A DNA stretch of 35,851 nucleotides from the IMG/VR virus record IMGVR_UViG_2909288124_000002; one strand, 5' to 3'. The notes under the pieces were generated by a model that had not been told where the DNA came from, ran no database searches, and worked only from the letters and a program-made list of their open reading frames with translations. Positions within the stretch are counted from its first letter, which is position 1. Every line of letters begins with the position of its first letter. The position numbers were made by a program, and so were the translations under genes. This document shows positions 1-35,851 of the stretch, in pieces. This DNA is from a virus. Lineage: Duplodnaviria > Heunggongvirae > Uroviricota > Caudoviricetes.

Positions 1-234
1 ATGAAATCAAAAGACACCCTAAAGTGGTTCCCTGCGCAGCTTCCTGAAGTAAGAATTATCCTAGGGGATGCTGTAGTGGAAGTAGCAAAACAGGGAAGAC
101 CTATCAATACCAGAACATTGCTTGATTACATTGAAGGAAACATAAAGAAAAAATCATGGCTGGATAACAAAGAATTATTACAAACAGCGATATCAGTTCT
201 TAAAGACAACCAAAATTTAAATGGTAAAATGTAA
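1..234 (+). CDS. ydfK: YdfK/YnaE-family prophage protein (77 aa); window begins at its ATG
   Basis: 77-aa ORF MKSKDTLKWFPAQLPEVRIILGDAVVEVAKQGRPINTRTLLDYIEGNIKK... recognised as the YdfK/YnaE family that sits next to pin in Qin/Rac prophages; recalled from memory, not searched. Confidence 0.6.
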   Translation: MKSKDTLKWFPAQLPEVRIILGDAVVEVAKQGRPINTRTLLDYIEGNIKKKSWLDNKELLQTAISVLKDNQNLNGKM

Positions 235-540
235 TATAATAAACTTACTTTTTTATCATTTTTCCACTTTAACAACATTTTGCTCCACTTTTCCACGACC
301 AAACAACTTGAAATTTGGTTAAAATAACACGCAACACTATTCTTCTTCCTTGAGTCCGCCCGGAACTCGAAAAACAAACCGAGTTAAAGCCATTTTTCAC
401 AAAATCGATTTTGGGTCTCACCAAAGTTACGGGGTTGCATACGCATTCGTTTATTTTCGAACGTGTACATACAAATATGCACAAAAATAATCAAAATTAT
501 TTTCTGAGATGCATTATGATATGAACACCAATTTCGTATA

Positions 541-549
541 GAGTCTCAC
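541..549. repeat. Left copy of 9-bp target site duplication GAGTCTCAC flanking IS1
   Basis: Identical 9-mer GAGTCTCAC directly abuts both IS1 termini (541-549 and 1318-1326). Confidence 0.85.
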
Positions 550-564
550 GGTAATGACTCCAAC

Positions 565-1068
565 TTATTGATAGTGTTTTATGTTCAGATAATGCCCGAT
601 GACTTTGTCATGCAGCTCCACCGATTTTGAGAACGACAGCGACTTCCGTCCCAGCCGTGCCAGGTGCTGCCTCAGATTCAGGTTATGCCGCTCAATTCGC
701 TGCGTATATCGCTTGCTGATTACGTGCAGCTTTCCCTTCAGGCGGGATTCATACAGCGGCCAGCCATCCGTCATCCATATCACCACGTCAAAGGGTGACA
801 GCAGGCTCATAAGACGCCCCAGCGTCGCCATAGTGCGTTCACCGAATACGTGCGCAACAACCGTCTTCCGGAGCCTGTCATACGCGTAAAACAGCCAGCG
901 CTGGCGCGATTTAGCCCCGACGTATCCCCACTGTTCGTCCATTTCCGCGCAGACGATGACGTCACTGCCCGGCTGTATGCGCGAGGTTACCGACTGCGGC
1001 CTGAGTTTTTTAAATGGCGGAAAATCGTGTTGAGGCCAACGCCCATAATGCGGGCGGTTGCCCGGCAT
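565..1068 (-). CDS. insB: IS1 InsB reading frame (167 aa); expressed as InsAB' by -1 frameshift at A6C motif (plus coords 1005-1011)
   Basis: [19 protein letters not shown]...[10 protein letters not shown]... is IS1 InsB; AAAAAAC slippery motif is present on the minus strand in the insA/insB overlap. Confidence 0.9.
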
Positions 1069-1262
1069 CCAACGCCATTCATGGCCATATCAATGATTTT
1101 CTGGTGCGTACCGGGTTGAGAAGCGGTGTAAGTGAACTGCAGTTGCCATGTTTTACGGCAGTGAGAGCAGAGATAGCGCTGATGTCCGGCAGTGCTTTTG
1201 CCGTTACGCACCACCCCGTCAGTAGCTGAACAGGAGGGACAGCTGATAGAAACAGAAGCCAC
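987..1262 (-). CDS. insA: IS1 InsA (91 aa)
   Basis: [46 protein letters not shown]... is the IS1 InsA zinc-finger/HTH protein. Confidence 0.93.
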
Positions 1263-1317
1263 TGGAGCACCTCAAAAACACCATCATACACTAAATCAGT
1301 AAGTTGGCAGCATCACC

Positions 1318-1326
1318 GAGTCTCAC
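1318..1326. repeat. Right copy of 9-bp IS1 target site duplication GAGTCTCAC
   Basis: Exact repeat of 541-549; ends 1 nt before the invertase ATG at 1328. Confidence 0.85.
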
Positions 1327-1327
1327 T

Positions 1328-1918
1328 ATGTCTCGAATTTTTGCTTACTGTCGGATATCAACGCTGGATCAGACCACCGAAAATCAACGCCGGGAAATCG
1401 AAAGTGCAGGTTTTAAAATCAAACCTCAGCAAATAATCGAAGAACACATTAGCGGCTCAGCAGCAACCAGTGAGCGTCCTGGTTTTAACCGGTTGCTTGC
1501 TCGCCTGAAATGTGGTGATCAATTGATTGTGACAAAACTGGATCGCCTTGGTTGTAATGCAATGGATATCAGGAAAACAGTGGAACAACTGACCGAAACA
1601 GGTATCAGAGTGCATTGCTTAGCATTGGGGGGCATTGACCTGACCAGTCCAACAGGAAAAATGATGATGCACGTAATTTCAGCAGTCGCTGAATTTGAAC
1701 GAGACCTTTTACTTGAACGCACTCATTCCGGGATAGTAAGAGCCCGCGGCGCAGGGAAACGTTTTGGTCGACCACCTGTGTTAAATGAAGAACAGAAACA
1801 GGTGGTATTCGAACGAATTAAGTCAGGTGTAAGTATAAGTGCCATTGCCCGGGAATTCAAAACCTCGCGGCAAACCATTTTAAGAGCCAAAGCAAAACTT
1901 CAGACACCTGACATATAA
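1328..1918 (+). CDS. pinQ: Serine recombinase, Pin-type DNA invertase (196 aa)
   Basis: ORF from ATG at 1328: [29 protein letters not shown]... with N-terminal catalytic Ser motif and C-terminal HTH ([19 protein letters not shown]). The ORF-track start at 1304 lies inside IS1 and is rejected. Symbol is from memory of Qin/Rac Pin proteins. Confidence 0.8.
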
Positions 1919-2027
1919 AAAATAATCTCGGTGTGAGATGCTTTACGTCTTCCAAGCCCCCTTCCTTGCCGTAAATGGAAAGATACATCTAATTATAGAA
2001 TTTATATGTTTTACCCTACGGCAGTGC

Positions 2028-2031
2028 TGGC
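2028..2031. repeat. Left copy of putative 4-bp target site duplication TGGC flanking the IS3-family element
   Basis: TGGC at 2028-2031 and again at 3253-3256, immediately outside the TGACC...GGTCA termini. Confidence 0.6.
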
Positions 2032-2102
2032 TGACCTGCTCCCCGTTGATTAGTACACCCCGATGTTAGTAATGTCTTCATAAGCCACATGAGGACATCC
2101 CC

Positions 2103-2366
2103 ATGAAGAAGCGTTTTTCCGACGAACAGATCATCAGTATTCTCCGCGAAGCCGAAGCTGGGGTACCCGCCCGTGAACTCTGCCGCAAGCATGCCATTTC
2201 CGATGCCACGTTTTACACCTGGCGTAAGAAGTATGGCGGTATGGAGGTGCCTGAAGTTAAGCGCCTGAAGTCGCTTGAGGAAGAGAACACCAGACTCAAG
2301 AAGCTGCTTGCCGAAGCCATGCTGGATAAAGAGGCGCTTCAGGTGGCTCTTGGGCGAAAGTACTGA
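2103..2366 (+). CDS. IS3-family transposase OrfA (HTH, leucine-zipper region)
   Basis: 87-aa [49 protein letters not shown]... typical of IS3/IS407-group OrfA. Confidence 0.85.
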
Positions 2367-2389
2367 CGACAGACCAGAAGCGGGAAGCC

Positions 2390-3223
2390 GTGATGTTGAT
2401 GTGTGATGCGACCGGTCTGTCGCAACGTCGTGCCTGCAGGCTTACAGGTTTATCCCTGTCGACCTGCCGCTATGAGGCTCACCGTCCGGCTGCTGATGCG
2501 CATTTATCAGGGCGCATCACTGAGCTGGCACTGGAGCGCAGGCGTTTTGGCTACCGTCGTATTTGGCAGTTGCTGCGCCGTGAAGGGCTTCATGTTAATC
2601 ATAAGCGCGTGTACCGGCTTTATCACCTCAGTGGCCTGGGCGTAAAACGCAGAAGACGTCGTAAAGGGCTGGCAACAGAACGTCTGCCGCTGCTCCGTCC
2701 GGCGGCGCCCAATCTGACCTGGTCGATGGATTTCGTCATGGACGCACTTTCCACCGGTCGCAGGATCAAGTGTCTTACCTGCGTCGATGATTTCACAAAG
2801 GAATGCCTGACGGTCACTGTTGCCTTTGGGATTTCAGGCGTTCAGGTCACGCGTATTCTGGACAGCATTGCACTGTTTCGAGGCTATCCGGCGACGATAA
2901 GAACTGACCAGGGGCCGGAGTTCACTTGCCGTGCACTGGATCAATGGGCCTTTGAGCATGGTGTTGAGTTGCGCTTAATCCAGCCGGGCAAGCCAACGCA
3001 GAACGGATTTATTGAGAGCTTTAACGGACGATTTCGCGATGAATGTTTGAATGAGCACTGGTTCAGCGATATCGTTCATGCCAGGAAAATTATTAATGAC
3101 TGGCGGCAGGATTATAACGAATGCCGCCCGCACTCCACGCTGAATTATCAGACACCGTCTGAATTTGCAGCGGGCTGGAGAAAGGGTCATTCTGAGAATG
3201 AAGATTCCGACGTTACTAACTGA
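2390..3223 (+). CDS. IS3-family transposase OrfB (DDE integrase core); probably made as OrfAB fusion by -1 frameshift
   Basis: ORF (GTG-initiated in the ORF track) with DDE residues: ...WSMDFV..., ...IRTDQGPEF..., ...[13 protein letters not shown]...; frame is -1 relative to orfA. The slippery site was not located. Confidence 0.85.
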
Positions 3224-3249
3224 GTGTTGTATCTAATCGTGGGGGCAGG

Positions 3250-3816
3250 TCATGGCCATTCAATATCCTGTGCAGTTGACGTATCAACACGGTTCAGCAA
3301 TACCCGATACTTTTTCCATGCTTCCAGCAACGAGATTTCTTCCTCCGTTGCAATTTCCAGATCTGCAGCATCCTGAAGCGGCGCAATATGCTCACTGGCT
3401 ACCTGCATCAGGTTGTTTTTTGTTTCTTCCGCCTCCCGGATCCGGAACAGTTTTTCTGCTTCCGTATCCTTCACCCAGGCTGTGCCGTTCCACTTCTGAA
3501 ACTCCCCTTCCGGCGATAACCAGGTAACATTTTCCGGTAACGGACCGAGTTCAGAAATAAATAACGCGTCGCCGGAAGCCACGTCATAAACCGTTTTACC
3601 CCGATGATCTTCAACGAGATGCCACGATGACTCATCACTGTTGAAAACAGCCACGAAGCCAGCCGGAATATCTGGCGGTGCAATATCGGTACTGTTTGCT
3701 GGCAGACCTGTATGAGGCGGAATATATGCATCACCTTCACCAATAAATTCATTAGTTCCGGCCAGCAGATTATAAATTTTTATGGTCCGTGGTTGTTCAC
3801 TCATTCTGAATGCCAT
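3250..3816 (-). CDS. tfa: Tail fiber assembly protein Tfa (lambda Tfa-like), C-terminus truncated by the IS insertion
   Basis: 188-aa [42 protein letters not shown]... matches lambda Tfa; the stop codon TGA is supplied by the IS terminus (3250-3252). Confidence 0.88.
3253..3256. repeat. Right copy of putative 4-bp target site duplication TGGC
   Basis: See 2028-2031. Confidence 0.6.
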
Positions 3817-6800
3817 TATGCAAGCCTCACAATATAGTTAAATGCGATGTTTTTGACGGTGTTTTCCGCGTTACCAGCAGCGTTAACGGTGATGGTGTGT
3901 CCATGTGAACCAATCGCAACGGAGTGCGTATGAGCACCAATACCGACAGTATGCGCGTGTGCACCTGCAGATGCTGCTGTGCCGGACAGTGAGTGGCTAT
4001 GATTACCATCTGTACTGGTATTAGCTAACCACCCCGTAGACATACCTACTGAGCCTTGTACACCCCAGGTATTTTGACCTGAGCTTGTATAACCATATTG
4101 ATAAGTATCTTTAAAAACACTGGGGTTAAATCGACGGCCATCTCTATGGCTGTGATTACCAGCTGCATTCGTGCTGCCACTTAAACTATGGGTATGCGCA
4201 CCAGTGTTATTCGTGGATTTAGTGCCGTAATCAAACGACGATGTGGTTTTCGTCCCCAAATCCGTACTGGATGCGCTGGCGCTGTGGGTATGCGATTTAA
4301 TGCCGTCCTGTTCCTGAGACAATACGGCCCGACCACTGGCAGGTTTGCCCTTAATCGTCCAGCCACGCATATCAGGGATCACGCCTGACGGATAAGCCGC
4401 TGCAAGTTTCGGGTATGCAGATTTGTCAAAAGTCTGCCCCTGCATCAGGGCATAGCCAGACGGAACGGTATCTGATGGCCACGGGATTGGTGCACCGACT
4501 GGATAAAACTCTGCAGGAGGATGAGCCGAGGTGTAAAGCTGCGCCCACGGCGACCAGTTTGCGTCGGTCGTATCCCGTCGTGAACGAATAAATGCCGGAG
4601 CATGAGCACCGCTTGTACCACTCCAGCCGATGAGTAACTCACCTTCGCCAACGGCTGTCATCCCTTTCAGGTGAATGATATTTCCATACGCTGTTGGATA
4701 TCCGTTGTTATACACCTCGTATAACTCAAGACCTGCTGCCCCCTGCGTATTGTCTGTCAGCGCGGTTACCCGACCTTTTGAAGCCAGATTAACTGATGAT
4801 ACTGCTGTTCCACCTGACGGTAACGCCCCGATCTCTGATGCCGTTGGCTTATTTCTGGAGTTATAGTCCCTTCGCCAGCCAGGTGAATAATCTGTTCCGT
4901 GATTAATATAGGTAAACTGGGCGTTAGTTGTTCCACCACCAGTGGAGGTGGTCGGTGTGGTAATGCGGATCGTCATCGCTGACTTTATCCCCATTACTTC
5001 AATGACAGCTCCGGCGAGATGAATATTACCGCAGTCAGTATCAGTAATGATTTTATTATTGCCATAAGACCAGGAACCCTTGCACATCCAGTATGGATGG
5101 TTAAATGCTCCCTGAGAATCCAGCCACTCGATAAACTGTGCAGTCGTCCAGTTTCCTGTTGTTGTGCTTACTGACCCACCGAAGGCACGGCAGGCACCAA
5201 TATTTTTCGTAAAGGTATCTTTGCCAGGGATATCCGCACCGTTCTGATCTTTCTGCAGACGTTTCTCAGCATTGTCATTGGCTGCTTTTACTGCCTTTGG
5301 TGTCGCGGCAAGCGTTTCAGACGTGCTGTTGGTCGCGCTGCTTAGCTGGATTATCCCTTTCTGTGCTGTCGTTGCATCCTGTGCGGTGTATTTCCCGTTA
5401 GCCAGGTCATACGCGGCCTTAACGGCTTTTGGTGTTGCCGCCAGTGACTCGGAAGTGCTGTTAGTCGCACTACTGAGCTGTACTATCCCCTTTTTCGTCG
5501 TGCTCGCATCCTCAAGCGCCACGGCGGATGCAATATCCTCTGCCCGTTTTGCTGCTGTCTCGGCGCGCGTTGCTGCGGATTCTGCCGTACTTTTGCTCTG
5601 TGCTGCCGCTGCCGCACTGCCAGCAGCCTCTGTCGCCTTCGTGGATGCCGTCGTGGCGCTGCCCCTCGCTGCTGACGCCTGTCTGGTCGCCTCATCTTTT
5701 GAAGCAGACGCCGATGATGCCGATGACGCCGCCGAACTGGCGGACGATGCGGCAGCCGTTTTTGAGGATTCTGCGCTGGTTTCCGACGCTTTCGCGTTCG
5801 TTTCGGATGTCTTCGCTGCGGAAGCAGACCTCGCTGCTGCGCTGGCCTGTTCAGTGGCTTCGCCAGCCTTCGTTGTGGCTGTTGAAGCGGATGATGCGGC
5901 GCTTTCTGCCGATTTTCCGGCGGCGGTGGCACTGACTGCTGCCTCCTCTGCCTTAATGGACGCCTCACGGGCCGATGATGCAGCTGTTGTCTCAGAGTCT
6001 GCCGCAGCTGAGGCGCTCTGTTCCGCTGCCGTTTCAGAAGACTTAGCATTCGTCTCGGACGTTTTTGCCGCCTTCACGGAATTTCCTGCCGCCGTTGCCG
6101 AGGAGGCTGCACTGCTGGCGCTTGTGGAGGCGTTCGTTTCTGATGATTTTGCCGCCTCTTTGGAGGCCGCCGCATCCCGGGCTGAAGTGGCGGCTTCTGA
6201 CGCTTTCGTCGTCGCAGTGGATGCAGAAGTGGCTGCTGATTTTTGTGACGCTGCAGCATTCGTTTCTGACGTTTTCGCGGCACCGGCACTGGTGGCCGCC
6301 GCGCTTTTTGAGGACTCTGCAGCGGCAGCACTTTTTGATGCTTCAGTGGCCTTTGTTGATGCCGTTCCTGCGCTGGAAGACGCCTCCTGAGCCGACGTCG
6401 CGGCCTGTCCGGCTGACGTGCTGGCTGCACGCGCTGAGCCTGCAGCATCAGTCGCATGGGTTGCCGCCTCACTGGCAGATGTGCCGGCATCACTGGCTGA
6501 CTTCTTCGCGGCTGCCGTGTTCTGTGCCACCGCGGACGCGTTACGCGCCACCTCTTCCACCATCAGTTCAAAACGGCGCAGAGCCTCCGGACGGGCATCA
6601 TCCTCCGTCATGGCACCGAGAAAATCATTCAGCGTACCGGGTCGGGAATCTTCATACACGGTGATGGTCCCGGCATGTGACGGCGGGAATCCTTCCACCA
6701 ACAGAATAACGCTGTACTGACCGTACTCAACGTCCATGCTGTAACGCCCGGCTTCATCCGGATTTTCTGAGGCCAGCGTGTTCACCACCACCGTGGTGCT

Positions 6801-6887
6801 GTTACGTTTTGCTTTCAGCTGGATTGTGCAGTTCTGTACCGGTTTTCCTGTGCCGTCTTTCAGTACACCTGAAATCTTTACTGCCAT
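3816..6887 (-). CDS. stf: Side tail fiber protein Stf (lambda Stf-like, long form, about 1023 aa)
   Basis: N-terminus [26 protein letters not shown]... and C-terminus ...[24 protein letters not shown] match lambda Stf; ATG at 6887 follows a GGGG Shine-Dalgarno (ORF track begins 2 codons earlier at GTG 6893). Confidence 0.9.
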
Positions 6888-6894
6888 ATTCACC

Positions 6895-6926
6895 CCACAA
6901 AAAAGCCCGCCTGAACCGGCGGGCTG
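6895..6926 (-). terminator. Putative intrinsic terminator downstream of lom, overlapping the stf ribosome-binding region
   Basis: Minus-strand hairpin AGCCCGCC-GGTTCA-GGCGGGCT followed by TTTTTTG. Confidence 0.55.
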
Positions 6927-6951
6927 TCATAACACTGTGTTACCTGGCTAA

Positions 6952-7551
6952 TCAGAACTTATAACCGACACCCACGATGAAACCGTCAGTGCGCCAGTCG
7001 CCACTGCCGGAGCCTTCATAAGCAATATCAATGGCCACGGATTCGGTCGGGTTAAACTGCACGCCAGCTCCCCACGCCAGAGACGTGTTGCTGTGGCGAC
7101 CGTCATCACTTCCGGTCAGCACGTCGTGCGTTTTCCCCTTGTTGTCAGTTACGCGGAGATAATCCCCGGAGAAAGTCGACACACGGCTGTAAGCCACACC
7201 CGCCATCGCATACGCGCTGAACCATTCATTCACGCGCACAGACGGCCCCGCCATTACGCTGAACCAGCGGTTACGAACGGAATCTTCATGCCAGCGGGTA
7301 TCGCTGTAACGGGTCAGCTGGCGATTCTTGTCTCCTGCATAGCTGAATGACGTCACCAGCCCCAGCGTATCCGTAAACTCATAACGGTATTTCACGTTAA
7401 TCCCGTTCAGATCATCACTGCCGGGAACGTTGGTCCGGGCATGAAGATACCCCGCGCTCAGCGTGGACTGATGTTCAGACGCCCATGCAGGCGCACCGGA
7501 TACGGCCAGACAAATGGCTGCGGACAAAATGGCTGCACAAACTTTACGCAT
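6952..7551 (-). CDS. lom: Lom outer membrane protein (Ail/Lom family)
   Basis: 199-aa ORF with signal peptide MRKVCAAILSAAICLAVSGAPAWA and beta-barrel-like C-terminus ending ...GVGYKF; sits between J and stf as in lambda. Confidence 0.9.
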   Translation of the reverse strand: MRKVCAAILSAAICLAVSGAPAWASEHQSTLSAGYLHARTNVPGSDDLNGINVKYRYEFTDTLGLVTSFSYAGDKNRQLTRYSDTRWHEDSVRNRWFSVMAGPSVRVNEWFSAYAMAGVAYSRVSTFSGDYLRVTDNKGKTHDVLTGSDDGRHSNTSLAWGAGVQFNPTESVAIDIAYEGSGSGDWRTDGFIVGVGYKF

Positions 7552-7621
7552 AATTACCTCTCGCTTTTCTGCAATAAAAAAGGCGTCATTCCTGACGCCA
7601 TTTATTGGGGTTATAAATATT

Positions 7622-10600
7622 TCAACGAATACTGATGCCTGAAGCCGCTTTTTTGGTCACAATCACCGTACAGTCGGTGATATTACCTGCCCGCTGATTG
7701 CCTTTATGGAAAACCTTAAACTCCAGAGTGACGCTTCCCCTGCCACTCGGCATATCAATAACCGCACTGTAGCTACCGGGAATGGCCCCTTTAGTTTCTC
7801 TGGATGCGATTAATACACCGTTTTTGCGAACTTCAAAACCATAACCCGTGTATCTTGTACCTCCCGGGTTATTACCACTTCCCGGATCGCTATACGCTAT
7901 TCCGTTAAAGATAATGGGCGGAATAATGATTTGACGGTCAAAGTTATGATCATCGCTGATGGTGACTGTAACCGTCCCGTTTGGTGTTTCCGTATTACCC
8001 CACGTACCAGCCTGTTTCGGGAATGATTTGGATACAGCTTTAACGAAGTCACCTCTGACCTGAGTCGCCTCCAGCATGCCCTTAATCGTACAGTTTTCAT
8101 TTACCGTGACATTGTTGAGCGTCCCGGCGTTCGCATTCACACTGCCACTGATATCCGCATTTTTAGCGGTCAGCTTTCCGTCTGATGTCAGGGAAAATGC
8201 CGGTGGATTTCCACCGCTGGTAATGGTCGGGGCCGTCAGGCGCTTCAGGAACACGTCGTTCATAAATATCTGATTGCCCTGCGCCACAAACATCGGCGTT
8301 TCATTCCCGTTTGCCGGTTCAATAAACGCGATACGGTTAGCGGCAACCAGAAACTGGCTCAGCTTACCTTCTTCCGTGTCCTCCATGCTGAGGCCAATAC
8401 CCGCGACATAATGTTTGCCGTCTTTGGTCTGCTCAATTTTGACGCCCCACATGGCATTCCACTTATCGTTAGCGTCCTGCCACTCTTTCGAAAACTCCTC
8501 CAGTCTGCTGGCGTTATCCTCCGTCAGCTCGACTTTTTCCAGCAGCTCCTTGCCGAGATGGGATTCGGTTATCTGGCCTTTGAAAAAATCCAGGTAACCT
8601 TCCGCATCATCGCTCGCCTGACCGACAGCCTCCACGAATGCCGATTTGCCAACGGTGTTCACACTGCGGATATAAAAGTAATAATCATGGCCCGGTTTGA
8701 TATTGATACTGGCGGCTATCCAGTACAGCGCCGTACCAAGATAGCGGGCTGTGGTTTCAACCTGCCTGATATCGGTAATCCGCGTTTCCGAGAACCAGAA
8801 CTCAAACTGTACCGTCGGATCATAAACCGCAAGATGCGGCGTGGCAGTTATCTGAAAATAGCCCGGCGTCAGCTCAATCCGCGACGGCGCTGCCGGGGCG
8901 GCAATCCGGAACGATACCGACGCCGGATCGCCCTGCTGTCCCCGGGCATTTACCGCCCGGACCGTCAGCATGTAACGCCCCAGCGCCAGTTGCGTGAAGC
9001 GGTATGTGGTTTCCGTCGTCCGGGCCGTGCTGACCAGCCGCTCACTGCCGTCATCCGCTGCCACGGTCAGGCGAAGCAGGAAGCTCACGCCCTTCACCAC
9101 CTTCGGCGTGTCCCAGCGGGCCAGCACCTGATATTCCCCACTGTCTGCGGTGACTTCGGCAGTCAGGTGCTGCACCGCTGGCGGCGTGACACCATTCACC
9201 GTGCCGCTCTGGTCGCCGTCAAAGTGCGCCCCGTTATCCACGATGGCCTCTTTCTCCGGTACATGCTGCACGGCAGTGATGGCATACGTGCCGTCATCGT
9301 TCTCACGGATACTCACGCAGCGGAACAGGCGCTGGCGCAACGTCGGCAGCTTCAGCCCCCATATGCTGTATCCGGCAACGCCGTCAGGAACACGGCTCAC
9401 TTTTACCTTCACGCCGTCGGTGACGGACTGGACCTCCACGCTGACCGGATTGCCTCTTCCGTCAACCAGGCTTATCAGCGTGGTACCGGAGGATGGCAGC
9501 GTGATTTCACGGTCGAGCGTCAGCGTCCGGGTCTGGCTGTTCACCGCCAGCACGCGACCACCGGTGCTGATACCGGCATAGTCATCATCGCAGATTTCAA
9601 TGACATCGCCCGGTACATGGCGAAGCCCTTCAGCACCCACGCTGAAATCCACGGTCTGCGTCTCCAGCAGTTCCGTTTTAATCAGCCACAGCCCGGCGCG
9701 GTGTGCCTGCCCCCGGCTGGTACAGCCAAAGGCATCCATCTTCGTGACATTACGACCGTAACGGGCAATGGCCTGCGTATCTTCAACAAGCTCTGTCGCC
9801 GTCTCCCAGCCGTTGTTCGGGTCAATCCAGTTCACCTCAACGGCATTATGGCGGTCCTTCAGGGCGCTGAAGCTGTAGCGGAACGGCGCGCCATCATCCG
9901 GCATCACCACATTACTGCGGTTATAGGTCCACACCTTATCTGATGGTCGGTCCTGCACGAACGTCAGCGTCTGCCCGTTCCATACCGGCATACAGCGCAT
10001 CGCCGAGCAGAAATCACTGAGCACATCCCACGCCTTACGCTGCGTGGTCAGCCAGGCATTACAGGTGATGCGCGGCTCCGTGCCGCCAAAGCCGTCCGGC
10101 ACTGACTGGTCGCAGTACTGGCCGATGACATACAGCGCCCATTTATCCACATCCGCCGCACCAAGACGTTTCCCCATGCCGTAGCGCGGGTGGGTCAGCA
10201 TATCCCACAGACACCAGGCCGGGTTGTTGCTGTATGCCGGCTTAAACGTTCCGTCCCAGATACCGCTGTATTGCCGCGTCTGCGGGTTATAGTTCGACGG
10301 CACCTGCAGAATGCGCCCGCGAAGATGATAATTACGGCTCACCTGCTGGCTGCCGAACTGCTCCGAGTCCACCTGCACGCCGACCAGTGCCGTGTTCGGG
10401 TAGCACTTTTCACATCGATGATTTCGGTGTATGACGACCAGAGCGTTTTGTTCTGCAGCTGGTCTGTGGTGCTGTCCGGCGTCATCCTGCGCATCCGGAT
10501 ATTAAACGGGCGCGGCGGCAGGCTACCCACCACCACCGAGGCCAGATACTGCGAGGTGGTTTTGCCCTTAATGGTGATGTCTTTTTCCGTCACCCAGCCA

Positions 10601-11034
10601 CCGTTACGTTGTATCTGAACCAGCAGACGGACTTCCGACGGATTCCTGTCACCCTTTGAGGTGGTTTCCACCAGTGCCTGTACACCGAAGGTAAAGCGCA
10701 GACGGTCGATGTTTGCAGACGTAATGGTGCGGGTGATCGGCGTGTCATATTTCACTTCCGTACCCAGCACCGTCTCGGAGCCGGAGGATTCAAACCCCTC
10801 CGGCGGTGTCTGCTCCTGCTCACCGGCACGGAACACCACCGTGACACCGGAGATGTTGGTATTCCCCTCAGTGTCCAGCACCGGCGTACTGTTCAGCAGC
10901 ACGCTTTTTAATCCATCCACCGGACCTTCAACCGGCCCTTCGCTGATGGCATCGATCACACTCAGCAACTGCGTGGACTTCAGGTTGTCCTTCGCTTCGC
11001 GCGGGGTATGCCCCTTACTGCTTCCTTTACCCAT
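7622..11034 (-). pseudogene. J: Tail tip / host specificity protein J, interrupted by a frameshift near 10405-10412
   Basis: Two consecutive ORFs in different frames both match lambda J: 10339..11034 (MGKGSSKGHTPREAKDNLKSTQLLSVIDAISEGP...) and 7622..10378 ([27 protein letters not shown]...). The N-terminal frame ends ...[14 protein letters not shown] where lambda J continues ...[23 protein letters not shown]. Confidence 0.8.
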
Positions 11035-11094
11035 TCCTCATGCTCCATAAATGACAAAACCGCCCGCAGGCGGTTTCACATAAAACATTTTGCA

Positions 11095-11766
11095 TCAGCG
11101 ACCAATCACCACAACCTGACCACCGTCCCCTTCGTCTGCCGTGCTGATCTCCTGAGAAACCACGCGTGACCCCACGCGCATTTCCCCGTACAGAACAGGC
11201 AGAACATTGCCCTGGGCAACCATGTTATCCAGTGAGGAGAAATAGGTGTTCTGCTTACCGTTATCCGTTGTCTGTGTACGGGGAGTTCTGGCTTTCGGTG
11301 CCAGCATCTGCGCCACACCACCAAGTACCATACTGGCACCGAGAGAAAACAGGATACTGGTCATACCACCGGCCCCAATGGCTGCCCCCCATGCTGCAAG
11401 GGTGGCTCCGGCAGTAAAGAATGATCCGGCAATGGTGGCAGCCCCCAGAACAATCTGGAATACGCCCCCTGACTTGGCCCCGGCGACTCTGGGAACAATA
11501 TGAATCACAGCGCCGTCAGGCAGAACCTCATGTAACTGCGCCGTCAATCCGGACGTGCTGACGTCCCGCCCGGAAATCCGTACCTGATACCAGCCGTCGC
11601 TCAGTTTCTGACGAAACGCCGGGAGCTGTGTGGCCAGCGCCCGGATGGCTTCAGCCCCCGTTTTCACACGAAGGTCGATGCGGCGGCCAAATCGTTGTAA
11701 ATCCCCGTAAAGGCAGATGCGCGCCATGCCCGGTGACGCCAGAGGGAGTGTGTGCGTCGCTGCCAT
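11095..11766 (-). CDS. I: Tail assembly protein I (223 aa)
   Basis: ORF MAATHTLPLASPGMARICLYGDLQRFGRRIDLRVKTGAEAIRA... matches lambda I; overlaps the end of K by 103 nt as in lambda. Confidence 0.92.
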   Translation of the reverse strand: MAATHTLPLASPGMARICLYGDLQRFGRRIDLRVKTGAEAIRALATQLPAFRQKLSDGWYQVRISGRDVSTSGLTAQLHEVLPDGAVIHIVPRVAGAKSGGVFQIVLGAATIAGSFFTAGATLAAWGAAIGAGGMTSILFSLGASMVLGGVAQMLAPKARTPRTQTTDNGKQNTYFSSLDNMVAQGNVLPVLYGEMRVGSRVVSQEISTADEGDGGQVVVIGR

Positions 11767-12407
11767 TTGTCGGTATACCTCTCTCGTTTGCTCAGTTGTT
11801 CAGGAATATGGTGCAGCAGCTCGCCGTCACCACAGTAAATGGCGGCATGATTCGGCATCGATGAACCAAAACAGCACAGCAGCACATCGCCCGGTTGTGC
11901 TGATGACAACGGCACCTGATACAGCCCTGTGGCCTCCAGATTATCCAGATAGAGATTCTGGCCGTGACGCCACCAGTCATCCCCGCGATGAAAATCCGGC
12001 ATCTCAATCCCCGCCAGATGATAAGCATCCCGGAACAGCGTGTAACAGTCCGTCACCCCGTGCTCAAAGCGCCGCCCGGTGAGATGCGGCACACAGCGGA
12101 ACTTATGAATCGCCCCCCGGCAGACCAGCAACCACGGCAAATCACTCTGCACCTGCAGCCGCCGGTCAGCCTCACTCAGCCAGGGCAGACCACCGGGGTG
12201 GCTGTGGACCAGCGCCACAATCTCACCCTGCATTTCTGCCTGCAGCCAGTCCTCCGGAGCCATCCGGAAATAATCCTCCGGCTCACCGGAAATATTCACG
12301 CAGGGAAAATATCTTTCCCCCTCCGGCGTGCTTACCACGAAGCCGCACGACTCCGCTGGCGCACATCGCCGGGCGTGCGCCAGAATCGCTGATTCTGTCT
12401 CTGTCAT
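11664..12407 (-). CDS. K: Tail tip assembly protein K (MPN/JAMM plus NlpC/P60 domains)
   Basis: ORF from MTETESAILAHARRCAPAESCGFV...; JAMM-type motif HSHPGGLPWLSEAD and NlpC/P60-like Cys/His residues; the start sits 4 nt after the L stop. The classical lambda annotation uses a later start. Confidence 0.88.
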   Translation of the reverse strand: MTETESAILAHARRCAPAESCGFVVSTPEGERYFPCVNISGEPEDYFRMAPEDWLQAEMQGEIVALVHSHPGGLPWLSEADRRLQVQSDLPWLLVCRGAIHKFRCVPHLTGRRFEHGVTDCYTLFRDAYHLAGIEMPDFHRGDDWWRHGQNLYLDNLEATGLYQVPLSSAQPGDVLLCCFGSSMPNHAAIYCGDGELLHHIPEQLSKRERYTDKWQRRTHSLWRHRAWRASAFTGIYNDLAAASTFV

Positions 12408-12411
12408 GGGA

Positions 12412-13110
12412 TTACTGCGAAAGTTTGTTAATGGAAAGGAAGCCGCCAAAGTTGCCGACGTTATTGCGAAACTTACAGCCGCTCAGGCATTTGCTGCATT
12501 TATCCTTCGTGATATCGGACGTTGGCTGGTCATATTCATCCGCGACAGCCGGACCGCTATAACCGCACTCGTCACCGCGATAGGTCCAGGTGCAGGTGTT
12601 GGCCAGCATGATACGTCCCGGAAAAACAGCGCCATCCGTTTCCGTCGGCGTGGACAGTACAAAGGAGGCACTCACCGCGCTCAGTTCGCTGCACTGCTCA
12701 ATGCGCCAGCGGCTGATCACCTCCTGCTCCGGATCGGCGTAACTGTTTCCGTTGACGAAGTTCACCGCATCCAGAAAACGGGCGTAAACCTTACGCCGGA
12801 CCACCGTTCCGCCGACCAGACTCTGCATATCTTCCGCCATCCCGGTGACCATACCGTACAGGTTAGAAACCGTCAGCGTGGGGCGCGTACTGGTGCCTTT
12901 GCCATTCAGTTCAAAACCGCTCCCCTGAATGGGATACGGCTGATACTGTCGCCCCTGCCAGGTGACCGGCTCACCTTTTTCGTTCTGCTCATTACAGAAA
13001 AAATAACGTTCTCCACCGACCTCTGTCAGGTCGATTTCCCAGAGCACCACGCTGGCCGACTGCTCCGCACGGGTGCATTCATTCAGTGTTTCCTGCCGGA
13101 TATCCTGCAT
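12412..13110 (-). CDS. L: Minor tail protein L (232 aa)
   Basis: ORF MQDIRQETLNECTRAEQSASVVLWEIDLTEVGGERYFFCNEQ... matches lambda L. Confidence 0.93.
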   Translation of the reverse strand: MQDIRQETLNECTRAEQSASVVLWEIDLTEVGGERYFFCNEQNEKGEPVTWQGRQYQPYPIQGSGFELNGKGTSTRPTLTVSNLYGMVTGMAEDMQSLVGGTVVRRKVYARFLDAVNFVNGNSYADPEQEVISRWRIEQCSELSAVSASFVLSTPTETDGAVFPGRIMLANTCTWTYRGDECGYSGPAVADEYDQPTSDITKDKCSKCLSGCKFRNNVGNFGGFLSINKLSQ

Positions 13111-13439
13111 CAGTTCACCACCTGTTCAAACTCTGCGCTGAACTCAACACGCAGCATACTGACCCGCGACGACCATTTTGCGCAGGTCACCTTTATCTGC
13201 CGCCACTCATAAGGCGGCGTCCACAGAAAGGATTTCCAGCCCCCGTGCTCTTCCAGAAACGACTCCAGTACCGTGGCCTCCTCACGGGGGACAGAAAGCG
13301 TCACGCTGTACGTTTTCAGGTTGGCATTCAGCCCGGCAGGCGCTCGCTGAGAATAGCCATCACCAAAGCGCACCTTTCTTACAGAAGGGACCGAAGCCAC
13401 ATCCATACCGGGTTTCACTTTCCAGCGGAAGGTCTTCAT
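13110..13439 (-). CDS. M: Minor tail protein M (109 aa)
   Basis: ORF MKTFRWKVKPGMDVASVPSVRKVRFGDGYSQRAPAGLN... matches lambda M. Confidence 0.93.
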   Translation of the reverse strand: MKTFRWKVKPGMDVASVPSVRKVRFGDGYSQRAPAGLNANLKTYSVTLSVPREEATVLESFLEEHGGWKSFLWTPPYEWRQIKVTCAKWSSRVSMLRVEFSAEFEQVVN

Positions 13440-15997
13440 CGTCCACCTCCGGAGAACAGGCCACCATCACGCATCTGTGTCTGAATTTCATCACGGGCAC
13501 CCTTGCGGGCCATGTCATACACCGCCTTCAGAGCAGCCGGACCTATCTGCCCGTTCGTGCCGTCGTTGTTAATCACCACATGGTTATTCTGCTCAAACGT
13601 CCCGGACGCCTGCGACCGGCTGTCTGCCATGCTGCCCGGTGTACCGACATAACCGCCGGTGGCATAGCCGCGCATCAGCCGGTAAAGATTCCCCACGCCA
13701 ATCCGGCTGGTTGCCTCCTTCGTGAAGACAAACTCACCACGGTGAACAATCCCCGCTGGCTCATATTTGCCGCCGGTTCCCGTAAATCCTCCGGTTGCAA
13801 AATGGAATTTCGCCGCAGCGGCCTGAATGGCTGTACCGCCTGACGCGGATGCGCCGCCACCAACACCCCCGCCAATGGCGCTGCCGATACTCCCGACAAT
13901 CCCCACCATTGCCTGCTTAAGCAGAATTTCTGTCATCATGGACAGCACGGAACGGGTGAAGCTGCGCCAGTTCTGCTCACTGCCGGTCAGCATAGCTGCC
14001 ATATTCTGTGCAATACCATCAAAGGTCTGCGTGGCTGCACTTTTTACCTGCGACATACTGTCCGTGGCGCTCTCTTCCCACTCACTCCAGCCGGACTTCA
14101 GGCCTGCCATCCAGTTCCCGCGAAGCTGGTCTTCAGCCGCCCAGGTCTTTTTCTGCTCTGACATGACGTTATTCAGCGCCAGCGGATTATCGCCATACTG
14201 TTCCTTCAGGCGCTGTTCCGTGGCTTCCCGTTCTGCCTGCCGGTCAGTCAGCCCCCGGCTTTTCGCATCAATGGCGGCCCGTTTTGCCCGTTGCTGCTGT
14301 GCGAATTTATCCGCCTGCTGCGCCAGCGCGTTCAGGCGCTCCTGATACGTAACCTTGTCGCCAAGTGCAGCCAGCTGGCGTTTGTACTCCAGCGTCTCAT
14401 CTTTATGCGCCAGCAGGGATTTCTCCTGTGCAGACAGCTGGCGACGTTGCGCCGCCTCCTCCAGTACCGCGAACTGACTCTCCGCCTTCCACAAATCCCG
14501 GCGCTGCTGGCTGATTTTCTCATTTGCTCCGGCATGCTTCTCCAGCGTCCGGAGTTCTGCCTGAAGCGTCAGCAGGGCAGCATGAGCACTGTCTTCCTGA
14601 CGATCGCCCGCAGACACCTTCACGCCGGACTGTTTCGGCTTTTTCAGCGTCGCTTCATAATCCTTTTTCGCCGCCGCCATCAGCGTGTTGTAATCCGCCT
14701 GCAGGATTTTCCCGTCTTTCAGTGCCTTGTTCAGTTCTTCCTGACGGGCGGTATATTTCTCCAGCGGCGTCTGCAGCCGTTCGTAAGCCTTCTGCGCCTC
14801 TTCGGTATATTTCAGCCGTGACGCTTCGGTATCGCTCTGCTGCTGCGCATTTTTGTCCTGTTGAGTCTGCTGCTCAGCCTTCTTTCGGGCGGCTTCAAGC
14901 GCAAGACGGGCCTTTTCACGATCATCCCAGTAACGCGCCCGCGCTTCATCGTTAACAAAATAATCATCCTTGCGCAGATTCCAGATGTCGTCTGCTTTCT
15001 TAAACGCAGCCTCTGCCTTAATCAGCATCTCCTGCGCGGTATCAGGACGACCAATATCCAGCACCGCATCCCACATGGATTTGAATGCCCGCGCAGTCCT
15101 GTCTGCCCAGGTCTCCAGCGTGCCCATGTTCTCTTTCAGGCGGCGGGTCTGGTCATCAAACCCTTTCGTTGCGGCCTCGTTCGCCGCCTGCAATGCCCCG
15201 GCTTCATCGCCGGAACGCTGCAACTGAGCAACATACGCAATCTGCTCCGCCGTCACGTTATGGAACTGGCGTGCCATCGCCGTCAGCCCCGACGTCGGGT
15301 CTGTGGTCAGCTTCCCGAAGGCTTCAGCGACCTTGTCCACCTCCACGCCGGATGCAGAGGAGAAACGCGCCACACTCTGGCTGATGGACGCAATCTGAGC
15401 CTCACCGCTTACCCCCGCCTTAACCAGTGCGCTGAGTGACTCGCTGGTCTGGTTAAACGTCAGCCCTGCCGCCTGCCCGGCTCTGGACAGGACCAGCATA
15501 CGATCTGCCGTCAGTCCCGCCTGATTGCCGGAAAGGACCAGCGTTTTGTTGAAATCGGACAGGGTTGAGTTGCCCTGATACCAGGCATACGCCAGCGCAC
15601 CGGTCGCCACCGCCAGCGAGGTGGCCCCCACCATCGGCAGGGTGATCGCACCGGCAAGCCCCCTGAACATGGGGATCATCCCGCCGAAGGAGTCCTTCAC
15701 CTGCCCCCCCTGTTGCAGCAGGATCAGCCACGGACTTTGCCCGCCTGCAAGCTGCGTGGCCACGTCGGTGAACTGTGCAGGCAGCATACGCATGGCGGCT
15801 TTATACTGCCCGACGGAAATCCCCGCTTTCTGTGCAGCCAGCGCCTGTCGGCTCAGCGACTGTTCAACGACTGCCGCTGTTTTTTTCGCATCACTTTCCG
15901 TACCGGAAAAATGACGCCTGACTCTGGCCATCTGCTCGTCAAATCTGGCCGCATCCAGACTCAAATCAACGACCAGATCGCCTACCGGTTCAGCCAT
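13436..15997 (-). CDS. H: Tail tape measure protein H (853 aa)
   Basis: 853-aa ORF MAEPVGDLVVDLSLDAARFDEQMARVRRHF... with coiled-coil rich centre; same length and position as lambda H. Confidence 0.93.
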   Translation of the reverse strand: MAEPVGDLVVDLSLDAARFDEQMARVRRHFSGTESDAKKTAAVVEQSLSRQALAAQKAGISVGQYKAAMRMLPAQFTDVATQLAGGQSPWLILLQQGGQVKDSFGGMIPMFRGLAGAITLPMVGATSLAVATGALAYAWYQGNSTLSDFNKTLVLSGNQAGLTADRMLVLSRAGQAAGLTFNQTSESLSALVKAGVSGEAQIASISQSVARFSSASGVEVDKVAEAFGKLTTDPTSGLTAMARQFHNVTAEQIAYVAQLQRSGDEAGALQAANEAATKGFDDQTRRLKENMGTLETWADRTARAFKSMWDAVLDIGRPDTAQEMLIKAEAAFKKADDIWNLRKDDYFVNDEARARYWDDREKARLALEAARKKAEQQTQQDKNAQQQSDTEASRLKYTEEAQKAYERLQTPLEKYTARQEELNKALKDGKILQADYNTLMAAAKKDYEATLKKPKQSGVKVSAGDRQEDSAHAALLTLQAELRTLEKHAGANEKISQQRRDLWKAESQFAVLEEAAQRRQLSAQEKSLLAHKDETLEYKRQLAALGDKVTYQERLNALAQQADKFAQQQRAKRAAIDAKSRGLTDRQAEREATEQRLKEQYGDNPLALNNVMSEQKKTWAAEDQLRGNWMAGLKSGWSEWEESATDSMSQVKSAATQTFDGIAQNMAAMLTGSEQNWRSFTRSVLSMMTEILLKQAMVGIVGSIGSAIGGGVGGGASASGGTAIQAAAAKFHFATGGFTGTGGKYEPAGIVHRGEFVFTKEATSRIGVGNLYRLMRGYATGGYVGTPGSMADSRSQASGTFEQNNHVVINNDGTNGQIGPAALKAVYDMARKGARDEIQTQMRDGGLFSGGGR

Positions 15998-16828
15998 ACC
16001 GGACTCCTCCTGCGATCCCTTCTGATACTGTCATCAGCATTACGTCATCCTCCGTCATGTCCGCCACATCCGGGGAAGCGGGGATAACTTCATTCCCGTC
16101 CGGGCCAAAGCGGACACCTCCGGCAAGCCCTGCCGCTTTCTGCATCAGCACATCATCTTCAGGCTCTTCGTCAGCCTCGCGCCGGTTCAGCAGACTGAAA
16201 TCCAGCGGATGCATATCCGGATCGCTGAAAAACAGGCTGAGCACGGTGTACGTCAGCCCGGAAAAGTGCATATCCAGCAGAACATCATGAAAATAATGGG
16301 TACTGTAAAAGCGGTGCCAGTCGGCATACTCCGTGGATGACATCCCGGCAAGCATGGCACGCCAGTCGGGTCGCCCCATCTCACGCGCCAGTTTCAGGGC
16401 AAAACTCAGCTCACCGTCGAACACTTTCCCGCAGAAACAGGCTCTGCGGGCCCGGCGTCCTCTGTCTGTTCAGGGGCATTATTCACCACAAACTCATACA
16501 TACCAGACAGCCGGTACACCACGTTTTCAGCATGAGAAATTGCCTCCGTGGGCCAGGTGGTAAGCACTTCCTGCTCAATCTGTTTAACGGCTTCATTCAT
16601 GGACGGCATCTGCGTCTTCTGCGGATGGTTATGCCACAGGGACATCGCCACCAGAAACGCGCCGGTTCTGATGGCGTCTTCCACAGTAAACTTCCGGTTG
16701 CTGTCTGACTCCGCCTGTTCTGCCTGCCGTTTCATCAGGGCGAGATGCTCAATGCGCTGCAGGGCTGACAGTTCAGAAAGCGTGACGGTCACACCGTTAT
16801 GTTCAAATGATTCGGTTTTCAGGAACAT
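15990..16828 (-). CDS. T: Tail assembly chaperone G-T fusion made by programmed -1 ribosomal frameshift
   Basis: T frame (15990..16424, MFDGELSFALKLAREMGRPDW...) overlaps the end of G in the -1 frame; slippery heptamer GGGAAAG on the minus strand at 16424-16430. Confidence 0.85.
16406..16828 (-). CDS. G: Tail assembly chaperone G (140 aa)
   Basis: ORF MFLKTESFEHNGVTVTLSELSALQRIEHLALMKRQ... matches lambda G. Confidence 0.93.
   Translation of the reverse strand: MFLKTESFEHNGVTVTLSELSALQRIEHLALMKRQAEQAESDSNRKFTVEDAIRTGAFLVAMSLWHNHPQKTQMPSMNEAVKQIEQEVLTTWPTEAISHAENVVYRLSGMYEFVVNNAPEQTEDAGPAEPVSAGKCSTVS
16424..16430 (-). promoter_or_regulatory. G/T -1 programmed frameshift slippery sequence G GGA AAG
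   Basis: Plus-strand CTTTCCC at 16424-16430 is the reverse complement of GGGAAAG, located 18 nt before the G stop codon. Confidence 0.8.
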
Positions 16829-16843
16829 CGCTGACTCTCCGGA

Positions 16844-17584
16844 TTAACTGGCGGTGACGGTAATTTCTGCAACCGCAGCAAACTCACCATTACCGGATAC
16901 AACCGGAATGTTGACCTTGCCTGCAGCAACGCCGTTCACGGTGATGGTCATACCACTGACCGACACGGTGGCTTTTGTTTTATCCGCAGACACCGCACGA
17001 AAGCTCTTGTCGGTTACGCCCTCCGGCTGGAAGGCCACGGTCAGCGTGGTGCTCTGCCCTTTCACCACCGAGGTGCTGGCAGGCGTCACGGTCATGCCGG
17101 TTGCCGCTGTTACCGTGCTGCGATCTTCTGCCATCGACGGACGTCCCACATTGGTGACTTTCACCGTGCGGGTGATCACTTCCTTCGCCGTCACCGCCTT
17201 ACCGATACTGCTGACCCAGCCACGGAACACATCGACCGTGCCGTTCGGGAAGCGGATTTTATAGGCACGGGTATCGCCTTCATTAAACCACGCCAGCAGC
17301 GCCTGCTGCCCCTGCTCTCCGGGCATCCACGCCAGCGTGAAGCTGGTATCTCCGGCAGATTTCTGCCCCTGCCCGGTCGCAGTCCAGTCTGCATCTTCAT
17401 CATCGAGATAGCTGTCGTCATAGGACTCAGCGGTCAGTTCGCCGGGCGTCAGGTCTTTAACTTTTGCCAGACGCGACCAGTCAACGTCTGAAAGCGGATT
17501 CGCATAAGGGTCACCGCTCCCCTTATAAACCCACAGGGTGGTCCCGGCACCTTTCACCGGCATTGTAGGATTTGGTACAGGCAT
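16844..17584 (-). CDS. V: Major tail tube protein V (246 aa)
   Basis: From [30 protein letters not shown]...; C-terminal Ig-like region ...[18 protein letters not shown]. The ORF track begins 10 codons upstream. Confidence 0.92.
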
Positions 17585-17591
17585 AGCGTCC

Positions 17592-17987
17592 TCACATTTC
17601 ATAGGTAATGACATAAGTCAGATCGGCTGAACTCCACAGGCCCGCATCATCGTCGCGCCGGTAGTCATAGCCGCTGGCCACCATACTGGTGATCAAATCT
17701 GACAGTGCCGGGATATCGCTCATCACCGGATAAATCCGGGACTCCATCCACGCATCCAGCTCTGAATCCGGCACCTGAGCAGGCAGGAAAACTTCGATAT
17801 GCAGCTCCGCCTGCCAGGTATCGCTGTCCAGCTCTTCGCCCGTGTATTCAGCGCCGGTGAGATAAACGGCAACTGCCGGAAAATCCGCCTCATCAAAAAC
17901 AGCGGGGCGACCATCAAAAAACGTCGCCCCGGTGTCATGCTTCTCCAGTGCATCCAGTACGGCTGCACGGAGTTCAGTATGTTTCAT
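17592..17987 (-). CDS. U: Tail terminator protein U (131 aa)
   Basis: [36 protein letters not shown]... matches lambda U. Confidence 0.93.
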
Positions 17988-18562
17988 CGCTTTATTACCA
18001 TCCTCAGTTGATGCTGCAGCGCATAGCCCAGCTCTTTCGGAAGACGTTCACGCCGTATCCGCTCAATATTTTGTTTAAACGCCGTGGTCAGCGGCACCGC
18101 CATCGGGATTTTCACCACATCAATGGGGTAACGGTTTTTCCCGGCCACACGCTGCATGACATGCCACCGGCCATTTTTCAGTTGCTGAATAAACGCGCCG
18201 GGAATACGACGGTTACCCACCACAAGCACGCTGCCGCCACCTTTCAGGGATGAACGCTGCCCCTTTTTACGACGCCTGCGGCGCGAAAGGACAACCCGCG
18301 CATTACGCAGCTTGATTACGGGCAAATCCCCCCGGTTAACTTTGATTCTGGCCTGCGGATTTTTGACCGTGGCCCTTTTCAGCCTGGCCCTTTCCTTTAC
18401 CAGTTTCCGGCGTACCTTTGTCTCACGGGCAACCTGTGACGCCGACTGCGATATCGCGGATGAAGCAACGCGGTTAATGGCCATTGCGGCGGCACCAGGC
18501 ACCGCCGTTTTGCTGATACGGCTGAGGTTTTCAACGGCCTGCTCAAGACCTTTTATGGCCAT
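17984..18562 (-). CDS. Z: Tail completion protein Z (192 aa)
   Basis: ORF MAIKGLEQAVENLSRISKTAVPGAAAMAINRVASSAISQ... matches lambda Z. Confidence 0.92.
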   Translation of the reverse strand: MAIKGLEQAVENLSRISKTAVPGAAAMAINRVASSAISQSASQVARETKVRRKLVKERARLKRATVKNPQARIKVNRGDLPVIKLRNARVVLSRRRRRKKGQRSSLKGGGSVLVVGNRRIPGAFIQQLKNGRWHVMQRVAGKNRYPIDVVKIPMAVPLTTAFKQNIERIRRERLPKELGYALQHQLRMVIKR

Positions 18563-18573
18563 ACATCCCCCTT

Positions 18574-18927
18574 TCAGCGGCGACGGTTAACGGCAGGCGG
18601 TACGCCCCGTCCAAGCCAGAGATGACAACTTCCGCCATCATCCGGCGAAACCCGATCTACCCAGAAATTTTCCTCACCGATGGTCAGCGTGTCTCCACGC
18701 CGCAGCTGCCGCACCTCATCAGTCCGGACAAACAGGGACGGGCTGGAGCCTTCAACGCGCACGCCCTGTCCGGCATAGCTGATATTTTCAGGATCATCAA
18801 AAACACCACGTATCACAGCACCGGACTGCTCACCGGATGTCATGGTGGCTGACGTTCCCATGTACCCGCGTATCGTTTCATCGGCGCGGGCAATGGCAGC
18901 ATCGAACAGGTTATCGAAATCAGCCAC
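18574..18927 (-). CDS. FII: Head-tail connector protein FII (117 aa)
   Basis: ORF MADFDNLFDAAIARADETIRGYMGTSATMTSGEQSG... matches lambda FII. Confidence 0.92.
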   Translation of the reverse strand: MADFDNLFDAAIARADETIRGYMGTSATMTSGEQSGAVIRGVFDDPENISYAGQGVRVEGSSPSLFVRTDEVRQLRRGDTLTIGEENFWVDRVSPDDGGSCHLWLGRGVPPAVNRRR

Positions 18928-18938
18928 AGCGCCTCCCG

Positions 18939-19334
18939 TTATTGCATTCTGGCCAGGCCGCGCTCTGTCATTTCAGCTGCCACACCGGCAGAGACACGGA
19001 ACGCCGTTCCCGGCAGCACAAATGCCACAGCCTCATCCCGCGTGGCGTGAAGTGCATCAGTATGCAGCGTCACCAGTGCCACAACCGTGACCAGATCAGC
19101 CGTATCAGTCACGGTATCCGGCTGCGCTGATACCACCTCATTTTCATGTCCGGTCAGCGCATTTTCCGGGCTGACAGATGTGTCCTGACCAGCAGCGTCA
19201 TCCGTGTCATCAAGCTCCTCTTCCAGCTCTGCCACACGGAGTGCCAGTTCTTCTTTCGTCCCCGTCAGGCTGACATCACGGTTCAGTTGCTCACCCAGCA
19301 CCTGAAGACGGGCAATCAGTTCATCTTTCGTCAT
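18939..19334 (-). CDS. FI: DNA packaging protein FI
   Basis: From MTKDELIARLQVLGEQLNRDVSLTGTKEELALRVAELEEELDD...; the ORF track begins 13 codons upstream. Confidence 0.88.
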   Translation of the reverse strand: MTKDELIARLQVLGEQLNRDVSLTGTKEELALRVAELEEELDDTDDAAGQDTSVSPENALTGHENEVVSAQPDTVTDTADLVTVVALVTLHTDALHATRDEAVAFVLPGTAFRVSAGVAAEMTERGLARMQ

Positions 19335-19375
19335 GGACTCCTCCACAGAGAGAAAATGGCCCCGAAGGGCCATGA

Positions 19376-20401
19376 TTACGCCAGTTGTACGGACACGAAC
19401 GCATCAGGGTCAGCCAGCAGCATCAGCGGTGCTGACTGAATCATGGTGAACTCACGCGCCGGATCGCCGGTGGTCACCCAGTTTTTCGGGTAGCGGGCAG
19501 AGGCGTTAATACCTTCGCGCTGTGCGTCCGCATCCTGAATGCAGCCATAGGTGCGCAGACCGCGTGCCTGAGTGTTCCCCAGCACCATCGTGTTGTCCGG
19601 CAGGAAGTTCTTTTTGACGTCGTTTTCCACGTACTGTCCGGAATACACGACGATCGCCGTATCGCCATACATCCCCTTATAGGACACCGCTTCGCCCAGG
19701 TCTTTTACCGCTGTCTCCAGCTCGGAATTAGAGCCGCGACGGGTATCCAGCTTCTCCCTGACGGCTTTGAAGGAACGGAACAGCGCCCAGCCTTTCGGAT
19801 CAAACACGATGATATTCACCACACCGCTGGCGTTCAGCGCGTAGGCTTCGATATCGTCGGTCGGGTCATACGTGGACTTGTCACGCTTGCTCCACTCCGT
19901 ACCGCCGGACTGCGTGATGTTGTTCGCCACACTGCGGCCCATATCCACTTCAACCGGAGCGAAGGCTTCACCGGTCATGGTATATTTGCCCTTAAGCACG
20001 GCAGAAACGGCCTGCATCTCTTCGACCTGAGCAATGGCCAGCTCTTCGTCTCGCATGTTCTGCAGGATGATGCGACGGCGGCGGTAAGCCGGGTCCGCCA
20101 GATTCTGCGGATCTTCATCCGGCAGGCGACGCAGGGTCATCTGCGGATTCACTTCATGCTTCGGCTTGACATATCCCGGCGTAAATTCAGAGGTGGAGCC
20201 GCCACGGGAACGGATAACCTCACCGGAAACAATCGGCGAAACGTACAGCGCCATGTTTACCAGTCCCGGAATTTGTGAGAGATAGACTTTCTCCGTGGTG
20301 AAGGGATAGCTCTCACGGAAAAAGAGACGCAGAAACAGCGGATCAAACTTAAATTTCTGCTCATTTGCCGCCAGCAGCTGGGCGGTTGTGTACATCGACA
20401 T
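19376..20401 (-). CDS. E: Major capsid protein E (341 aa)
   Basis: From MSMYTTAQLLAANEQKFKFDPLFLRLFFRESYPF...; HK97-fold capsid protein in the lambda position. Confidence 0.93.
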   Translation of the reverse strand: MSMYTTAQLLAANEQKFKFDPLFLRLFFRESYPFTTEKVYLSQIPGLVNMALYVSPIVSGEVIRSRGGSTSEFTPGYVKPKHEVNPQMTLRRLPDEDPQNLADPAYRRRRIILQNMRDEELAIAQVEEMQAVSAVLKGKYTMTGEAFAPVEVDMGRSVANNITQSGGTEWSKRDKSTYDPTDDIEAYALNASGVVNIIVFDPKGWALFRSFKAVREKLDTRRGSNSELETAVKDLGEAVSYKGMYGDTAIVVYSGQYVENDVKKNFLPDNTMVLGNTQARGLRTYGCIQDADAQREGINASARYPKNWVTTGDPAREFTMIQSAPLMLLADPDAFVSVQLA

Positions 20402-20456
20402 AAAAAAATCCCGTAAAAAAAGCCGCACAGGCGGCCTTTAGTGATGAAGGGTAAAG

Positions 20457-20789
20457 TTAAACGATGCTGATTGCCGTTCCGGCAAACGCGGTCCGTTTTT
20501 TCGTCTCGTCGCTGGCAGCCTCCGGCCAGAGCACATCCTCATAACGGAACGTGCCGGACTTGTAGAACGTCAGCGTGGTGCTGGTCTGGTCAGCATCAAC
20601 CGCCAGAATGCCAACGGCAGCACCGTCGGTGGTGCCATCCCACGCAACCAGCTTACGGGTGGAGGTATCCAGCATCAGCGGGGTCATTGCAGGCGCTTTC
20701 GCACTCAATCCGCCGGGCGCGGTTGCCGTATGTGCCGGGTCACTGTTGCCCAGCGGCTGGTAATGGGTAAAGGTTTCTTTGCTCGTCAT
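20457..20789 (-). CDS. D: Capsid decoration protein D (110 aa)
   Basis: From [40 protein letters not shown]... matches lambda gpD. Confidence 0.93.
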
Positions 20790-20798
20790 AAACATCCC

Positions 20799-21404
20799 TT
20801 ACACTGGTGTGTTCAGCAAATCGTTAACGGCATCAGATGCCGGGTTACCTGCAGCCAGCGGTGCCGGTGCCCCCTGCATCAGACGATCCAGCGCAGTGTC
20901 ACTGCGCGCCTGTGCACTCTGTGGTGCAGCTGCCAGAATGCGGCGGGCCGTTTCCACGGTCATACCGGGGGTTTCTGCCAGCACGCGGGCCTGTTCTTCG
21001 CGTCCGTGAGCCTCCTCACAGTTGAGGATCCCCATAATGCGGCTGTTTTCTGCCGCAACCGCAGCGGTGATCTGCGCGTTCACGTCCGGCTGCGCCGCGC
21101 TGGCGTTTTCGCCCTCCGTCGCTGGCACCACGTCAGTAACGTCAGCCTGCGAAGCAGTGGCTGAAACAGTTGTTGATTGAGTCTCTTTGGTCATTCGCCC
21201 TCCTGAGAGACGGGATTTACGTGCATCCAGTGCATCACGCATAACGGTGATCGCATCGGTGCTGTTGACAAGTTCATCAGCCAGTCCGGCATCAATGGCC
21301 TCCTGACCGCTGTACACTGCAGCCTCGGTATCCAGCACAGCCTGCACGGACAGGCCGGTATATGTCGACACCTTCTGCGCAAACATCTGGCGGGTTGCAT
21401 CCAT
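20799..21404 (-). CDS. nu3: Scaffolding protein Nu3, in-frame internal start within C (201 aa)
   Basis: Internal Met MDATRQMFAQKVSTYTGLSVQ... gives the C-terminal 201 aa of the C frame, as for lambda Nu3. Confidence 0.7.
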   Translation of the reverse strand: MDATRQMFAQKVSTYTGLSVQAVLDTEAAVYSGQEAIDAGLADELVNSTDAITVMRDALDARKSRLSGGRMTKETQSTTVSATASQADVTDVVPATEGENASAAQPDVNAQITAAVAAENSRIMGILNCEEAHGREEQARVLAETPGMTVETARRILAAAPQSAQARSDTALDRLMQGAPAPLAAGNPASDAVNDLLNTPV

Positions 21405-22098
21405 CCGGGACTGCAGTGTCTCCCGGACGTCATCCGGAAGATGGCTGTAGGGGTTGCCATCCACCTTATGGCTGCCGCTGTAAATCAGCGTGATTTCCAC
21501 GCCCTGTTTCTCCAGTGCAGCGCCGTAATTACTGTGAGCCATCATGACGCCGATGGAGCCTGTCCGGGCGGTCTGCGTGACCAGACGCCGGGAGGCGGCA
21601 CTGGCAAGCAGCTGACCTGCGCTGCAGTTCATGTCATTGGCTAGCGCCCATACCGGCTTTATGTCACGCACACGGGCGATGATGTCAGCGCAGTCAAATG
21701 CTCCCGCCACCATTCCGCCCGGTGTGTCCATATCGAGCAGAATGCCGTCCACCATCGGGTCGCTGGCAGCCTGTTGCAGACGGGCGATAATGCCGTTGTA
21801 ACCGGTCATCCCCGAGTACGGCTGCAGCGCCCGCGTCCGGCTGACCAGCGTGCCGGACACCGGCAGCACGGCGATGCCGTTCATGACCTGATAACTGCGG
21901 GCCTGTCGTGGTCCGTCATCATCACCGGATAACGCCAGCGCCGCGGGTGCCTCTCCGGCAGTCAGGCTGTCGCCGGATACTGCATCCGTCAGGCGGCTGA
22001 TCCCAAGCTGGCCTGCAAGCGCACAAAAGAAAACCCGCGCATAGGCGGGTTCAAGCATCAGCGGCTCATTAAAAGCCATGCTGGCAATATGCGGGAGA

Positions 22099-22118
<20 letters not shown>
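20799..22118 (-). CDS. C: Capsid assembly protease C (GTG start, overlaps end of B by 20 nt)
   Basis: ORF ...VTAELRNLPHIASMAFNEPLMLEPAYARVFF... matches lambda C (S49/ClpP-like). Start placed at GTG 22116-22118 to reproduce the lambda B/C overlap. Confidence 0.88.
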
Positions 22119-25799
<3,681 letters not shown>

Positions 25800-25825
<26 letters not shown>

Positions 25826-26345
25826 TCAGCAACCCCGGTATCAGTTCATCCAGCGCGGCTGCTTTGTTCATGGCTTTGATGATATCCCGTTTCAGGAAAT
25901 CAACATGTCGGTTTTCCAGTTCCGGAAAACGCCGCTGCACCGACAGGGGGATCCCGTCGAGAATACTGGCAATTTCACCTGCGATCCGCGACAGCACGAA
26001 AGTACAGAATGCGGTTTCCACCACTTCAGCGGAGTCTCTGGCATTTTTCAGCTCCTGTGCGTCGGCCTGCGCACGCGTAAGTCGATGGCGTTCGTACTCA
26101 ATAGTCCCTGGCTGGAGATCTGTCTCGCTGGCCTGCCGCAGTTCTTCAACTTCCCGGCGCAGCTTTTCGTTCTCAATTTCAGCATCCCTTTCGGCATACC
26201 ATCTTATAACGGCGGCAGAGTCATAAAGCACCTCATTACCCTTGCCACCGCCTCGCAGAACGGGCATTCCCTGTTCCTGCCAGTTCTGAATGGTACGGAT
26301 ACTCGCACCGAAAATGTCAGCCAGCTGCTTTTTGTTGACTTCCAT
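25800..26345 (-). CDS. nu1: Terminase small subunit Nu1 (181 aa)
   Basis: ORF MEVNKKQLADIFGASIRTIQNWQEQGMPVLRGGGKGNEVLYD... matches lambda Nu1; overlaps A by 26 nt as in lambda. Confidence 0.94.
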
Positions 26346-26733
26346 TGTTCATTCCACGGCCAAAAACAGAGAAAGGAAACGACAGAGGCCCAAAAGCTCG
26401 TTTTCAGCACCTGTCGTTTCCTTTCTTTTCAGGGGGTATTTTAAATAAAAACATTAAGTTACGACGAAGAAGAACGGAAATGCCTTAAACCGGAAAATTT
26501 TCATAAATAGCGAAAACCCGCGAGGTCGCCGCCCCGTAACCTGTCGGATCACCGGAAAGGACCCGTAAAGTGGTAATGATTATCATCTACATATCACAAC
26601 GTGCGTGGAGGCCATCAAACCACGTCAAATAATCAATTATGACGCAGGTATCGTATTAATTGATCTGCATCAACTTAACGTAAAAACAACTTCAGACAAT
26701 ACAAATCAGCGACACTGAATACGGGGCAACCTC
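26346..26733 (-). other. Lambda-type cos region (cosB, cosN, cosQ); cosN 12-nt cohesive end AGGTCGCCGCCC at 26523-26534 (reverse complement of GGGCGGCGACCT)
   Basis: Sequence upstream of Nu1 reads as the reverse complement of the lambda left end (GGGCGGCGACCTCGCGGGTTTTCGCTATTTATGAAAATTTTCCGG...) joined to the lambda right end (...CGGTGATCCGACAGGTTACG); recalled from memory. Confidence 0.85.
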
Positions 26734-26967
26734 ATGTCAACGAAGAACAGAACCCGCAGAACAACAACCCGCAACATCCGCTTTCCTAACCAAATGATTG
26801 AACAAATTAACATCGCTCTTGAGCAAAAAGGGTCCGGGAATTTCTCAGCCTGGGTCATTGAAGCCTGCCGCCGGAGACTGTGCTCAGAAAAAAGAGTTTC
26901 TTCTGAAGCAAACAAAGAAAAGAGTGACATTACTGAATTGCTCAGAAAACAGGTCAGACCAGATTGA
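26734..26967 (+). CDS. ynfO: Small prophage protein (YnfO-like, 77 aa)
   Basis: ORF MSTKNRTRRTTTRNIRFPNQMIEQINIALEQKGSGNFSAWVIEACRRRL...; position between cos/Nu1 and ydfO as in Qin. Symbol from memory of gene order. Confidence 0.6.
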   Translation: MSTKNRTRRTTTRNIRFPNQMIEQINIALEQKGSGNFSAWVIEACRRRLCSEKRVSSEANKEKSDITELLRKQVRPD

Positions 26968-27024
26968 AGCAATTTAGATAATCGTGCAGACTACGCCCCC
27001 TCATATCACATGGAAGGTTTATCT

Positions 27025-27435
27025 ATGGATCAGGTAGTCATTTTTAAACAAATATTTGATAAAGTTCGAAACGATTTAAACTATCAATGGTTTTATTCTG
27101 AGCTAAAACGTCACAATGTCTCACATTACATTTACTATTTAGCCACAGAGAATGTTCATATTGTATTAAAAAATGATAATACAGTGTTATTAAAGGGCCT
27201 AAAAAACATTGTGTCTGTCAAATTTTCAAAGGATAGGCATCTTATAGAAACGACCTCTAATAAGCTGAAATCCAGAGAGATCACATTTCAGGAATACAGA
27301 AGAAACCTTGCTAAAGCAGGAGTTTTTCGGTGGGTTACAAATATCCACGAACAAAAAAGATATTACTATACCTTTGATAATTCATTACTATTTACTGAAA
27401 GCATCCAGAAAACTACACAGATCTTACCACGCTAA
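27025..27435 (+). CDS. ydfO: DUF1398-family prophage protein YdfO (136 aa)
   Basis: From [43 protein letters not shown]...; the ORF track begins 5 codons upstream. Confidence 0.8.
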
Positions 27436-27586
27436 ACCATAACGTCCGGCTTCTCTCACTCCTGAGCCGGACTGCATTGGTTTAATAAAAACCATCAACA
27501 ATTGTGATTTAGATATTCGGAACCATTCAAATATAACAAAACCCCGTAAAAACGAGGTTTATGGATAAATTTTATTATTGAATACA

Positions 27587-27760
27587 TCAGATTAAATTAA
27601 TCTTGACATCATAGCTTTCAAGACCCGTCATTTTTTCCCGTGCGGTAAACTGAATACTGGTAACTTCTTTCCCGGTCTTTTTCTTAAGTTCAATAATTTT
27701 TTTTGTTATATATTCAGAAATATCTGCTTCTGCTTTTGTTTTTAAGTTTTCAATATTCAT
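27587..27760 (-). CDS. gnsB: GnsA/GnsB-family small protein (57 aa)
   Basis: Hand-translated minus-strand ORF MNIENLKTKAEADISEYITKKIIELKKKTGKEVTSIQFTAREKMTGLESYDVKINLI, preceded by AGAGGAA; below the ORF-track size cutoff. Confidence 0.75.
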   Translation of the reverse strand: MNIENLKTKAEADISEYITKKIIELKKKTGKEVTSIQFTAREKMTGLESYDVKINLI

Positions 27761-27931
27761 CATTTCCTCTTTTAGTCTGTTATGACTTTCCAGTTACACA
27801 GTAAGTCGATTATATGGTGCAAACGTGTAAAAGATAAGATGAAACATCGCAATAATCAACATACGATAGTCTAAATTTTACACAAACAGACAAAGAGAAT
27901 TTTCCTGAATTATCAATGCAATAGCATCAAA

Positions 27932-28162
27932 TCAACTCAAGAGCCTTATTGCTGCTTCCAGAATTTCTTCTGAAGTAACATGTCGATCCGCGGCTACATA
28001 AATGACTTTATGATCTCCGGTCAGAGATGGAAACCCTGCGGCCATTACAGTAAGGTGTGTTTTTTCGCCATTTGGATATTCACGCATGATGGTGTTAACT
28101 CCAGTCATCGCTGGCACTACCACTGCTGGTTCAGAGTTAAAAAAAACTATGATTTTTTTCAT
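27932..28162 (-). CDS. Hypothetical small protein (about 76 aa)
   Basis: ORF from MKKIIVFFNSEPAVVVPAMTGVNTIMREYPNGEKTHLTVMAAGFP...; family not recognised; start uncertain (ORF track begins at 28204). Confidence 0.45.
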   Translation of the reverse strand: MKKIIVFFNSEPAVVVPAMTGVNTIMREYPNGEKTHLTVMAAGFPSLTGDHKVIYVAADRHVTSEEILEAAIRLLS

Positions 28163-28433
28163 GATGTTACCGTAGTATGTGAGTATCCATCGAATAGACA
28201 CCAAGCAAAAAAGCTCCCGAAGGAGCCTTCATTTTCACTTTTTTAAATCCAACGACAGACGGCTGGCATTTAAGTATTGTGAAATATTATCAAATGTAAT
28301 CATCATTGATTTACAAAAGATACATTTTGCCCCGAAAGGATTCATGTCAGAAACATCAAAAGATGATGTTCTATACTGGGAACCATGACAACACGGGCAT
28401 CTAAAGTGAATATGGTTTGTAATATTGTCTACC

Positions 28434-28646
28434 TCAAAGCGCCACTACATGAACAGCGGCAGGACCTTTAGGTCCGTTCTCAATACCAAATTCAACTTCC
28501 TGATTCTCAGTTAATGTTTTGAAATCGTTGCTCTGAATTGCTGAGAAATGGACAAACACATCTTTGCTGCCATCTTTCGGCGTGATGAAACCAAAACCTT
28601 TTTCAGGGTTAAACCATTTCACTAAACCAGTCATTTTGTTAGACAT
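28434..28646 (-). CDS. cspI: Cold shock protein CspI (70 aa)
   Basis: [73 protein letters not shown] with RNP1/RNP2 cold-shock domain motifs. Confidence 0.9.
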
Positions 28647-29008
28647 AATTATTACCTTTTGAAGAAATTAGCCCTTGGGCAGAATGGTCCGAAAAAAAAT
28701 ATCAGAGAGAAAAACCAACAAGGAAATCTCAAGAGGTACAAATAATAAAATTATAACAATGACTGCTTCAGATAAATTTGTAACAAACCAGAACACCATT
28801 AACGCATGATTAACCACCCATAGCAAGGATTACTTTTGTAAAGAAAAACACAGCAATGAAAGAATAGCTTTATTTATTAATAAAACGTGTCATTCTGATT
28901 AAGACCTTTTATCTTACCCTTAAGATTTCAGGAATTTTGGCTCATGGAAGAGTCCTTTTTATTTAAATTTTACATTCCGCGATGTAAATGTTCCGATTTA
29001 ATATTACC

Positions 29009-30032
<1,024 letters not shown>

Positions 30033-30036
<4 letters not shown>

Positions 30037-30344
30037 AGATATTTATGATGAGGACGCTCGTGCTTATTGGCAGGATTTTCAATCTTAAAGGAGTATTGAT
30101 GCTGCAGATAAGACTCAACTTTTTCTGACAATTTTTCTGCTACTTCCAGGAAGACTTGCCGGACGCTCCTTCTGGCTGCTGCCTCATAAAACTCCAGCGC
30201 AGCTCCTTCAACACGGTCCATGGCGACATCCAGGTCAAAAATTTCACCGTCAAAGCGTTCTTTGTCCTGTAAGGCTACAGTTACCGTAACTTTATTCTCA
30301 AAATTACGGACTCCTTTCACAACCAGTTCATAGTCTTGAGTCAT
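30033..30344 (-). CDS. ydfR: YdfR (DUF1327) lysis-cassette-associated protein (103 aa)
   Basis: ORF MTQDYELVVKGVRNFENKVTVTVALQDKERFDGEIFDLDVAMD...; located between holin and endolysin. Confidence 0.8.
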
Positions 30345-30348
30345 TGGA

Positions 30349-30564
30349 TTACTCTCCTCTCGCAGCCTTACGCCTGTCTTCTTTAATCTTGAAATAAAGA
30401 TTTGTCAGATACGTCAGCAGGCCAAAAACCAGGCTACCCAGCACACCGATTGCAGCCCACTGTGACGGAGTTACTTTATCGAGTAACTGCAATGCCCAGA
30501 AACCAGCATTACCCGCCGATGTGCCATAGGCAACACCTGTTGTTAACTTATCCATTGATTTCAT
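30349..30564 (-). CDS. essQ: Pinholin, phage 21 S-type class II holin (71 aa, dual-start MKSMDK)
   Basis: From [71 protein letters not shown]; two TMDs; GAGGA Shine-Dalgarno before the ATG at 30564. The ORF track extends to 30639. Confidence 0.85.
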
Positions 30565-30783
30565 ATCCTCACCCCGATGTACACGGATGGTGCAATATGT
30601 TTGAAAAGATCGGAGTCTACGGGGTAGTTTTGACAGCACACGTTGTTCTCAACGGCGCTAAAAAAACATACACATTAAAAATGTGGGTAATTATTTTGAA
30701 AGAAAGTCATATATAAAATAATAATACGAGAAATGTTTTCATATTTAGTGTACTGTATACGGCCATTTATACAGGAAAAGCCT

Positions 30784-30954
30784 ATGTCAGAACGTAAAAA
30801 CTCAAAATCACGCCGTAATTATCTCGTTAAATGTTCCTGCCCAAACTGCACCCAAGAGTCAGAACACAGTTTTTCAAGAGTACAAAAAGGTGCCCTTTTG
30901 ATCTGCCCTCATTGCAACAAAGTATTCCAGACAAATCTTAAAGCTGTAGCCTGA
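30784..30954 (+). CDS. Putative small zinc-ribbon protein (56 aa), unknown function
   Basis: ORF MSERKNSKSRRNYLVKCSCPNCTQESEHSFSRVQKGALLICPHCNKVFQTNLKAVA with CPNC...CPHC pairs; AGGAAAAG Shine-Dalgarno 4 nt before the ATG; followed by a hairpin terminator. Confidence 0.55.
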   Translation: MSERKNSKSRRNYLVKCSCPNCTQESEHSFSRVQKGALLICPHCNKVFQTNLKAVA

Positions 30955-31012
30955 TTGATTTTATTAGTAACAAGTATTTTTTATATTTTAATAATATATT
31001 TAAAGCAGATAA

Positions 31013-31040
31013 TAAAAAACCCGCCTGAGCGGGTTTGAGA
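31013..31040. terminator. Bidirectional intrinsic terminator (cspB 3' end and small plus-strand ORF)
   Basis: Hairpin AAACCCGC-CTGA-GCGGGTTT flanked by an A-run on one side and a T-rich tract on the other; the minus-strand reading gives stem then TTTTTTATTATC. Confidence 0.65.
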
Positions 31041-31317
31041 TTGTGGTGCTTTTTGTGGGAGTCATCCACTTACGCACTTTGTTTTGCCATGCCAGCAGTT
31101 AGCTTCTGCTGTAAAACTATTCATGCAGCAAACCTGCACTTCACCACAATGGTTAGCATACTTTTCCTGATTAAGATTTTGCCAAATATGCTAGCCATTG
31201 TTTCATGTATTGGACCTCCTTACTTTTTATTAAAGAGATCCAATATTCACTACTCTGTCCGTATCTCTACTCAGGCATCAGCCTTCTTCGTTATCGTATA
31301 CAGACGAGCGATGAATT

Positions 31318-31533
31318 TTAATCAGTAATGATGACATTTGCTGCTGCAGGACCTTTAGCACCACTCTCTATAGAGAAGGTAACCTTTTGACCTTCAAATA
31401 AGGTTCGATAATTATCATTCTGAATCGCAGAAAAATGCACAAACACATCTTTACTACCATCAACAGGAGAAATAAAGCCGAAACCTTTATCAGCGTTAAA
31501 CCATTTTACTAAACCAGTCATTTTATTTGACAT
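31318..31533 (-). CDS. cspB: Cold shock protein CspB (71 aa)
   Basis: [74 protein letters not shown]. Confidence 0.92.
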
Positions 31534-31833
31534 TCTACATTCCTTAACTTGAGCCTTTCGGCATAAATGGTTTGCATAACAGAAACGACTTCGTACTTAA
31601 TTGGAGAGACTCAAAGAAGGAATAAGTGAATAACACCTGAAATGAGAACTGCTTTAGTAAACTACTTCGTATATCGTCTGTTCTTCAAACCGACGCAATC
31701 ATTAACGCATAGTTGAACATATGAAGCAATGTTTATTTTAGACATCCAGCCATCTTCAACCCCATCAAAAAACTATAGCTTTCTTCAGGAACGTGTGTAT
31801 AGTGCGCCAAGTTATCAGTATTAAGGAATTTTT

Positions 31834-32046
31834 TTGTCCCGTAAAATGACAGGAATTGTCAAAACCTTTGACGGCAAAAGCGGCAAGGGTCTTATCACCC
31901 CATCCGATGGTCGTATCGATGTCCAGCTTCATGTTTCAGCGCTCAATCTCCGCGATGCAGAAGAAATTACCACCGGATTACGCGTGGAATTTTGCCGGAT
32001 AAATGGTCTGCGTGGCCCTTCAGCTGCCAATGTTTACCTTTCATGA
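31834..32046 (+). CDS. cspF: Cold shock protein homolog CspF (70 aa)
   Basis: [73 protein letters not shown]. Confidence 0.9.
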
Positions 32047-32467
32047 GCTATATTAAAGCTTTAATTTCAGGCCCCATCGGATCACACATGGAGAGTTTTT
32101 ATGAATAACCCCGTCTGTCTTGATGACTGGTTGATTGGCTTTAAAAGCTTATGCTGTACTTTGGCCGTAATAGCTCTGCTAATAATATAATAAGCAGACT
32201 CATTGTGTTTAGGGACATTGTACTGGAAGAAAACATTTTAAACATCAGGCAAATAACCAAGTCACCAGCTAAATAATAAGTTAACAGACATGAGTCCCGG
32301 GATGAGATTCAACATTACCATTGCCCCATTTAAAGCACAAAACCCGCTCATCAGCAGGTTTTCTACTTTTTCTTAACGTCGGGTATACAAAGCCCATCGT
32401 TGAAAAAATTTTATCCATATTTTTTGAAAAATGCAAACATCATGTCGCCATCTTCAGCAAAAATCAT

Positions 32468-33220
32468 TTATCTCGTCACCTTCCTCAATTGCGCTTCCGC
32501 GTATGCTTCTTCCTGCCAGCACTTTGTTACCAGTTTACCAATGACGTCCGCATACCCCTTATACCACTGATAATCGGTCAGGTCTGGTACCAGCTTCTGG
32601 ACATGACGTCGTGCCAGCGTGGTCGGTAAACGACTAAACCGGTTTCCATTACAACGCCCACAAATCTTATATACCGGTACGCCATGAAACCGGGTTCTTT
32701 TTTCATCCAGAACAATCCCTTTACCCTTACACCCTCTGCACGCTGTGCTGGCTTCGCCCTTACCATGGCAATGCTGACATAGTTCCTTCACCCATTCTTC
32801 CTTGATTACAGATTCCCCGCGTCTGTAGTGTTTCACCACTTCGCGCAATACATTATAAAATCCCGTACCTGAACAATGCTCACAGCGAGCCTTACTTGCC
32901 GCAGACCTGGAGTAATCAGCAAAGGCAAAACTCACGAGGTAAGGAATAATCTGTAACCGGATTTCTTCACTCAATTTGTTCAATGTCGGGTTATCCAGTG
33001 CCATCGCGTAATTTAGCAGGCCTTCAATCGCAAACTGAGGGTCCTGAACACCAACTTTTGCCAGAAATAAGGCCAACCCAAGTGGTGCTTTCGACTGCAC
33101 CATCCCCTGCGCTGCCATTACATCCGTAATTGTTAAACAACCGGTGCCTGTCGCTGGAGCGTCATCGCTCAATTTTGGAGATTTTGGGGAGTAATATTTT
33201 GGTAAGGCTTCAAGGTTCAT
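32468..33220 (-). CDS. quuQ: Late gene antiterminator Q (phage 21/82-type, 250 aa)
   Basis: From MNLEALPKYYSPKSPKLSDDAP...; Cys-rich zinc-binding region CEHCSGTG...CQHCHGKGEASTACRGCKGKG...CGRCNGN. The ORF track begins 10 codons upstream. Confidence 0.85.
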   Translation of the reverse strand: MNLEALPKYYSPKSPKLSDDAPATGTGCLTITDVMAAQGMVQSKAPLGLALFLAKVGVQDPQFAIEGLLNYAMALDNPTLNKLSEEIRLQIIPYLVSFAFADYSRSAASKARCEHCSGTGFYNVLREVVKHYRRGESVIKEEWVKELCQHCHGKGEASTACRGCKGKGIVLDEKRTRFHGVPVYKICGRCNGNRFSRLPTTLARRHVQKLVPDLTDYQWYKGYADVIGKLVTKCWQEEAYAEAQLRKVTR

Positions 33221-33233
33221 GCTCGTTCTCCAC

Positions 33234-34283
33234 TTACACCAGTACGCCAATTGCCAGCGCGCGATCGATAAAACGAAATATCAGCTCCAGTTGGGAGCCA
33301 TACTTATCTTCAAATGCCACTGTATCCGTATGCAGCTCGTTGTGATGCTTTCTGCACAAAGGCAACACAAAGAGATCATGTGCTTTTGTTCCCATTCCGC
33401 CCTGCCCGTGACCAATCAGATGATGCGGATCGTCGGCTGGCATACCGCAGCAAGCACACGGCTGTGTCTTAACCCAACGTGTGTATTTCTCCTTAACCCA
33501 GCGGCGACGTTTAGGCAGCTTCATGAAAGATTCCGGAGACTCTGGATCAACGGTGATGCTTACCACCGTCTTTTCCTGTGGTGATTTTTGTTGCTGGTGG
33601 GCGTAAGGCAACGGTGCAAGATTTTTTGTGCGTTGTTTCAATATGCTGGTGGCGGTCTGCTCTCCCGGTACGATGTCGCTTTCGCGGTACACCGAGCAGA
33701 TTTTTTCCGCTGGTAATCCCAGCGAACGACGCGATACAGCCTCAGGTAGTGCATCCACCACCTGATTGCAGACCGCCCACCAGGATAATTCAGCCAAAGA
33801 TAATTCCCGCTCCTGCGTACCGCTTATTGCGTGACGGATGACGTCAATCACCCATGCTGTCAGATTTTGTTGAGCAAGCAGCTCCAGTGATTCCGATGTC
33901 TGGTCACGCAGTTGGTTGTCGCAGTGCCAGCACAACACCATTGCGCCGGTACCATAACGGTGAATGACTGTTTCAGTGTGATGGTAATCGCCATTAGGCC
34001 ACTGGCAGGATGTAACATGACGTAATAGCCAGTCGGACAATGCGCCAACGCCGCCAGCAGCACGAATCACCCGTTCGTTACTAAAAAACGGCAGCAATGT
34101 TTTGTCTTCCGCCAGCGGCTGGCGAACGGCAGGAACGACTCCGGATGGCAGATTACGCATGCTTTTTGGTTCCGGTTCCACCAGCACTCGAGGATTATGA
34201 AATATCTGTATGGATTCACGGCCCGGCTTAAGGACCACCAGCCCAAGCTCAGGCACCAGAACAGGTCTAAGTAATACCCGCAC
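33234..34283 (-). CDS. ydfU: YdfU-like DUF968 protein with C-terminal HNH-like zinc-finger motif
   Basis: ORF ...CACCGMPADDPHHLIGHGQGGMGTKAHDLFVLPLCRKHHNELH... Start uncertain: GTG at 34283 directly follows the upstream ORF stop (TAA-C-GTG); the ORF track extends to 34322. Confidence 0.75.
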   Translation of the reverse strand: MRVLLRPVLVPELGLVVLKPGRESIQIFHNPRVLVEPEPKSMRNLPSGVVPAVRQPLAEDKTLLPFFSNERVIRAAGGVGALSDWLLRHVTSCQWPNGDYHHTETVIHRYGTGAMVLCWHCDNQLRDQTSESLELLAQQNLTAWVIDVIRHAISGTQERELSLAELSWWAVCNQVVDALPEAVSRRSLGLPAEKICSVYRESDIVPGEQTATSILKQRTKNLAPLPYAHQQQKSPQEKTVVSITVDPESPESFMKLPKRRRWVKEKYTRWVKTQPCACCGMPADDPHHLIGHGQGGMGTKAHDLFVLPLCRKHHNELHTDTVAFEDKYGSQLELIFRFIDRALAIGVLV

Positions 34284-34284
34284 G

Positions 34285-34563
34285 TTACCTCCAGATCCGT
34301 TGCTGGAAAGTGCGGGACGCACGTGGTGGGCGTTCGGAATAAGGCAGCCTGACAGAGATTATCCAGTGCCGATAGTCGAGACTGAGAGCTTTCTTAACCT
34401 CGAACCCGCGCCTGCGGTAAGAATGAATCAGCCATTCGGCCTGTTCTGCAGTGCATGGAGGGTGCTGGAACCATTCAGACTTGAATGCGTGAGAATACCG
34501 CCCGTGCGTGCAGGCAAGAACGGGCGAATTATCAGAATTGTAATATTTTGCGTTGCGTGCCAT
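34285..34563 (-). CDS. Hypothetical protein (92 aa), apparently translationally coupled to ydfU
   Basis: ORF MARNAKYYNSDNSPVLACTHGRYSHAFKSEWFQHPPCTAEQAEWLIHSYRRRGFEV...; stop abuts the candidate ydfU start; family not recognised. Confidence 0.5.
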   Translation of the reverse strand: MARNAKYYNSDNSPVLACTHGRYSHAFKSEWFQHPPCTAEQAEWLIHSYRRRGFEVKKALSLDYRHWIISVRLPYSERPPRASRTFQQRIWR

Positions 34564-34629
34564 CGGTTTTCTCCGGTGGCACGGTGTTACTCAGCGGGAG
34601 TTCAGCCCCGCGCAAGATTGTAGATGAGT

Positions 34630-34881
34630 TTATTCTCCTGAAAAAGCAGAAAAGCCAGCTTTTATTCCGATCTCTTTCAATGCCTGTAATGAAGTGACAA
34701 ACTCACCTTCGCGCAAGATAAATCCGTCCGTGACCCGAGCATCCACAAAATTAATTAACGCAGCCCCATTCTTTCGCAAACACATAATGCGGTAATGACT
34801 AACAAGATTTCCATTTTCAACGCACACAGCATAGAGGCCATCTTCACAAAAAATTTTACGCAGTTCTTCGATGTTCATCAT
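34630..34881 (-). CDS. rem: Rem protein (83 aa), Qin prophage-type
   Basis: ORF MMNIEELRKIFCEDGLYAVCVENGNLVSHYRIMCLRKNGAALINFVDARVTDGFILREGEFVTSLQALKEIGIKAGFSAFSGE. Confidence 0.8.
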   Translation of the reverse strand: MMNIEELRKIFCEDGLYAVCVENGNLVSHYRIMCLRKNGAALINFVDARVTDGFILREGEFVTSLQALKEIGIKAGFSAFSGE

Positions 34882-35005
34882 CAGAATCCTTCCGGATAAT
34901 TAGCTCTCCCCTTTAAGGGACCATCCCTCTTATCCCTGCGCGCTACTTAAGTATTTTTGATTCTATTCCGGCACCGTCCAGAACTTCAAACGCATTGAAA
35001 ATAAA

Positions 35006-35032
35006 AACAAAAACCCGCCGAAGCGGGTTAAG
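35006..35032 (-). terminator. Intrinsic terminator at the end of the relB-relE-hokD operon
   Basis: Minus-strand hairpin AACCCGC-TTCG-GCGGGTT followed by TTTTTGTTTTTATTTTC. Confidence 0.7.
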
Positions 35033-35097
35033 TGCGGGTGCGTTGAGGATGCCTGCCACATCAGAGGTGGCGAGGGATTTCTCCCCCGCCGGGTCTC

Positions 35098-35253
35098 TTA
35101 CTCCTCAGGTTCGTAAGCTGTGAAGACAGCGACCTCCGTCTGGCCGGTTCGGATTCGTACCTCGCAGAGGTCTTTCCTCGTTACCAGTGCCGTCACTATG
35201 ACGGTTAAACAGATGACGATCAGGGCGATTAACATCGCCTTTTGCTGCTTCAT
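35098..35253 (-). CDS. hokD: Hok-family small membrane toxin HokD/RelF (51 aa)
   Basis: Hand-translated minus-strand ORF MKQQKAMLIALIVICLTVIVTALVTRKDLCEVRIRTGQTEVAVFTAYEPEE; below the ORF-track cutoff. Confidence 0.9.
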   Translation of the reverse strand: MKQQKAMLIALIVICLTVIVTALVTRKDLCEVRIRTGQTEVAVFTAYEPEE

Positions 35254-35324
35254 AGCCTGCTTCTCCTGTCAACGCAAAGCAGAAGTGTCACCTTCGGTGC
35301 GAAACAGAGATGTCATGCTTTGGT

Positions 35325-35612
35325 TCAGAGAATGCGTTTGACCGCCTCGCTATATACTTCCGAGCGTTCTCTTTTCCCAACAGAAATCACGAAAACGACA
35401 ACTTTCTCGTCTATAACCTGGTATACAAGGCGATAGCCTGAAGACCGGAGCTTAATCTTGTAACAATCAGGCATACCACGGAGCTTGTTTGCTTCAATCC
35501 GGGGTGACTCAAGTACTTCAACCAGCTTCTTTTTCAACTGTTCACGTACCGTCGAGCCCAGCTTTCGCCATTCCTTTAGTGCCCGCTCGTCAAAATCCAG
35601 AAAATACGCCAT
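35325..35612 (-). CDS. relE: RelE mRNA interferase toxin (95 aa)
   Basis: ORF MAYFLDFDERALKEWRKLGSTVREQLKKKLVEVLESPRIEANKLRGMPDCYKIKLRSSGYRLVYQVIDEKVVVFVISVGKRERSEVYSEAVKRIL. Confidence 0.95.
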   Translation of the reverse strand: MAYFLDFDERALKEWRKLGSTVREQLKKKLVEVLESPRIEANKLRGMPDCYKIKLRSSGYRLVYQVIDEKVVVFVISVGKRERSEVYSEAVKRIL

Positions 35613-35851
35613 CAGAGTTCATCCAGCGTCACACGTACTGGCTTAGGATTACGAAGCCGTTCTTTCACTATCTCCACAAGTTCAGCATCTTCATCACTCA
35701 GGAGTGTCTGTTTGAACGGCAAGCGTTCATTGTCAGCGATATACTCGAGCATGAGACGAAGCGCTTCAGAAGGAGTTACACCCATTTTTTCAAGCGCGGC
35801 GTAAGAACGCGCTTTAAGTTCATCGTCAATACGCAGGTTAATGCTACCCAT
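35612..35851 (-). CDS. relB: RelB antitoxin (79 aa); its start codon is the last 3 nt of the window
   Basis: ORF MGSINLRIDDELKARSYAALEKMGVTPSEALRLMLEYIADNERLPFKQTLLSDEDAELVEIVKERLRNPKPVRVTLDEL; overlaps relE by 1 nt. Confidence 0.95.
   Translation of the reverse strand: MGSINLRIDDELKARSYAALEKMGVTPSEALRLMLEYIADNERLPFKQTLLSDEDAELVEIVKERLRNPKPVRVTLDEL

Follow-up and report, generated by a model that had tools for sequence, protein, structure and literature searches.

An IS1 insertion between pinQ and its assigned promoter in a Qin-type prophage of Escherichia coli

In the 35,851-bp stretch of DNA analysed here (hereafter the window), a complete IS1 element ends 10 bases upstream of the ATG of an invertase-type recombinase gene. 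This raises the questions of which recombinase gene it is, whether the element arrived by transposition and what it does to expression of the gene. These questions have gained some interest from the work of Kirigo et al. 2025, who report for PinQ of Qin an inversion in trans of a 1,797-bp stretch of prophage e14, the P segment (PMC12529663). The inversion creates StfE2, which blocks adsorption of T2, and expression of pinQ/pinR goes up about 14-fold on T2 infection (PMC12529663). The explanation that accounts best for the data overall, and in which we have considerable confidence, is an ordinary IS1 insertion that most likely silences pinQ, or lowers its transcription strongly, and detaches the gene from its normal, phage-inducible control. 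The features on which this is based are the following (coordinates are those of the window).

1–234, plus strand: ydfK, YnaE/YdfK cold-shock family, 77 aa (open reading frame; aligns with ydfK of strain 873.10 and K-12)
235–549, plus strand: native ydfK-pinQ spacer, now split from pinQ (aligned with K-12 and 873.10; 34% GC)
464–491, plus strand: sigma-70 promoter TGTACA-16-AATAAT (promoter scan; same hexamers given for pinQ and pinR in PMC3946193)
541–549, no strand: left copy of the 9-bp target-site duplication GAGTCTCAC (sequence and repeat search)
550–1317, minus strand: IS1, 768 bp, 8 differences from K-12 IS1A and 1 from copies labelled 'IS1B'
550–572, no strand: IS1 right inverted repeat, insB-distal end (repeat search), with a match to the IHF consensus inside (561–573)
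565–1068, minus strand: insB' frame with the IS1 DDE transposase domain (Pfam PF03400, E=2e-78)
987–1262, minus strand: insA, 91 aa, zinc ribbon and helix-turn-helix (Pfam PF03811 and PF12759; translation)
1005–1011, minus strand: A6C motif (AAAAAAC) for programmed -1 frameshifting from insA to insB' (sequence check)
1295–1317, no strand: IS1 left inverted repeat, insA-proximal, toward pinQ (exact GGTGATGCTGCCAACTTACTGAT on the minus strand)
1318–1326, no strand: right copy of the target-site duplication GAGTCTCAC (sequence and repeat search)
1328–1918, plus strand: pinQ, intact 196-aa invertase-type serine recombinase (Pfam; Ser10 in YCRISTLDQ)

Judged from sequence and gene order, the locus is a Qin-type lambdoid prophage and the gene is pinQ. 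The initial annotation was right in calling the product an invertase-type recombinase (Pfam Resolvase PF00239, E=4e-36; HTH_7 PF02796, E=4e-11), but had taken the gene for pin, which belongs to e14. Over 27.9 kb (3253–31123), the window shares 99.96% identity with a Qin-type prophage in strain 873.10 (E. coli O18ac:H14), which is bordered there by ydfJ/ynfT/ydfK and rspB; the ydfJ side is beyond the window. The stretch 1318–2031, with pinQ inside, has 100% DNA identity to a stretch of 873.10 annotated as pinQ. The synteny ydfK-pin-tfa-stf and the Qin gene set are present, and the gene order is that of the cryptic prophage Qin of K-12, with additional tail and head genes that are absent from K-12. 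The sequence and synteny features of PinQ/PinR are thus all found, and the protein is a putative invertase of the e14 P segment, an activity reported for PinQ of K-12 (PMC12529663); e14 itself is not part of the window. Exactly this PinQ protein occurs in 26,575 blocks of a public assembly collection, and among the matches listed the context was an intact 316-nt spacer in 10 out of 10. An undamaged gene and a very common allele suggest that the insertion of IS1 is recent.

Several other features of this prophage deserve mention. A second insertion sequence, a 1,221-bp IS3-family element unrelated to IS1, is found 113 nt downstream of the pinQ stop codon (2032–3252). It has terminal repeats (TGACCTGC.../...GCAGGTCA), a 4-bp duplication (TGGC at 2028–2031 and 3253–3256), orfA (2103–2366) and orfB (2390–3223), and it matches the IS1222 frameshift element of Rfam at 2333–2450 (156.6 bits). 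With IS1 on one side and this element on the other, pinQ is a 714-bp island between two insertion sequences. The final few codons of tfaQ were replaced by the IS3-family element (188 aa here vs 191 aa in 873.10), and the coding region of tfaQ holds a full-length Rfam match to IS009 (RF02111; 3275–3473, minus strand, 220.9 bits, E=4e-55). Apart from the IS1222 and IS009 matches, which lie elsewhere, Rfam gave no structured RNA or known sRNA for the spacer (1–4000 searched). Relative to 873.10, where the tail-tip gene J is a single open reading frame of 1,137 aa, the window has a 1-nt deletion at 10408 that breaks J into two open reading frames on the minus strand (7622–10378 and 10339–11034); the Pfam J domains of the window are spread over both pieces. 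This is either a real frameshift that makes the tail of the prophage defective or a homopolymer sequencing error. A 1-nt insertion relative to 873.10 is found at 27548. The segment 31124–35851, with a Q antiterminator (32468–33250) and a DUF968 gene (33234–34322), is absent from 873.10, where an IS1 abutting a truncated integrase is found in its place.

The element upstream of pinQ has all the features of IS1 proper that we looked for: the length and the terminal repeats, insA and insB' with the A6C site, a target duplication and near-identity to known copies. Read from the sequence, it begins at 550 with GGTAATGACTCC... and ends at 1317 with ...GGCAGCATCACC (in longer form, GGTAATGACTCCAACTTATTGAT... 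and ...ATCAGTAAGTTGGCAGCATCACC). Both of the imperfect terminal inverted repeats of about 23 bp (GGTGATGCTGCCAACTTACTGAT / GGTAATGACTCCAACTTATTGAT) are present, and the slippery site, with AAAAAAC at IS1 coordinate 307, is intact. It differs from K-12 IS1A in 8 of 768 nt (99.0% identity) and in a single nucleotide from copies that PGAP labels IS1B; the copy that 873.10 carries at the int end of Qin is the same in every nucleotide. Apparently, everything needed for transposition is there, and the element may well be functional. Its insA end points toward pinQ, and transcription of IS1 itself therefore heads away from the gene; an inward promoter-like site for insA was found by the promoter scan inside the left inverted repeat (1310 to 1283, minus strand). 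Coordinates, Pfam domains and inverted repeats thus bear out the identity, the 768-bp length and the orientation first assigned to the element.

The 9-bp sequence GAGTCTCAC flanks IS1 as an exact direct repeat with a spacing of 777 bp and the terminal inverted repeats just within. It occurs only twice in the window, against a mean of 0.16 in shuffled sequences. As had been noted from the letters alone, the repeats are perfect at both ends of the element and the right copy stops at 1326, followed by a T at 1327 and the ATG of pinQ at 1328. The right copy together with T1327 retains the native 10 nt 5' of the ATG, so that the translation signals are unchanged. To reconstruct the empty site, 241–549 was joined to 1327–1626, by which IS1 and one copy of the repeat were removed. 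The resulting 609 bp were found in one piece and at 100% identity in 7 complete E. coli genomes and, at a coverage of at least 80%, in 2,745 of 5,426 genomes, where the gene is annotated as pinQ or 'recombinase family protein'. The ydfK-pinQ spacer of K-12 MG1655 likewise has a single GAGTCTCAC, then T and ATG (...CGTATAGAGTCTCACTATG...). This is the arrangement that the initial annotation had predicted for uninterrupted genomes, and it shows that the insertion and its target duplication are real; a chance repeat is ruled out by the reconstruction.

What does the insertion do to pinQ? By genomic SELEX, Shimada et al. 2014 assigned an RpoD-holoenzyme 'constitutive promoter' with the hexamers TGTACA-16-AATAAT to the ydfK-pinQ and ynaE-pinR spacers; the assignment is based on RNA polymerase binding and hexamer prediction and not on a mapped 5' end (PMC3946193). 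The ydfK-pinQ spacer is also flagged for H-NS (PMC3946193), and in a tiling-array study ydfK and pinQ behaved as one transcript (PMC6505713). The promoter scan of the window returned the listed promoter at 464–491, in the part of the spacer (235–549) that had been proposed to carry the native promoter. In the empty site it would be about 60 bp upstream of the ATG, whereas it is now about 836 bp upstream. That the promoter was moved away from the gene is therefore correct, but the distance is 777 bp (IS1 plus one copy of the repeat) and not 768 bp as first given. A consensus scan, which required an A at position 2 and a T at position 6 of the -10 hexamer, found no promoter-like site on the plus strand between 492 and 1634, and no intrinsic terminator was predicted in 1–2100, IS1 included.

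IS1 thus moved into the AT-rich ydfK-pinQ spacer by ordinary transposition, and the staggered cut gave rise to the 9-bp duplication. The element now lies between pinQ and its assigned sigma-70 promoter and also blocks the way of any read-through from ydfK. RNA from either source would first have to run through 768 nt of IS1, antisense and untranslated, before it reached the gene. Polarity by Rho-dependent termination is classic for IS1 in either orientation; since no intrinsic terminator is predicted, polarity across the element would rest on Rho. The initial annotation considered expression of the gene to be altered or silenced, and the lack of promoter-like sites on the plus strand between 492 and the ATG strengthens this view: pinQ is probably transcriptionally silenced, or at least strongly lowered in transcription, and uncoupled from its normal control. 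Some considerations speak against silencing. Weak or non-sigma-70 outward promoters inside IS1 may lie beyond the reach of a consensus scan, and induction of pinQ/pinR by T2 might not need the displaced DNA (PMC12529663). Any phenotype may also be masked by the paralogues pinR and e14 pin elsewhere in the genome. For annotation purposes, pinQ is best described here as intact but probably promoter-less.

The alternative that survives best is that pinQ is still expressed, or even up-regulated, by transcription entering from IS1, be it from a hybrid promoter, from a cryptic antisense promoter in IS1 or by read-through from ydfK or the native promoter. IS1-generated hybrid promoters were reportedly described by Prentki et al. 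as early as 1986. The inverted repeat of IS1 carries an outward -35 box, and IS1 is documented to activate neighbouring genes given a correctly spaced -10 (PMC8764528; PMC9330008). The outward -35 is present at the insA end (TTGGCA, 1304–1309, matching the consensus in 5 of 6 positions), the element has no predicted intrinsic terminator, and, owing to the duplication, the ATG still has its native 10 nt in front of it. However, the hexamer 17 nt after TTGGCA is TATGTC (1327–1332), which matches in only 3 of 6 positions. It has no conserved T at its end, includes the ATG itself and was not reported by the scan; transcription starting about 7 nt further on would begin inside the open reading frame, upstream of the Ser10 codon, and give an RNA that lacks the start codon. 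The hexamers at 16 and 18 nt, CTATGT and ATGTCT, are worse, and the scan gave no promoter-like site on the plus strand within IS1. Of the two elements of a hybrid promoter, the outward -35 in the IS end is thus found, but a -10 at 16–18 nt with a start upstream of the ATG is not, and a promoter made from IS1 and the flank was rejected because both its spacing and its sequence speak against it. In cases that lacked a good -10, IS1 upstream of osmB lowered expression and IS1 upstream of ugd did not change it (PMC8764528). Without a usable -10 at pinQ, loss and not gain of expression is the expected effect, and we regard transcription of pinQ from IS1 as unlikely.

The exact insertion was not found in any of the 5,426 complete E. 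coli genomes, nor did the GTDB species representatives contain the exact 35-mer that spans its right junction. In those complete genomes, however, IS1 has entered the 316-bp spacer at least about ten times independently, in one orientation or the other. These insertions are listed with our locus handles; each position refers to the window and gives either the duplication or the left junction.

L007: 309–316, orientation as in the window; IS1 in the spacer
L001 and L008: 472–479, as in the window; L008 has the same right junction and a left-side deletion
L035: 474, as in the window; right side deleted
L006: 483–490, as in the window; inside the -10 hexamer
L015: 514, as in the window; IS1 in the spacer
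L004: 515–523, as in the window; IS1 in the spacer
L002/L003: 529–536, as in the window; IS1 in the spacer
L014 and L032: left junction 536, as in the window; pin or the whole prophage deleted
L033/L034: 548, as in the window; an IS1 variant with 46 nt different, pinR deleted
L010: 310–318, opposite orientation; IS1 in the spacer
L018: 309–317 and 535, opposite orientation; two IS1 copies in one spacer
L016/L017: 537, opposite orientation; IS1 in the spacer

Four further copies are found inside the pin open reading frame (L011, L012, L013 and L031). The IS1 copies vary among themselves by as many as 52 nt and come with duplications of their own (8–9 bp); the insertions in the spacer are therefore independent events. 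According to the initial annotation, IS1 ends at other positions in related genomes would refute the insertion described here. Such ends do exist, yet they stem from separate insertions by other IS1 variants, with duplications of their own, and do not refute it.

The neighbourhood of these copies is variable. Strain I3 (L018) has two IS1 elements in the same orientation (1201–1968 and 2196–2963 of that locus) in one ynaE/ydfK-pin spacer. In the nearest relative, 873.10, an IS3-family element of about 1.33 kb (L005, 3543–4876) is inserted at window position 542/543, 7 bp from the IS1 site, and is flanked by an unusually long duplication of 16 bp (ACCAATTTCGTATAGA); IS3-family elements normally make duplications of 3–5 bp. 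By BLAST it is unrelated to the IS1222-like element of the window. Deletions end at the spacer IS1 in L014 (strain a7), L015, L016, L017 and L032–L035: in strain a7 the entire Qin prophage is gone (ydfK-IS1-int'-rspB), and other strains lack, beside the spacer IS1, either just pin or a stretch that reaches from pin into the tail or head genes. The copy in the window is a ready substrate for such deletions of pin or of the whole prophage. Since the IS1 at the int end in 873.10 is identical and in the same orientation, recombination between the two would be able to remove the prophage from a strain that has both. Downstream of pinR in strain PSJ-23 (L001, 3175–4186), tfa is truncated, a recombinase fragment of 195 nt lies on the opposite strand, and a tail-fibre gene on the plus strand is truncated as well, which suggests a local inversion or rearrangement beside pinR.

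Such an accumulation raises the question whether the insertion is neutral at all, or whether recurrent hits by insertion sequences are selected because switching off the PinQ/PinR recombinase removes a cost, for example that of P-segment inversion in e14. The number of independent insertions in only 316 bp, together with the four in the open reading frame, would fit, as would the different IS1 variant in L033/L034, whose left junction is 1 bp from that of the window, and the IS3-family element 7 bp away in 873.10. The PinQ report also has a results section on a fitness cost of inversion (PMC12529663). Against selection stand the composition of the spacer (34% GC, and 29% in its last 90 bp, compared with 52% for the window) and the tolerance of cryptic-prophage spacers for insertions. 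IS1 prefers AT-rich DNA, a preference that Zerbib et al. are said to have described in 1985, and the AT-rich spacer fits it; target preference and neutrality together would explain the clustering without selection. Moreover, about 2,745 genomes have an intact spacer and only a few dozen an interrupted one. An orientation bias seemed to exist at first, when seven spacer insertions were found that were all oriented as in the window, but this was an artefact of joining hits on the same strand: a control search with reversed IS1 recovered copies in the opposite orientation (310–318, 309–317, 535 and 537), and the bias was gone. An IHF site in the target, as at the IS1 hot spot of pBR322, was considered and rejected, as WATCAANNNNTTR occurs in the window only at 561–573, in the right end of IS1, and at 27049; the spacer has no IHF consensus. 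We therefore consider a selected insertion to be quite improbable. It is tempting to speculate further that the tightly packed IS1 and IS3-family hits, some only 1–7 bp apart, reflect selection for switching off or rewiring an anti-phage system triggered by the recombinase. If this were true, mobile elements would be natural on/off switches of a chain from PinQ via inversion of the e14 P segment to StfE2 defence, but the proposal is very improbable. An assembly artefact, finally, in which an IS1 repeat was misplaced, can be dismissed for practical purposes: repeats are a classic cause of mis-joins and IS1 is multicopy (at a median of 11 places per E. coli genome), but a mis-join would neither give a perfect 9-bp target duplication exactly at both termini nor an empty site that rebuilds at 100% identity.

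Taken together, ordinary insertion of IS1 with probable silencing of pinQ is the preferred reading, and what the window shows is a routine insertion polymorphism, caused by IS1, of a cryptic prophage; the element, the gene, the mechanism and the type of consequence are all known. The one sense in which the allele is new is trivial: the complete genomes searched do not have it.

This is also evident from a comparison with known systems. In length, inverted repeats, insA/insB', the A6C site and the duplication of 9 bp of an AT-rich target, the element is like IS1A and IS1B of E. coli K-12 and relatives; there is no difference in the element itself and the site alone is new. As in the hybrid promoters that IS1 forms at afaA in ST131 (PMC8764528), acrEF and blaTEM, an outward -35 is located beside the 5' end of a gene; unlike in those, there is no usable -10 at 16–18 nt and the candidate overlaps the ATG. 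The spacer insertions in EC21Z-137, CT29, S163-2, PSJ-23, EC0880B, B379 and HCP8S3_I1 are in the same spacer, ydfK-pinQ or ynaE-pinR, have 8–9 bp duplications (CAATTTCG, TATGATATG, AAAAATAA, CAAATATG, TGAAATCT) and likewise separate the gene from the TGTACA-16-AATAAT promoter or destroy it. Their left junctions (316–318, 474–479, 490, 514, 523, 535–537 and 548) differ from that of the window. Here the insertion is simple, neither flank is damaged, and of all those that keep pin it is the nearest to the ATG. The mild interest of the allele comes solely from the recently reported inhibition of phage by PinQ/PinR (Kirigo et al. 2025, PMC12529663). A pinQ without its promoter would be expected to lose the response to T2 unless pinR or e14 pin substitutes for it, neither of which the window can show; strains that carry this allele are natural candidates for having lost the anti-phage response. 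The gene is the same as in that system, but here it is cut off from its upstream DNA.

Follow-up and report, generated by a model that had tools for sequence, protein, structure and literature searches.

An IS3-family insertion sequence of ISSen4/IS1222 type in the last codons of tfa in a Qin-like prophage of Escherichia coli

Genes and features at the locus

The window, that is, the whole stretch of 35,851 nucleotides that was analysed, contains a full-length Qin-like lambdoid prophage beside ydfK, with YdfK itself encoded by positions 1-234. The genes follow the order ydfK, pin, insertion sequence (IS), tfa, stf, lom and J, and then tail, head, terminase, lysis and Q-region genes. The same neighbours (ydfK, pinQ, tfaQ and a tail-fibre gene) are found in the Qin prophage of E. 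coli K-12; however, the K-12 Qin is a remnant prophage, whereas that of the window is full-length and has head, tail and lysis genes. The features at the insertion and on either side of it are the following.

1328..1918, plus strand: pin, intact gene for a pinQ-type serine invertase of 196 aa, with Resolvase and HTH_7 domains and 0 differences from PinQ of strain 873.10
2016..2027, minus strand: orphaned native 3' end of tfa, GCA CTG CCG TAG (Ala189 Leu190 Pro191 stop), identical to the end of K-12 tfaQ
2028..2031, no strand: left copy of the target-site duplication, TGGC; the K-12 empty site has a single TGGC
2032..3252, plus strand (transposase strand): intact IS3-family insertion sequence of ISSen4/IS1222 type, 1221 bp, with full-length 100% E. 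coli matches and ends set by seven sequence contexts
2032..2057, plus strand: IRL, left terminal inverted repeat, TGACCTGCTCCCCGTTGATTAGTACA, inner limit approximate
2103..2366, plus strand: orfA, 87 aa, helix-turn-helix part of the transposase (PF01527 HTH_Tnp_1, 83.3 bits)
2333..2450, plus strand: programmed -1 frameshift element, Rfam RF00383 IS1222_FSE (156.6 bits, gathering score 45, model positions 1-118 of 118)
2360..3223, plus strand: orfB frame, DDE/rve catalytic part of the transposase, -1 relative to orfA (PF00665 rve, 85.8 bits; PF13683 rve_3, 108.4 bits; HTH_21)
3228..3252, plus strand: IRR, right terminal inverted repeat, ending GGGGGCAGGTCA, inner limit approximate
3250..3816, minus strand: truncated tail-fibre assembly gene (tfaQ allele), 188 aa, ending DIEWP (PF02413 Caudo_TAP), identical to K-12 TfaQ residues 1-188
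3253..3256, no strand: right copy of the target-site duplication, TGGC; the K-12 empty site has a single TGGC
3816..6887, minus strand: stf, side tail-fibre gene with a 1023-aa product (phage_tail_N, Phage_fiber_2 and Collar domains)

The stf gene lies directly upstream of tfa in the same operon, with the tfa start overlapping the stf stop codon by one base, and Stf is presumed to be the client of Tfa. Antisense to the Ala/Ser-rich repetitive middle of stf, a 372-aa open reading frame was noted (5272-6390, plus strand), which is most likely a by-product of biased composition and not a gene. Further along the prophage, two Rfam matches to the cspA thermoregulator were found on the minus strand at 28407-28792 and 31302-31694 (112.8 and 158.8 bits, respectively); they agree with the known presence of genes for cold-shock proteins in Qin.

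The gene for gpJ (7622-11034, minus strand) carries a single-base deletion at about 10406 relative to strain 873.10, the window reading GCACTTTTCAC where strain 873.10 (L011) has GCACTGTTTCAC, and J is thereby split into open reading frames of 231 and 918 aa. Since J is intact (1137 aa) in two draft assemblies, L012 and L013, that both share the IS junction described below, the frameshift is explained either by a mutation particular to this strain or by an error in sequencing.

The pin gene and its surroundings

The end of pin lies 113 bp from the start of the IS. The element had earlier been described as separating pin from tfa, and physically it does so; nothing suggests, however, that this separation matters, the two genes being likewise convergent in the K-12 Qin with a spacer of about 100 bp. 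An invertible tail-fibre switch of the Gin/Cin/Pin type was considered and rejected: no inverted repeats linking the pin-tfa spacer to stf were found in the window, which contains only one stf/tfa pair. Hits to an invertase crossover-like pattern occurred at chance level and were located elsewhere, which is a weak negative. A scan of the pin-tfa site for an intrinsic terminator or a promoter returned none above the shuffled background. On the minus strand just beyond the pin stop there is a 5-bp hairpin with a T-run that falls below the criteria of the terminator scan, and we attach no claim to it.

A second insertion sequence, a complete IS1 of 768 bp, occupies positions 550-1317 and is bounded by a perfect 9-bp target-site duplication, GAGTCTCAC, with copies at 541-549 and 1318-1326. 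Only 1 bp separates it from the downstream ATG of pin (1328), and it therefore cuts pin off from any promoter in the ydfK-pin spacer. When the IS1 and one repeat are removed, the remaining sequence is colinear with K-12 ydfK-pinQ (1141 bp, 6 mismatches). As a single piece, the IS1-pin junction is absent from complete RefSeq E. coli genomes, where only two-piece composites occur. In strain 873.10 the ydfK-pinQ spacer holds a different IS3-family element (L011, 2974-4181), and this spacer has thus been hit independently at least two times.

Identity and coding capacity of the inserted element

The 1221-bp element between pin and tfa begins with TGACCTGC and ends with GCAGGTCA (2032-3252). Four traits of the IS3 family are present. 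First, the terminal inverted repeats are imperfect and run from a 5'-TG start to a CA-3' finish, with 11 of the 12 terminal bases complementary and the pairing extended to about 26 bp by a gapped alignment. Second, orfA and orfB overlap; orfB lies in the -1 frame and has no stop within the overlap. Third, the target-site duplication is short (3-5 bp in the family), being here the 4-bp TGGC. Fourth, OrfA has a helix-turn-helix and OrfB a DDE (rve, retroviral-integrase-like) catalytic domain. When fused at the slippery site, OrfAB amounts to 373 aa and matches the NCBIfam model NF033516 "IS3 family transposase" at 308.4 bits against a cut-off of 160. Together with the domains of orfA and orfB and a full-length IS1222 frameshift element, this match bears out the assignment of the element to the IS3 family that had been made from the letters only.

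The slippery heptanucleotide of the frameshift element, the unusual G_CGA_AAG, was located at 2354-2360 inside the zero-frame codons GGG CGA AAG (2352-2360), and stem-loops lie downstream of it at about 2367-2422. The 118-nt match to the frameshift element of IS1222, an IS3-family element of Enterobacter agglomerans, is full-length and nearly perfect, although the comparison with IS1222 covers the frameshift region only. The overall length of IS1222, which we take to be 1221 bp, would equal that of the element in the window. The transposase of IS1222 is made by way of a G_CGA_AAG site (review, PMC5009743).

In a search of 5426 complete E. coli genomes, the best match to the element had at least 99% identity in 430 records. 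Copies identical over all 1221 bases occur on many E. coli chromosomes and plasmids; E. coli C, with 20 full-length copies, is among the carriers of such 100% identical elements. PGAP labels identical copies 'IS3-like element ISSen4 family transposase' (WP_085950818.1) and treats each as a single coding sequence joined by a programmed frameshift. On the basis of the PGAP product names and the Rfam match, we assign the element to the ISSen4/IS1222 type. It shows no difference from the PGAP-named ISSen4 and may be ISSen4 itself or an isoform. Presumably, elements of the ISSen4 type belong to the IS407 subgroup. In the literature on ISSen4, only catalogue mentions in plasmid papers were found.

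Boundaries and target-site duplication

The boundaries were tested with eight other full-length copies of the element that have 0 mismatches and lie in seven distinct sequence contexts. Right outside TGACC...GGTCA the flanks of all seven contexts are unrelated, and similarity to the window stops exactly there. As these independent copies end at the same points, the ends of the element are fixed at 2032 and 3252, where the earlier note had placed them, and the length of the duplication is 4 bp. The TGGC reported on both sides is indeed present at 2028-2031 and 3253-3256, and 4-bp duplications flank other copies as well: direct repeats of TGGC, TCGC, GAAG and CTTT were seen in four of the seven contexts. 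The remaining three have no target duplication, which is the outcome expected of recombination between IS copies. The other copy flanked by TGGC is an identical element at an unrelated locus, adjoining wzzB in E. coli WCHEC050613 (L004). With TGGC at two loci, the five duplications in all are too small a sample for a claim of target preference.

A 4-bp flanking repeat has by itself a chance probability of 1/256. The duplication is nevertheless not a matter of chance, because the reconstructed empty site is fully identical to natural junctions over its 299 bp, as described next.

The empty site

When the flanks are joined with one copy of TGGC, the sequence reads ...GAA TGG CCA GCA CTG CCG TAG (EWPALP, stop). 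The 299-bp empty site reconstructed in this way matches the pinQ-tfaQ or pinR-tfaR junction from end to end with 100% identity in 30 of the 30 E. coli genomes listed, including K-12 MG1655, and its best match reaches at least 99% identity in 1666 records. In a three-way alignment with the K-12 Qin, the two flanks of the window tile the K-12 sequence and overlap by exactly TGGC. The proposal that the insertion is precise and that the native 3' end of tfa can be read across the element is thus borne out by an exact empty site in K-12 and other genomes. The locus has undergone a single IS insertion in which 4 bp were duplicated and no host sequence was lost, and the element is indistinguishable from copies elsewhere.

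These data also bear on the possibility that the flanks were brought together by an IS-mediated rearrangement, either recombination between IS copies or an adjacent deletion, with loss of native sequence. Such events do occur with this element, judging by the three contexts without target duplications. At this locus, however, the two flanks directly adjoin each other in the empty site, nothing is missing and the 4-bp duplication is shared, so that the exact match refutes a rearrangement. In addition, the prophage on the right side of the IS follows that of strain 873.10 colinearly, and pin and the spacer on the left are identical to those of the same strain. We consider a rearrangement to have practically no probability and regard the insertion as a simple one.

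Occurrence of the insertion in other genomes

The closest relative is a near-identical prophage of E. coli 873.10, in which tfaQ is intact and no IS is present at the tfa site; over 16.7 kb (window positions 3257-20000) the two differ by four substitutions and one indel. The IS insertion in tfaQ is absent from all complete RefSeq E. coli genomes. The only apparent match among complete genomes, NCTC9064, was rejected because it is a composite of unrelated pieces at a different locus, namely a tfa, an IS911 and a truncated copy of ISSen4. When the exact left junction was sought in a one-genome-per-species collection, there was no match, but this negative is uninformative as the insertion is lineage-specific.

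In draft data the situation is different. The tfa/IS junction was found base for base in at least two independent public assemblies (L012 and L013), one of them an NCBI draft and the other assembled by Logan from an SRA run; the contigs of both extend tens of bases into the element and then break within this repeat. Any estimate of how frequent the insertion is would come from draft contigs of this kind. GCA_050025215.1 represents one carrier strain. The 188-aa Tfa itself has been deposited on 22 contigs, the longest of 4.90 Mb, under the name "tail fiber assembly protein [Escherichia coli]" (e.g., ARD51311.1).

An assembly artefact would be a further explanation, in which a repeated IS was misplaced or collapsed between pin and tfa while the true genome has an intact tfaQ. 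The lack of the insertion in every complete RefSeq E. coli genome and the composite nature of the NCTC9064 match would fit this explanation. However, a misassembly would not yield a perfect 4-bp duplication around an exact empty site; moreover, the junction is identical in two independent assemblies, and the protein of exactly 188 aa is recorded on 22 contigs. An artefact is therefore improbable in the extreme. The insertion is real, is common to an E. coli lineage and has already been deposited.

Truncation of tfa and the C-terminus of Tfa

On the minus strand, tfa ends with ...GAT ATT GAA TGG CCA TGA, and the stop codon is supplied by the IS, whose terminal TCA (3250-3252) reads TGA on this strand. 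This reading agrees with the earlier note, according to which the present tfa stop is the IS terminus itself and Tfa ends in DIEWP. K-12 tfaQ is annotated with 576 bp and its product (WP_000885611.1) has 191 aa, namely the 188 aa of the window plus Ala-Leu-Pro, which establishes DIEWPALP as the native C-terminus, as had been predicted. Tfa of the window scores 143.8 bits with PF02413 Caudo_TAP (cut-off 22.1) over profile positions 1-127 of 131. Relative to TfaQ and TfaR of the K-12 Qin and Rac prophages, which belong to the same family, it is identical over residues 1-188 and differs in lacking the final ALP.

Homologous C-termini were compared among the 120 best cluster representatives. Trp-Pro is reached by 110 of these, none of which ends there, and the tail that follows ranges from two residues (EL) to 17 in ordinary proteins; it mostly consists of x-x-Pro with none to three further residues, and longer tails occur in two products that are fused or result from read-through. 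A check of homologues for an end at DIEWP, which had been proposed along with the reconstruction, consequently turned up no such protein. While Trp-Pro is invariant in an alignment of 21 sequences, the tail beyond it varies, with a Pro three residues after Trp-Pro in most homologues. Having no residues past Trp-Pro, Tfa of the window is a truncated member of the Caudo_TAP family rather than a non-member.

For the Tfa of phage Mu, the summary in PMC9608196 of the work of North et al. (2019) describes a variable, fibre-binding beta domain at the N-terminus and, at the C-terminus, a conserved domain of helices that is proposed to drive trimerisation. The two-domain layout is common to TfaMu and the Tfa of the window, their kinship being one of family only, with distant sequences. 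In an AlphaFold monomer model of a close full-length homologue (mean pLDDT 73), N-terminal strands are followed by helices at 114-148, 154-171 and 175-180. The last seven residues form a coil after the helical domain in this model.

As the tail beyond Trp-Pro varies in both length and sequence, we lean towards the view that the truncated Tfa has kept much of its function. Some loss of function may have occurred: every homologue sampled has a tail past Trp-Pro, in most of them with a Pro three residues on.

A candidate small RNA of E. coli, 'IS009' (Rfam RF02111), was matched in full length at 3275-3473 on the minus strand with 220.9 bits. It lies within the 3' half of tfa, in the sense orientation, and may be a genuine RNA or simply conserved coding sequence; 22 nt separate the end of the match from the IS junction.

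Interpretation

The insertion could be more than a chance event. It could have been selected because it cripples fibre assembly during domestication of the prophage, or because it alters the expression of pin, tfa or 'IS009'. In its most specific form, this proposal would have the loss of Ala-Leu-Pro, including the conserved Pro, disable or change the chaperone action of Tfa, with the IS under selection as it helps to lock down the prophage; otherwise the IS would perturb the 'IS009' RNA candidate. Several observations could be read in this way, namely the spread of the insertion allele over at least 22 contigs (with the junction confirmed in two independent assemblies), the second IS next to the pin start codon, the frameshift in gpJ, the lack of any sampled homologue that stops at Trp-Pro, and the end of the 'IS009' match so close to the junction. 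On the other side, the loss amounts to only three residues of a length-variable tail, the presence of the allele on many contigs is as clonal descent would have it, and a build-up of IS elements is the neutral expectation for cryptic prophages; moreover, another strain with the insertion has an intact gpJ, and the site has no terminator or promoter feature above the shuffled background. A selected insertion therefore appears unlikely to us, and the same low rating applies to the specific form of the proposal, although neither is as improbable as an artefact or a rearrangement.

By far the most probable history is that an active ISSen4/IS1222-type element transposed once into the final codons of tfaQ, the gene belonging to a Qin-like lambdoid prophage that resides at ydfJ/ydfK in an E. 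coli lineage. The element makes OrfAB, its transposase, by -1 ribosomal frameshifting at G_CGA_AAG. The pathway itself can be inferred from work on the family members IS911 and IS2 (e.g., PMC3299598): OrfAB would catalyse copy-out/paste-in transposition via a circular intermediate, and the target would then have been cut with a 4-bp stagger, leaving TGGC duplicated. With the TGA of the IS end in frame after Pro188, translation of Tfa stops at this codon, so that no foreign residues are added and Ala-Leu-Pro is lost, and the tfa 3' untranslated region is displaced by 1.2 kb to the far side of the IS.

Implications

Such a transposition is ordinary in kind, as it concerns a known IS in a known prophage gene and an allele that is already present in public databases. 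For annotation, the tfa of the window should be read as an IS-truncated tfaQ and not as a natural short variant; databases list its 188-aa product as an ordinary protein. The two IS junctions might be used as a marker of the carrier E. coli lineage as a clone. Both ends of the element read TGA, and for this reason one third of its insertions into coding sequence would terminate the protein without adding any foreign residues. If the truncated Tfa were inactive, of which nothing here gives an indication, the extreme C-terminus would be a required part of Tfa chaperones.

Follow-up and report, generated by a model that had tools for sequence, protein, structure and literature searches.

Loss of a single base has probably turned the tail-tip gene J of a Qin-locus lambdoid prophage of E. 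coli, which carries a complete lambda-like late region, into a recent, strain-private null allele through deletion of the first C of codon 210. The window, meaning the whole stretch of DNA that was analyzed (35,851 nucleotides), holds J as two open reading frames (ORFs) of 231 and 918 aa that lie in different frames and overlap by 40 nt, in place of the single uninterrupted ORF of approximately 1130-1165 codons that characterizes a functional gpJ/TipJ. Coordinates of both ORFs were confirmed and are collected with those of the other features in Table 1. The first-pass annotation had proposed that the two ORFs are halves of lambda J in different frames and that loss of one base had split the gene; the ORF list, the alignment with gpJ and the Pfam assignments bear out the former, and comparison with an intact relative together with in silico repair bears out the latter.

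Table 1. Coordinates of J, the lesion and associated prophage features (window positions unless stated otherwise)
Feature	Coordinates	Strand	Description
Whole J (tail tip / host specificity)	7622..11034	-	3413 nt, frameshifted pseudogene
5' ORF	10339..11034	-	J residues 1-209 plus 22 out-of-frame residues; TGA at 10341..10339
3' ORF, 918 aa	7622..10378	-	Start is an internal GTG (mechanical count); J homology from about 10405 to the native stop
Deletion junction	10407..10408	-	Missing C of codon 210, J nt 628
GTGA overlap	10339..10342	-	Premature TGA of the 5' ORF overlaps frame-B GTG 10342..10340; read from the sequence
Left end			ydfK, then pinQ, tfaQ, 1023-aa side tail fibre gene
Tail/head module			lom, J, I, K, L, M, H, T, G, V, U, Z, FII, FI, E, D, C, B, W, A, nohA
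Right-hand part			ynfO, ydfO, gnsB, cspI, lysis genes, cspB, cspF, Q (ydfT), ydfU, rem, hokD, relBE
IS1, 768 bp	550..1317		Between ydfK and pinQ; perfect 9-bp duplication GAGTCTCAC at 541..549 and 1318..1326
IS3-family element, 1221 bp	2032..3252	+	Terminal inverted repeats TGACCTGC.../...GCAGGTCA; flanking TGGC duplicated
Frameshifted genes of E. coli UC4224 (coordinates of its locus)	2427..4992, 9794..11112, 11093..12700
IMG/VR loci with an early J stop			L027, L049, L053, L059, L066, L085, L089, L091, L114, L119, L124

The J span measures 3413 nt in the window versus 3414 nt in the phage and prophage J genes that match it from end to end, and it shows 95-97.5% identity at 100% coverage to the J genes of lambdoid phages (3414 nt each). 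Aligned base by base with J of E. coli 873.10 (NZ_CP061754.1), the window differs solely by one gap at position 10408, where the plus strand reads AGCACT-TTTCAC as opposed to AGCACTGTTTCAC in 873.10. On the coding strand, the codons GTG AAA CAG TGC of the intact allele lose the first base of CAG (Gln), such that the intact GTGAAACAGTGC becomes GTGAAAAGTGC in the window, with the break lying in the context ...GATGTGAAA(C)AGTGCTACC.... Putting the C back yields a 3414-nt gene identical to the 873.10 J, encoding 1137 aa (WP_044864105.1, "host specificity protein J"); one extra base thus restores a single 1137-codon ORF, as the first-pass annotation had anticipated. In agreement with this, tblastn placed both residues 1-209 and residues 209-1137 of J on the window, the latter at 10411..7625. 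The nucleotide comparison with related prophages that had been suggested as a further check returned this one gap, at 10407/10408 and inside the interval 10339-10420 within which the break had been expected. The accompanying suggestion of a break near a short A-run, perhaps a homopolymer sequencing error, held for the location but not for the nature of the change, the lost base being a C between A's with no change in the length of a run. Because placement of the gap is unambiguous (AAA-C-AG becomes AAAAG, and the intact allele has no homopolymer at the lost base), the loss did not shorten a homopolymer.

At the protein level, the 231-aa ORF aligns with lambda gpJ (PDB 8iyk_J and 9e7m) over residues 1-209/211 (E = 1e-132) and leaves it directly after ...SYTEIIDVK, where lambda continues with QC. 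The repaired or relative J protein aligns with 8iyk_J over residues 1-1131 at 2286 bits, placing it in the gpJ family by homology over its full length. The series of gpJ Pfam domains is complete above the cut-offs and is shared out over the two ORFs, with FNIII-A_GpJ at residues 86-207 of the 231-aa ORF and Phage-tail_3 (hub), Ig_J, Ig_J_second, Phage_Tail_Tip and Ig_GpJ_C on the 918-aa ORF. The surrounding genes retain the H-M-L-K-I-J-lom-stf-tfa synteny of a gpJ-type tail module.

The distribution of the deletion allele was explored in several collections, and in these searches it was private to this strain. When 5,426 complete E. coli genomes were searched by megablast with a junction 34-mer, each 28-nt seed having to cross the break, nothing matched. 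An 81-mer from the junction identified 14,494 J copies in 4,386 E. coli genomes, and among the matches listed all span 82 nt in their own record, such that none carries the deletion. Similarly, an exact 45-mer of the deletion allele had no match in GTDB representative genomes or IMG/VR, and a 26-mer had none in JGI metagenomes; a 19-mer returned only two chance matches among the GTDB representatives (an Acidobacteria MAG and a Tidjanibacter MAG). As a control, IMG/VR was searched with a window-derived 40-mer lying immediately downstream of the junction; of the 120 loci recovered, 119 read the in-frame AAACA (...GTGAAACA) at the junction site. If real, the deletion is very recent, given that J otherwise matches the intact allele at every base; the lack of the deletion in every other genome examined likewise indicates a young lesion.

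The main rival to a real mutation is an error of sequencing or assembly, in which J of the organism is an intact 1137-codon gene from which the consensus dropped one base. This is considered unlikely, while deserving more weight than any other alternative. In its favor, the lesion amounts to one base in a J that is otherwise identical to the intact allele, the sequence without the C has a short A4/T4 run, and the allele was seen in one strain, without phylogenetic confirmation from the complete E. coli genomes, GTDB representatives, IMG/VR or JGI metagenomes. However, what is missing is a C between A's as opposed to a miscounted homopolymer, and the surrounding sequence has few differences from its closest relative. 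The closest complete genome, that of 873.10, matches window positions 3253-31123 at 99.96% identity (27,872 columns), and over these 27.9 kb there are 9 substitutions and 2 single-base gaps, with the J gap representing the only coding indel. The second indel is an intergenic A5 in the window versus A4 in 873.10 at position 27552, within AACCCCGTAAAAACGAGGTTT between ydfO and gnsB. Strain N12 matches window positions 25001-35851 at approximately 100% identity with an equal length of 10,851 nt, and it appears to share the length of the window at 27552; the J gap is the only singular indel in the 27.9 kb compared. Moreover, alignment of 32 other genes from the 873.10 prophage (essD through pinQ) revealed neither gaps nor frameshifts, and all of them aligned over their full length with the exception of tfaQ (188 of 191 residues). 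Since the neighboring genes are gap-free, the assembly is not prone to indels.

Additional evidence comes from the broken product itself. When the 231-aa product was looked up in a collection of 15 billion proteins, the exact sequence, including its out-of-frame tail, was found on record twice: in the NCBI assembly GCA_965257285.1 and in a Logan assembly of a public run. The NCBI contig (CBDGOE010000086.1, 32,759 bp) shows 100% identity to the window across the 12.7 kb compared, and coordinate arithmetic places its start at window position 3256, adjoining the end of the insertion sequence (IS) at 3252. In this respect, the contig resembles a short-read draft, which is its presumed platform; short-read drafts typically break at IS ends, and consensus deletions are rare on such a platform. 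Agreement between the NCBI and Logan assemblies argues against an assembler or polishing artefact. The two may nevertheless share one read set, in which case a systematic read error could be common to both, and their agreement falls short of read-level proof. Combined, the indirect evidence favors a real mutation, and on that basis the deletion is taken to be present in the DNA of the organism.

Two further alternatives accept the deletion as real and would leave J functional. The first, which is regarded as highly improbable, is that J works in two pieces: the 231-aa N-terminal piece (strands of the hub domain HDII plus FNIII-A) and a C-terminal piece of approximately 906 aa, restarted at the GTGA listed in Table 1, would co-assemble into a working tail tip. 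The break does fall at the C-terminal edge of FNIII-A (residues 86-207 according to Pfam and 72-215 in lambda; PMC10721106), and the way hub domains are divided over proteins differs between lambda gpL/gpJ, T5 pb3 and RcGTA gp13/gp15 (PMC10721106). Additionally, the stop/start overlap at GTGA is present and offers the only conceivable point of termination-reinitiation, and the neighboring I and K genes also lack good Shine-Dalgarno sequences, being presumably translationally coupled. On the other hand, lambda FNIII-A is inserted between the strands of HDII (PMC10721106), such that a cut at its edge interrupts HDII, and approximately 12 native residues are lost while 22 foreign ones are added. 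The arrangement is conserved in no relative, and the gene is otherwise identical to the intact allele, showing no adaptive or compensating change. Shine-Dalgarno pairing is also weak at the candidate restart codons (-2 to -3 kcal/mol) when compared with the native J start (-5.6 kcal/mol) and with lom, stf, L and H (-6 to -10 kcal/mol); given this weak pairing, efficient internal restart of J was judged unlikely. Were a two-piece J nonetheless real, the tolerated split would represent a natural two-gene version of J that is cut at a domain edge.

The second of these alternatives, programmed or leaky -1 frameshifting at G-AAA-AG that restores a full-length J (...VKKCYP...), is extremely improbable. 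A -1 shift anywhere within J nt 533-696 would restore the frame, and the junction does offer an A4 run with a lysine codon. However, the zero-frame codons GTG AAA AGT contain no X XXY YYZ heptamer, with re-pairing in the -1 frame being to GAA, and the minimum free energy of the downstream 93 nt (-27.8 kcal/mol) is indistinguishable from the mean of shuffled sequences (-28.1 kcal/mol, z = 0.07). Four A's are, moreover, too few for transcriptional slippage. The two-frame layout is also unique to the window, with no junction-spanning match in the 5,426 E. coli genomes and the in-frame sequence at 119 of the 120 IMG/VR loci. Programmed -1 frameshifting was rejected on these grounds, namely the lack of a slippery heptamer, of a stimulatory RNA structure and of conservation of the layout in homologues. 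The best reading of the lesion is therefore that of a null mutation of J.

Lambda J is essential; in Katsura's tail assembly pathway, the tail initiator begins with J, which nucleates assembly of the tail tip. In the window, ribosomes starting from the native ATG (11034) would add 209 correct and then 22 wrong residues before terminating at the premature TGA (10341..10339). The truncated product would comprise only the first HDII strands and the FNIII-A insertion. According to the lambda structure, gpJ continues after FNIII-A with the remainder of HDII, the HDII-insertion, HDIII, HDIV, FNIII-1, FNIII-2, the central fibre and a receptor-binding domain (PMC10721106), and the truncated J would be without all of these, through to the C-terminal receptor-binding domain, which amounts to almost the whole hub and the entire fibre. 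In siphophages generally, the initiator complex consists of tape measure, distal tail and hub-fibre proteins (PMC7291167). Because J nucleates tail-tip assembly in lambda, the prophage is predicted to be unable to build tails of its own, as the first-pass annotation had reasoned, and on induction a prophage lacking J would yield DNA-filled heads at most. Two routes of rescue can be envisioned: the heads might be joined to tails supplied by another resident lambdoid prophage, or J might be repaired by recombination with another resident copy of the gene. E. coli genomes that have this J segment contain a median of 2-3 copies, and acquisition of DNA by temperate phages from defective prophages is documented (PMC3945230).

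The prophage that carries the lesion is identified as occupying the Qin locus by the presence of ydfK, pinQ, tfaQ, nohA, cspI, cspB, cspF, rrrQ, rzpQ, ydfT, ydfU, rem, hokD and relBE. Window positions 1-542 match the ydfK side of the locus (ydfJ/ydfK-rspB), and positions 25001-35851 are approximately 100% identical to annotated Qin regions of several strains. The window stops at 35851, with immunity, replication and int lying beyond it, and the int/rspB end is likewise outside. E. coli K-12 has only a 20-kb remnant of Qin, and in different strains Qin measures anywhere between 11 and 97 kb (PMC6379469); the prophage in the window is a 'long' form. In its right-hand part, the Rfam family of the cspA thermoregulator 5' leader was matched twice over its full length on the minus strand (28407..28792, 112.8 bits; 31302..31694, 158.8 bits), upstream of cspI and cspB, cold-shock genes that the prophage carries.

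Outside of J, the prophage is already collecting IS insertions; at its left end, the IS1 and the IS3-family element bracket pinQ. Within the IS3-family element, Rfam matched an IS1222 frameshift element at 2333..2450 (156.6 bits), and OrfB (277 aa) spans 2390..3223. The IS3-family element is inserted 9 nt before the stop of tfaQ, such that ...DIEWP* replaces ...DIEWPALP*, and it parts pinQ from stf-tfaQ; 873.10 is without this insertion. A recent report ties PinQ-mediated inversion to phage T2 resistance (PMC12529663), and a repeat search of window positions 1-7000 for inverted repeats of at least 20 nt, as possible Pin crossover sites, found none. Two side observations concern the adjoining fibre genes. 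A full-length Rfam IS009 match (3275..3473, minus strand, 220.9 bits) lies within the tfaQ coding region and probably reflects definition of that family from K-12 Qin sequence. Opposite stf (3816..6893, minus strand), a 372-aa antisense ORF extends over 5272..6390 on the plus strand; Stf has weak tblastn similarity to the opposite strand (27-31%), and the antisense ORF most likely stems from the repetitiveness and biased composition of the fibre sequence as opposed to representing a gene.

Broken late genes were also encountered among relatives of this prophage. In the sister prophage of E. coli UC4224 (NZ_CP104472.1), the H tape measure, the C S49 protease/scaffold and the B portal genes are annotated as frameshifted. 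In IMG/VR, 72 contigs contain J over its full span; the ORF runs to 1131-1165 codons in 58 of these and is cut short by a premature stop, at positions that vary, in approximately 12. Eleven of the 72 start with ATG and stop early, at codons 334-977, with two of them sharing codon 450. Some of these premature stops may be draft-sequencing errors. With approximately 12 of 72 full-span genes broken, a disrupted J is commonplace in prophage DNA.

The break in J is most probably ordinary prophage decay, a known kind of event that involves no new mechanism; it adds one more data point to a well-documented process and raises no new question. For annotation, J should be marked as one frameshifted pseudogene as opposed to two genes, and tools for prophage prediction should not score this prophage as intact or inducible, despite a late region that otherwise looks complete. 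Qin diversity and the 'grounding' of prophages have been described previously (PMC6379469), and the loss of J offers a snapshot of the first step of such grounding, with the structural module otherwise intact and the tail initiator just lost.

Three known systems place the lesion in context. Lambda gpJ (PDB 8IYK, 8K35, 8XCG and 9E7M) has the same Pfam series as the repaired J, within the same K-I-J-lom-stf-tfa gene order; the repaired J is 1137 aa long compared with 1132 aa for lambda gpJ, and the J in the window differs in being interrupted at codon 210 by the 1-nt deletion. The Qin prophage of E. coli O18ac:H14 strain 873.10 has the same flanking late genes and a J that is identical bar one base. 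In contrast to the window, 873.10 retains an intact 3414-nt J and has a different IS3-family element next to pinQ. Its early region is absent, an IS1 (739..1436 of its locus) standing in place of all that would lie between ynfU and a truncated integrase gene. Finally, laboratory lambda carries a frameshift in stf (PMC10721106). Like the Qin, Rac and DLP12 prophages of E. coli K-12, all of them decayed, it illustrates how a tail gene can be knocked out by a single-base frameshift or an IS insertion although the remaining prophage is kept in the chromosome. Unlike the frameshift in lambda stf, the lesion described here strikes the essential J instead of a dispensable side fibre, and it is private to one strain.

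Follow-up and report, generated by a model that had tools for sequence, protein, structure and literature searches.

The window analysed here, a 35,851-nt stretch of lambdoid phage DNA, contains on its minus strand a homologue of J, the tail tip attachment and host specificity gene. The original prediction held that the receptor-binding end of this J had been swapped for one that recognizes a different host receptor. The locus thus raises the questions of which class of receptor-binding domain J encodes, which outer-membrane protein the domain would recognize and whether the protein can be made. We conclude that the 3′ end of J (~8105-7622, minus strand) very probably encodes an Ig-like receptor-binding domain of the h434 class, a probable OmpC-binding tip, within a mosaic and frameshifted J of a decaying prophage at the Qin site.

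Prophage context and architecture of J

The whole window (positions 1-35851) is a lambdoid E. coli prophage at the Qin site with a complete head and tail gene block. Its left end contains ydfK (1-234), an IS1 (546-1317) and the adjoining pin gene (1304-1918). An IS3-family element (~2031-3253; orfA, 2103-2366; orfB, 2390-3223) is located between pin and tfa. E. coli strain 873.10 lacks the stretch 2031-3253, and a Pin-invertible tail-fibre segment was suspected there for that reason; the segment proved to be the IS3-family element, and no inverted repeats were found. The tfa gene (3816-3250, minus strand) lies downstream of the side tail fibre gene stf (6893-3816, minus strand; 1025 aa). Tail genes I through V, the head genes and terminase follow tfa, stf, lom and J, up to ~26345. 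Morons of the ydfO/gnsB/cspI type lie between terminase (~26345) and the lysis genes (29009-30640). The right end contains cspB/cspF, a Q-like gene (32468-33250), a DUF968-like gene, hokD, relE and relB.

The prophage shares its chromosomal neighbourhood with the cryptic prophage Qin of K-12, and the two have in common ydfK, pinQ, tfaQ, stfQ, nohA, the lysis genes, cspB/cspF/cspI, a Q-like gene, hokD and relBE. The K-12 Qin remnant is not known to carry head and tail genes, whereas the prophage in the window keeps the whole morphogenetic block from Nu1 to tfa. Judged by lambda, every morphogenetic ORF except J has the expected length. Visible breakage among the structural genes is confined to J, which, together with the IS insertions, fits a decaying prophage.

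J occupies 7622..11034 on the minus strand. According to the order of ORFs and the annotations of the 873.10 prophage, it is placed after the tail genes M-L-K-I and before lom-stf-tfa, which is the gene order of TipJ/gpJ. A TipJ/gpJ gene is expected to have one uninterrupted frame of ~1130-1140 codons, but J in the window has 3413 nt, compared with 3414 nt in its relatives, and is split by a frameshift into ORFs of 231 and 918 aa. The N-terminal fragment (10339..11034, minus strand; 231 aa) matches Pfam FNIII-A_GpJ with an E-value of 7.7e-42, and its final ~22 residues are out of frame. The remaining frame (7622..10378, minus strand) runs for 918 codons from an internal GTG and is a mechanical ORF without a proper start. 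Taken together, the two ORFs match six Pfam families (FNIII-A_GpJ, Phage-tail_3, Ig_J, Ig_J_second, Phage_Tail_Tip and Ig_GpJ_C), all above the curated cut-offs. They reproduce the gpJ architecture of an FNIII-A domain, a hub (Phage-tail_3), two Ig/FNIII domains, a tail-tip fibre and a C-terminal Ig-like receptor-binding domain.

Whole J was compared by megablast with 50,697 phage records. Full-length matches at 95-97.5% identity were found in IdasGreatGrand, PhiR49_1, 2B8 and 434 (OL657226), in each of which the gene has 3414 nt, and also in lambda h434 imm21 (OM418627) and mEp460. Lambda-like and 434-like sites are interspersed through the conserved body of J, a mosaic of the kind that recombination among lambdoid phages typically produces.

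The 3′ end of J departs abruptly from lambda J

Frame-repaired J was aligned with J of lambda (J02459, 15505-18903). At the protein level, 45-50 of the 50 residues in each bin were identical up to residue ~950 (92-100% is also given for these bins), and identity then fell to 37/50, 21/50, 15/50 and 13/43 in the successive bins. Nucleotide identity in 150-nt bins stayed at 0.91-0.99 as far as J nt 2850 and then dropped to 0.80, 0.52, 0.41 and 0.50 in the four final bins, with several indels. Bins of 30 nt placed the beginning of the fall at J nt ~2930, that is window ~8105 or codon ~978, and the blastn match to lambda stops at window 8066. The break in identity is far too abrupt for chance.

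Window 7622-8150 (minus strand), where the divergent segment had been predicted, covers the final 176 codons of J, and the peptides quoted for it occur there letter for letter. The actual breakpoint lies 50-80 nt inside the predicted start at 8150. The claim that the final ~150 residues differ from the lambda domain was borne out: the last 152 aa are 36.3% identical to lambda J (tblastn, E 2e-16), so that high identity in a real alignment, named beforehand as the finding that would speak against the claim, did not appear. The accompanying statement that J is close to lambda over most of its length is right for residues up to ~950, but not for the gene as one intact ORF, since 1 nt is deleted at 10408. 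A J of the LamB-binding class would be expected to be nearly identical to lambda J over residues ~980-1132. The J studied here is outside this class, with the 36.3% amino acid identity given above and 41-52% nucleotide identity.

Fold of the divergent domain

The end of J matches Pfam PF12421 (Ig_GpJ_C), described as 'Tip attachment protein J, C-terminal receptor binding domain', with an E-value of 1e-25 over residues 782-917 of the 918-aa ORF. Searched against PDB sequences, the last 152 aa matched A8 gpJ 713 (9wca/9wcb; 5.6e-27) and lambda gpJ (8xcj/8xck; 3.8e-20). A homologue search with the 162-aa tip gave almost only fragments of the same class, and the AlphaFold2 model was consequently built on a shallow alignment of 10 sequences. 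This monomer model is all-beta, with a mean pLDDT of 74.7, a pTM of 0.75 and two low-confidence stretches. Foldseek against the PDB returned 8xck, 8xcj, 9wca and 9wcb at E ~1e-13 with TMq 0.73-0.75, and the next match had an E-value of 9e-5. Entries 8xck and 8xcj are the lambda central fibre in its closed and LamB-bound forms; 9wca and 9wcb are A8 gpJ, closed and bound to OmpC of EDL933.

The tip of J has the same Ig_GpJ_C family, the same predicted Ig-like fold (TMq ~0.74 to 8xck/8xcj) and the same place at the tip of the trimeric fibre as lambda gpJ. The N- and C-terminal strands are conserved between the two (NCTI.G, DDH.FDRQ, DMP.GRG and KK...GIS). The differences are an identity of 36-38%, insertions of 2 and 6 residues and a 6-residue deletion relative to lambda, and the receptor of lambda, which is LamB. 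What had been called a swapped module is thus indeed of another allelic class than lambda's, but it is an allelic variant of lambda's Ig-like domain, a divergent homologue with the same predicted fold rather than an unrelated module.

The closest solved structure by sequence is the A8 gpJ chimera (E 5.6e-27; 44% identity), which carries a natural, non-lambda tip targeting OmpC (9WCA; 9WCB with OmpC of E. coli EDL933; Brodel et al. Nature 2024, PMC11338833) and matches the fold at TMq 0.73-0.75. At 44% identity in the Foldseek alignment, A8 represents a third allelic class and not that of 434, and the tip of J lacks the near-identity to A8 that would place it there.

The domain belongs to the 434 class

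The divergent domain (Ig_GpJ_C; 7622..8105, minus strand; ~158 codons plus stop) is of the 434, or h434, class. Over the last 162 aa, 154 residues (95%) are identical to J of 434, and the indels relative to lambda are the same. The eight substitutions relative to 434 J, in the numbering of the 162-aa segment, are V3I, E5Q, S29A, Q33K, A34V, N44D, S74D and R124G. With the frame of the window copy repaired, both proteins have 1137 aa (434 central tail fiber, UMO75286.1), and the whole genes are 95.5% identical in DNA. Apart from the eight substitutions in the receptor-binding segment, the window copy differs from 434 J in having a different mosaic of lambda-like and 434-like sites in its body and a frameshift at codon 210.

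Other phages are closer still. Within the last 162 aa, one or two residues separate the tip from IdasGreatGrand and PhiR49_1. In a tblastn search with the final 152 residues, phi458 gave 100% identity and several Stx1a and Stx2c phages gave 99.3%. Identities to the tip are bimodal among phage records, with 74 at 90% or more and 168 below 60% (tblastn), indicating separate allelic classes and no continuum.

Genetic work has recognized the h434 host-range allele since the 1970s. The end of J is this classical allele, a common natural variant that is already characterized and widespread. The observation behind the original prediction is correct and its inference right in direction, and the feature itself is ordinary and already known.

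A block of about 1 kb differs from lambda

Similarity to lambda is lost at window ~8066 and regained only at ~7079, inside lom, from where it continues at 87% (blastn). In contrast, similarity to 434 is unbroken at 93.7% from window 8400 to 6466. The non-lambda block of ~1 kb thus comprises the receptor-binding domain of J, a spacer with a terminator and about two thirds of lom. An intrinsic terminator-like hairpin, GGCGTCA-GGAA-TGACGCC followed by TTTTTT (7575..7599, minus strand; hairpin 7599-7582), is located just past the J stop, and 434 has an annotated terminator at the corresponding position. The lom gene (6952..7551, minus strand) encodes a 199-aa outer-membrane protein of the Ail/Lom family (Pfam Ail_Lom, E 2.5e-122), and its 5′ two thirds lie within the same 434-like block as the J tip. 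The window and 434 have the same downstream terminator and lom type, and the similarity between them carries on without a break into stf. The J tip and the type of lom appear to travel together, the whole block being continuous with 434.

Such a block is the pattern expected of homologous recombination among lambdoid phages in conserved flanks, by which an h434-class tip may have been joined to ~980 lambda/434-like codons in a mosaic J. Rapid point mutation of a lambda-type domain in place, under selection and with no exchange of alleles, could be considered instead, as a few C-terminal point mutations are known to alter the receptor use of lambda J, according to work cited in PMC11101478. Such mutation would have to produce 41-52% nucleotide identity and multiple indels directly beside DNA that is 92-99% identical, with a boundary sharp within ~60 nt, and the resulting block, reaching into lom, is common to 434 and dozens of phages at 93-100%. 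We regard divergence in place as extremely improbable and allele exchange as the probable origin of the block.

OmpC is the probable receptor

Statements in PMC11101478 (Ge et al. 2024) and PMC3509688, made there with reference to Fuerst & Bingham 1978, indicate that a phage in which lambda J is replaced by the 434 tail fibre gene binds OmpC, the receptor of 434. The same two papers, citing Wang, Hofnung & Charbit 2000, attribute host specificity to the C-terminal part of gpJ. Lambda has also been retargeted to OmpC by grafting natural gpJ C-termini onto it (PMC11338833).

The J of lambda h434 imm21 (L009, OM418627; PMC9119081) is lambda-like to nt ~2100-2170 and of 434 type thereafter. The changeover from lambda to 434 in this hybrid lies ~1250 nt from the 3′ end of J, so its 434-derived part is the 3′ third of the gene, including the receptor-binding domain. 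The differences between lambda and 434 in this third fall mostly within the last ~500 nt.

In an intact phage, the tip of the central fibre would carry the domain in three copies, and their binding to an outer-membrane porin would trigger opening of the tail. Porin binding and tail opening have been shown structurally for lambda gpJ with LamB (8XCJ) and for A8 gpJ with OmpC (9WCB). Judging from the 95% identity to 434 J, the tip studied here, if expressed in an intact J, would most probably bind OmpC. The predicted change of receptor therefore gains support from membership of the 434 class, as the receptor given for 434 and for lambda with the 434 J gene is OmpC and not LamB (PMC11101478, PMC3509688), with the assignment to this particular J made by its identity to 434 J.

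The 434-class domain might have a receptor other than OmpC of the K-12 type, either another spectrum of OmpC alleles or another porin. Several of the eight substituted positions are in predicted loops of the AlphaFold2 model, and the substitutions could shift the preference for OmpC alleles. Closely related gpJ tips can differ in the OmpC alleles they accept (Nature 2024, PMC11338833), and the gpJ chimeras A8 and 1A2 do accept different OmpC variants (PMC11338833). On the other hand, the tip is 95% identical to 434 J and no data point to another receptor. Furthermore, phi458, with its identical last 152 residues, lists K-12 strain MC1061 as host, and K-12 MG1655 is the listed host of PhiR26_1, a phage with 96.9% DNA identity across the entire J gene. 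A different receptor is thus unlikely, and OmpC remains our preferred assignment.

The literature search for receptor data returned no paper on IdasGreatGrand, and the abstracts listed for PhiR49, mEp460 and phi458 make no mention of receptor work. The sequences of A8 and 1A2, sought as a test of whether 1A2 is of the 434 class, are absent from the supplements of PMC11338833.

J is frameshifted at codon 210

The frameshift is a 1-nt deletion at 10407..10409 (window 10408; minus strand), where a coding-strand C is absent at J nt 628, in codon 210. Aligned with lambda, 434, IdasGreatGrand, PhiR49_1 and strain 873.10, the site reads GTGAAA-AGTG in place of GTGAAACAGTG. The absent C stands between AAA and AG, outside any homopolymer run. 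Every relative examined has a J of 3414 nt with the base present.

An error of sequencing or assembly, with J intact in the real strain, would account for the private nature of the deletion. None of 5426 complete E. coli genomes matched a 68-nt probe across it exactly, the best matches being 69 nt with one gap. The nearest complete genome, that of E. coli O18ac:H14 strain 873.10, shares 99.96% identity with window 3253-31123 (27.9 kb), from which it differs by 9 substitutions and 2 single-base indels, and has an intact J of 3414 nt. However, an identical truncated product of 231 aa is encoded on the Logan read-based contig ERR14841952_165, which is contained in the window without any difference along 6696 nt, and the protein collection lists this product under both NCBI and Logan. 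The position of the C between AAA and AG also speaks against an error in homopolymer length, and the IS1 and the IS3-family insertion are other signs of decay in the prophage. An error is accordingly improbable, and we hold with considerable confidence that the frameshift is real and private to one lineage.

The sole other indel in the shared 27.9 kb is at window 27552, where an additional A, compared with 873.10, lengthens an A-run in the intergenic space that separates the ydfO-like gene from the gnsB-like gene.

Rescue of J by programmed frameshifting was considered and is unlikely. It would need a −1 shift, GUG AAA AGU is not a slippery heptamer of the form X XXY YYZ, and all relatives examined have the base.

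As J is frameshifted at codon 210, production of the receptor-binding protein is unlikely. Full-length J is not expected, and the domain would thus be a silent relic in the decaying Qin-site prophage. The silent tip could still pass to an incoming lambdoid phage by recombination. For annotation, J of this prophage is to be labelled as of the 434/OmpC class instead of the LamB class and flagged as a frameshifted pseudogene.

Distribution of the 434-type tip

The 459-nt divergent stretch of J was found in 2110 of the 5426 complete E. coli genomes, and the equivalent stretch of lambda in 98, all at 99% identity or more. Lambda is thus the unusual allele, its own tip being rare in natural E. coli, and the 434-type tip is about 20 times commoner in complete genomes of the species. 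Five records with the lambda-type tip among the matches listed are from laboratory strains, namely K-12, B, C41/C43(DE3) and BL21(DE3). The h434 allele has already been sequenced and is common across E. coli prophages; for related OmpC-binding gpJ tips there are solved structures, and such tips have found use in engineering.

The 2110 genomes with the 434-type tip fall into sub-groups at 99% identity or more, 95-99% and 90-95%. It is conceivable, at a rather low probability, that the sub-variant carried by phi458, PhiR49_1 and many Stx phages recognizes a set of OmpC alleles, or a porin, unlike that of 434. Silent copies at the Qin site could then form a reservoir of host range for infecting lambdoid phages, accessible by recombination.

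In other E. coli and Shigella genomes, the proteins P0051, P0057 and P0008 combine Lom, Stf or an unrelated N-terminus with the last ~50-60 residues of the tip. These fusions suggest that, in other prophages, deletions or rearrangements have had an endpoint within the tip.

Follow-up and report, generated by a model that had tools for sequence, protein, structure and literature searches.

A lambda-type cos site and its packaging, head and tail genes in a probable undeleted form of the Escherichia coli prophage Qin

The cos site between Nu1 and ynfO

We analysed 35,851 nucleotides of viral DNA (Caudoviricetes; IMG/VR record IMGVR_UViG_2909288124_000002), hereafter called the window, which runs from ydfK (1–234) to relB (35612–35851). 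The interval 26346–26733 is exactly the spacer between the start codon of the terminase small subunit gene Nu1 (26345, minus strand) and that of ynfO (26734, plus strand), and it holds a complete lambda-type cos site. Leftwards of the site, lambda-type packaging, head and tail genes follow on the minus strand, and rightwards lies an arm of Qin-type genes, the names of which were taken from the annotation of relatives. The features are collected in Table 1.

The subsites were mapped by the definitions of the Feiss laboratory (PMC4669245), in which a cos of approximately 200 bp is made up of a 7-bp cosQ, a cosN that gives 12-nt 5' ends, and a 120-bp cosB consisting of R3, I1 (bound by IHF), R2 and R1. 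The 195 bp of the window's cos agree with this length. Alignments were made to the lambda genome (NC_001416, Lambdavirus lambda) taken across its joined ends. Over the interval (~389 nt), the window differs from lambda by seven substitutions and one 1-nt deletion (~98% identity), which in lambda numbering are T48464C, G54A, A73G, T102C, G134A, the deletion of G138, T145G and T176G. T48464C (window 26573) lies 9 nt upstream of cosQ and is private to the window, and the distance from cosQ to cosN is that of lambda. G54A falls in R3 and replaces a G that lambda has at this position of R1, R2 and R3 alike, and the loss of G138 leaves the spacer between R2 and R1 1 nt shorter; the five further substitutions lie in cosB or its flanks, with A73G (26462) just beyond the I1 region. 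From the end of cosB to the Nu1 ATG there are 24 nt, which places the three R elements and the IHF site directly upstream of the small subunit gene. With its cosN 12-mer, its cosQ and its complex cosB, the site is by sequence a lambda-type cos, and the original prediction of an intact site near-identical to lambda in the 12-mer and its flanks is borne out at the level of sequence.

We also considered whether the resemblance could be a chance match of a short motif. The 12-mer GGGCGGCGACCT has a single exact match in the window, and by simple arithmetic ~0.004 exact matches would be expected by chance in 2 × 35.8 kb; a shuffle expectation of 3.3 refers to 12-mer matches with up to two mismatches and is not the relevant control for an exact match. 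Chance is refuted, given that the match is exact, sits inside ~389 nt of ~98% lambda sequence, and stands beside 18.8 kb of collinear homology. A promoter scan around cos found none, and terminator-like matches around cos were within the shuffle expectation.

The two arms of the site differ in their affinities. The cosN-cosB arm (lambda bp 1–200; window 26336–26534) is identical in 199 of 199 positions to both K-12 Qin and PhiR42_1, a deposited phage described below, and several of the cosB changes are shared by PhiR70_1 and two environmental isolates, Kati and Chlobot. The cosQ-side arm (26535–26620) is lambda- and K-12-like, and shows ~10 differences upstream of cosQ when compared with PhiR42_1, PhiR70_1, Kati and Chlobot. 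The site looks like a mosaic boundary, which would fit with cos-stimulated recombination (PMC3945230).

Table 1 Features of the window, with positions on the strand given.
Feature	Position	Strand	Remarks
IS1	550..1317	-	768 bp; 9-bp target duplication GAGTCTCAC; intergenic, ydfK/pinQ
pinQ	1328..1918	+	serine recombinase
ISSen4	2032..3252	+	IS3 family, 1221 bp; flanked by TGGC
tfa	3250..3816	-	tail-fibre assembly; 188 aa = TfaQ residues 1–188, without the last three (ALP)
stf	3816..6893	-	side tail fibre; 1025-aa ORF, intact
lom-type gene	6952..7551	-	Ail/Lom outer-membrane protein; 46% vs lambda Lom
J	7622..11034	-	tail tip / host specificity; split by 1-nt deletion
M, L, K, I	11095..13439	-	tail-tip assembly; all full length
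H	13436..15997	-	tape measure; 853 aa, intact
G and G-T	15990..16828	-	tail chaperones; 100% identical to lambda; slippery heptamer GGGAAAG, 16424–16430
V	16844..17584	-	major tail protein; 100% identical to lambda
U	17592..17987	-	tail terminator; 100% identical to lambda
Z	17984..18562	-	
FII	18574..18927	-	
FI	18939..19334	-	87.9% vs lambda; 3-nt in-frame deletion
E	19376..20401	-	major capsid
D	20457..20789	-	head decoration
C/Nu3	20799..22118	-	protease with nested scaffold; internal ATG kept
B	22099..23700	-	portal
W	23697..23903	-	head-tail joining
A	23900..25825	-	terminase large subunit; 641 aa, 99.4% vs lambda
Nu1	25800..26345	-	terminase small subunit (nohA in Qin nomenclature); 181 aa, three substitutions
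cos (cosQ-cosN-cosB)	26370..26564	-	complete lambda-type site, 195 bp; by alignment to lambda and subsite mapping
cosB R1	26370..26385	-	16/16 vs lambda
cosB R2	26411..26426	-	16/16 vs lambda
cosB I1 region	26444..26461	-	IHF-core-like matches between R3 and R2 (consensus match only); identical to lambda
cosB R3	26471..26486	-	Nu1-binding element AAGGCATTTCCGTTCT; one substitution, lambda G54A
cosN	26523..26534	-	cohesive-end 12-mer GGGCGGCGACCT; 12/12; surrounding 32 nt (26513–26544) identical to lambda
cosQ	26558..26564	-	GGGTCCT, packaging-termination subsite; 7/7, lambda 48473–48479
Qin-type right arm	26734..35851		ynfO, ydfO, gnsB, ynfN, cspI, rzpQ, rrrQ, ydfR, essD/Q, cspB, cspF, Q antiterminator ydfT, ydfU, rem, hokD, relE, relB; 99.92% vs K-12 Qin

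The late operon and its lesions

Read leftwards from 26896 to 8066, the window follows lambda collinearly, and 97.99% of 18,836 aligned columns are identical. The alignment contains three gap openings, namely the 3-nt in-frame deletion in FI, 1 nt in the spacer between L and K, and 1 nt in J. By tblastn of every lambda protein together with the alignment, the genes Nu1, A, W, B, C/Nu3, D, E, FI, FII, Z, U, V, G, T, H, M, L, K, I and J were found in lambda order, all on the minus strand. All products from Nu1 to I are full length and align end to end with their lambda counterparts at 88–100% protein identity (98% for the DNA), with U, V, G, T, M and L at 100% and most others at 96–99.5%. When FI and J are excluded, the 4,932 codons compared differ from those of lambda by 142 synonymous and 53 non-synonymous changes, which is the pattern expected under purifying selection.

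The likeness extends to the fine organisation of the operon, including the layout of cosQ, cosN and cosB, the cohesive ends, the gene overlaps, the C/Nu3 arrangement and the G-T frameshift. The overlaps of Nu1 with A (25800–25825, 26 nt), of B with C (22099–22118, 20 nt) and of K with I (11664–11766, 103 nt, using the classical lambda start for I) all have the lengths first claimed for them. Start codons are those of lambda, and the nested internal ATG of Nu3 and the G-T slippery site are also kept. The GTG starts of A, C, FII and I might be taken for altered start codons; this was rejected, since lambda has the same GTG starts.

Alignment to lambda and to K-12 Qin had been proposed as the check on the gene set from Nu1 to J, and it showed the cos and structural region to be free of rearrangement and of substantial divergence. 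With just three gap openings in 18.8 kb, the alternative of a rearranged or diverged region was rejected.

The differences from lambda are confined to a few places. FI is the sole head gene with a clearly diverged patch (15 substitutions and the one-codon deletion, with neighbouring genes at 97–100%), which suggests a small recombinational replacement. Further downstream the lom-type gene is also diverged, and the window's stf is longer than that of lambda. To the right of cos, the Q gene, the lysis genes and the morons are Qin-type and not lambda-type. The C-terminal 250 aa of J, its receptor-binding end (7625–8374, minus strand), represent a non-lambda allele that is only 58% identical to lambda J, and 98–99% identical to J of PhiR49_1 and of several Stx1a- and Stx2c-converting phages. 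Given this divergence, the receptor specificity is probably not of lambda's LamB type.

Among the morphogenesis genes, J is the one that fails a test of reading-frame intactness, which bears on function and not on homology. A single C is lost near 10408, at about codon 210 (GAAACAG to GAAAAG), and the gene is thereby split into ORFs at 10339–11034 (a 231-aa N-terminal product) and 7622–10378. When the C is restored, a J of 1137 aa results that is identical in 1136 residues to the intact J of strain UC4224. A survey of 5,426 complete E. coli genomes gave 14,349 homologous places, all of them free of the deletion, and a 31-mer that carries it was absent from the species-representative genomes and JGI metagenome contigs searched. 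As it is found nowhere else in the public sequence searched, the deletion would be either very recent or a sequencing error. The predicted J frameshift is therefore real in this sequence, with the caution that it may be a sequencing error.

ISSen4 is inserted just before the stop codon of tfa, and its junction with tfa is private to the window among the representative genomes and complete E. coli genomes searched. IS1 interrupts no gene. IS insertions had been predicted, as had a truncation of Tfa; the latter stands, although it amounts to a loss of three residues only. We also observed a full-length match to the Rfam family IS009 (220.9 bits) inside the tfa coding sequence (3275–3473, minus strand); IS009 is a candidate sRNA family, which would seem to overlap with genes of tail-fibre assembly.

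Probably Qin before the K-12 deletion

From the Nu1/A overlap to relB (25817–35851), the window is 99.92% identical to Qin of K-12 MG1655 (1632277–1652745), and the ydfK-pinQ-tfaQ-stfQ side is 97.5–99.6% identical. The Qin gene complement from ydfK to relBE, including nohA, which is Nu1, is present in K-12 order at 97.5–99.9% identity (compared with NC_000913, 1633072–1645872), and the cosN-cosB arm is likewise shared. In the right arm, matches to the Rfam cspA thermoregulator were observed at 31302–31694 (158.8 bits) and 28407–28792 (112.8 bits), both on the minus strand, in the 5' leaders of cspB and cspI, cold-shock genes carried by the prophage.

In contrast to the window, K-12 lacks positions 4769–25816 (21,048 bp), with an overlap of 2 nt at the junction, and has neither the IS1 nor the ISSen4 insertion. 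The K-12 deletion ends inside stf on one side and 8 nt into gene A (codon 3) on the other, and this junction of A with stf accounts for the aberrant 13-residue foreign C-terminus of K-12 NohA. Judged from these alignments, the window is Qin itself in an undeleted form, and not merely a relative of it. The Qin-like flanks that were originally predicted are upheld, as is the lesser decay; the description as a mosaic relative of Qin is sharpened to Qin before the 21,048-bp deletion. We assign a probability of roughly 90% to the reading that the interval is the cos of a Qin-type lambdoid E. coli prophage, that the adjoining 19 kb on the minus strand are a complete lambda-type packaging, head and tail operon, and that the window represents Qin before the 21-kb deletion of K-12.

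Such elements are common. Of 5,426 complete E. coli genomes, 436 contain at least 80% of the stretch from relB to I, with identities reaching 99.9%, and full-length prophages at the Qin locus (in the records of N12, UC4224, W, KO11FL and a strain labelled DH5alpha) are 99.2–99.9% identical from relB to I. The element is already known in this sense, as an ordinary lambda-like E. coli prophage that is present in public phage and genome records. In UC4224 the prophage lies between ydfJ and rspB and has an intact int and xis, a DicA/DicC region and O; an integration site between ydfJ and rspB, a Qin-type int and DicA/DicC were seen in N12 as well. In the prophage of the window, int, att and the early region fall beyond the stretch analysed. 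The relatives carry private lesions of their own. These are an IS3 in tfa and an H annotated as frameshifted in UC4224, and a frameshifted int in N12, when compared with the J deletion, ISSen4 and IS1 of the window. The differing lesions in UC4224 and N12 suggest independent and ongoing decay of the same prophage by lineage.

A further relative, PhiR42_1 (PV340562.1; 48,668 bp; host E. coli ECOR13), aligns collinearly with the window along all of its length, relB to ydfK (96–98% identity). Its GenBank record describes it as a complete phage and names a propagation host. It differs from the window in that J and Tfa are intact and both IS1 and ISSen4 are missing; its pinQ is intact as well. Positions 3–233 of its record repeat a ydfK-like segment found at 47886–48118 (99.6% identical to positions 1–231 of the window), and this terminal repeat may represent either a duplication that flanks att or a linearisation artefact of the record. 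No publications describing the PhiR phages were found in a literature search.

The window shows the cryptic Qin of K-12 as it was before the 21-kb deletion, with both endpoints of the deletion fixed to the base. It also shows the Qin cos and nohA to be the cos and Nu1 of a packaging system of lambda specificity that is still present in a deposited phage genome. Strains with this element have a lambda cos and terminase that are intact in sequence, as well as 19 kb at 98% homology to lambda, which is of relevance for recombination with lambda vectors and phages and for calls of prophage content in E. coli genomes. Beyond annotation, the finding matters little.

Predicted packaging and the state of the prophage

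By homology with lambda, and with the roles of the cos subsites taken from PMC4669245, Q-dependent late transcription would, upon induction, extend from the lysis cassette, which is Qin-type, through cos and over the genes from Nu1 to J. Nu1 dimers would bind the R3, R2 and R1 elements of cosB, IHF would bend the DNA at I1, and gpA would thereby be positioned to nick cosN 12 nt apart and leave GGGCGGCGACCT as 5' cohesive ends. The DNA would enter the prohead from the Nu1 side, and cosQ together with cosN of the next copy would end packaging. The sequence as given should yield filled heads and tail shafts without a functional tail tip. With the J frameshift no infectious particles would be formed, barring reversion or complementation of the deletion or an error in the sequencing.

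It is possible that the prophage is instead fully functional and inducible. The J frameshift would then be an error of sequencing or assembly, the IS elements would be tolerated, and infectious lambda-like particles with Qin-type immunity would be formed. The absence of the J deletion from every other sequence searched and the near-perfect match of the repaired J to that of UC4224 favour this possibility, as do the intactness of all other late genes, the minimal loss in Tfa, the intergenic position of IS1, the existence of the near-identical deposited phage PhiR42_1, and the intact int and xis of the relative UC4224. On the other hand, the deleted C does not lie in a C homopolymer and would hence not be a read error of the most common type, and the two IS insertions, both private, point to a lineage in which damage is already building up. 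The IS elements also add 2 kb, which brings the genome nearer to the packaging limit. With both IS elements and an early region like that of PhiR42_1, the genome would measure ~50.4–50.7 kb, which is close to the upper packaging limit of lambda. On balance, we regard a fully functional prophage as unlikely.

Similarly doubtful in our estimation is the proposal that the chromosomal cos is live, either through an artefactual J deletion and a plaque-forming Qin-type phage, or through cutting of cos in situ by the prophage's own terminase or by a superinfecting one of lambda specificity. If cos were live and J broken, a site-specific double-strand break would be made, and packaging would start at Nu1 and move past J in the direction of ydfK and ydfJ. 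Cutting in situ could also promote recombination with incoming lambdoid phages or rescue by them.

A different proposal is that cos is conserved in sequence yet impaired, as the relic of a decaying prophage, with G54A in R3, the shorter R2-R1 spacer or T48464C lowering terminase binding or termination. That G54A alters a base invariant in R1, R2 and R3 of lambda, and that T48464C is private to the window, speak for such an impairment. Nonetheless, every cosB change also occurs in the deposited phage PhiR42_1, several of them occur in Kati, Chlobot and PhiR70_1, T48464C falls outside the 7-bp cosQ as defined in PMC4669245, and the terminase genes show the pattern of purifying selection. We therefore consider an impaired cos very improbable. 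The workability of this cos variant would follow from the viability of PhiR42_1, itself taken from the GenBank record.

As for the terminase, the three substitutions of Nu1 relative to lambda (K48R, A75T and L132I) are all common to K-12 NohA and PhiR42_1 over the 148 residues compared, and residues 1–148 are identical between the window and PhiR42_1. As a minor variant of the live-cos proposal, G54A in R3, the 1-nt shorter R2-R1 spacer and Nu1 K48R could represent a slightly shifted packaging sub-specificity of Qin and PhiR42_1. In the small set of sequences compared, R3 in the form CATTTCC (26481, G54A) occurs together with Nu1 R48 in the window, K-12 Qin and PhiR42_1, and lambda and PhiR70_1 have K48 with other forms of R3; this pairing probably reflects linkage by descent and not co-adaptation.

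Follow-up and report, generated by a model that had tools for sequence, protein, structure and literature searches.

What is the small open reading frame (ORF) that lies on the plus strand between the holin gene and cspB, against the direction of late transcription, and does the hairpin behind it end its transcript as well as that of cspB? We followed these questions through a 35,851-nucleotide stretch of viral DNA, here called the window, and through homologous loci in other phages and bacteria. A first-pass annotation made from the letters of the window had described a 56-residue ORF with CPNC and CPHC pairs and a good Shine-Dalgarno sequence, had left it unassigned, and had proposed that a bidirectional terminator follows it.

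The open reading frame is ynfU

The sequence and the ORF list agreed with that description of the frame and its place (Table 1). The 56-residue product read from the ATG at 30784, MSERKNSKSRRNYLVKCSCPNCTQESEHSFSRVQKGALLICPHCNKVFQTNLKAVA, carries CPNC at residues 19 to 22 and CPHC at residues 41 to 44, and the gene is transcribed against Q, the holin gene, ydfR, the lysozyme gene, and rzpQ. The ORF does have an assignment, however. Positions 30560 to 31330 of the window (771 nucleotides [nt]) are 100% identical to Escherichia coli K-12 MG1655, where the ORF is annotated as ynfU, "putative zinc-binding protein YnfU" (WP_211180497.1), and the same interval was matched in 1,652 of 5,426 complete E. 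coli genomes. The product has families of its own in Pfam (PF23499, 107.3 bits against a cutoff of 27 bits, model positions 1 to 49 of 49) and NCBIfam (NF038384, 79.4 bits against a cutoff of 36 bits, model positions 1 to 51 of 52).

Table 1. Annotated and predicted features around ynfU, in window coordinates
Feature	Position	Strand	Remarks
Holin gene essQ (annotated essD)	30349-30564	-	First gene of the lysis cassette
Alternative sigma-70-like site, TTGAAA-18-AATAAT	30696-30725	+	10/12; Escherichia only
Predicted -10 hexamer, TACTGT	30751-30756	+	Conserved TAnnGT, -33 to -28 from the ATG
Shine-Dalgarno sequence, AGGA	30773-30776	+	7 nt 5' of the ATG at 30784
ynfU coding sequence	30784-30954	+	56 codons plus stop; K-12 identity, family profiles, conservation, published detection
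Predicted intrinsic terminator	31007-31036	-	8-bp stem, 4-nt loop, T-run; consensus scan
Putative conserved structured RNA, unannotated, ~165 nt	31038-31200	-	Five helices; ends at the terminator
cspB (cold-shock protein)	31318-31533	-	ORF list, annotation
cspF	31834-32046	+	Divergent from cspB; third gene of the cassette
Q-type antiterminator gene quuQ/ydfT	32468-33220	-	Upstream edge of the variable slot

YnfU was discovered by ribosome profiling with stalled initiation complexes (Weaver et al. 2019; Weaver, Mohammad, Buskirk, and Storz). That study found it to be the most abundant on immunoblots among the newly found small proteins, saw the protein in uninduced MG1655, and described a "pair of zinc knuckles" with a weak match to the PA0128 zinc domain, with no function assigned (Weaver et al. 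2019). A transposon-reporter screen detected YnfU independently. The ORF is thus an already described E. coli small protein, and the finding is real but not new: the window and the Qin prophage of E. coli K-12 carry the same gene, with 100% identical DNA, the same start, the same neighbors, and the same two CPxC knuckles. What we add to the published description of YnfU are family-wide conservation figures, the contexts outside prophages, the linkage to csp genes, and the reassignment of the terminator. One preprint calls ynfU an "iron metabolism gene"; we did not adopt this label, for which the preprint text gives no supporting evidence.

The start of the gene needed correction. The longest open frame around ynfU in the ORF list runs from 30733 to 30954 on the plus strand and would encode 73 residues, and the first-pass annotation had begun its feature at 30733. 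That position is only an in-frame ATG further upstream. We rejected the 73-residue product because its N-terminal extension is not conserved and because the methionine at 30784 is the start in the MG1655 annotation and in the two family models. At the position of the Shine-Dalgarno sequence, CAGGA[AG] was kept in most of the 34 species loci compared.

Upstream of this start we found a TAnnGT element, which reads GTGTATGGT in most genera and TACTGT in E. coli. A strict pattern recovered it from 67 of 78 species loci, always at the same offset, variants of it stood in most of the others, and it was also present upstream of a distant ynfU homologue (locus L293). We infer that this element is the -10 element of ynfU, which would place the transcription start near 30762 to 30765 and give a leader of about 20 nt. 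In Escherichia, a 7-bp inverted repeat, CTGTATA-N8-TATACAG (30753 to 30774), overlaps the hexamer. We rejected a LexA box at these positions, as the spacing is CTGT-N14-ACAG and not N8 and the repeat is confined to the Escherichia lineage. A Zur box upstream of ynfU, GAAATGTTTTCATATTTAGTGTA, was also rejected: its left half matches that of the Zur box, its right half fits poorly by eye, and it is not conserved in other genera.

Genomic SELEX had recorded RpoD holoenzyme binding and an H-NS flag in the spacer between the holin gene and cspB, and the site was assigned to essQ before ynfU was known. The site assigned to essQ differs from the predicted ynfU promoter and is on the opposite strand. 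On the holin side, a promoter-like site, TTTATA-16-AATAAT (30690 to 30717, minus strand), stands back to back with the ynfU promoter region, and its hexamers are those of the "constitutive RpoD promoter" that genomic SELEX gave for essQ.

Conservation and predicted fold of YnfU

We compared ynfU across loci taken one per species. Residues C19, C22, C41, C44, and H28 were invariant in 77 of 77 loci, and C17 was kept in 74 of the 77. Loss of the cysteine pairs or of the frame in homologues had been named in the first-pass annotation as the sign that would speak against the gene; what we found was invariance of the pairs and a median dN/dS of 0.11 over 858 pairs, with synonymous sites saturated between genera. 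A 30-sequence alignment showed S26-E27-H28-S29-F30, K35, P20, and P42 to be invariant. YnfU is a stand-alone protein of about 55 residues with two CPxC knuckles and an SEHSF motif, as in the family described by PF23499 and NF038384.

Searched with a profile, 1.84 billion representative proteins yielded just 38 matches. The real ones stand alone, are about 55 residues long, and retain CPxC..SEHS..K..LICPxC..LF; no domain fusion was found among the 38, the longer ones being read-through miscalls. The matches that carried a name came almost entirely from the Enterobacteriaceae. Together with the dN/dS values, these results show that the YnfU family is narrow and small and evolves under strong purifying selection.

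The AlphaFold2 model of YnfU showed four short strands at moderate confidence (pLDDT, 64.5). The protein is basic, with 10 lysine or arginine residues against 3 glutamates and a net charge of +7. Compared with PDB sequences, the YnfU profile gave only subsignificant matches: the DNL-type finger of Tim15 (E = 0.041), ribosomal protein L44e (E = 0.057), and PA0128 (E = 1.3). The best non-self Pfam match was PF08274, the N-terminal zinc ribbon of PhnA/YjdM (PA0128, PDB 2akl), at 22.4 bits and under its gathering cutoff of 30.8. This ribbon resembles YnfU in its four cysteines and its size, but PhnA carries an extra C-terminal domain, whereas YnfU stands alone. The DNL-type zinc finger of Tim15/Zim17/Hep1 (PF05180, PDB 2e2z) scored 13.5 bits against a threshold of 27, and the D(N/H)L motif that follows its second knuckle has no conserved counterpart in the YnfU family, whose C-terminal tail varies. 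Both the DNL finger and the L44e/eL42 zinc ribbon are eukaryotic or archaeal and larger than YnfU. PHROGs and PADLOC contained no family for YnfU. These features fit a basic C4 zinc ribbon and point to no specific function. The most likely arrangement is a zinc-ribbon fold in which the two CPxC knuckles share a single zinc ion; here as in the literature, the motif is the ground for predicting that YnfU binds zinc.

The hairpin and a putative structured RNA downstream of cspB

The perfect hairpin reported after the ORF is present at 31017 to 31036, separated from the ynfU stop codon by 62 bases, and reads AAACCCGC-CTGA-GCGGGTTT, an 8-bp stem with a 4-nt loop. Its description as a bidirectional terminator was supported for the strand of cspB and not for that of ynfU. 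A consensus terminator scan called the hairpin solely on the minus strand, where six T residues follow the stem, and a d'Aubenton-Carafa-type score was +33.5 on the minus strand and -14.8 on the plus strand. The plus-strand tail reads TTTGAGATTG, with three T residues after the stem.

Termination of both transcripts at a genuinely bidirectional hairpin is possible but somewhat doubtful. This is the only stable GC-rich hairpin between the convergent genes ynfU and cspB, on the plus strand it is preceded by an A-run and followed by T residues (AAAAAACCCGC..GCGGGTTTGAGATT), and the consensus scan called no other plus-strand terminator 3' of ynfU. Bidirectional intrinsic terminators between convergent genes have reportedly been seen by full-length RNA profiling in E. 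coli. They likewise place one GC-rich hairpin, flanked on its two sides by an A-run and a T-run, between convergent genes; unlike them, the hairpin in the window has a strong T-run on one strand only, so its sequence falls short of what termination in two directions calls for. The weak plus-strand tail, without a scan call, argues in the same direction, as does the lack of a consistent plus-strand terminator after ynfU homologues in other genera. Phage Cyrano also argues against it, since there a near-identical hairpin follows cspB and its 3' RNA although ynfU is absent. We favor, on this comparison, the reading that the hairpin is the terminator of the cspB unit, made up of cspB and the 3' RNA; partial termination of ynfU transcripts at it is possible.

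The first-pass annotation had also noted that Q-modified polymerase would have to pass this hairpin before reaching the holin gene. The geometry bears this out, and the layout recurs: the same arrangement of ynfU and hairpin is found in the deposited phage isolates HannyBb, Tritos, 2H10, PhiR42_1, and PhiR63_1, and the hairpin was intact in 78 of 80 viral loci from IMG/VR. In HannyBb, the annotation of the interval from Q to cspF (L004:4085-6846) lists about 20 tiny ORFs of 90 to 170 nt one after another on a single strand, which looks like overannotation of a stretch that is noncoding or holds an RNA gene.

Between the hairpin and cspB, the alignments pointed to an RNA with a long hairpin and a three-hairpin junction closed by GUGGUG/CACCAC. 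Its nucleotide identity across genera was 70 to 80%, over the same distances at which ynfU synonymous sites saturate. Under the five-helix structure (34 pairs), 92.1% of the cells were paired, as against at most 56.7% with the partners slid. Changes on both sides of a pair were seen at 14 of the 34 pairs and in 30 cells, compared with 5.0 and 7.4 in shuffles, and none of 500 shuffles reached the observed values. The minimum-free-energy fold of the E. coli sequence alone reproduced the structure (z = -3.76). The strand is fixed as cspB sense by the frequent G-U pairs.

The RNA was found in Escherichia, Citrobacter, Enterobacter, Kluyvera, Kosakonia, Superficieibacter, Yokenella, and Scandinavium and in phages PHB10 and Cyrano. 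In Yokenella the RNA comes after cspB and ynfU is on the opposite side, so the RNA belongs to cspB. A covariance model found it once in the window, at 156.7 bits, and found no copy near cspI. Other copies were located at L291:2967-3121 (Cyrano), L003:3684-3835, and L080:4184-4335, and the RNA was present in 1,715 complete E. coli genomes and at 92 plasmid sites. It corresponds to no Rfam family; the sole matches in that database, isrK at 18.3 bits (E = 0.52) and Trp_leader at 21.7 bits (E = 0.23), lay over the terminator region. No annotated feature underlies it among the E. coli RefSeq matches listed, and no small RNA at the ynfU-cspB locus was found in the literature.

A coding role for the spacer between cspB and ynfU was considered and rejected. 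The candidate frames, MKQWLAYLAKS and a cysteine-rich one, are not conserved, indels do not come in multiples of three, and stop codons vary, so we prefer the RNA reading. The region 3' of cspB would then be a noncoding, covarying structured RNA absent from Rfam. It occurs in roughly 1,700 complete E. coli genomes as well as in phages and phage-like plasmids, and it is a modest new lead.

Several smaller observations concern the same region. The 11-codon ORF MKQWLAYLAKS (31170 to 31205, minus strand) lies in the first helix of the RNA behind a very strong Shine-Dalgarno sequence, TAAGGAGGT, in the Escherichia lineage only. The leader of cspB is a full match to the cspA thermoregulator (31302 to 31694, minus strand; Rfam RF01766, 158.8 bits), and the leader of cspF (31765 to 31864, plus strand) showed a mere 14-bit trace of RF01766. 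Cyrano (OV696614.1) has an unannotated cspB homologue, 85% identical and with a long leader (L291:2630-2836), in an 850-nt gap from hicB to the DNA polymerase III alpha gene. At about 84% identity, Cyrano's RNA is shared by some 90 E. coli plasmids, and the RNA is also found on Cyrano-like phage-plasmids.

Genomic context and proposed role

The homologues of ynfU in Enterobacter, Klebsiella, Kosakonia, and more distant bacteria lie in ordinary chromosomal neighborhoods, and this placement indicates that YnfU is not a phage function. Of 80 species loci, 58 had a csp gene no more than 1.3 kb from ynfU, most often as ynfU> <cspB cspF> (24 loci), otherwise as ynfU> <cspB (10 loci), as ynfU> cspF> on the same strand (8 loci), or with csp upstream of ynfU in either orientation; Yokenella has cspF> ynfU> with a gap of 36 nt. 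That the adjacency outlasts rearrangement suggests functional coupling, and some of the synteny may reflect descent rather than selection. Any such coupling is not obligatory, as a csp neighbor is missing from 22 of the 80 species loci and from every distant homologue.

In Escherichia, ynfU, cspB, and cspF sit in the slot between the Q antiterminator and holin genes. The cassette has a GC content of 35 to 43% against 46 to 54% in its flanks, it lies between conserved phage modules, and it is present or absent among relatives: in other phages with this holin (D2, mEp460, 683R6, Stx2 phages, and 434), homology stops just upstream of the holin start. Its expression features are the conserved -10-like element, the promoter-like site, and the YnfU protein seen in uninduced MG1655. 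By its position, its composition, and its presence or absence among relatives, the Escherichia ynfU-cspB-cspF block would be a classic prophage cargo, or moron. Morons known from the lambdoid Q-S slot, stx of Stx phages among them, share the Q-holin position, the lower GC content, and the presence or absence among relatives, and their own promoter and terminator and expression in the lysogen can be likened to those of the ynfU cassette, for which the promoter is predicted. Unlike stx-type cargo, the cassette is of a cold-shock type (ynfU, cspB with its 3' RNA, and cspF), and its members also occur as ordinary chromosomal genes.

Colinearity of the window with K-12 extends over positions 25817 to 35851, at 99.9% identity, and its restriction to this part led us to reject the idea that the entire window is K-12. 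Positions 1 to 25816 are not colinear with MG1655 apart from a few short matching segments. The prophage of the window is fuller than, or different from, the Qin prophage of K-12, or comes from another strain.

We propose that ynfU belongs to a narrow, stand-alone chromosomal gene family of the Enterobacterales whose members usually adjoin cold-shock-domain genes within the Enterobacteriaceae. The block ynfU > < [structured 3' RNA]-cspB cspF > would have been captured as low-GC cargo by Qin-like lambdoid prophages of Escherichia, at the hypervariable slot that runs from the Q antiterminator gene to the holin gene. In the uninduced lysogen, ynfU would be expressed from its own predicted promoter. 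The hairpin would primarily end the convergent transcript of cspB and its 3' RNA and act weakly at best toward ynfU, and Q-modified polymerase would read through it to reach the holin gene. YnfU itself may bind nucleic acid, RNA most likely, or a larger partner, and may act in the setting of the Csp RNA chaperones during cold shock or growth resumption. Taken as a whole, the account of ynfU as a known zinc-ribbon gene of chromosomal family, captured with a csp cassette and followed by a hairpin that is primarily that of cspB, is in our judgment very probably correct. Of the E. coli small proteins that have no assigned function, YnfU is one of the better expressed, and the repeated adjacency to csp genes points to cold shock or nutrient upshift as conditions of interest.

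It is rather unlikely that YnfU is a small protein-binding regulator or zinc handler unrelated to the Csp proteins, its linkage to csp genes being inherited synteny. The adjacency persists through several independent rearrangements, the charge of the protein fits nucleic-acid binding at least equally well, and the similarity scores all fall below significance. A more ambitious proposal joins ynfU, the cspB 3' RNA, cspB, and cspF in one RNA-centered module, with YnfU as an RNA-binding cofactor or regulator and the RNA as a new regulatory family. YnfU would then act on the 3' RNA or with the Csp chaperones, in cold shock or growth resumption, and the RNA would be a structured 3' untranslated region or a small RNA derived from it, in Enterobacteriaceae and their phages. 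We regard this as a speculative and improbable extension of the captured-cassette account.

A phage-specific role for YnfU as a regulator, controlling lysis or late transcription for example by antisense interference with the late transcript or by direct action on the holin, would explain its place on the holin side. The gene is divergent beside the holin gene in Qin-like prophages, and in Klebsiella phage ST13-OXA48phi12.4, where ynfU has no csp gene with it, it is again divergent beside a holin gene, a different one. Most homologues lie in nonprophage chromosomal contexts, however, and phage PHB10 carries ynfU, cspB, and cspF beside an integrase gene and umuDC, distant from the lysis genes; the lack of a PHROG or PADLOC family and the production of YnfU in uninduced cells also argue against such a regulator, which we consider very unlikely. 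A chance open frame, which small size alone could suggest, is refuted by experimental detection, purifying selection, and curated families and has practically no likelihood left.

The captured-cassette account also bears on strain construction. As the "essQ-cspB intergenic region," the locus of ynfU serves as a standard "safe" landing pad, for which Monk et al. (2015) used recombineering arms in primers IM102 and IM106. We mapped one arm to 30840 to 30886, within ynfU codons 19 to 35, and the other to 31111 to 31157, within the cspB 3' RNA. From these positions, the insert replaces ynfU codons 36 to 56, the terminator, and 73 nt at the 3' end of the RNA, and it deletes the second zinc knuckle of YnfU. 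Strains built this way are used routinely, so ynfU is dispensable for growth in the laboratory. The essQ-cspB locus is not intergenic and not necessarily neutral, and what such strains have lost from ynfU, the terminator, and the RNA could matter in low-temperature experiments.

Follow-up and report, generated by a model that had tools for sequence, protein, structure and literature searches.

ORF92, a conserved small gene of the lambdoid nin region, adjoins the HNH-type gene ydfU of the Qin prophage in an arrangement that suggests translational coupling

The window analyzed here, a stretch of 35,851 nucleotides, is the Qin prophage of E. coli K-12-like strains and carries cspB, cspF, ydfT (Q), ydfU, rem, hokD and relEB. 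On its minus strand, rem (34630..34881; RefSeq annotation; PHROG 340, of unknown function) lies directly 5' of an open reading frame of 92 codons, ORF92 (34285..34563), which is followed by ydfU (33234..34283), encoding a 349-aa protein of the DUF968 family according to Pfam, PHROG and the RefSeq CDS coordinates in K-12 and other strains. The Q-type antiterminator gene ydfT (32468..33220, minus strand; PF03589, E 3.6e-54, and RefSeq annotation) is directly 3' of ydfU, at a spacing of 13 nt. The region is an ordinary, very common nin-region segment of a lambdoid prophage with a known nuclease type. Of 5,426 complete E. coli genomes, 4,528 carry ORF92 DNA, at 8,526 places in total, and 4,543 carry the 5' half of ydfU, at 9,091 places. 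About 83% of complete E. coli genomes thus possess the module, often more than once, so any function of YdfU or ORF92 would be widely relevant to prophage biology, including that of Stx-phage relatives. Searches with the PADLOC toxin, antitoxin and defence models gave no matches for ORF92, YdfU or Rem. The label "toxin to Rem" occurs in two phage records with no supporting note attached, and a full-text literature search on it returned unrelated papers only.

An HNH-like zinc-finger signature had been proposed for the C-terminus of YdfU in a first-pass annotation of this DNA, and our results support it. YdfU scored 256.8 bits against Pfam DUF968 (PF06147; cut-off 27.8) over residues 160-346 and matched PHROG 96, "HNH endonuclease", with an E-value of 3.9e-171. 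The C-terminal His-Me finger (HNH) nuclease domain (residues 256-349; 33237..33518, minus strand) contains PCACCGMPADDPHHLIGHGQGG...LPLCRKHHNELH, which follows the motif CxxC...DPHH...PLCxxHHxxLH, and shows the features of a beta-beta-alpha-metal fold with a zinc knuckle. Residues C276, C279, H287, H288, D303, H314 and H318 showed no variation across 33 sequences with identities as low as 39%, and C310 was invariant or nearly so in the alignments. This domain was already known, both from Pfam DUF968 and from a published classification that places YdfU with YbcO in His-Me finger group 7 (PMC5714182), so that the earlier description of both proteins as being of unknown function understated what is known of YdfU. 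A second region, the middle domain (residues 56-195; 33699..34118, minus strand), is delimited by invariant columns and by an AlphaFold pLDDT of 85-92, the structure predictions having been run on database homologues. A Pfam search with this domain gave no match except the edge of DUF968. It contains a beta-hairpin and a helix with invariant C93, Q94, H101 and C118, and hhalign placed it in register with the C-terminal domain (CQW with CACC, DYHH with DPHH, and LCWHCDNQLR with LCRKHHNELH), a weak alignment (P 0.006, probability 6%). The middle domain may represent a degenerate second zinc module of the HNH type.

The closest solved folds to the C-terminal domain are those of phage P1 Ref, a RecA-dependent HNH nuclease (PDB 3PLW), and YbcO (PDB 3G27), while PDB sequence and profile searches with ORF92 and YdfU yielded nothing useful. 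Judged from these similarities, YdfU would be an HNH (His-Me finger) nuclease of several domains, the C-terminal one being catalytic and similar to Ref and YbcO. Its score against the Ref model RecA_dep_nuc (PF16786) was 17.8 bits, under the cut-off of 26.9, which leaves it outside that family, and it has a 255-residue N-terminal part that Ref lacks. YbcO (DUF1364) of prophage DLP12 comprises one domain of 96 aa, in contrast to the three regions and 349 aa of YdfU. The branch-specific endonuclease NinG/Rap of lambda (PF05766), for which a C-terminal His-Me finger of group 24 has been predicted (PMC5714182), is located directly before (ninH and) Q, as YdfU is, and YdfU homologues likewise lie directly before Q in SfV, Pantoea AH07, Providencia, Citrobacter phiNP and Klebsiella phages. 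YdfU had no match to Pfam NinG at an E-value of 0.1 or better, and the N-terminal architectures differ, so YdfU is a positional and superfamily analogue of NinG that belongs to a separate family. It appears to fill the slot that NinG/Rap, YbcO or RusA occupies in other lambdoid phages, and we infer that it most likely cuts branched DNA or recombination/replication intermediates during lytic growth.

A full-length homologue of YdfU is found in PdcB of phage P1 (26% identity over 91% of YdfU, E 5e-33 to 1e-28), a similarity remarked upon in the P1 record itself. The non-essential pdcB gene is located after phd-doc, not in a nin region, and its product has diverged from YdfU in the HH motif. A literature search for biochemical data on YdfU or PdcB found none. 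Gram-positive DUF968 proteins (phiETA Orf20, Listeria) have been described as Orf(NinB)-HNH fusions (PMC4118853); they belong to the Pfam family of YdfU and have the C-terminal zinc-finger HNH in common with it.

ORF92, which was identified in the ORF listing, is a real coding gene under strong purifying selection. It is annotated by PGAP as a CDS in strain CFSAN051542 (hypothetical protein WP_012304870), and the RefSeq pipeline calls it as hypothetical in thousands of genomes. Its translation includes ...ACTHGRYSHAFKSEWFQHPPC..., and a ribosome-binding site, GGAG (34571..34574, minus strand), lies 7 nt 5' of its ATG; among the 5' contexts found across haplotypes, the variant CCACCGGAGAAAACCGATG was the commonest. 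Over 60 distinct sequences, dN/dS was 0.23 for the whole gene, 0.12 for residues 27-72 (core dS 0.71) and 0.11 for residues 73-92. Length variants of 273, 279 and 300 nt are all multiples of three and keep the frame. An antisense ORF of 137 aa (34210-34623, plus strand) was open in just 19 of 66 haplotypes and was rejected.

Searches of Pfam, NCBIfam and PADLOC with ORF92 gave no matches, while residues 27-92 matched positions 1-66 of 66 of PHROG 1212 with an E-value of 1.7e-35. Profile searches returned 76 cluster representatives, mostly of 66 aa, that aligned to positions 28-92. The conserved core (residues 27-92; 34288..34485, minus strand), delimited by profile search, AlphaFold and dN/dS, therefore corresponds to the entire protein of approximately 66 residues found in other enterobacterial lambdoid phages, and ORF92 is the Escherichia version of this basic family, with a 26-residue extension at its N-terminus. 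The predicted fold of the core is beta-alpha-beta-beta followed by an Arg-rich tail, with pLDDT >90 for residues 30-75. The Escherichia-specific extension (residues 1-26; 34486..34563, minus strand), recognized from alignments, pLDDT and dN/dS, is predicted to be disordered (pLDDT about 49) and is loosely constrained, its dN/dS of 0.71 being almost neutral. Homologues down to about 35% identity across Enterobacterales keep the length, the fold-forming residues and the C-terminus. The PHROG 1212 members Gifsy-2 STM1021.1n, mEp237 gp51 and phiES15 gp17 resemble ORF92 in the C-terminal ...QQ(R/K)(I/M)W(R/G)-stop and in how tightly the following gene is joined; ORF92 differs from them in its extension and in being preceded by rem rather than ninB. 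The core of ORF92 has a pI of 10.55, and the family a median pI of 9.7; nucleic-acid binding can be guessed at from this basic charge. NinE of DLP12 and lambda is also a small basic protein and occupies the same slot, between ybcN and ybcO, but it was rejected as a relative of ORF92 (hhalign P 0.9 against DLP12 NinE, and no Pfam NinE match), so the gene that precedes ybcO in DLP12 belongs to a different family. PdcA of P1 (66 aa), encoded by the small gene upstream of pdcB, was likewise considered and showed no homology to ORF92.

The mRNA-sense sequence at the 3' end of ORF92 reads ...TGG AGG TAA, then a single C, then the GTG of ydfU, as the first-pass annotation had described. In this junction (34281..34292, minus strand), the ydfU ribosome-binding site GGAGG (34292-34288) lies inside the last ORF92 codons (W91-R92), followed by TAA (34287-34285), C (34284) and GTG (34283-34281). 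The stop-1 nt-GTG junction TGGAGGTAAcGTG and the junction sequence TGGAGGTAACGTG were each found in 63 of 66 distinct haplotypes, and the stop+1 GTG arrangement in 170 of 173 sampled YdfU-linked loci. Thus, the anatomy is that of a coupled pair: a stop and a start that adjoin or overlap, a Shine-Dalgarno sequence within the upstream ORF, and conservation of both in relatives. The first-pass annotation had named two findings that would count against it, an upstream ORF absent or frameshifted in most homologous loci and YdfU homologues that consistently start at an upstream ATG (34322), and neither was borne out. In close loci, the upstream ORF was intact in essentially all cases. The codon at 34322 is GTG, and 47 of the 66 haplotypes have no upstream in-frame ydfU start, so the 362-aa version that would begin there was rejected, its start being unconserved. 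Homologues use the position of GTG 34283, where distant ones have an ATG, and the N-terminus MR(A/V)LL is conserved from Escherichia to Vibrio, including the SfV, Klebsiella, Pantoea, Citrobacter and Providencia homologues.

These features support two real genes in a layout before Q, in the NinG/NinH position of lambda, that suggests translational coupling; they would be read in series from a single mRNA. The last two sense codons of ORF92 (UGG-AGG; UGG-GGG in other phages) probably serve also as the Shine-Dalgarno sequence for the gene that follows, with the stop codon of the small gene 1-2 nt before, or overlapping, the next start. Ribosomes that end ORF92 would therefore be poised to begin the downstream gene, whose start in the case of ydfU is a weak GTG. 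We infer that ydfU translation depends on that of ORF92.

A very different reading takes ORF92 as a small zinc-binding protein and the pair as a split, or frameshift-joined, single protein. The earlier annotation had noted a Cys/His cluster, and C18, H20, H25, H34 and C37 are indeed present in this ORF92; in addition, three database entries (P0122, P0097 and P0096) join ORF92 to YdfU or YdfT. However, the family conserves none of these five residues: C18, H20 and H25, all within the extension, vary within Escherichia (position 18 is S in most Escherichia relatives), H34 and C37 do so in the family at large (C37 is replaced by L, M, V or I), and Y49 is the sole invariant residue. The cluster is therefore not a zinc site. 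Each of the joined entries is a single sequence, has internal deletions that resemble introns and shows an M at the place where GTG would read V, and for these reasons we consider them gene-model artefacts. A programmed frameshift was also rejected, since the junction has no slippery heptamer. Altogether, we regard this reading as very improbable.

The first-pass annotation had suggested a two-gene unit, but the small gene does not form an exclusive one with ydfU. The stop codon of the family adjoins the start of whichever gene follows, i.e., YdfU, RusA, YbcO-like or NinG (downstream families confirmed with Pfam), and the small gene is joined equally tightly to each. An analogous junction, TGG-GGG-TGA-nn-GTG/ATG, was found in the RusA, YbcO-like and NinG loci, with stop+2 GTG/ATG in 69+1 RusA, 4 YbcO-like and 5 NinG loci and overlapping ATGA/TGATG in others, so that stop/start offsets across the family are +1, +2, -1 and -4. 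NinG is preceded by this small gene in Gifsy-2 and in IMG/VR loci, and the order NinB/YbcN, small gene, nuclease, (RusA), Q was found in mEp237, phiES15 and Gifsy-2. Locus scans were seeded by subfamily, as the family-wide alignment was too divergent to serve as a seed; because similarity to a few seeds guided the sampling, and because the loci are redundant, the resulting counts are biased and do not amount to a census. The family gene typically stands after ninB/ybcN and directly before a recombination-nuclease gene in enterobacterial lambdoid phages. DNA identity falls at its stop codon from 0.9-1.0 to about 0.25, and the junction probably also marks a mosaic breakpoint at which phages swapped the downstream nuclease cassette. 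This makes the small gene a sharp exchange point for four nuclease families and a clean example of lambdoid mosaic module boundaries. Altogether, we consider it probable that ORF92, of PHROG 1212, and ydfU are serial nin genes coupled at a mosaic breakpoint, with YdfU as a His-Me finger nuclease. The initial observation was thus confirmed, while its interpretation was right in part.

A dedicated role for ORF92 and its relatives, as an accessory subunit, regulator or inhibitor of the adjoining junction/branch nuclease whose stoichiometry is fixed by coupling, would agree with the finding that the next gene encodes a DNA nuclease (YdfU, RusA, YbcO-like or NinG) in about 250 of 259 sampled loci. 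The basic character of the family would suit DNA-related work, and the ORF92 and YdfU clades are near-equal in number in Escherichia (8,526 and 9,091 places). However, the partners have unrelated folds (RusA versus His-Me finger), and small proteins with 100% identical cores precede RusA (L054) and a YbcO-like gene (L055), while cores of 98% identity precede two different NinG types. Moreover, the small gene was absent upstream in 8 of 9 fetched loci of more distant YdfU relatives; loci without it include SfV, P1, Vibrio VaK, Pantoea AH07, Providencia, Citrobacter phiNP and Klebsiella vB_VIPKPNMC05. Since most sampled YdfU relatives outside the clade lack it, the pair is not an obligate unit. 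Some family members precede non-nuclease genes, i.e., small ORFs and NinF (L270), an unknown 175-aa protein at +48 (L269) and a C5-methylase (Erwinia L013). Conserved gene order explains the adjacency equally well, and we consider the dedicated role unlikely. A broader proposal, which we also regard as doubtful, is that the family of approximately 66 residues is a general, unrecognised recombination accessory factor, possibly gating nuclease or Q expression, and, separately, that YdfU and PdcB are tandem His-Me finger enzymes whose second HNH module is degenerate. The small basic protein could serve any resident nuclease (RusA, NinG, YbcO or YdfU) and bind either branched DNA or a recombination protein of the host, and translation of the small gene could gate expression of the nuclease and, via Rho polarity, of Q.

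With respect to the coupling that we favor, an mRNA hairpin of 7+7 bp is predicted at the junction (34277..34316, minus strand) from folding energy and variant pairing, as a candidate coupling structure. It would pair the GGAGG and GTG of ydfU with ORF92 codons 83-87, and ribosomes on ORF92 would probably open it and expose both. Its folding energy was -19.3 kcal/mol (z -2.49), with 4 of 200 shuffles equally good, while the 121-nt junction context folded no better than shuffles (z -0.41). Over 23 variants, 91.6% of cells were paired; changes were one-sided C-to-U only, with no compensatory pairs.

In K-12, a Rho-dependent terminator of very high strength has been measured "upstream of ydfU" (PMC9160355). 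Such a terminator would be unexpected within an efficiently translated ORF, and ORF92 may therefore be poorly translated in the uninduced lysogen. This result, together with the 346-bp stretch between rem and ydfU that is left empty, without ORF92, in the curated MG1655 record (NC_000913.3), the C-rich, G-poor ORF92 mRNA over 34300-34400 and 34450-34600, and the near-neutral first 26 codons, is consistent with a purely regulatory leader or upstream ORF, e.g., a Rho-dependent attenuator of ydfU and Q. However, the core dN/dS of 0.12 at a dS of 0.71, the constraint on homologues across Enterobacterales and the confidently predicted core argue for a functional peptide and make a leader alone quite unlikely; a regulatory role of ORF92 translation would be compatible with two coupled nin genes. 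At least one study of Rho-dependent termination has taken the ORF92 stretch for an untranslated leader, and the curated annotation of E. coli K-12 MG1655 misses, between rem and ydfU, a conserved 92-codon gene under purifying selection.

The window is Qin, a cryptic prophage of E. coli. On its minus strand lie relB-relE-hokD, rem, an ORF of 92 codons (ORF92), ydfU and ydfT (Q), with cspF and cspB further on. ORF92 runs from 34563 to 34285 and ends ...CGG ATC TGG AGG TAA, and a single C separates this TAA from the GTG (34283-34281) of the 349-codon ydfU frame, which extends to 33234 on the same strand. The last two sense codons of ORF92 hold the GGAGG that serves this GTG, and ydfT, a Pfam Antiterm protein (E 3.6e-54), starts 13 nt past the ydfU stop. 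The two-gene pair proposed in the first-pass annotation is real, with an ORF92 that the RefSeq pipeline also calls, a 349-aa YdfU and a TAA-C-GTG junction; its coordinates and quoted motifs were correct, apart from an upstream in-frame ydfU start at 34322 that was called ATG and reads GTG. The parts of this pair are already in public annotation, and YdfU is also in the literature. What is new is modest: the missing annotation of this gene in MG1655, a supposed metal cluster that turns out not to be conserved, the relationship of YdfU to PdcB, a possible second HNH-like module, and a family-wide coupling junction at which four nuclease families are exchanged.

YdfU homologues consistently starting at 34322 would have spoken against the first-pass reading. 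We found no in-frame start 5' of the +1 GTG in 47 of 66 haplotypes, and homologues from SfV and from Klebsiella, Pantoea, Citrobacter and Providencia phages open with M/V-R-A-L-L exactly at the 349-aa start (34283), usually with ATG and with a stop a few codons 5'. Therefore, the 349-aa model is right and the older 362-aa model is wrong. A sigma-70-like match (TTTTCA-16-TACAAT; 34617-34644, minus strand) overlies the rem end immediately 5' of ORF92, and between hokD and rem (35012-35029, minus strand) there is a strong hairpin resembling an intrinsic terminator; both are consensus matches only, and the count of promoter matches was not above shuffle expectation.

ORF92 is annotated by the RefSeq pipeline as a hypothetical protein with the same ends in a K-12-like strain, in O157:H7 and in a feral-pig isolate, the copies in the last sharing only 74-84% identity. 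In the curated MG1655 record, the 346 bp from ydfU to rem are empty (no feature in NC_000913.3 1644305-1644650, window 34285-34629), while PGAP calls the 92-aa ORF in other strains; K-12 annotation thus seems to have a gap here. Selection was assessed by Nei-Gojobori dN/dS on 60 distinct ORF92-type DNA sequences from the fetched loci, all of which were 273, 279 or 300 nt long, each a multiple of three. For codons 27-72 dN/dS was 0.12 (dS 0.71), so that purifying selection acts on the core as a protein, which contradicts the reading of ORF92 as a purely regulatory leader. The ratio was 0.71 for codons 1-26, a segment that is translated but loosely constrained, and 0.11 for codons 73-92, where the lower frequency of silent changes than in the core (dS 0.32 vs 0.71) is consistent with extra nucleotide-level constraint at the junction. 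An antisense ORF of 137 codons was open in just 19 of 66 haplotypes and was rejected.

Degraded copies of the module, with ORF92 frameshifted and the ydfU 5' end truncated, occur in E. coli ECGI0523 (L014, 4030-4379) and ECMA0423 (L012, about 4001-4341) and point to module decay in some prophage remnants. Several database proteins join ORF92-YdfU, ORF92-YdfT or YdfU-YdfT (P0122, 438 aa; P0097; P0096; P0123-P0126, 607 aa); the joins that involve ORF92 look like spliced gene models, with internal deletions and M where the GTG would give V, and a split ORF92-YdfU gene was rejected. One of the strongest in vivo Rho-dependent terminators is reported 'upstream of ydfU' (PMC9160355); the region 5' of ydfU is ORF92, with a C-rich, G-poor mRNA (plus-strand GC skew +0.19 to +0.25 over about 34300-34600, minus-strand gene). 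An ORF92 homologue is labelled 'toxin to Rem' in ON470583.1 (2423-2701) and ON470619.1. No note, paper or model supporting this label was found, and PADLOC gave no match; the sole NCBIfam match of Rem, to SocB toxin (14.9 bits vs a cut-off of 210), is noise.

No Pfam, NCBIfam or PADLOC match was found for ORF92 itself, and its residues 27-92 cover all 66 positions of PHROG 1212 (E 1.7e-35). A word-based search returned relatives from Escherichia and Shigella only, at 63-100% identity, and a profile searched against 1.84 billion cluster representatives matched 76 proteins, mostly of 66 aa, whose M-K-K-x-W-F start corresponds to ORF92 position 27. The Cys/His cluster noted in the first-pass annotation is not a metal site, since its residues are not conserved: C18, H20 and H25 vary inside Escherichia (position 18 is mostly S), H34 and C37 become Q/Y and L/M/V/I in the wider family, and Y49 is the sole invariant residue. 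The reading of ORF92 as a zinc protein was rejected. With the family alignment, AlphaFold confidently modelled a small core of beta-alpha-beta-beta type (pLDDT above 90, residues 30-75); the N-terminus came out disordered and the Arg-rich tail less ordered. Members of the family are basic, with a median pI of 9.7 (ORF92 core, 10.55). Kinship with NinE, the occupant of the same slot in DLP12, was considered and rejected.

We scanned 264 fetched loci with a family HMM and obtained 259 copies of the small gene; these loci were similarity-seeded and redundant, and the counts are not a census. YdfU starts at the small-gene stop in 173 copies, with GTG at +1 in 170 of them, and RusA in 71, with GTG or ATG at +2, followed by NinG (5), a YbcO-like HNH protein (4) and a C5-methyltransferase (1). 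Pfam confirmed RusA, YbcO, NinG and DUF968 on representatives of the downstream genes. Outside Escherichia the junction reads TGG GGG TGA nn GTG/ATG, the Shine-Dalgarno again coming from the codons for the conserved W-G or W-R at the C-terminus, and some members overlap the next start (ATGA or TGATG). Thus, the tight stop/start junction is a trait of the small-gene family, whichever gene comes after. Two exceptions were seen: three small ORFs, one NinF-like, separate the small gene from NinG in L270, and a 175-aa gene starts 48 nt 3' of it in L269. The methyltransferase coupled to the small gene in Erwinia tracheiphila (L013, 4205-4989) appears frameshifted, with its N-terminal 91 codons in one frame and the remainder in another. 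In annotated mEp237, phiES15 and Gifsy-2 the order is the canonical NinB/YbcN, small gene, YbcO or NinG, (RusA), (YlcG), Q. In the lambdoid phages examined for YdfU, its gene lies immediately 5' of Q.

That the family almost always adjoins a nuclease gene would suit a dedicated small subunit or inhibitor of the nuclease, a reading disfavoured by the unrelated folds of these partners and by identical small proteins having different ones. Cores with 100% identity are followed by RusA on one contig and by a YbcO-like gene on the other; at 98% identity two different NinG types follow, and at 80-83% identity RusA or NinG. The small protein and the downstream enzyme do not vary together. In three pairs of loci (L054/L055, L039/L093 and L092/L093) DNA identity stays at 0.9-1.0 as far as the small-gene stop and is about 0.25 over the next 50 nt, and the junction is therefore a point of mosaic exchange. 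Between L039 and L093 the small gene alone forms an island of homology with unrelated flanks on both sides. YdfU relatives lacking the small gene also argue against a dedicated partner. Among nine fetched loci with more distant YdfU relatives, only Klebsiella phage Kp4865-4 carries it (66-aa type, TGATG overlap); other neighbours lie upstream in SfV, P1, Vibrio VaK, Pantoea AH07, Providencia PSTRCR_117lys, Citrobacter phiNP and Klebsiella vB_VIPKPNMC05. Co-occurrence of the two genes holds within E. coli, where they are nearly always together (of 5,426 complete genomes, 4,528 hold ORF92 DNA, at 8,526 places, and 4,543 hold the 5' half of ydfU, at 9,091 places), and fails in eight of these nine distant loci. 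A 22.9-kb contig labelled MAG: Veillonella parvula (JAGZPX010000007.1) carries the module at 91% identity to that of E. coli and is probably a binning contaminant.

Judged by its sequence, the ORF92-ydfU junction has the anatomy of classical translational coupling, because the Shine-Dalgarno lies inside ORF92, the stop-start gap is 1 nt and the GTG start is weak. A predicted hairpin (34316-34277; -19.3 kcal/mol, z -2.49), pairing CCCGCAC with GUGCGGG and UUUCCAG with CUGGAGG, hides the ydfU Shine-Dalgarno and start codon. It is 91.6% paired over 23 variants, with C to U at four positions keeping a wobble pair; no compensatory changes occur among these variants, and folding of the larger RNA context is unremarkable. 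The hairpin is compatible with a coupling model in which ribosomes finishing ORF92 would open it and reinitiate at ydfU, which could keep the level of YdfU, as a potentially harmful nuclease, both low and tied.

The HNH-like signature noted at the YdfU C-terminus was borne out by matches to Pfam DUF968 (256.8 bits) and PHROG 96 'HNH endonuclease', with HNHc_6 slightly below threshold, and by invariant C276, C279, H287, H288, D303, H314 and H318. Published work had already assigned YdfU and YbcO to His-Me finger group 7 and, from the analogy to NinG and Ref, suggested a recombination-related role (PMC5714182); DUF968 proteins of Gram-positives were described as Orf-like domains fused to HNH (PMC4118853). 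Its fold, its conserved catalytic residues and its slot in the genome make it most likely that YdfU acts on branched intermediates of recombination or replication, like Rap, RusA and Ref. Full-length relatives were found by tblastn in phages of Escherichia, Klebsiella, Salmonella, Citrobacter, Pantoea, Providencia, Morganella and Vibrio. The non-essential PdcB of P1 (L095, 2177-3448) is also a full-length homologue (26% identity over 91% of length); the DPHH motif has diverged in it. The preceding gene, pdcA, is unrelated to the ORF92 family, and its equal length of 66 aa is a coincidence.

Finally, an AlphaFold model of YdfU from 33 sequences (mean pLDDT 73) comprised an N-terminal beta region of modest confidence (residues 1-55), a confident middle domain (residues 56-195; 33699-34118), a disordered linker (about 196-255) and, after it, a confident C-terminal domain. 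The middle domain matched no Pfam family. It is predicted to contain a beta-hairpin plus helix (beta-beta-alpha) with invariant C93-Q94, H101 and C118 and a WH(C/H)DN motif, and hhalign gave a weak in-register alignment of it to the C-terminal HNH (P 0.006, probability 6%), suggesting that it may be a second, degenerate HNH-like module, perhaps a duplicated His-Me finger.
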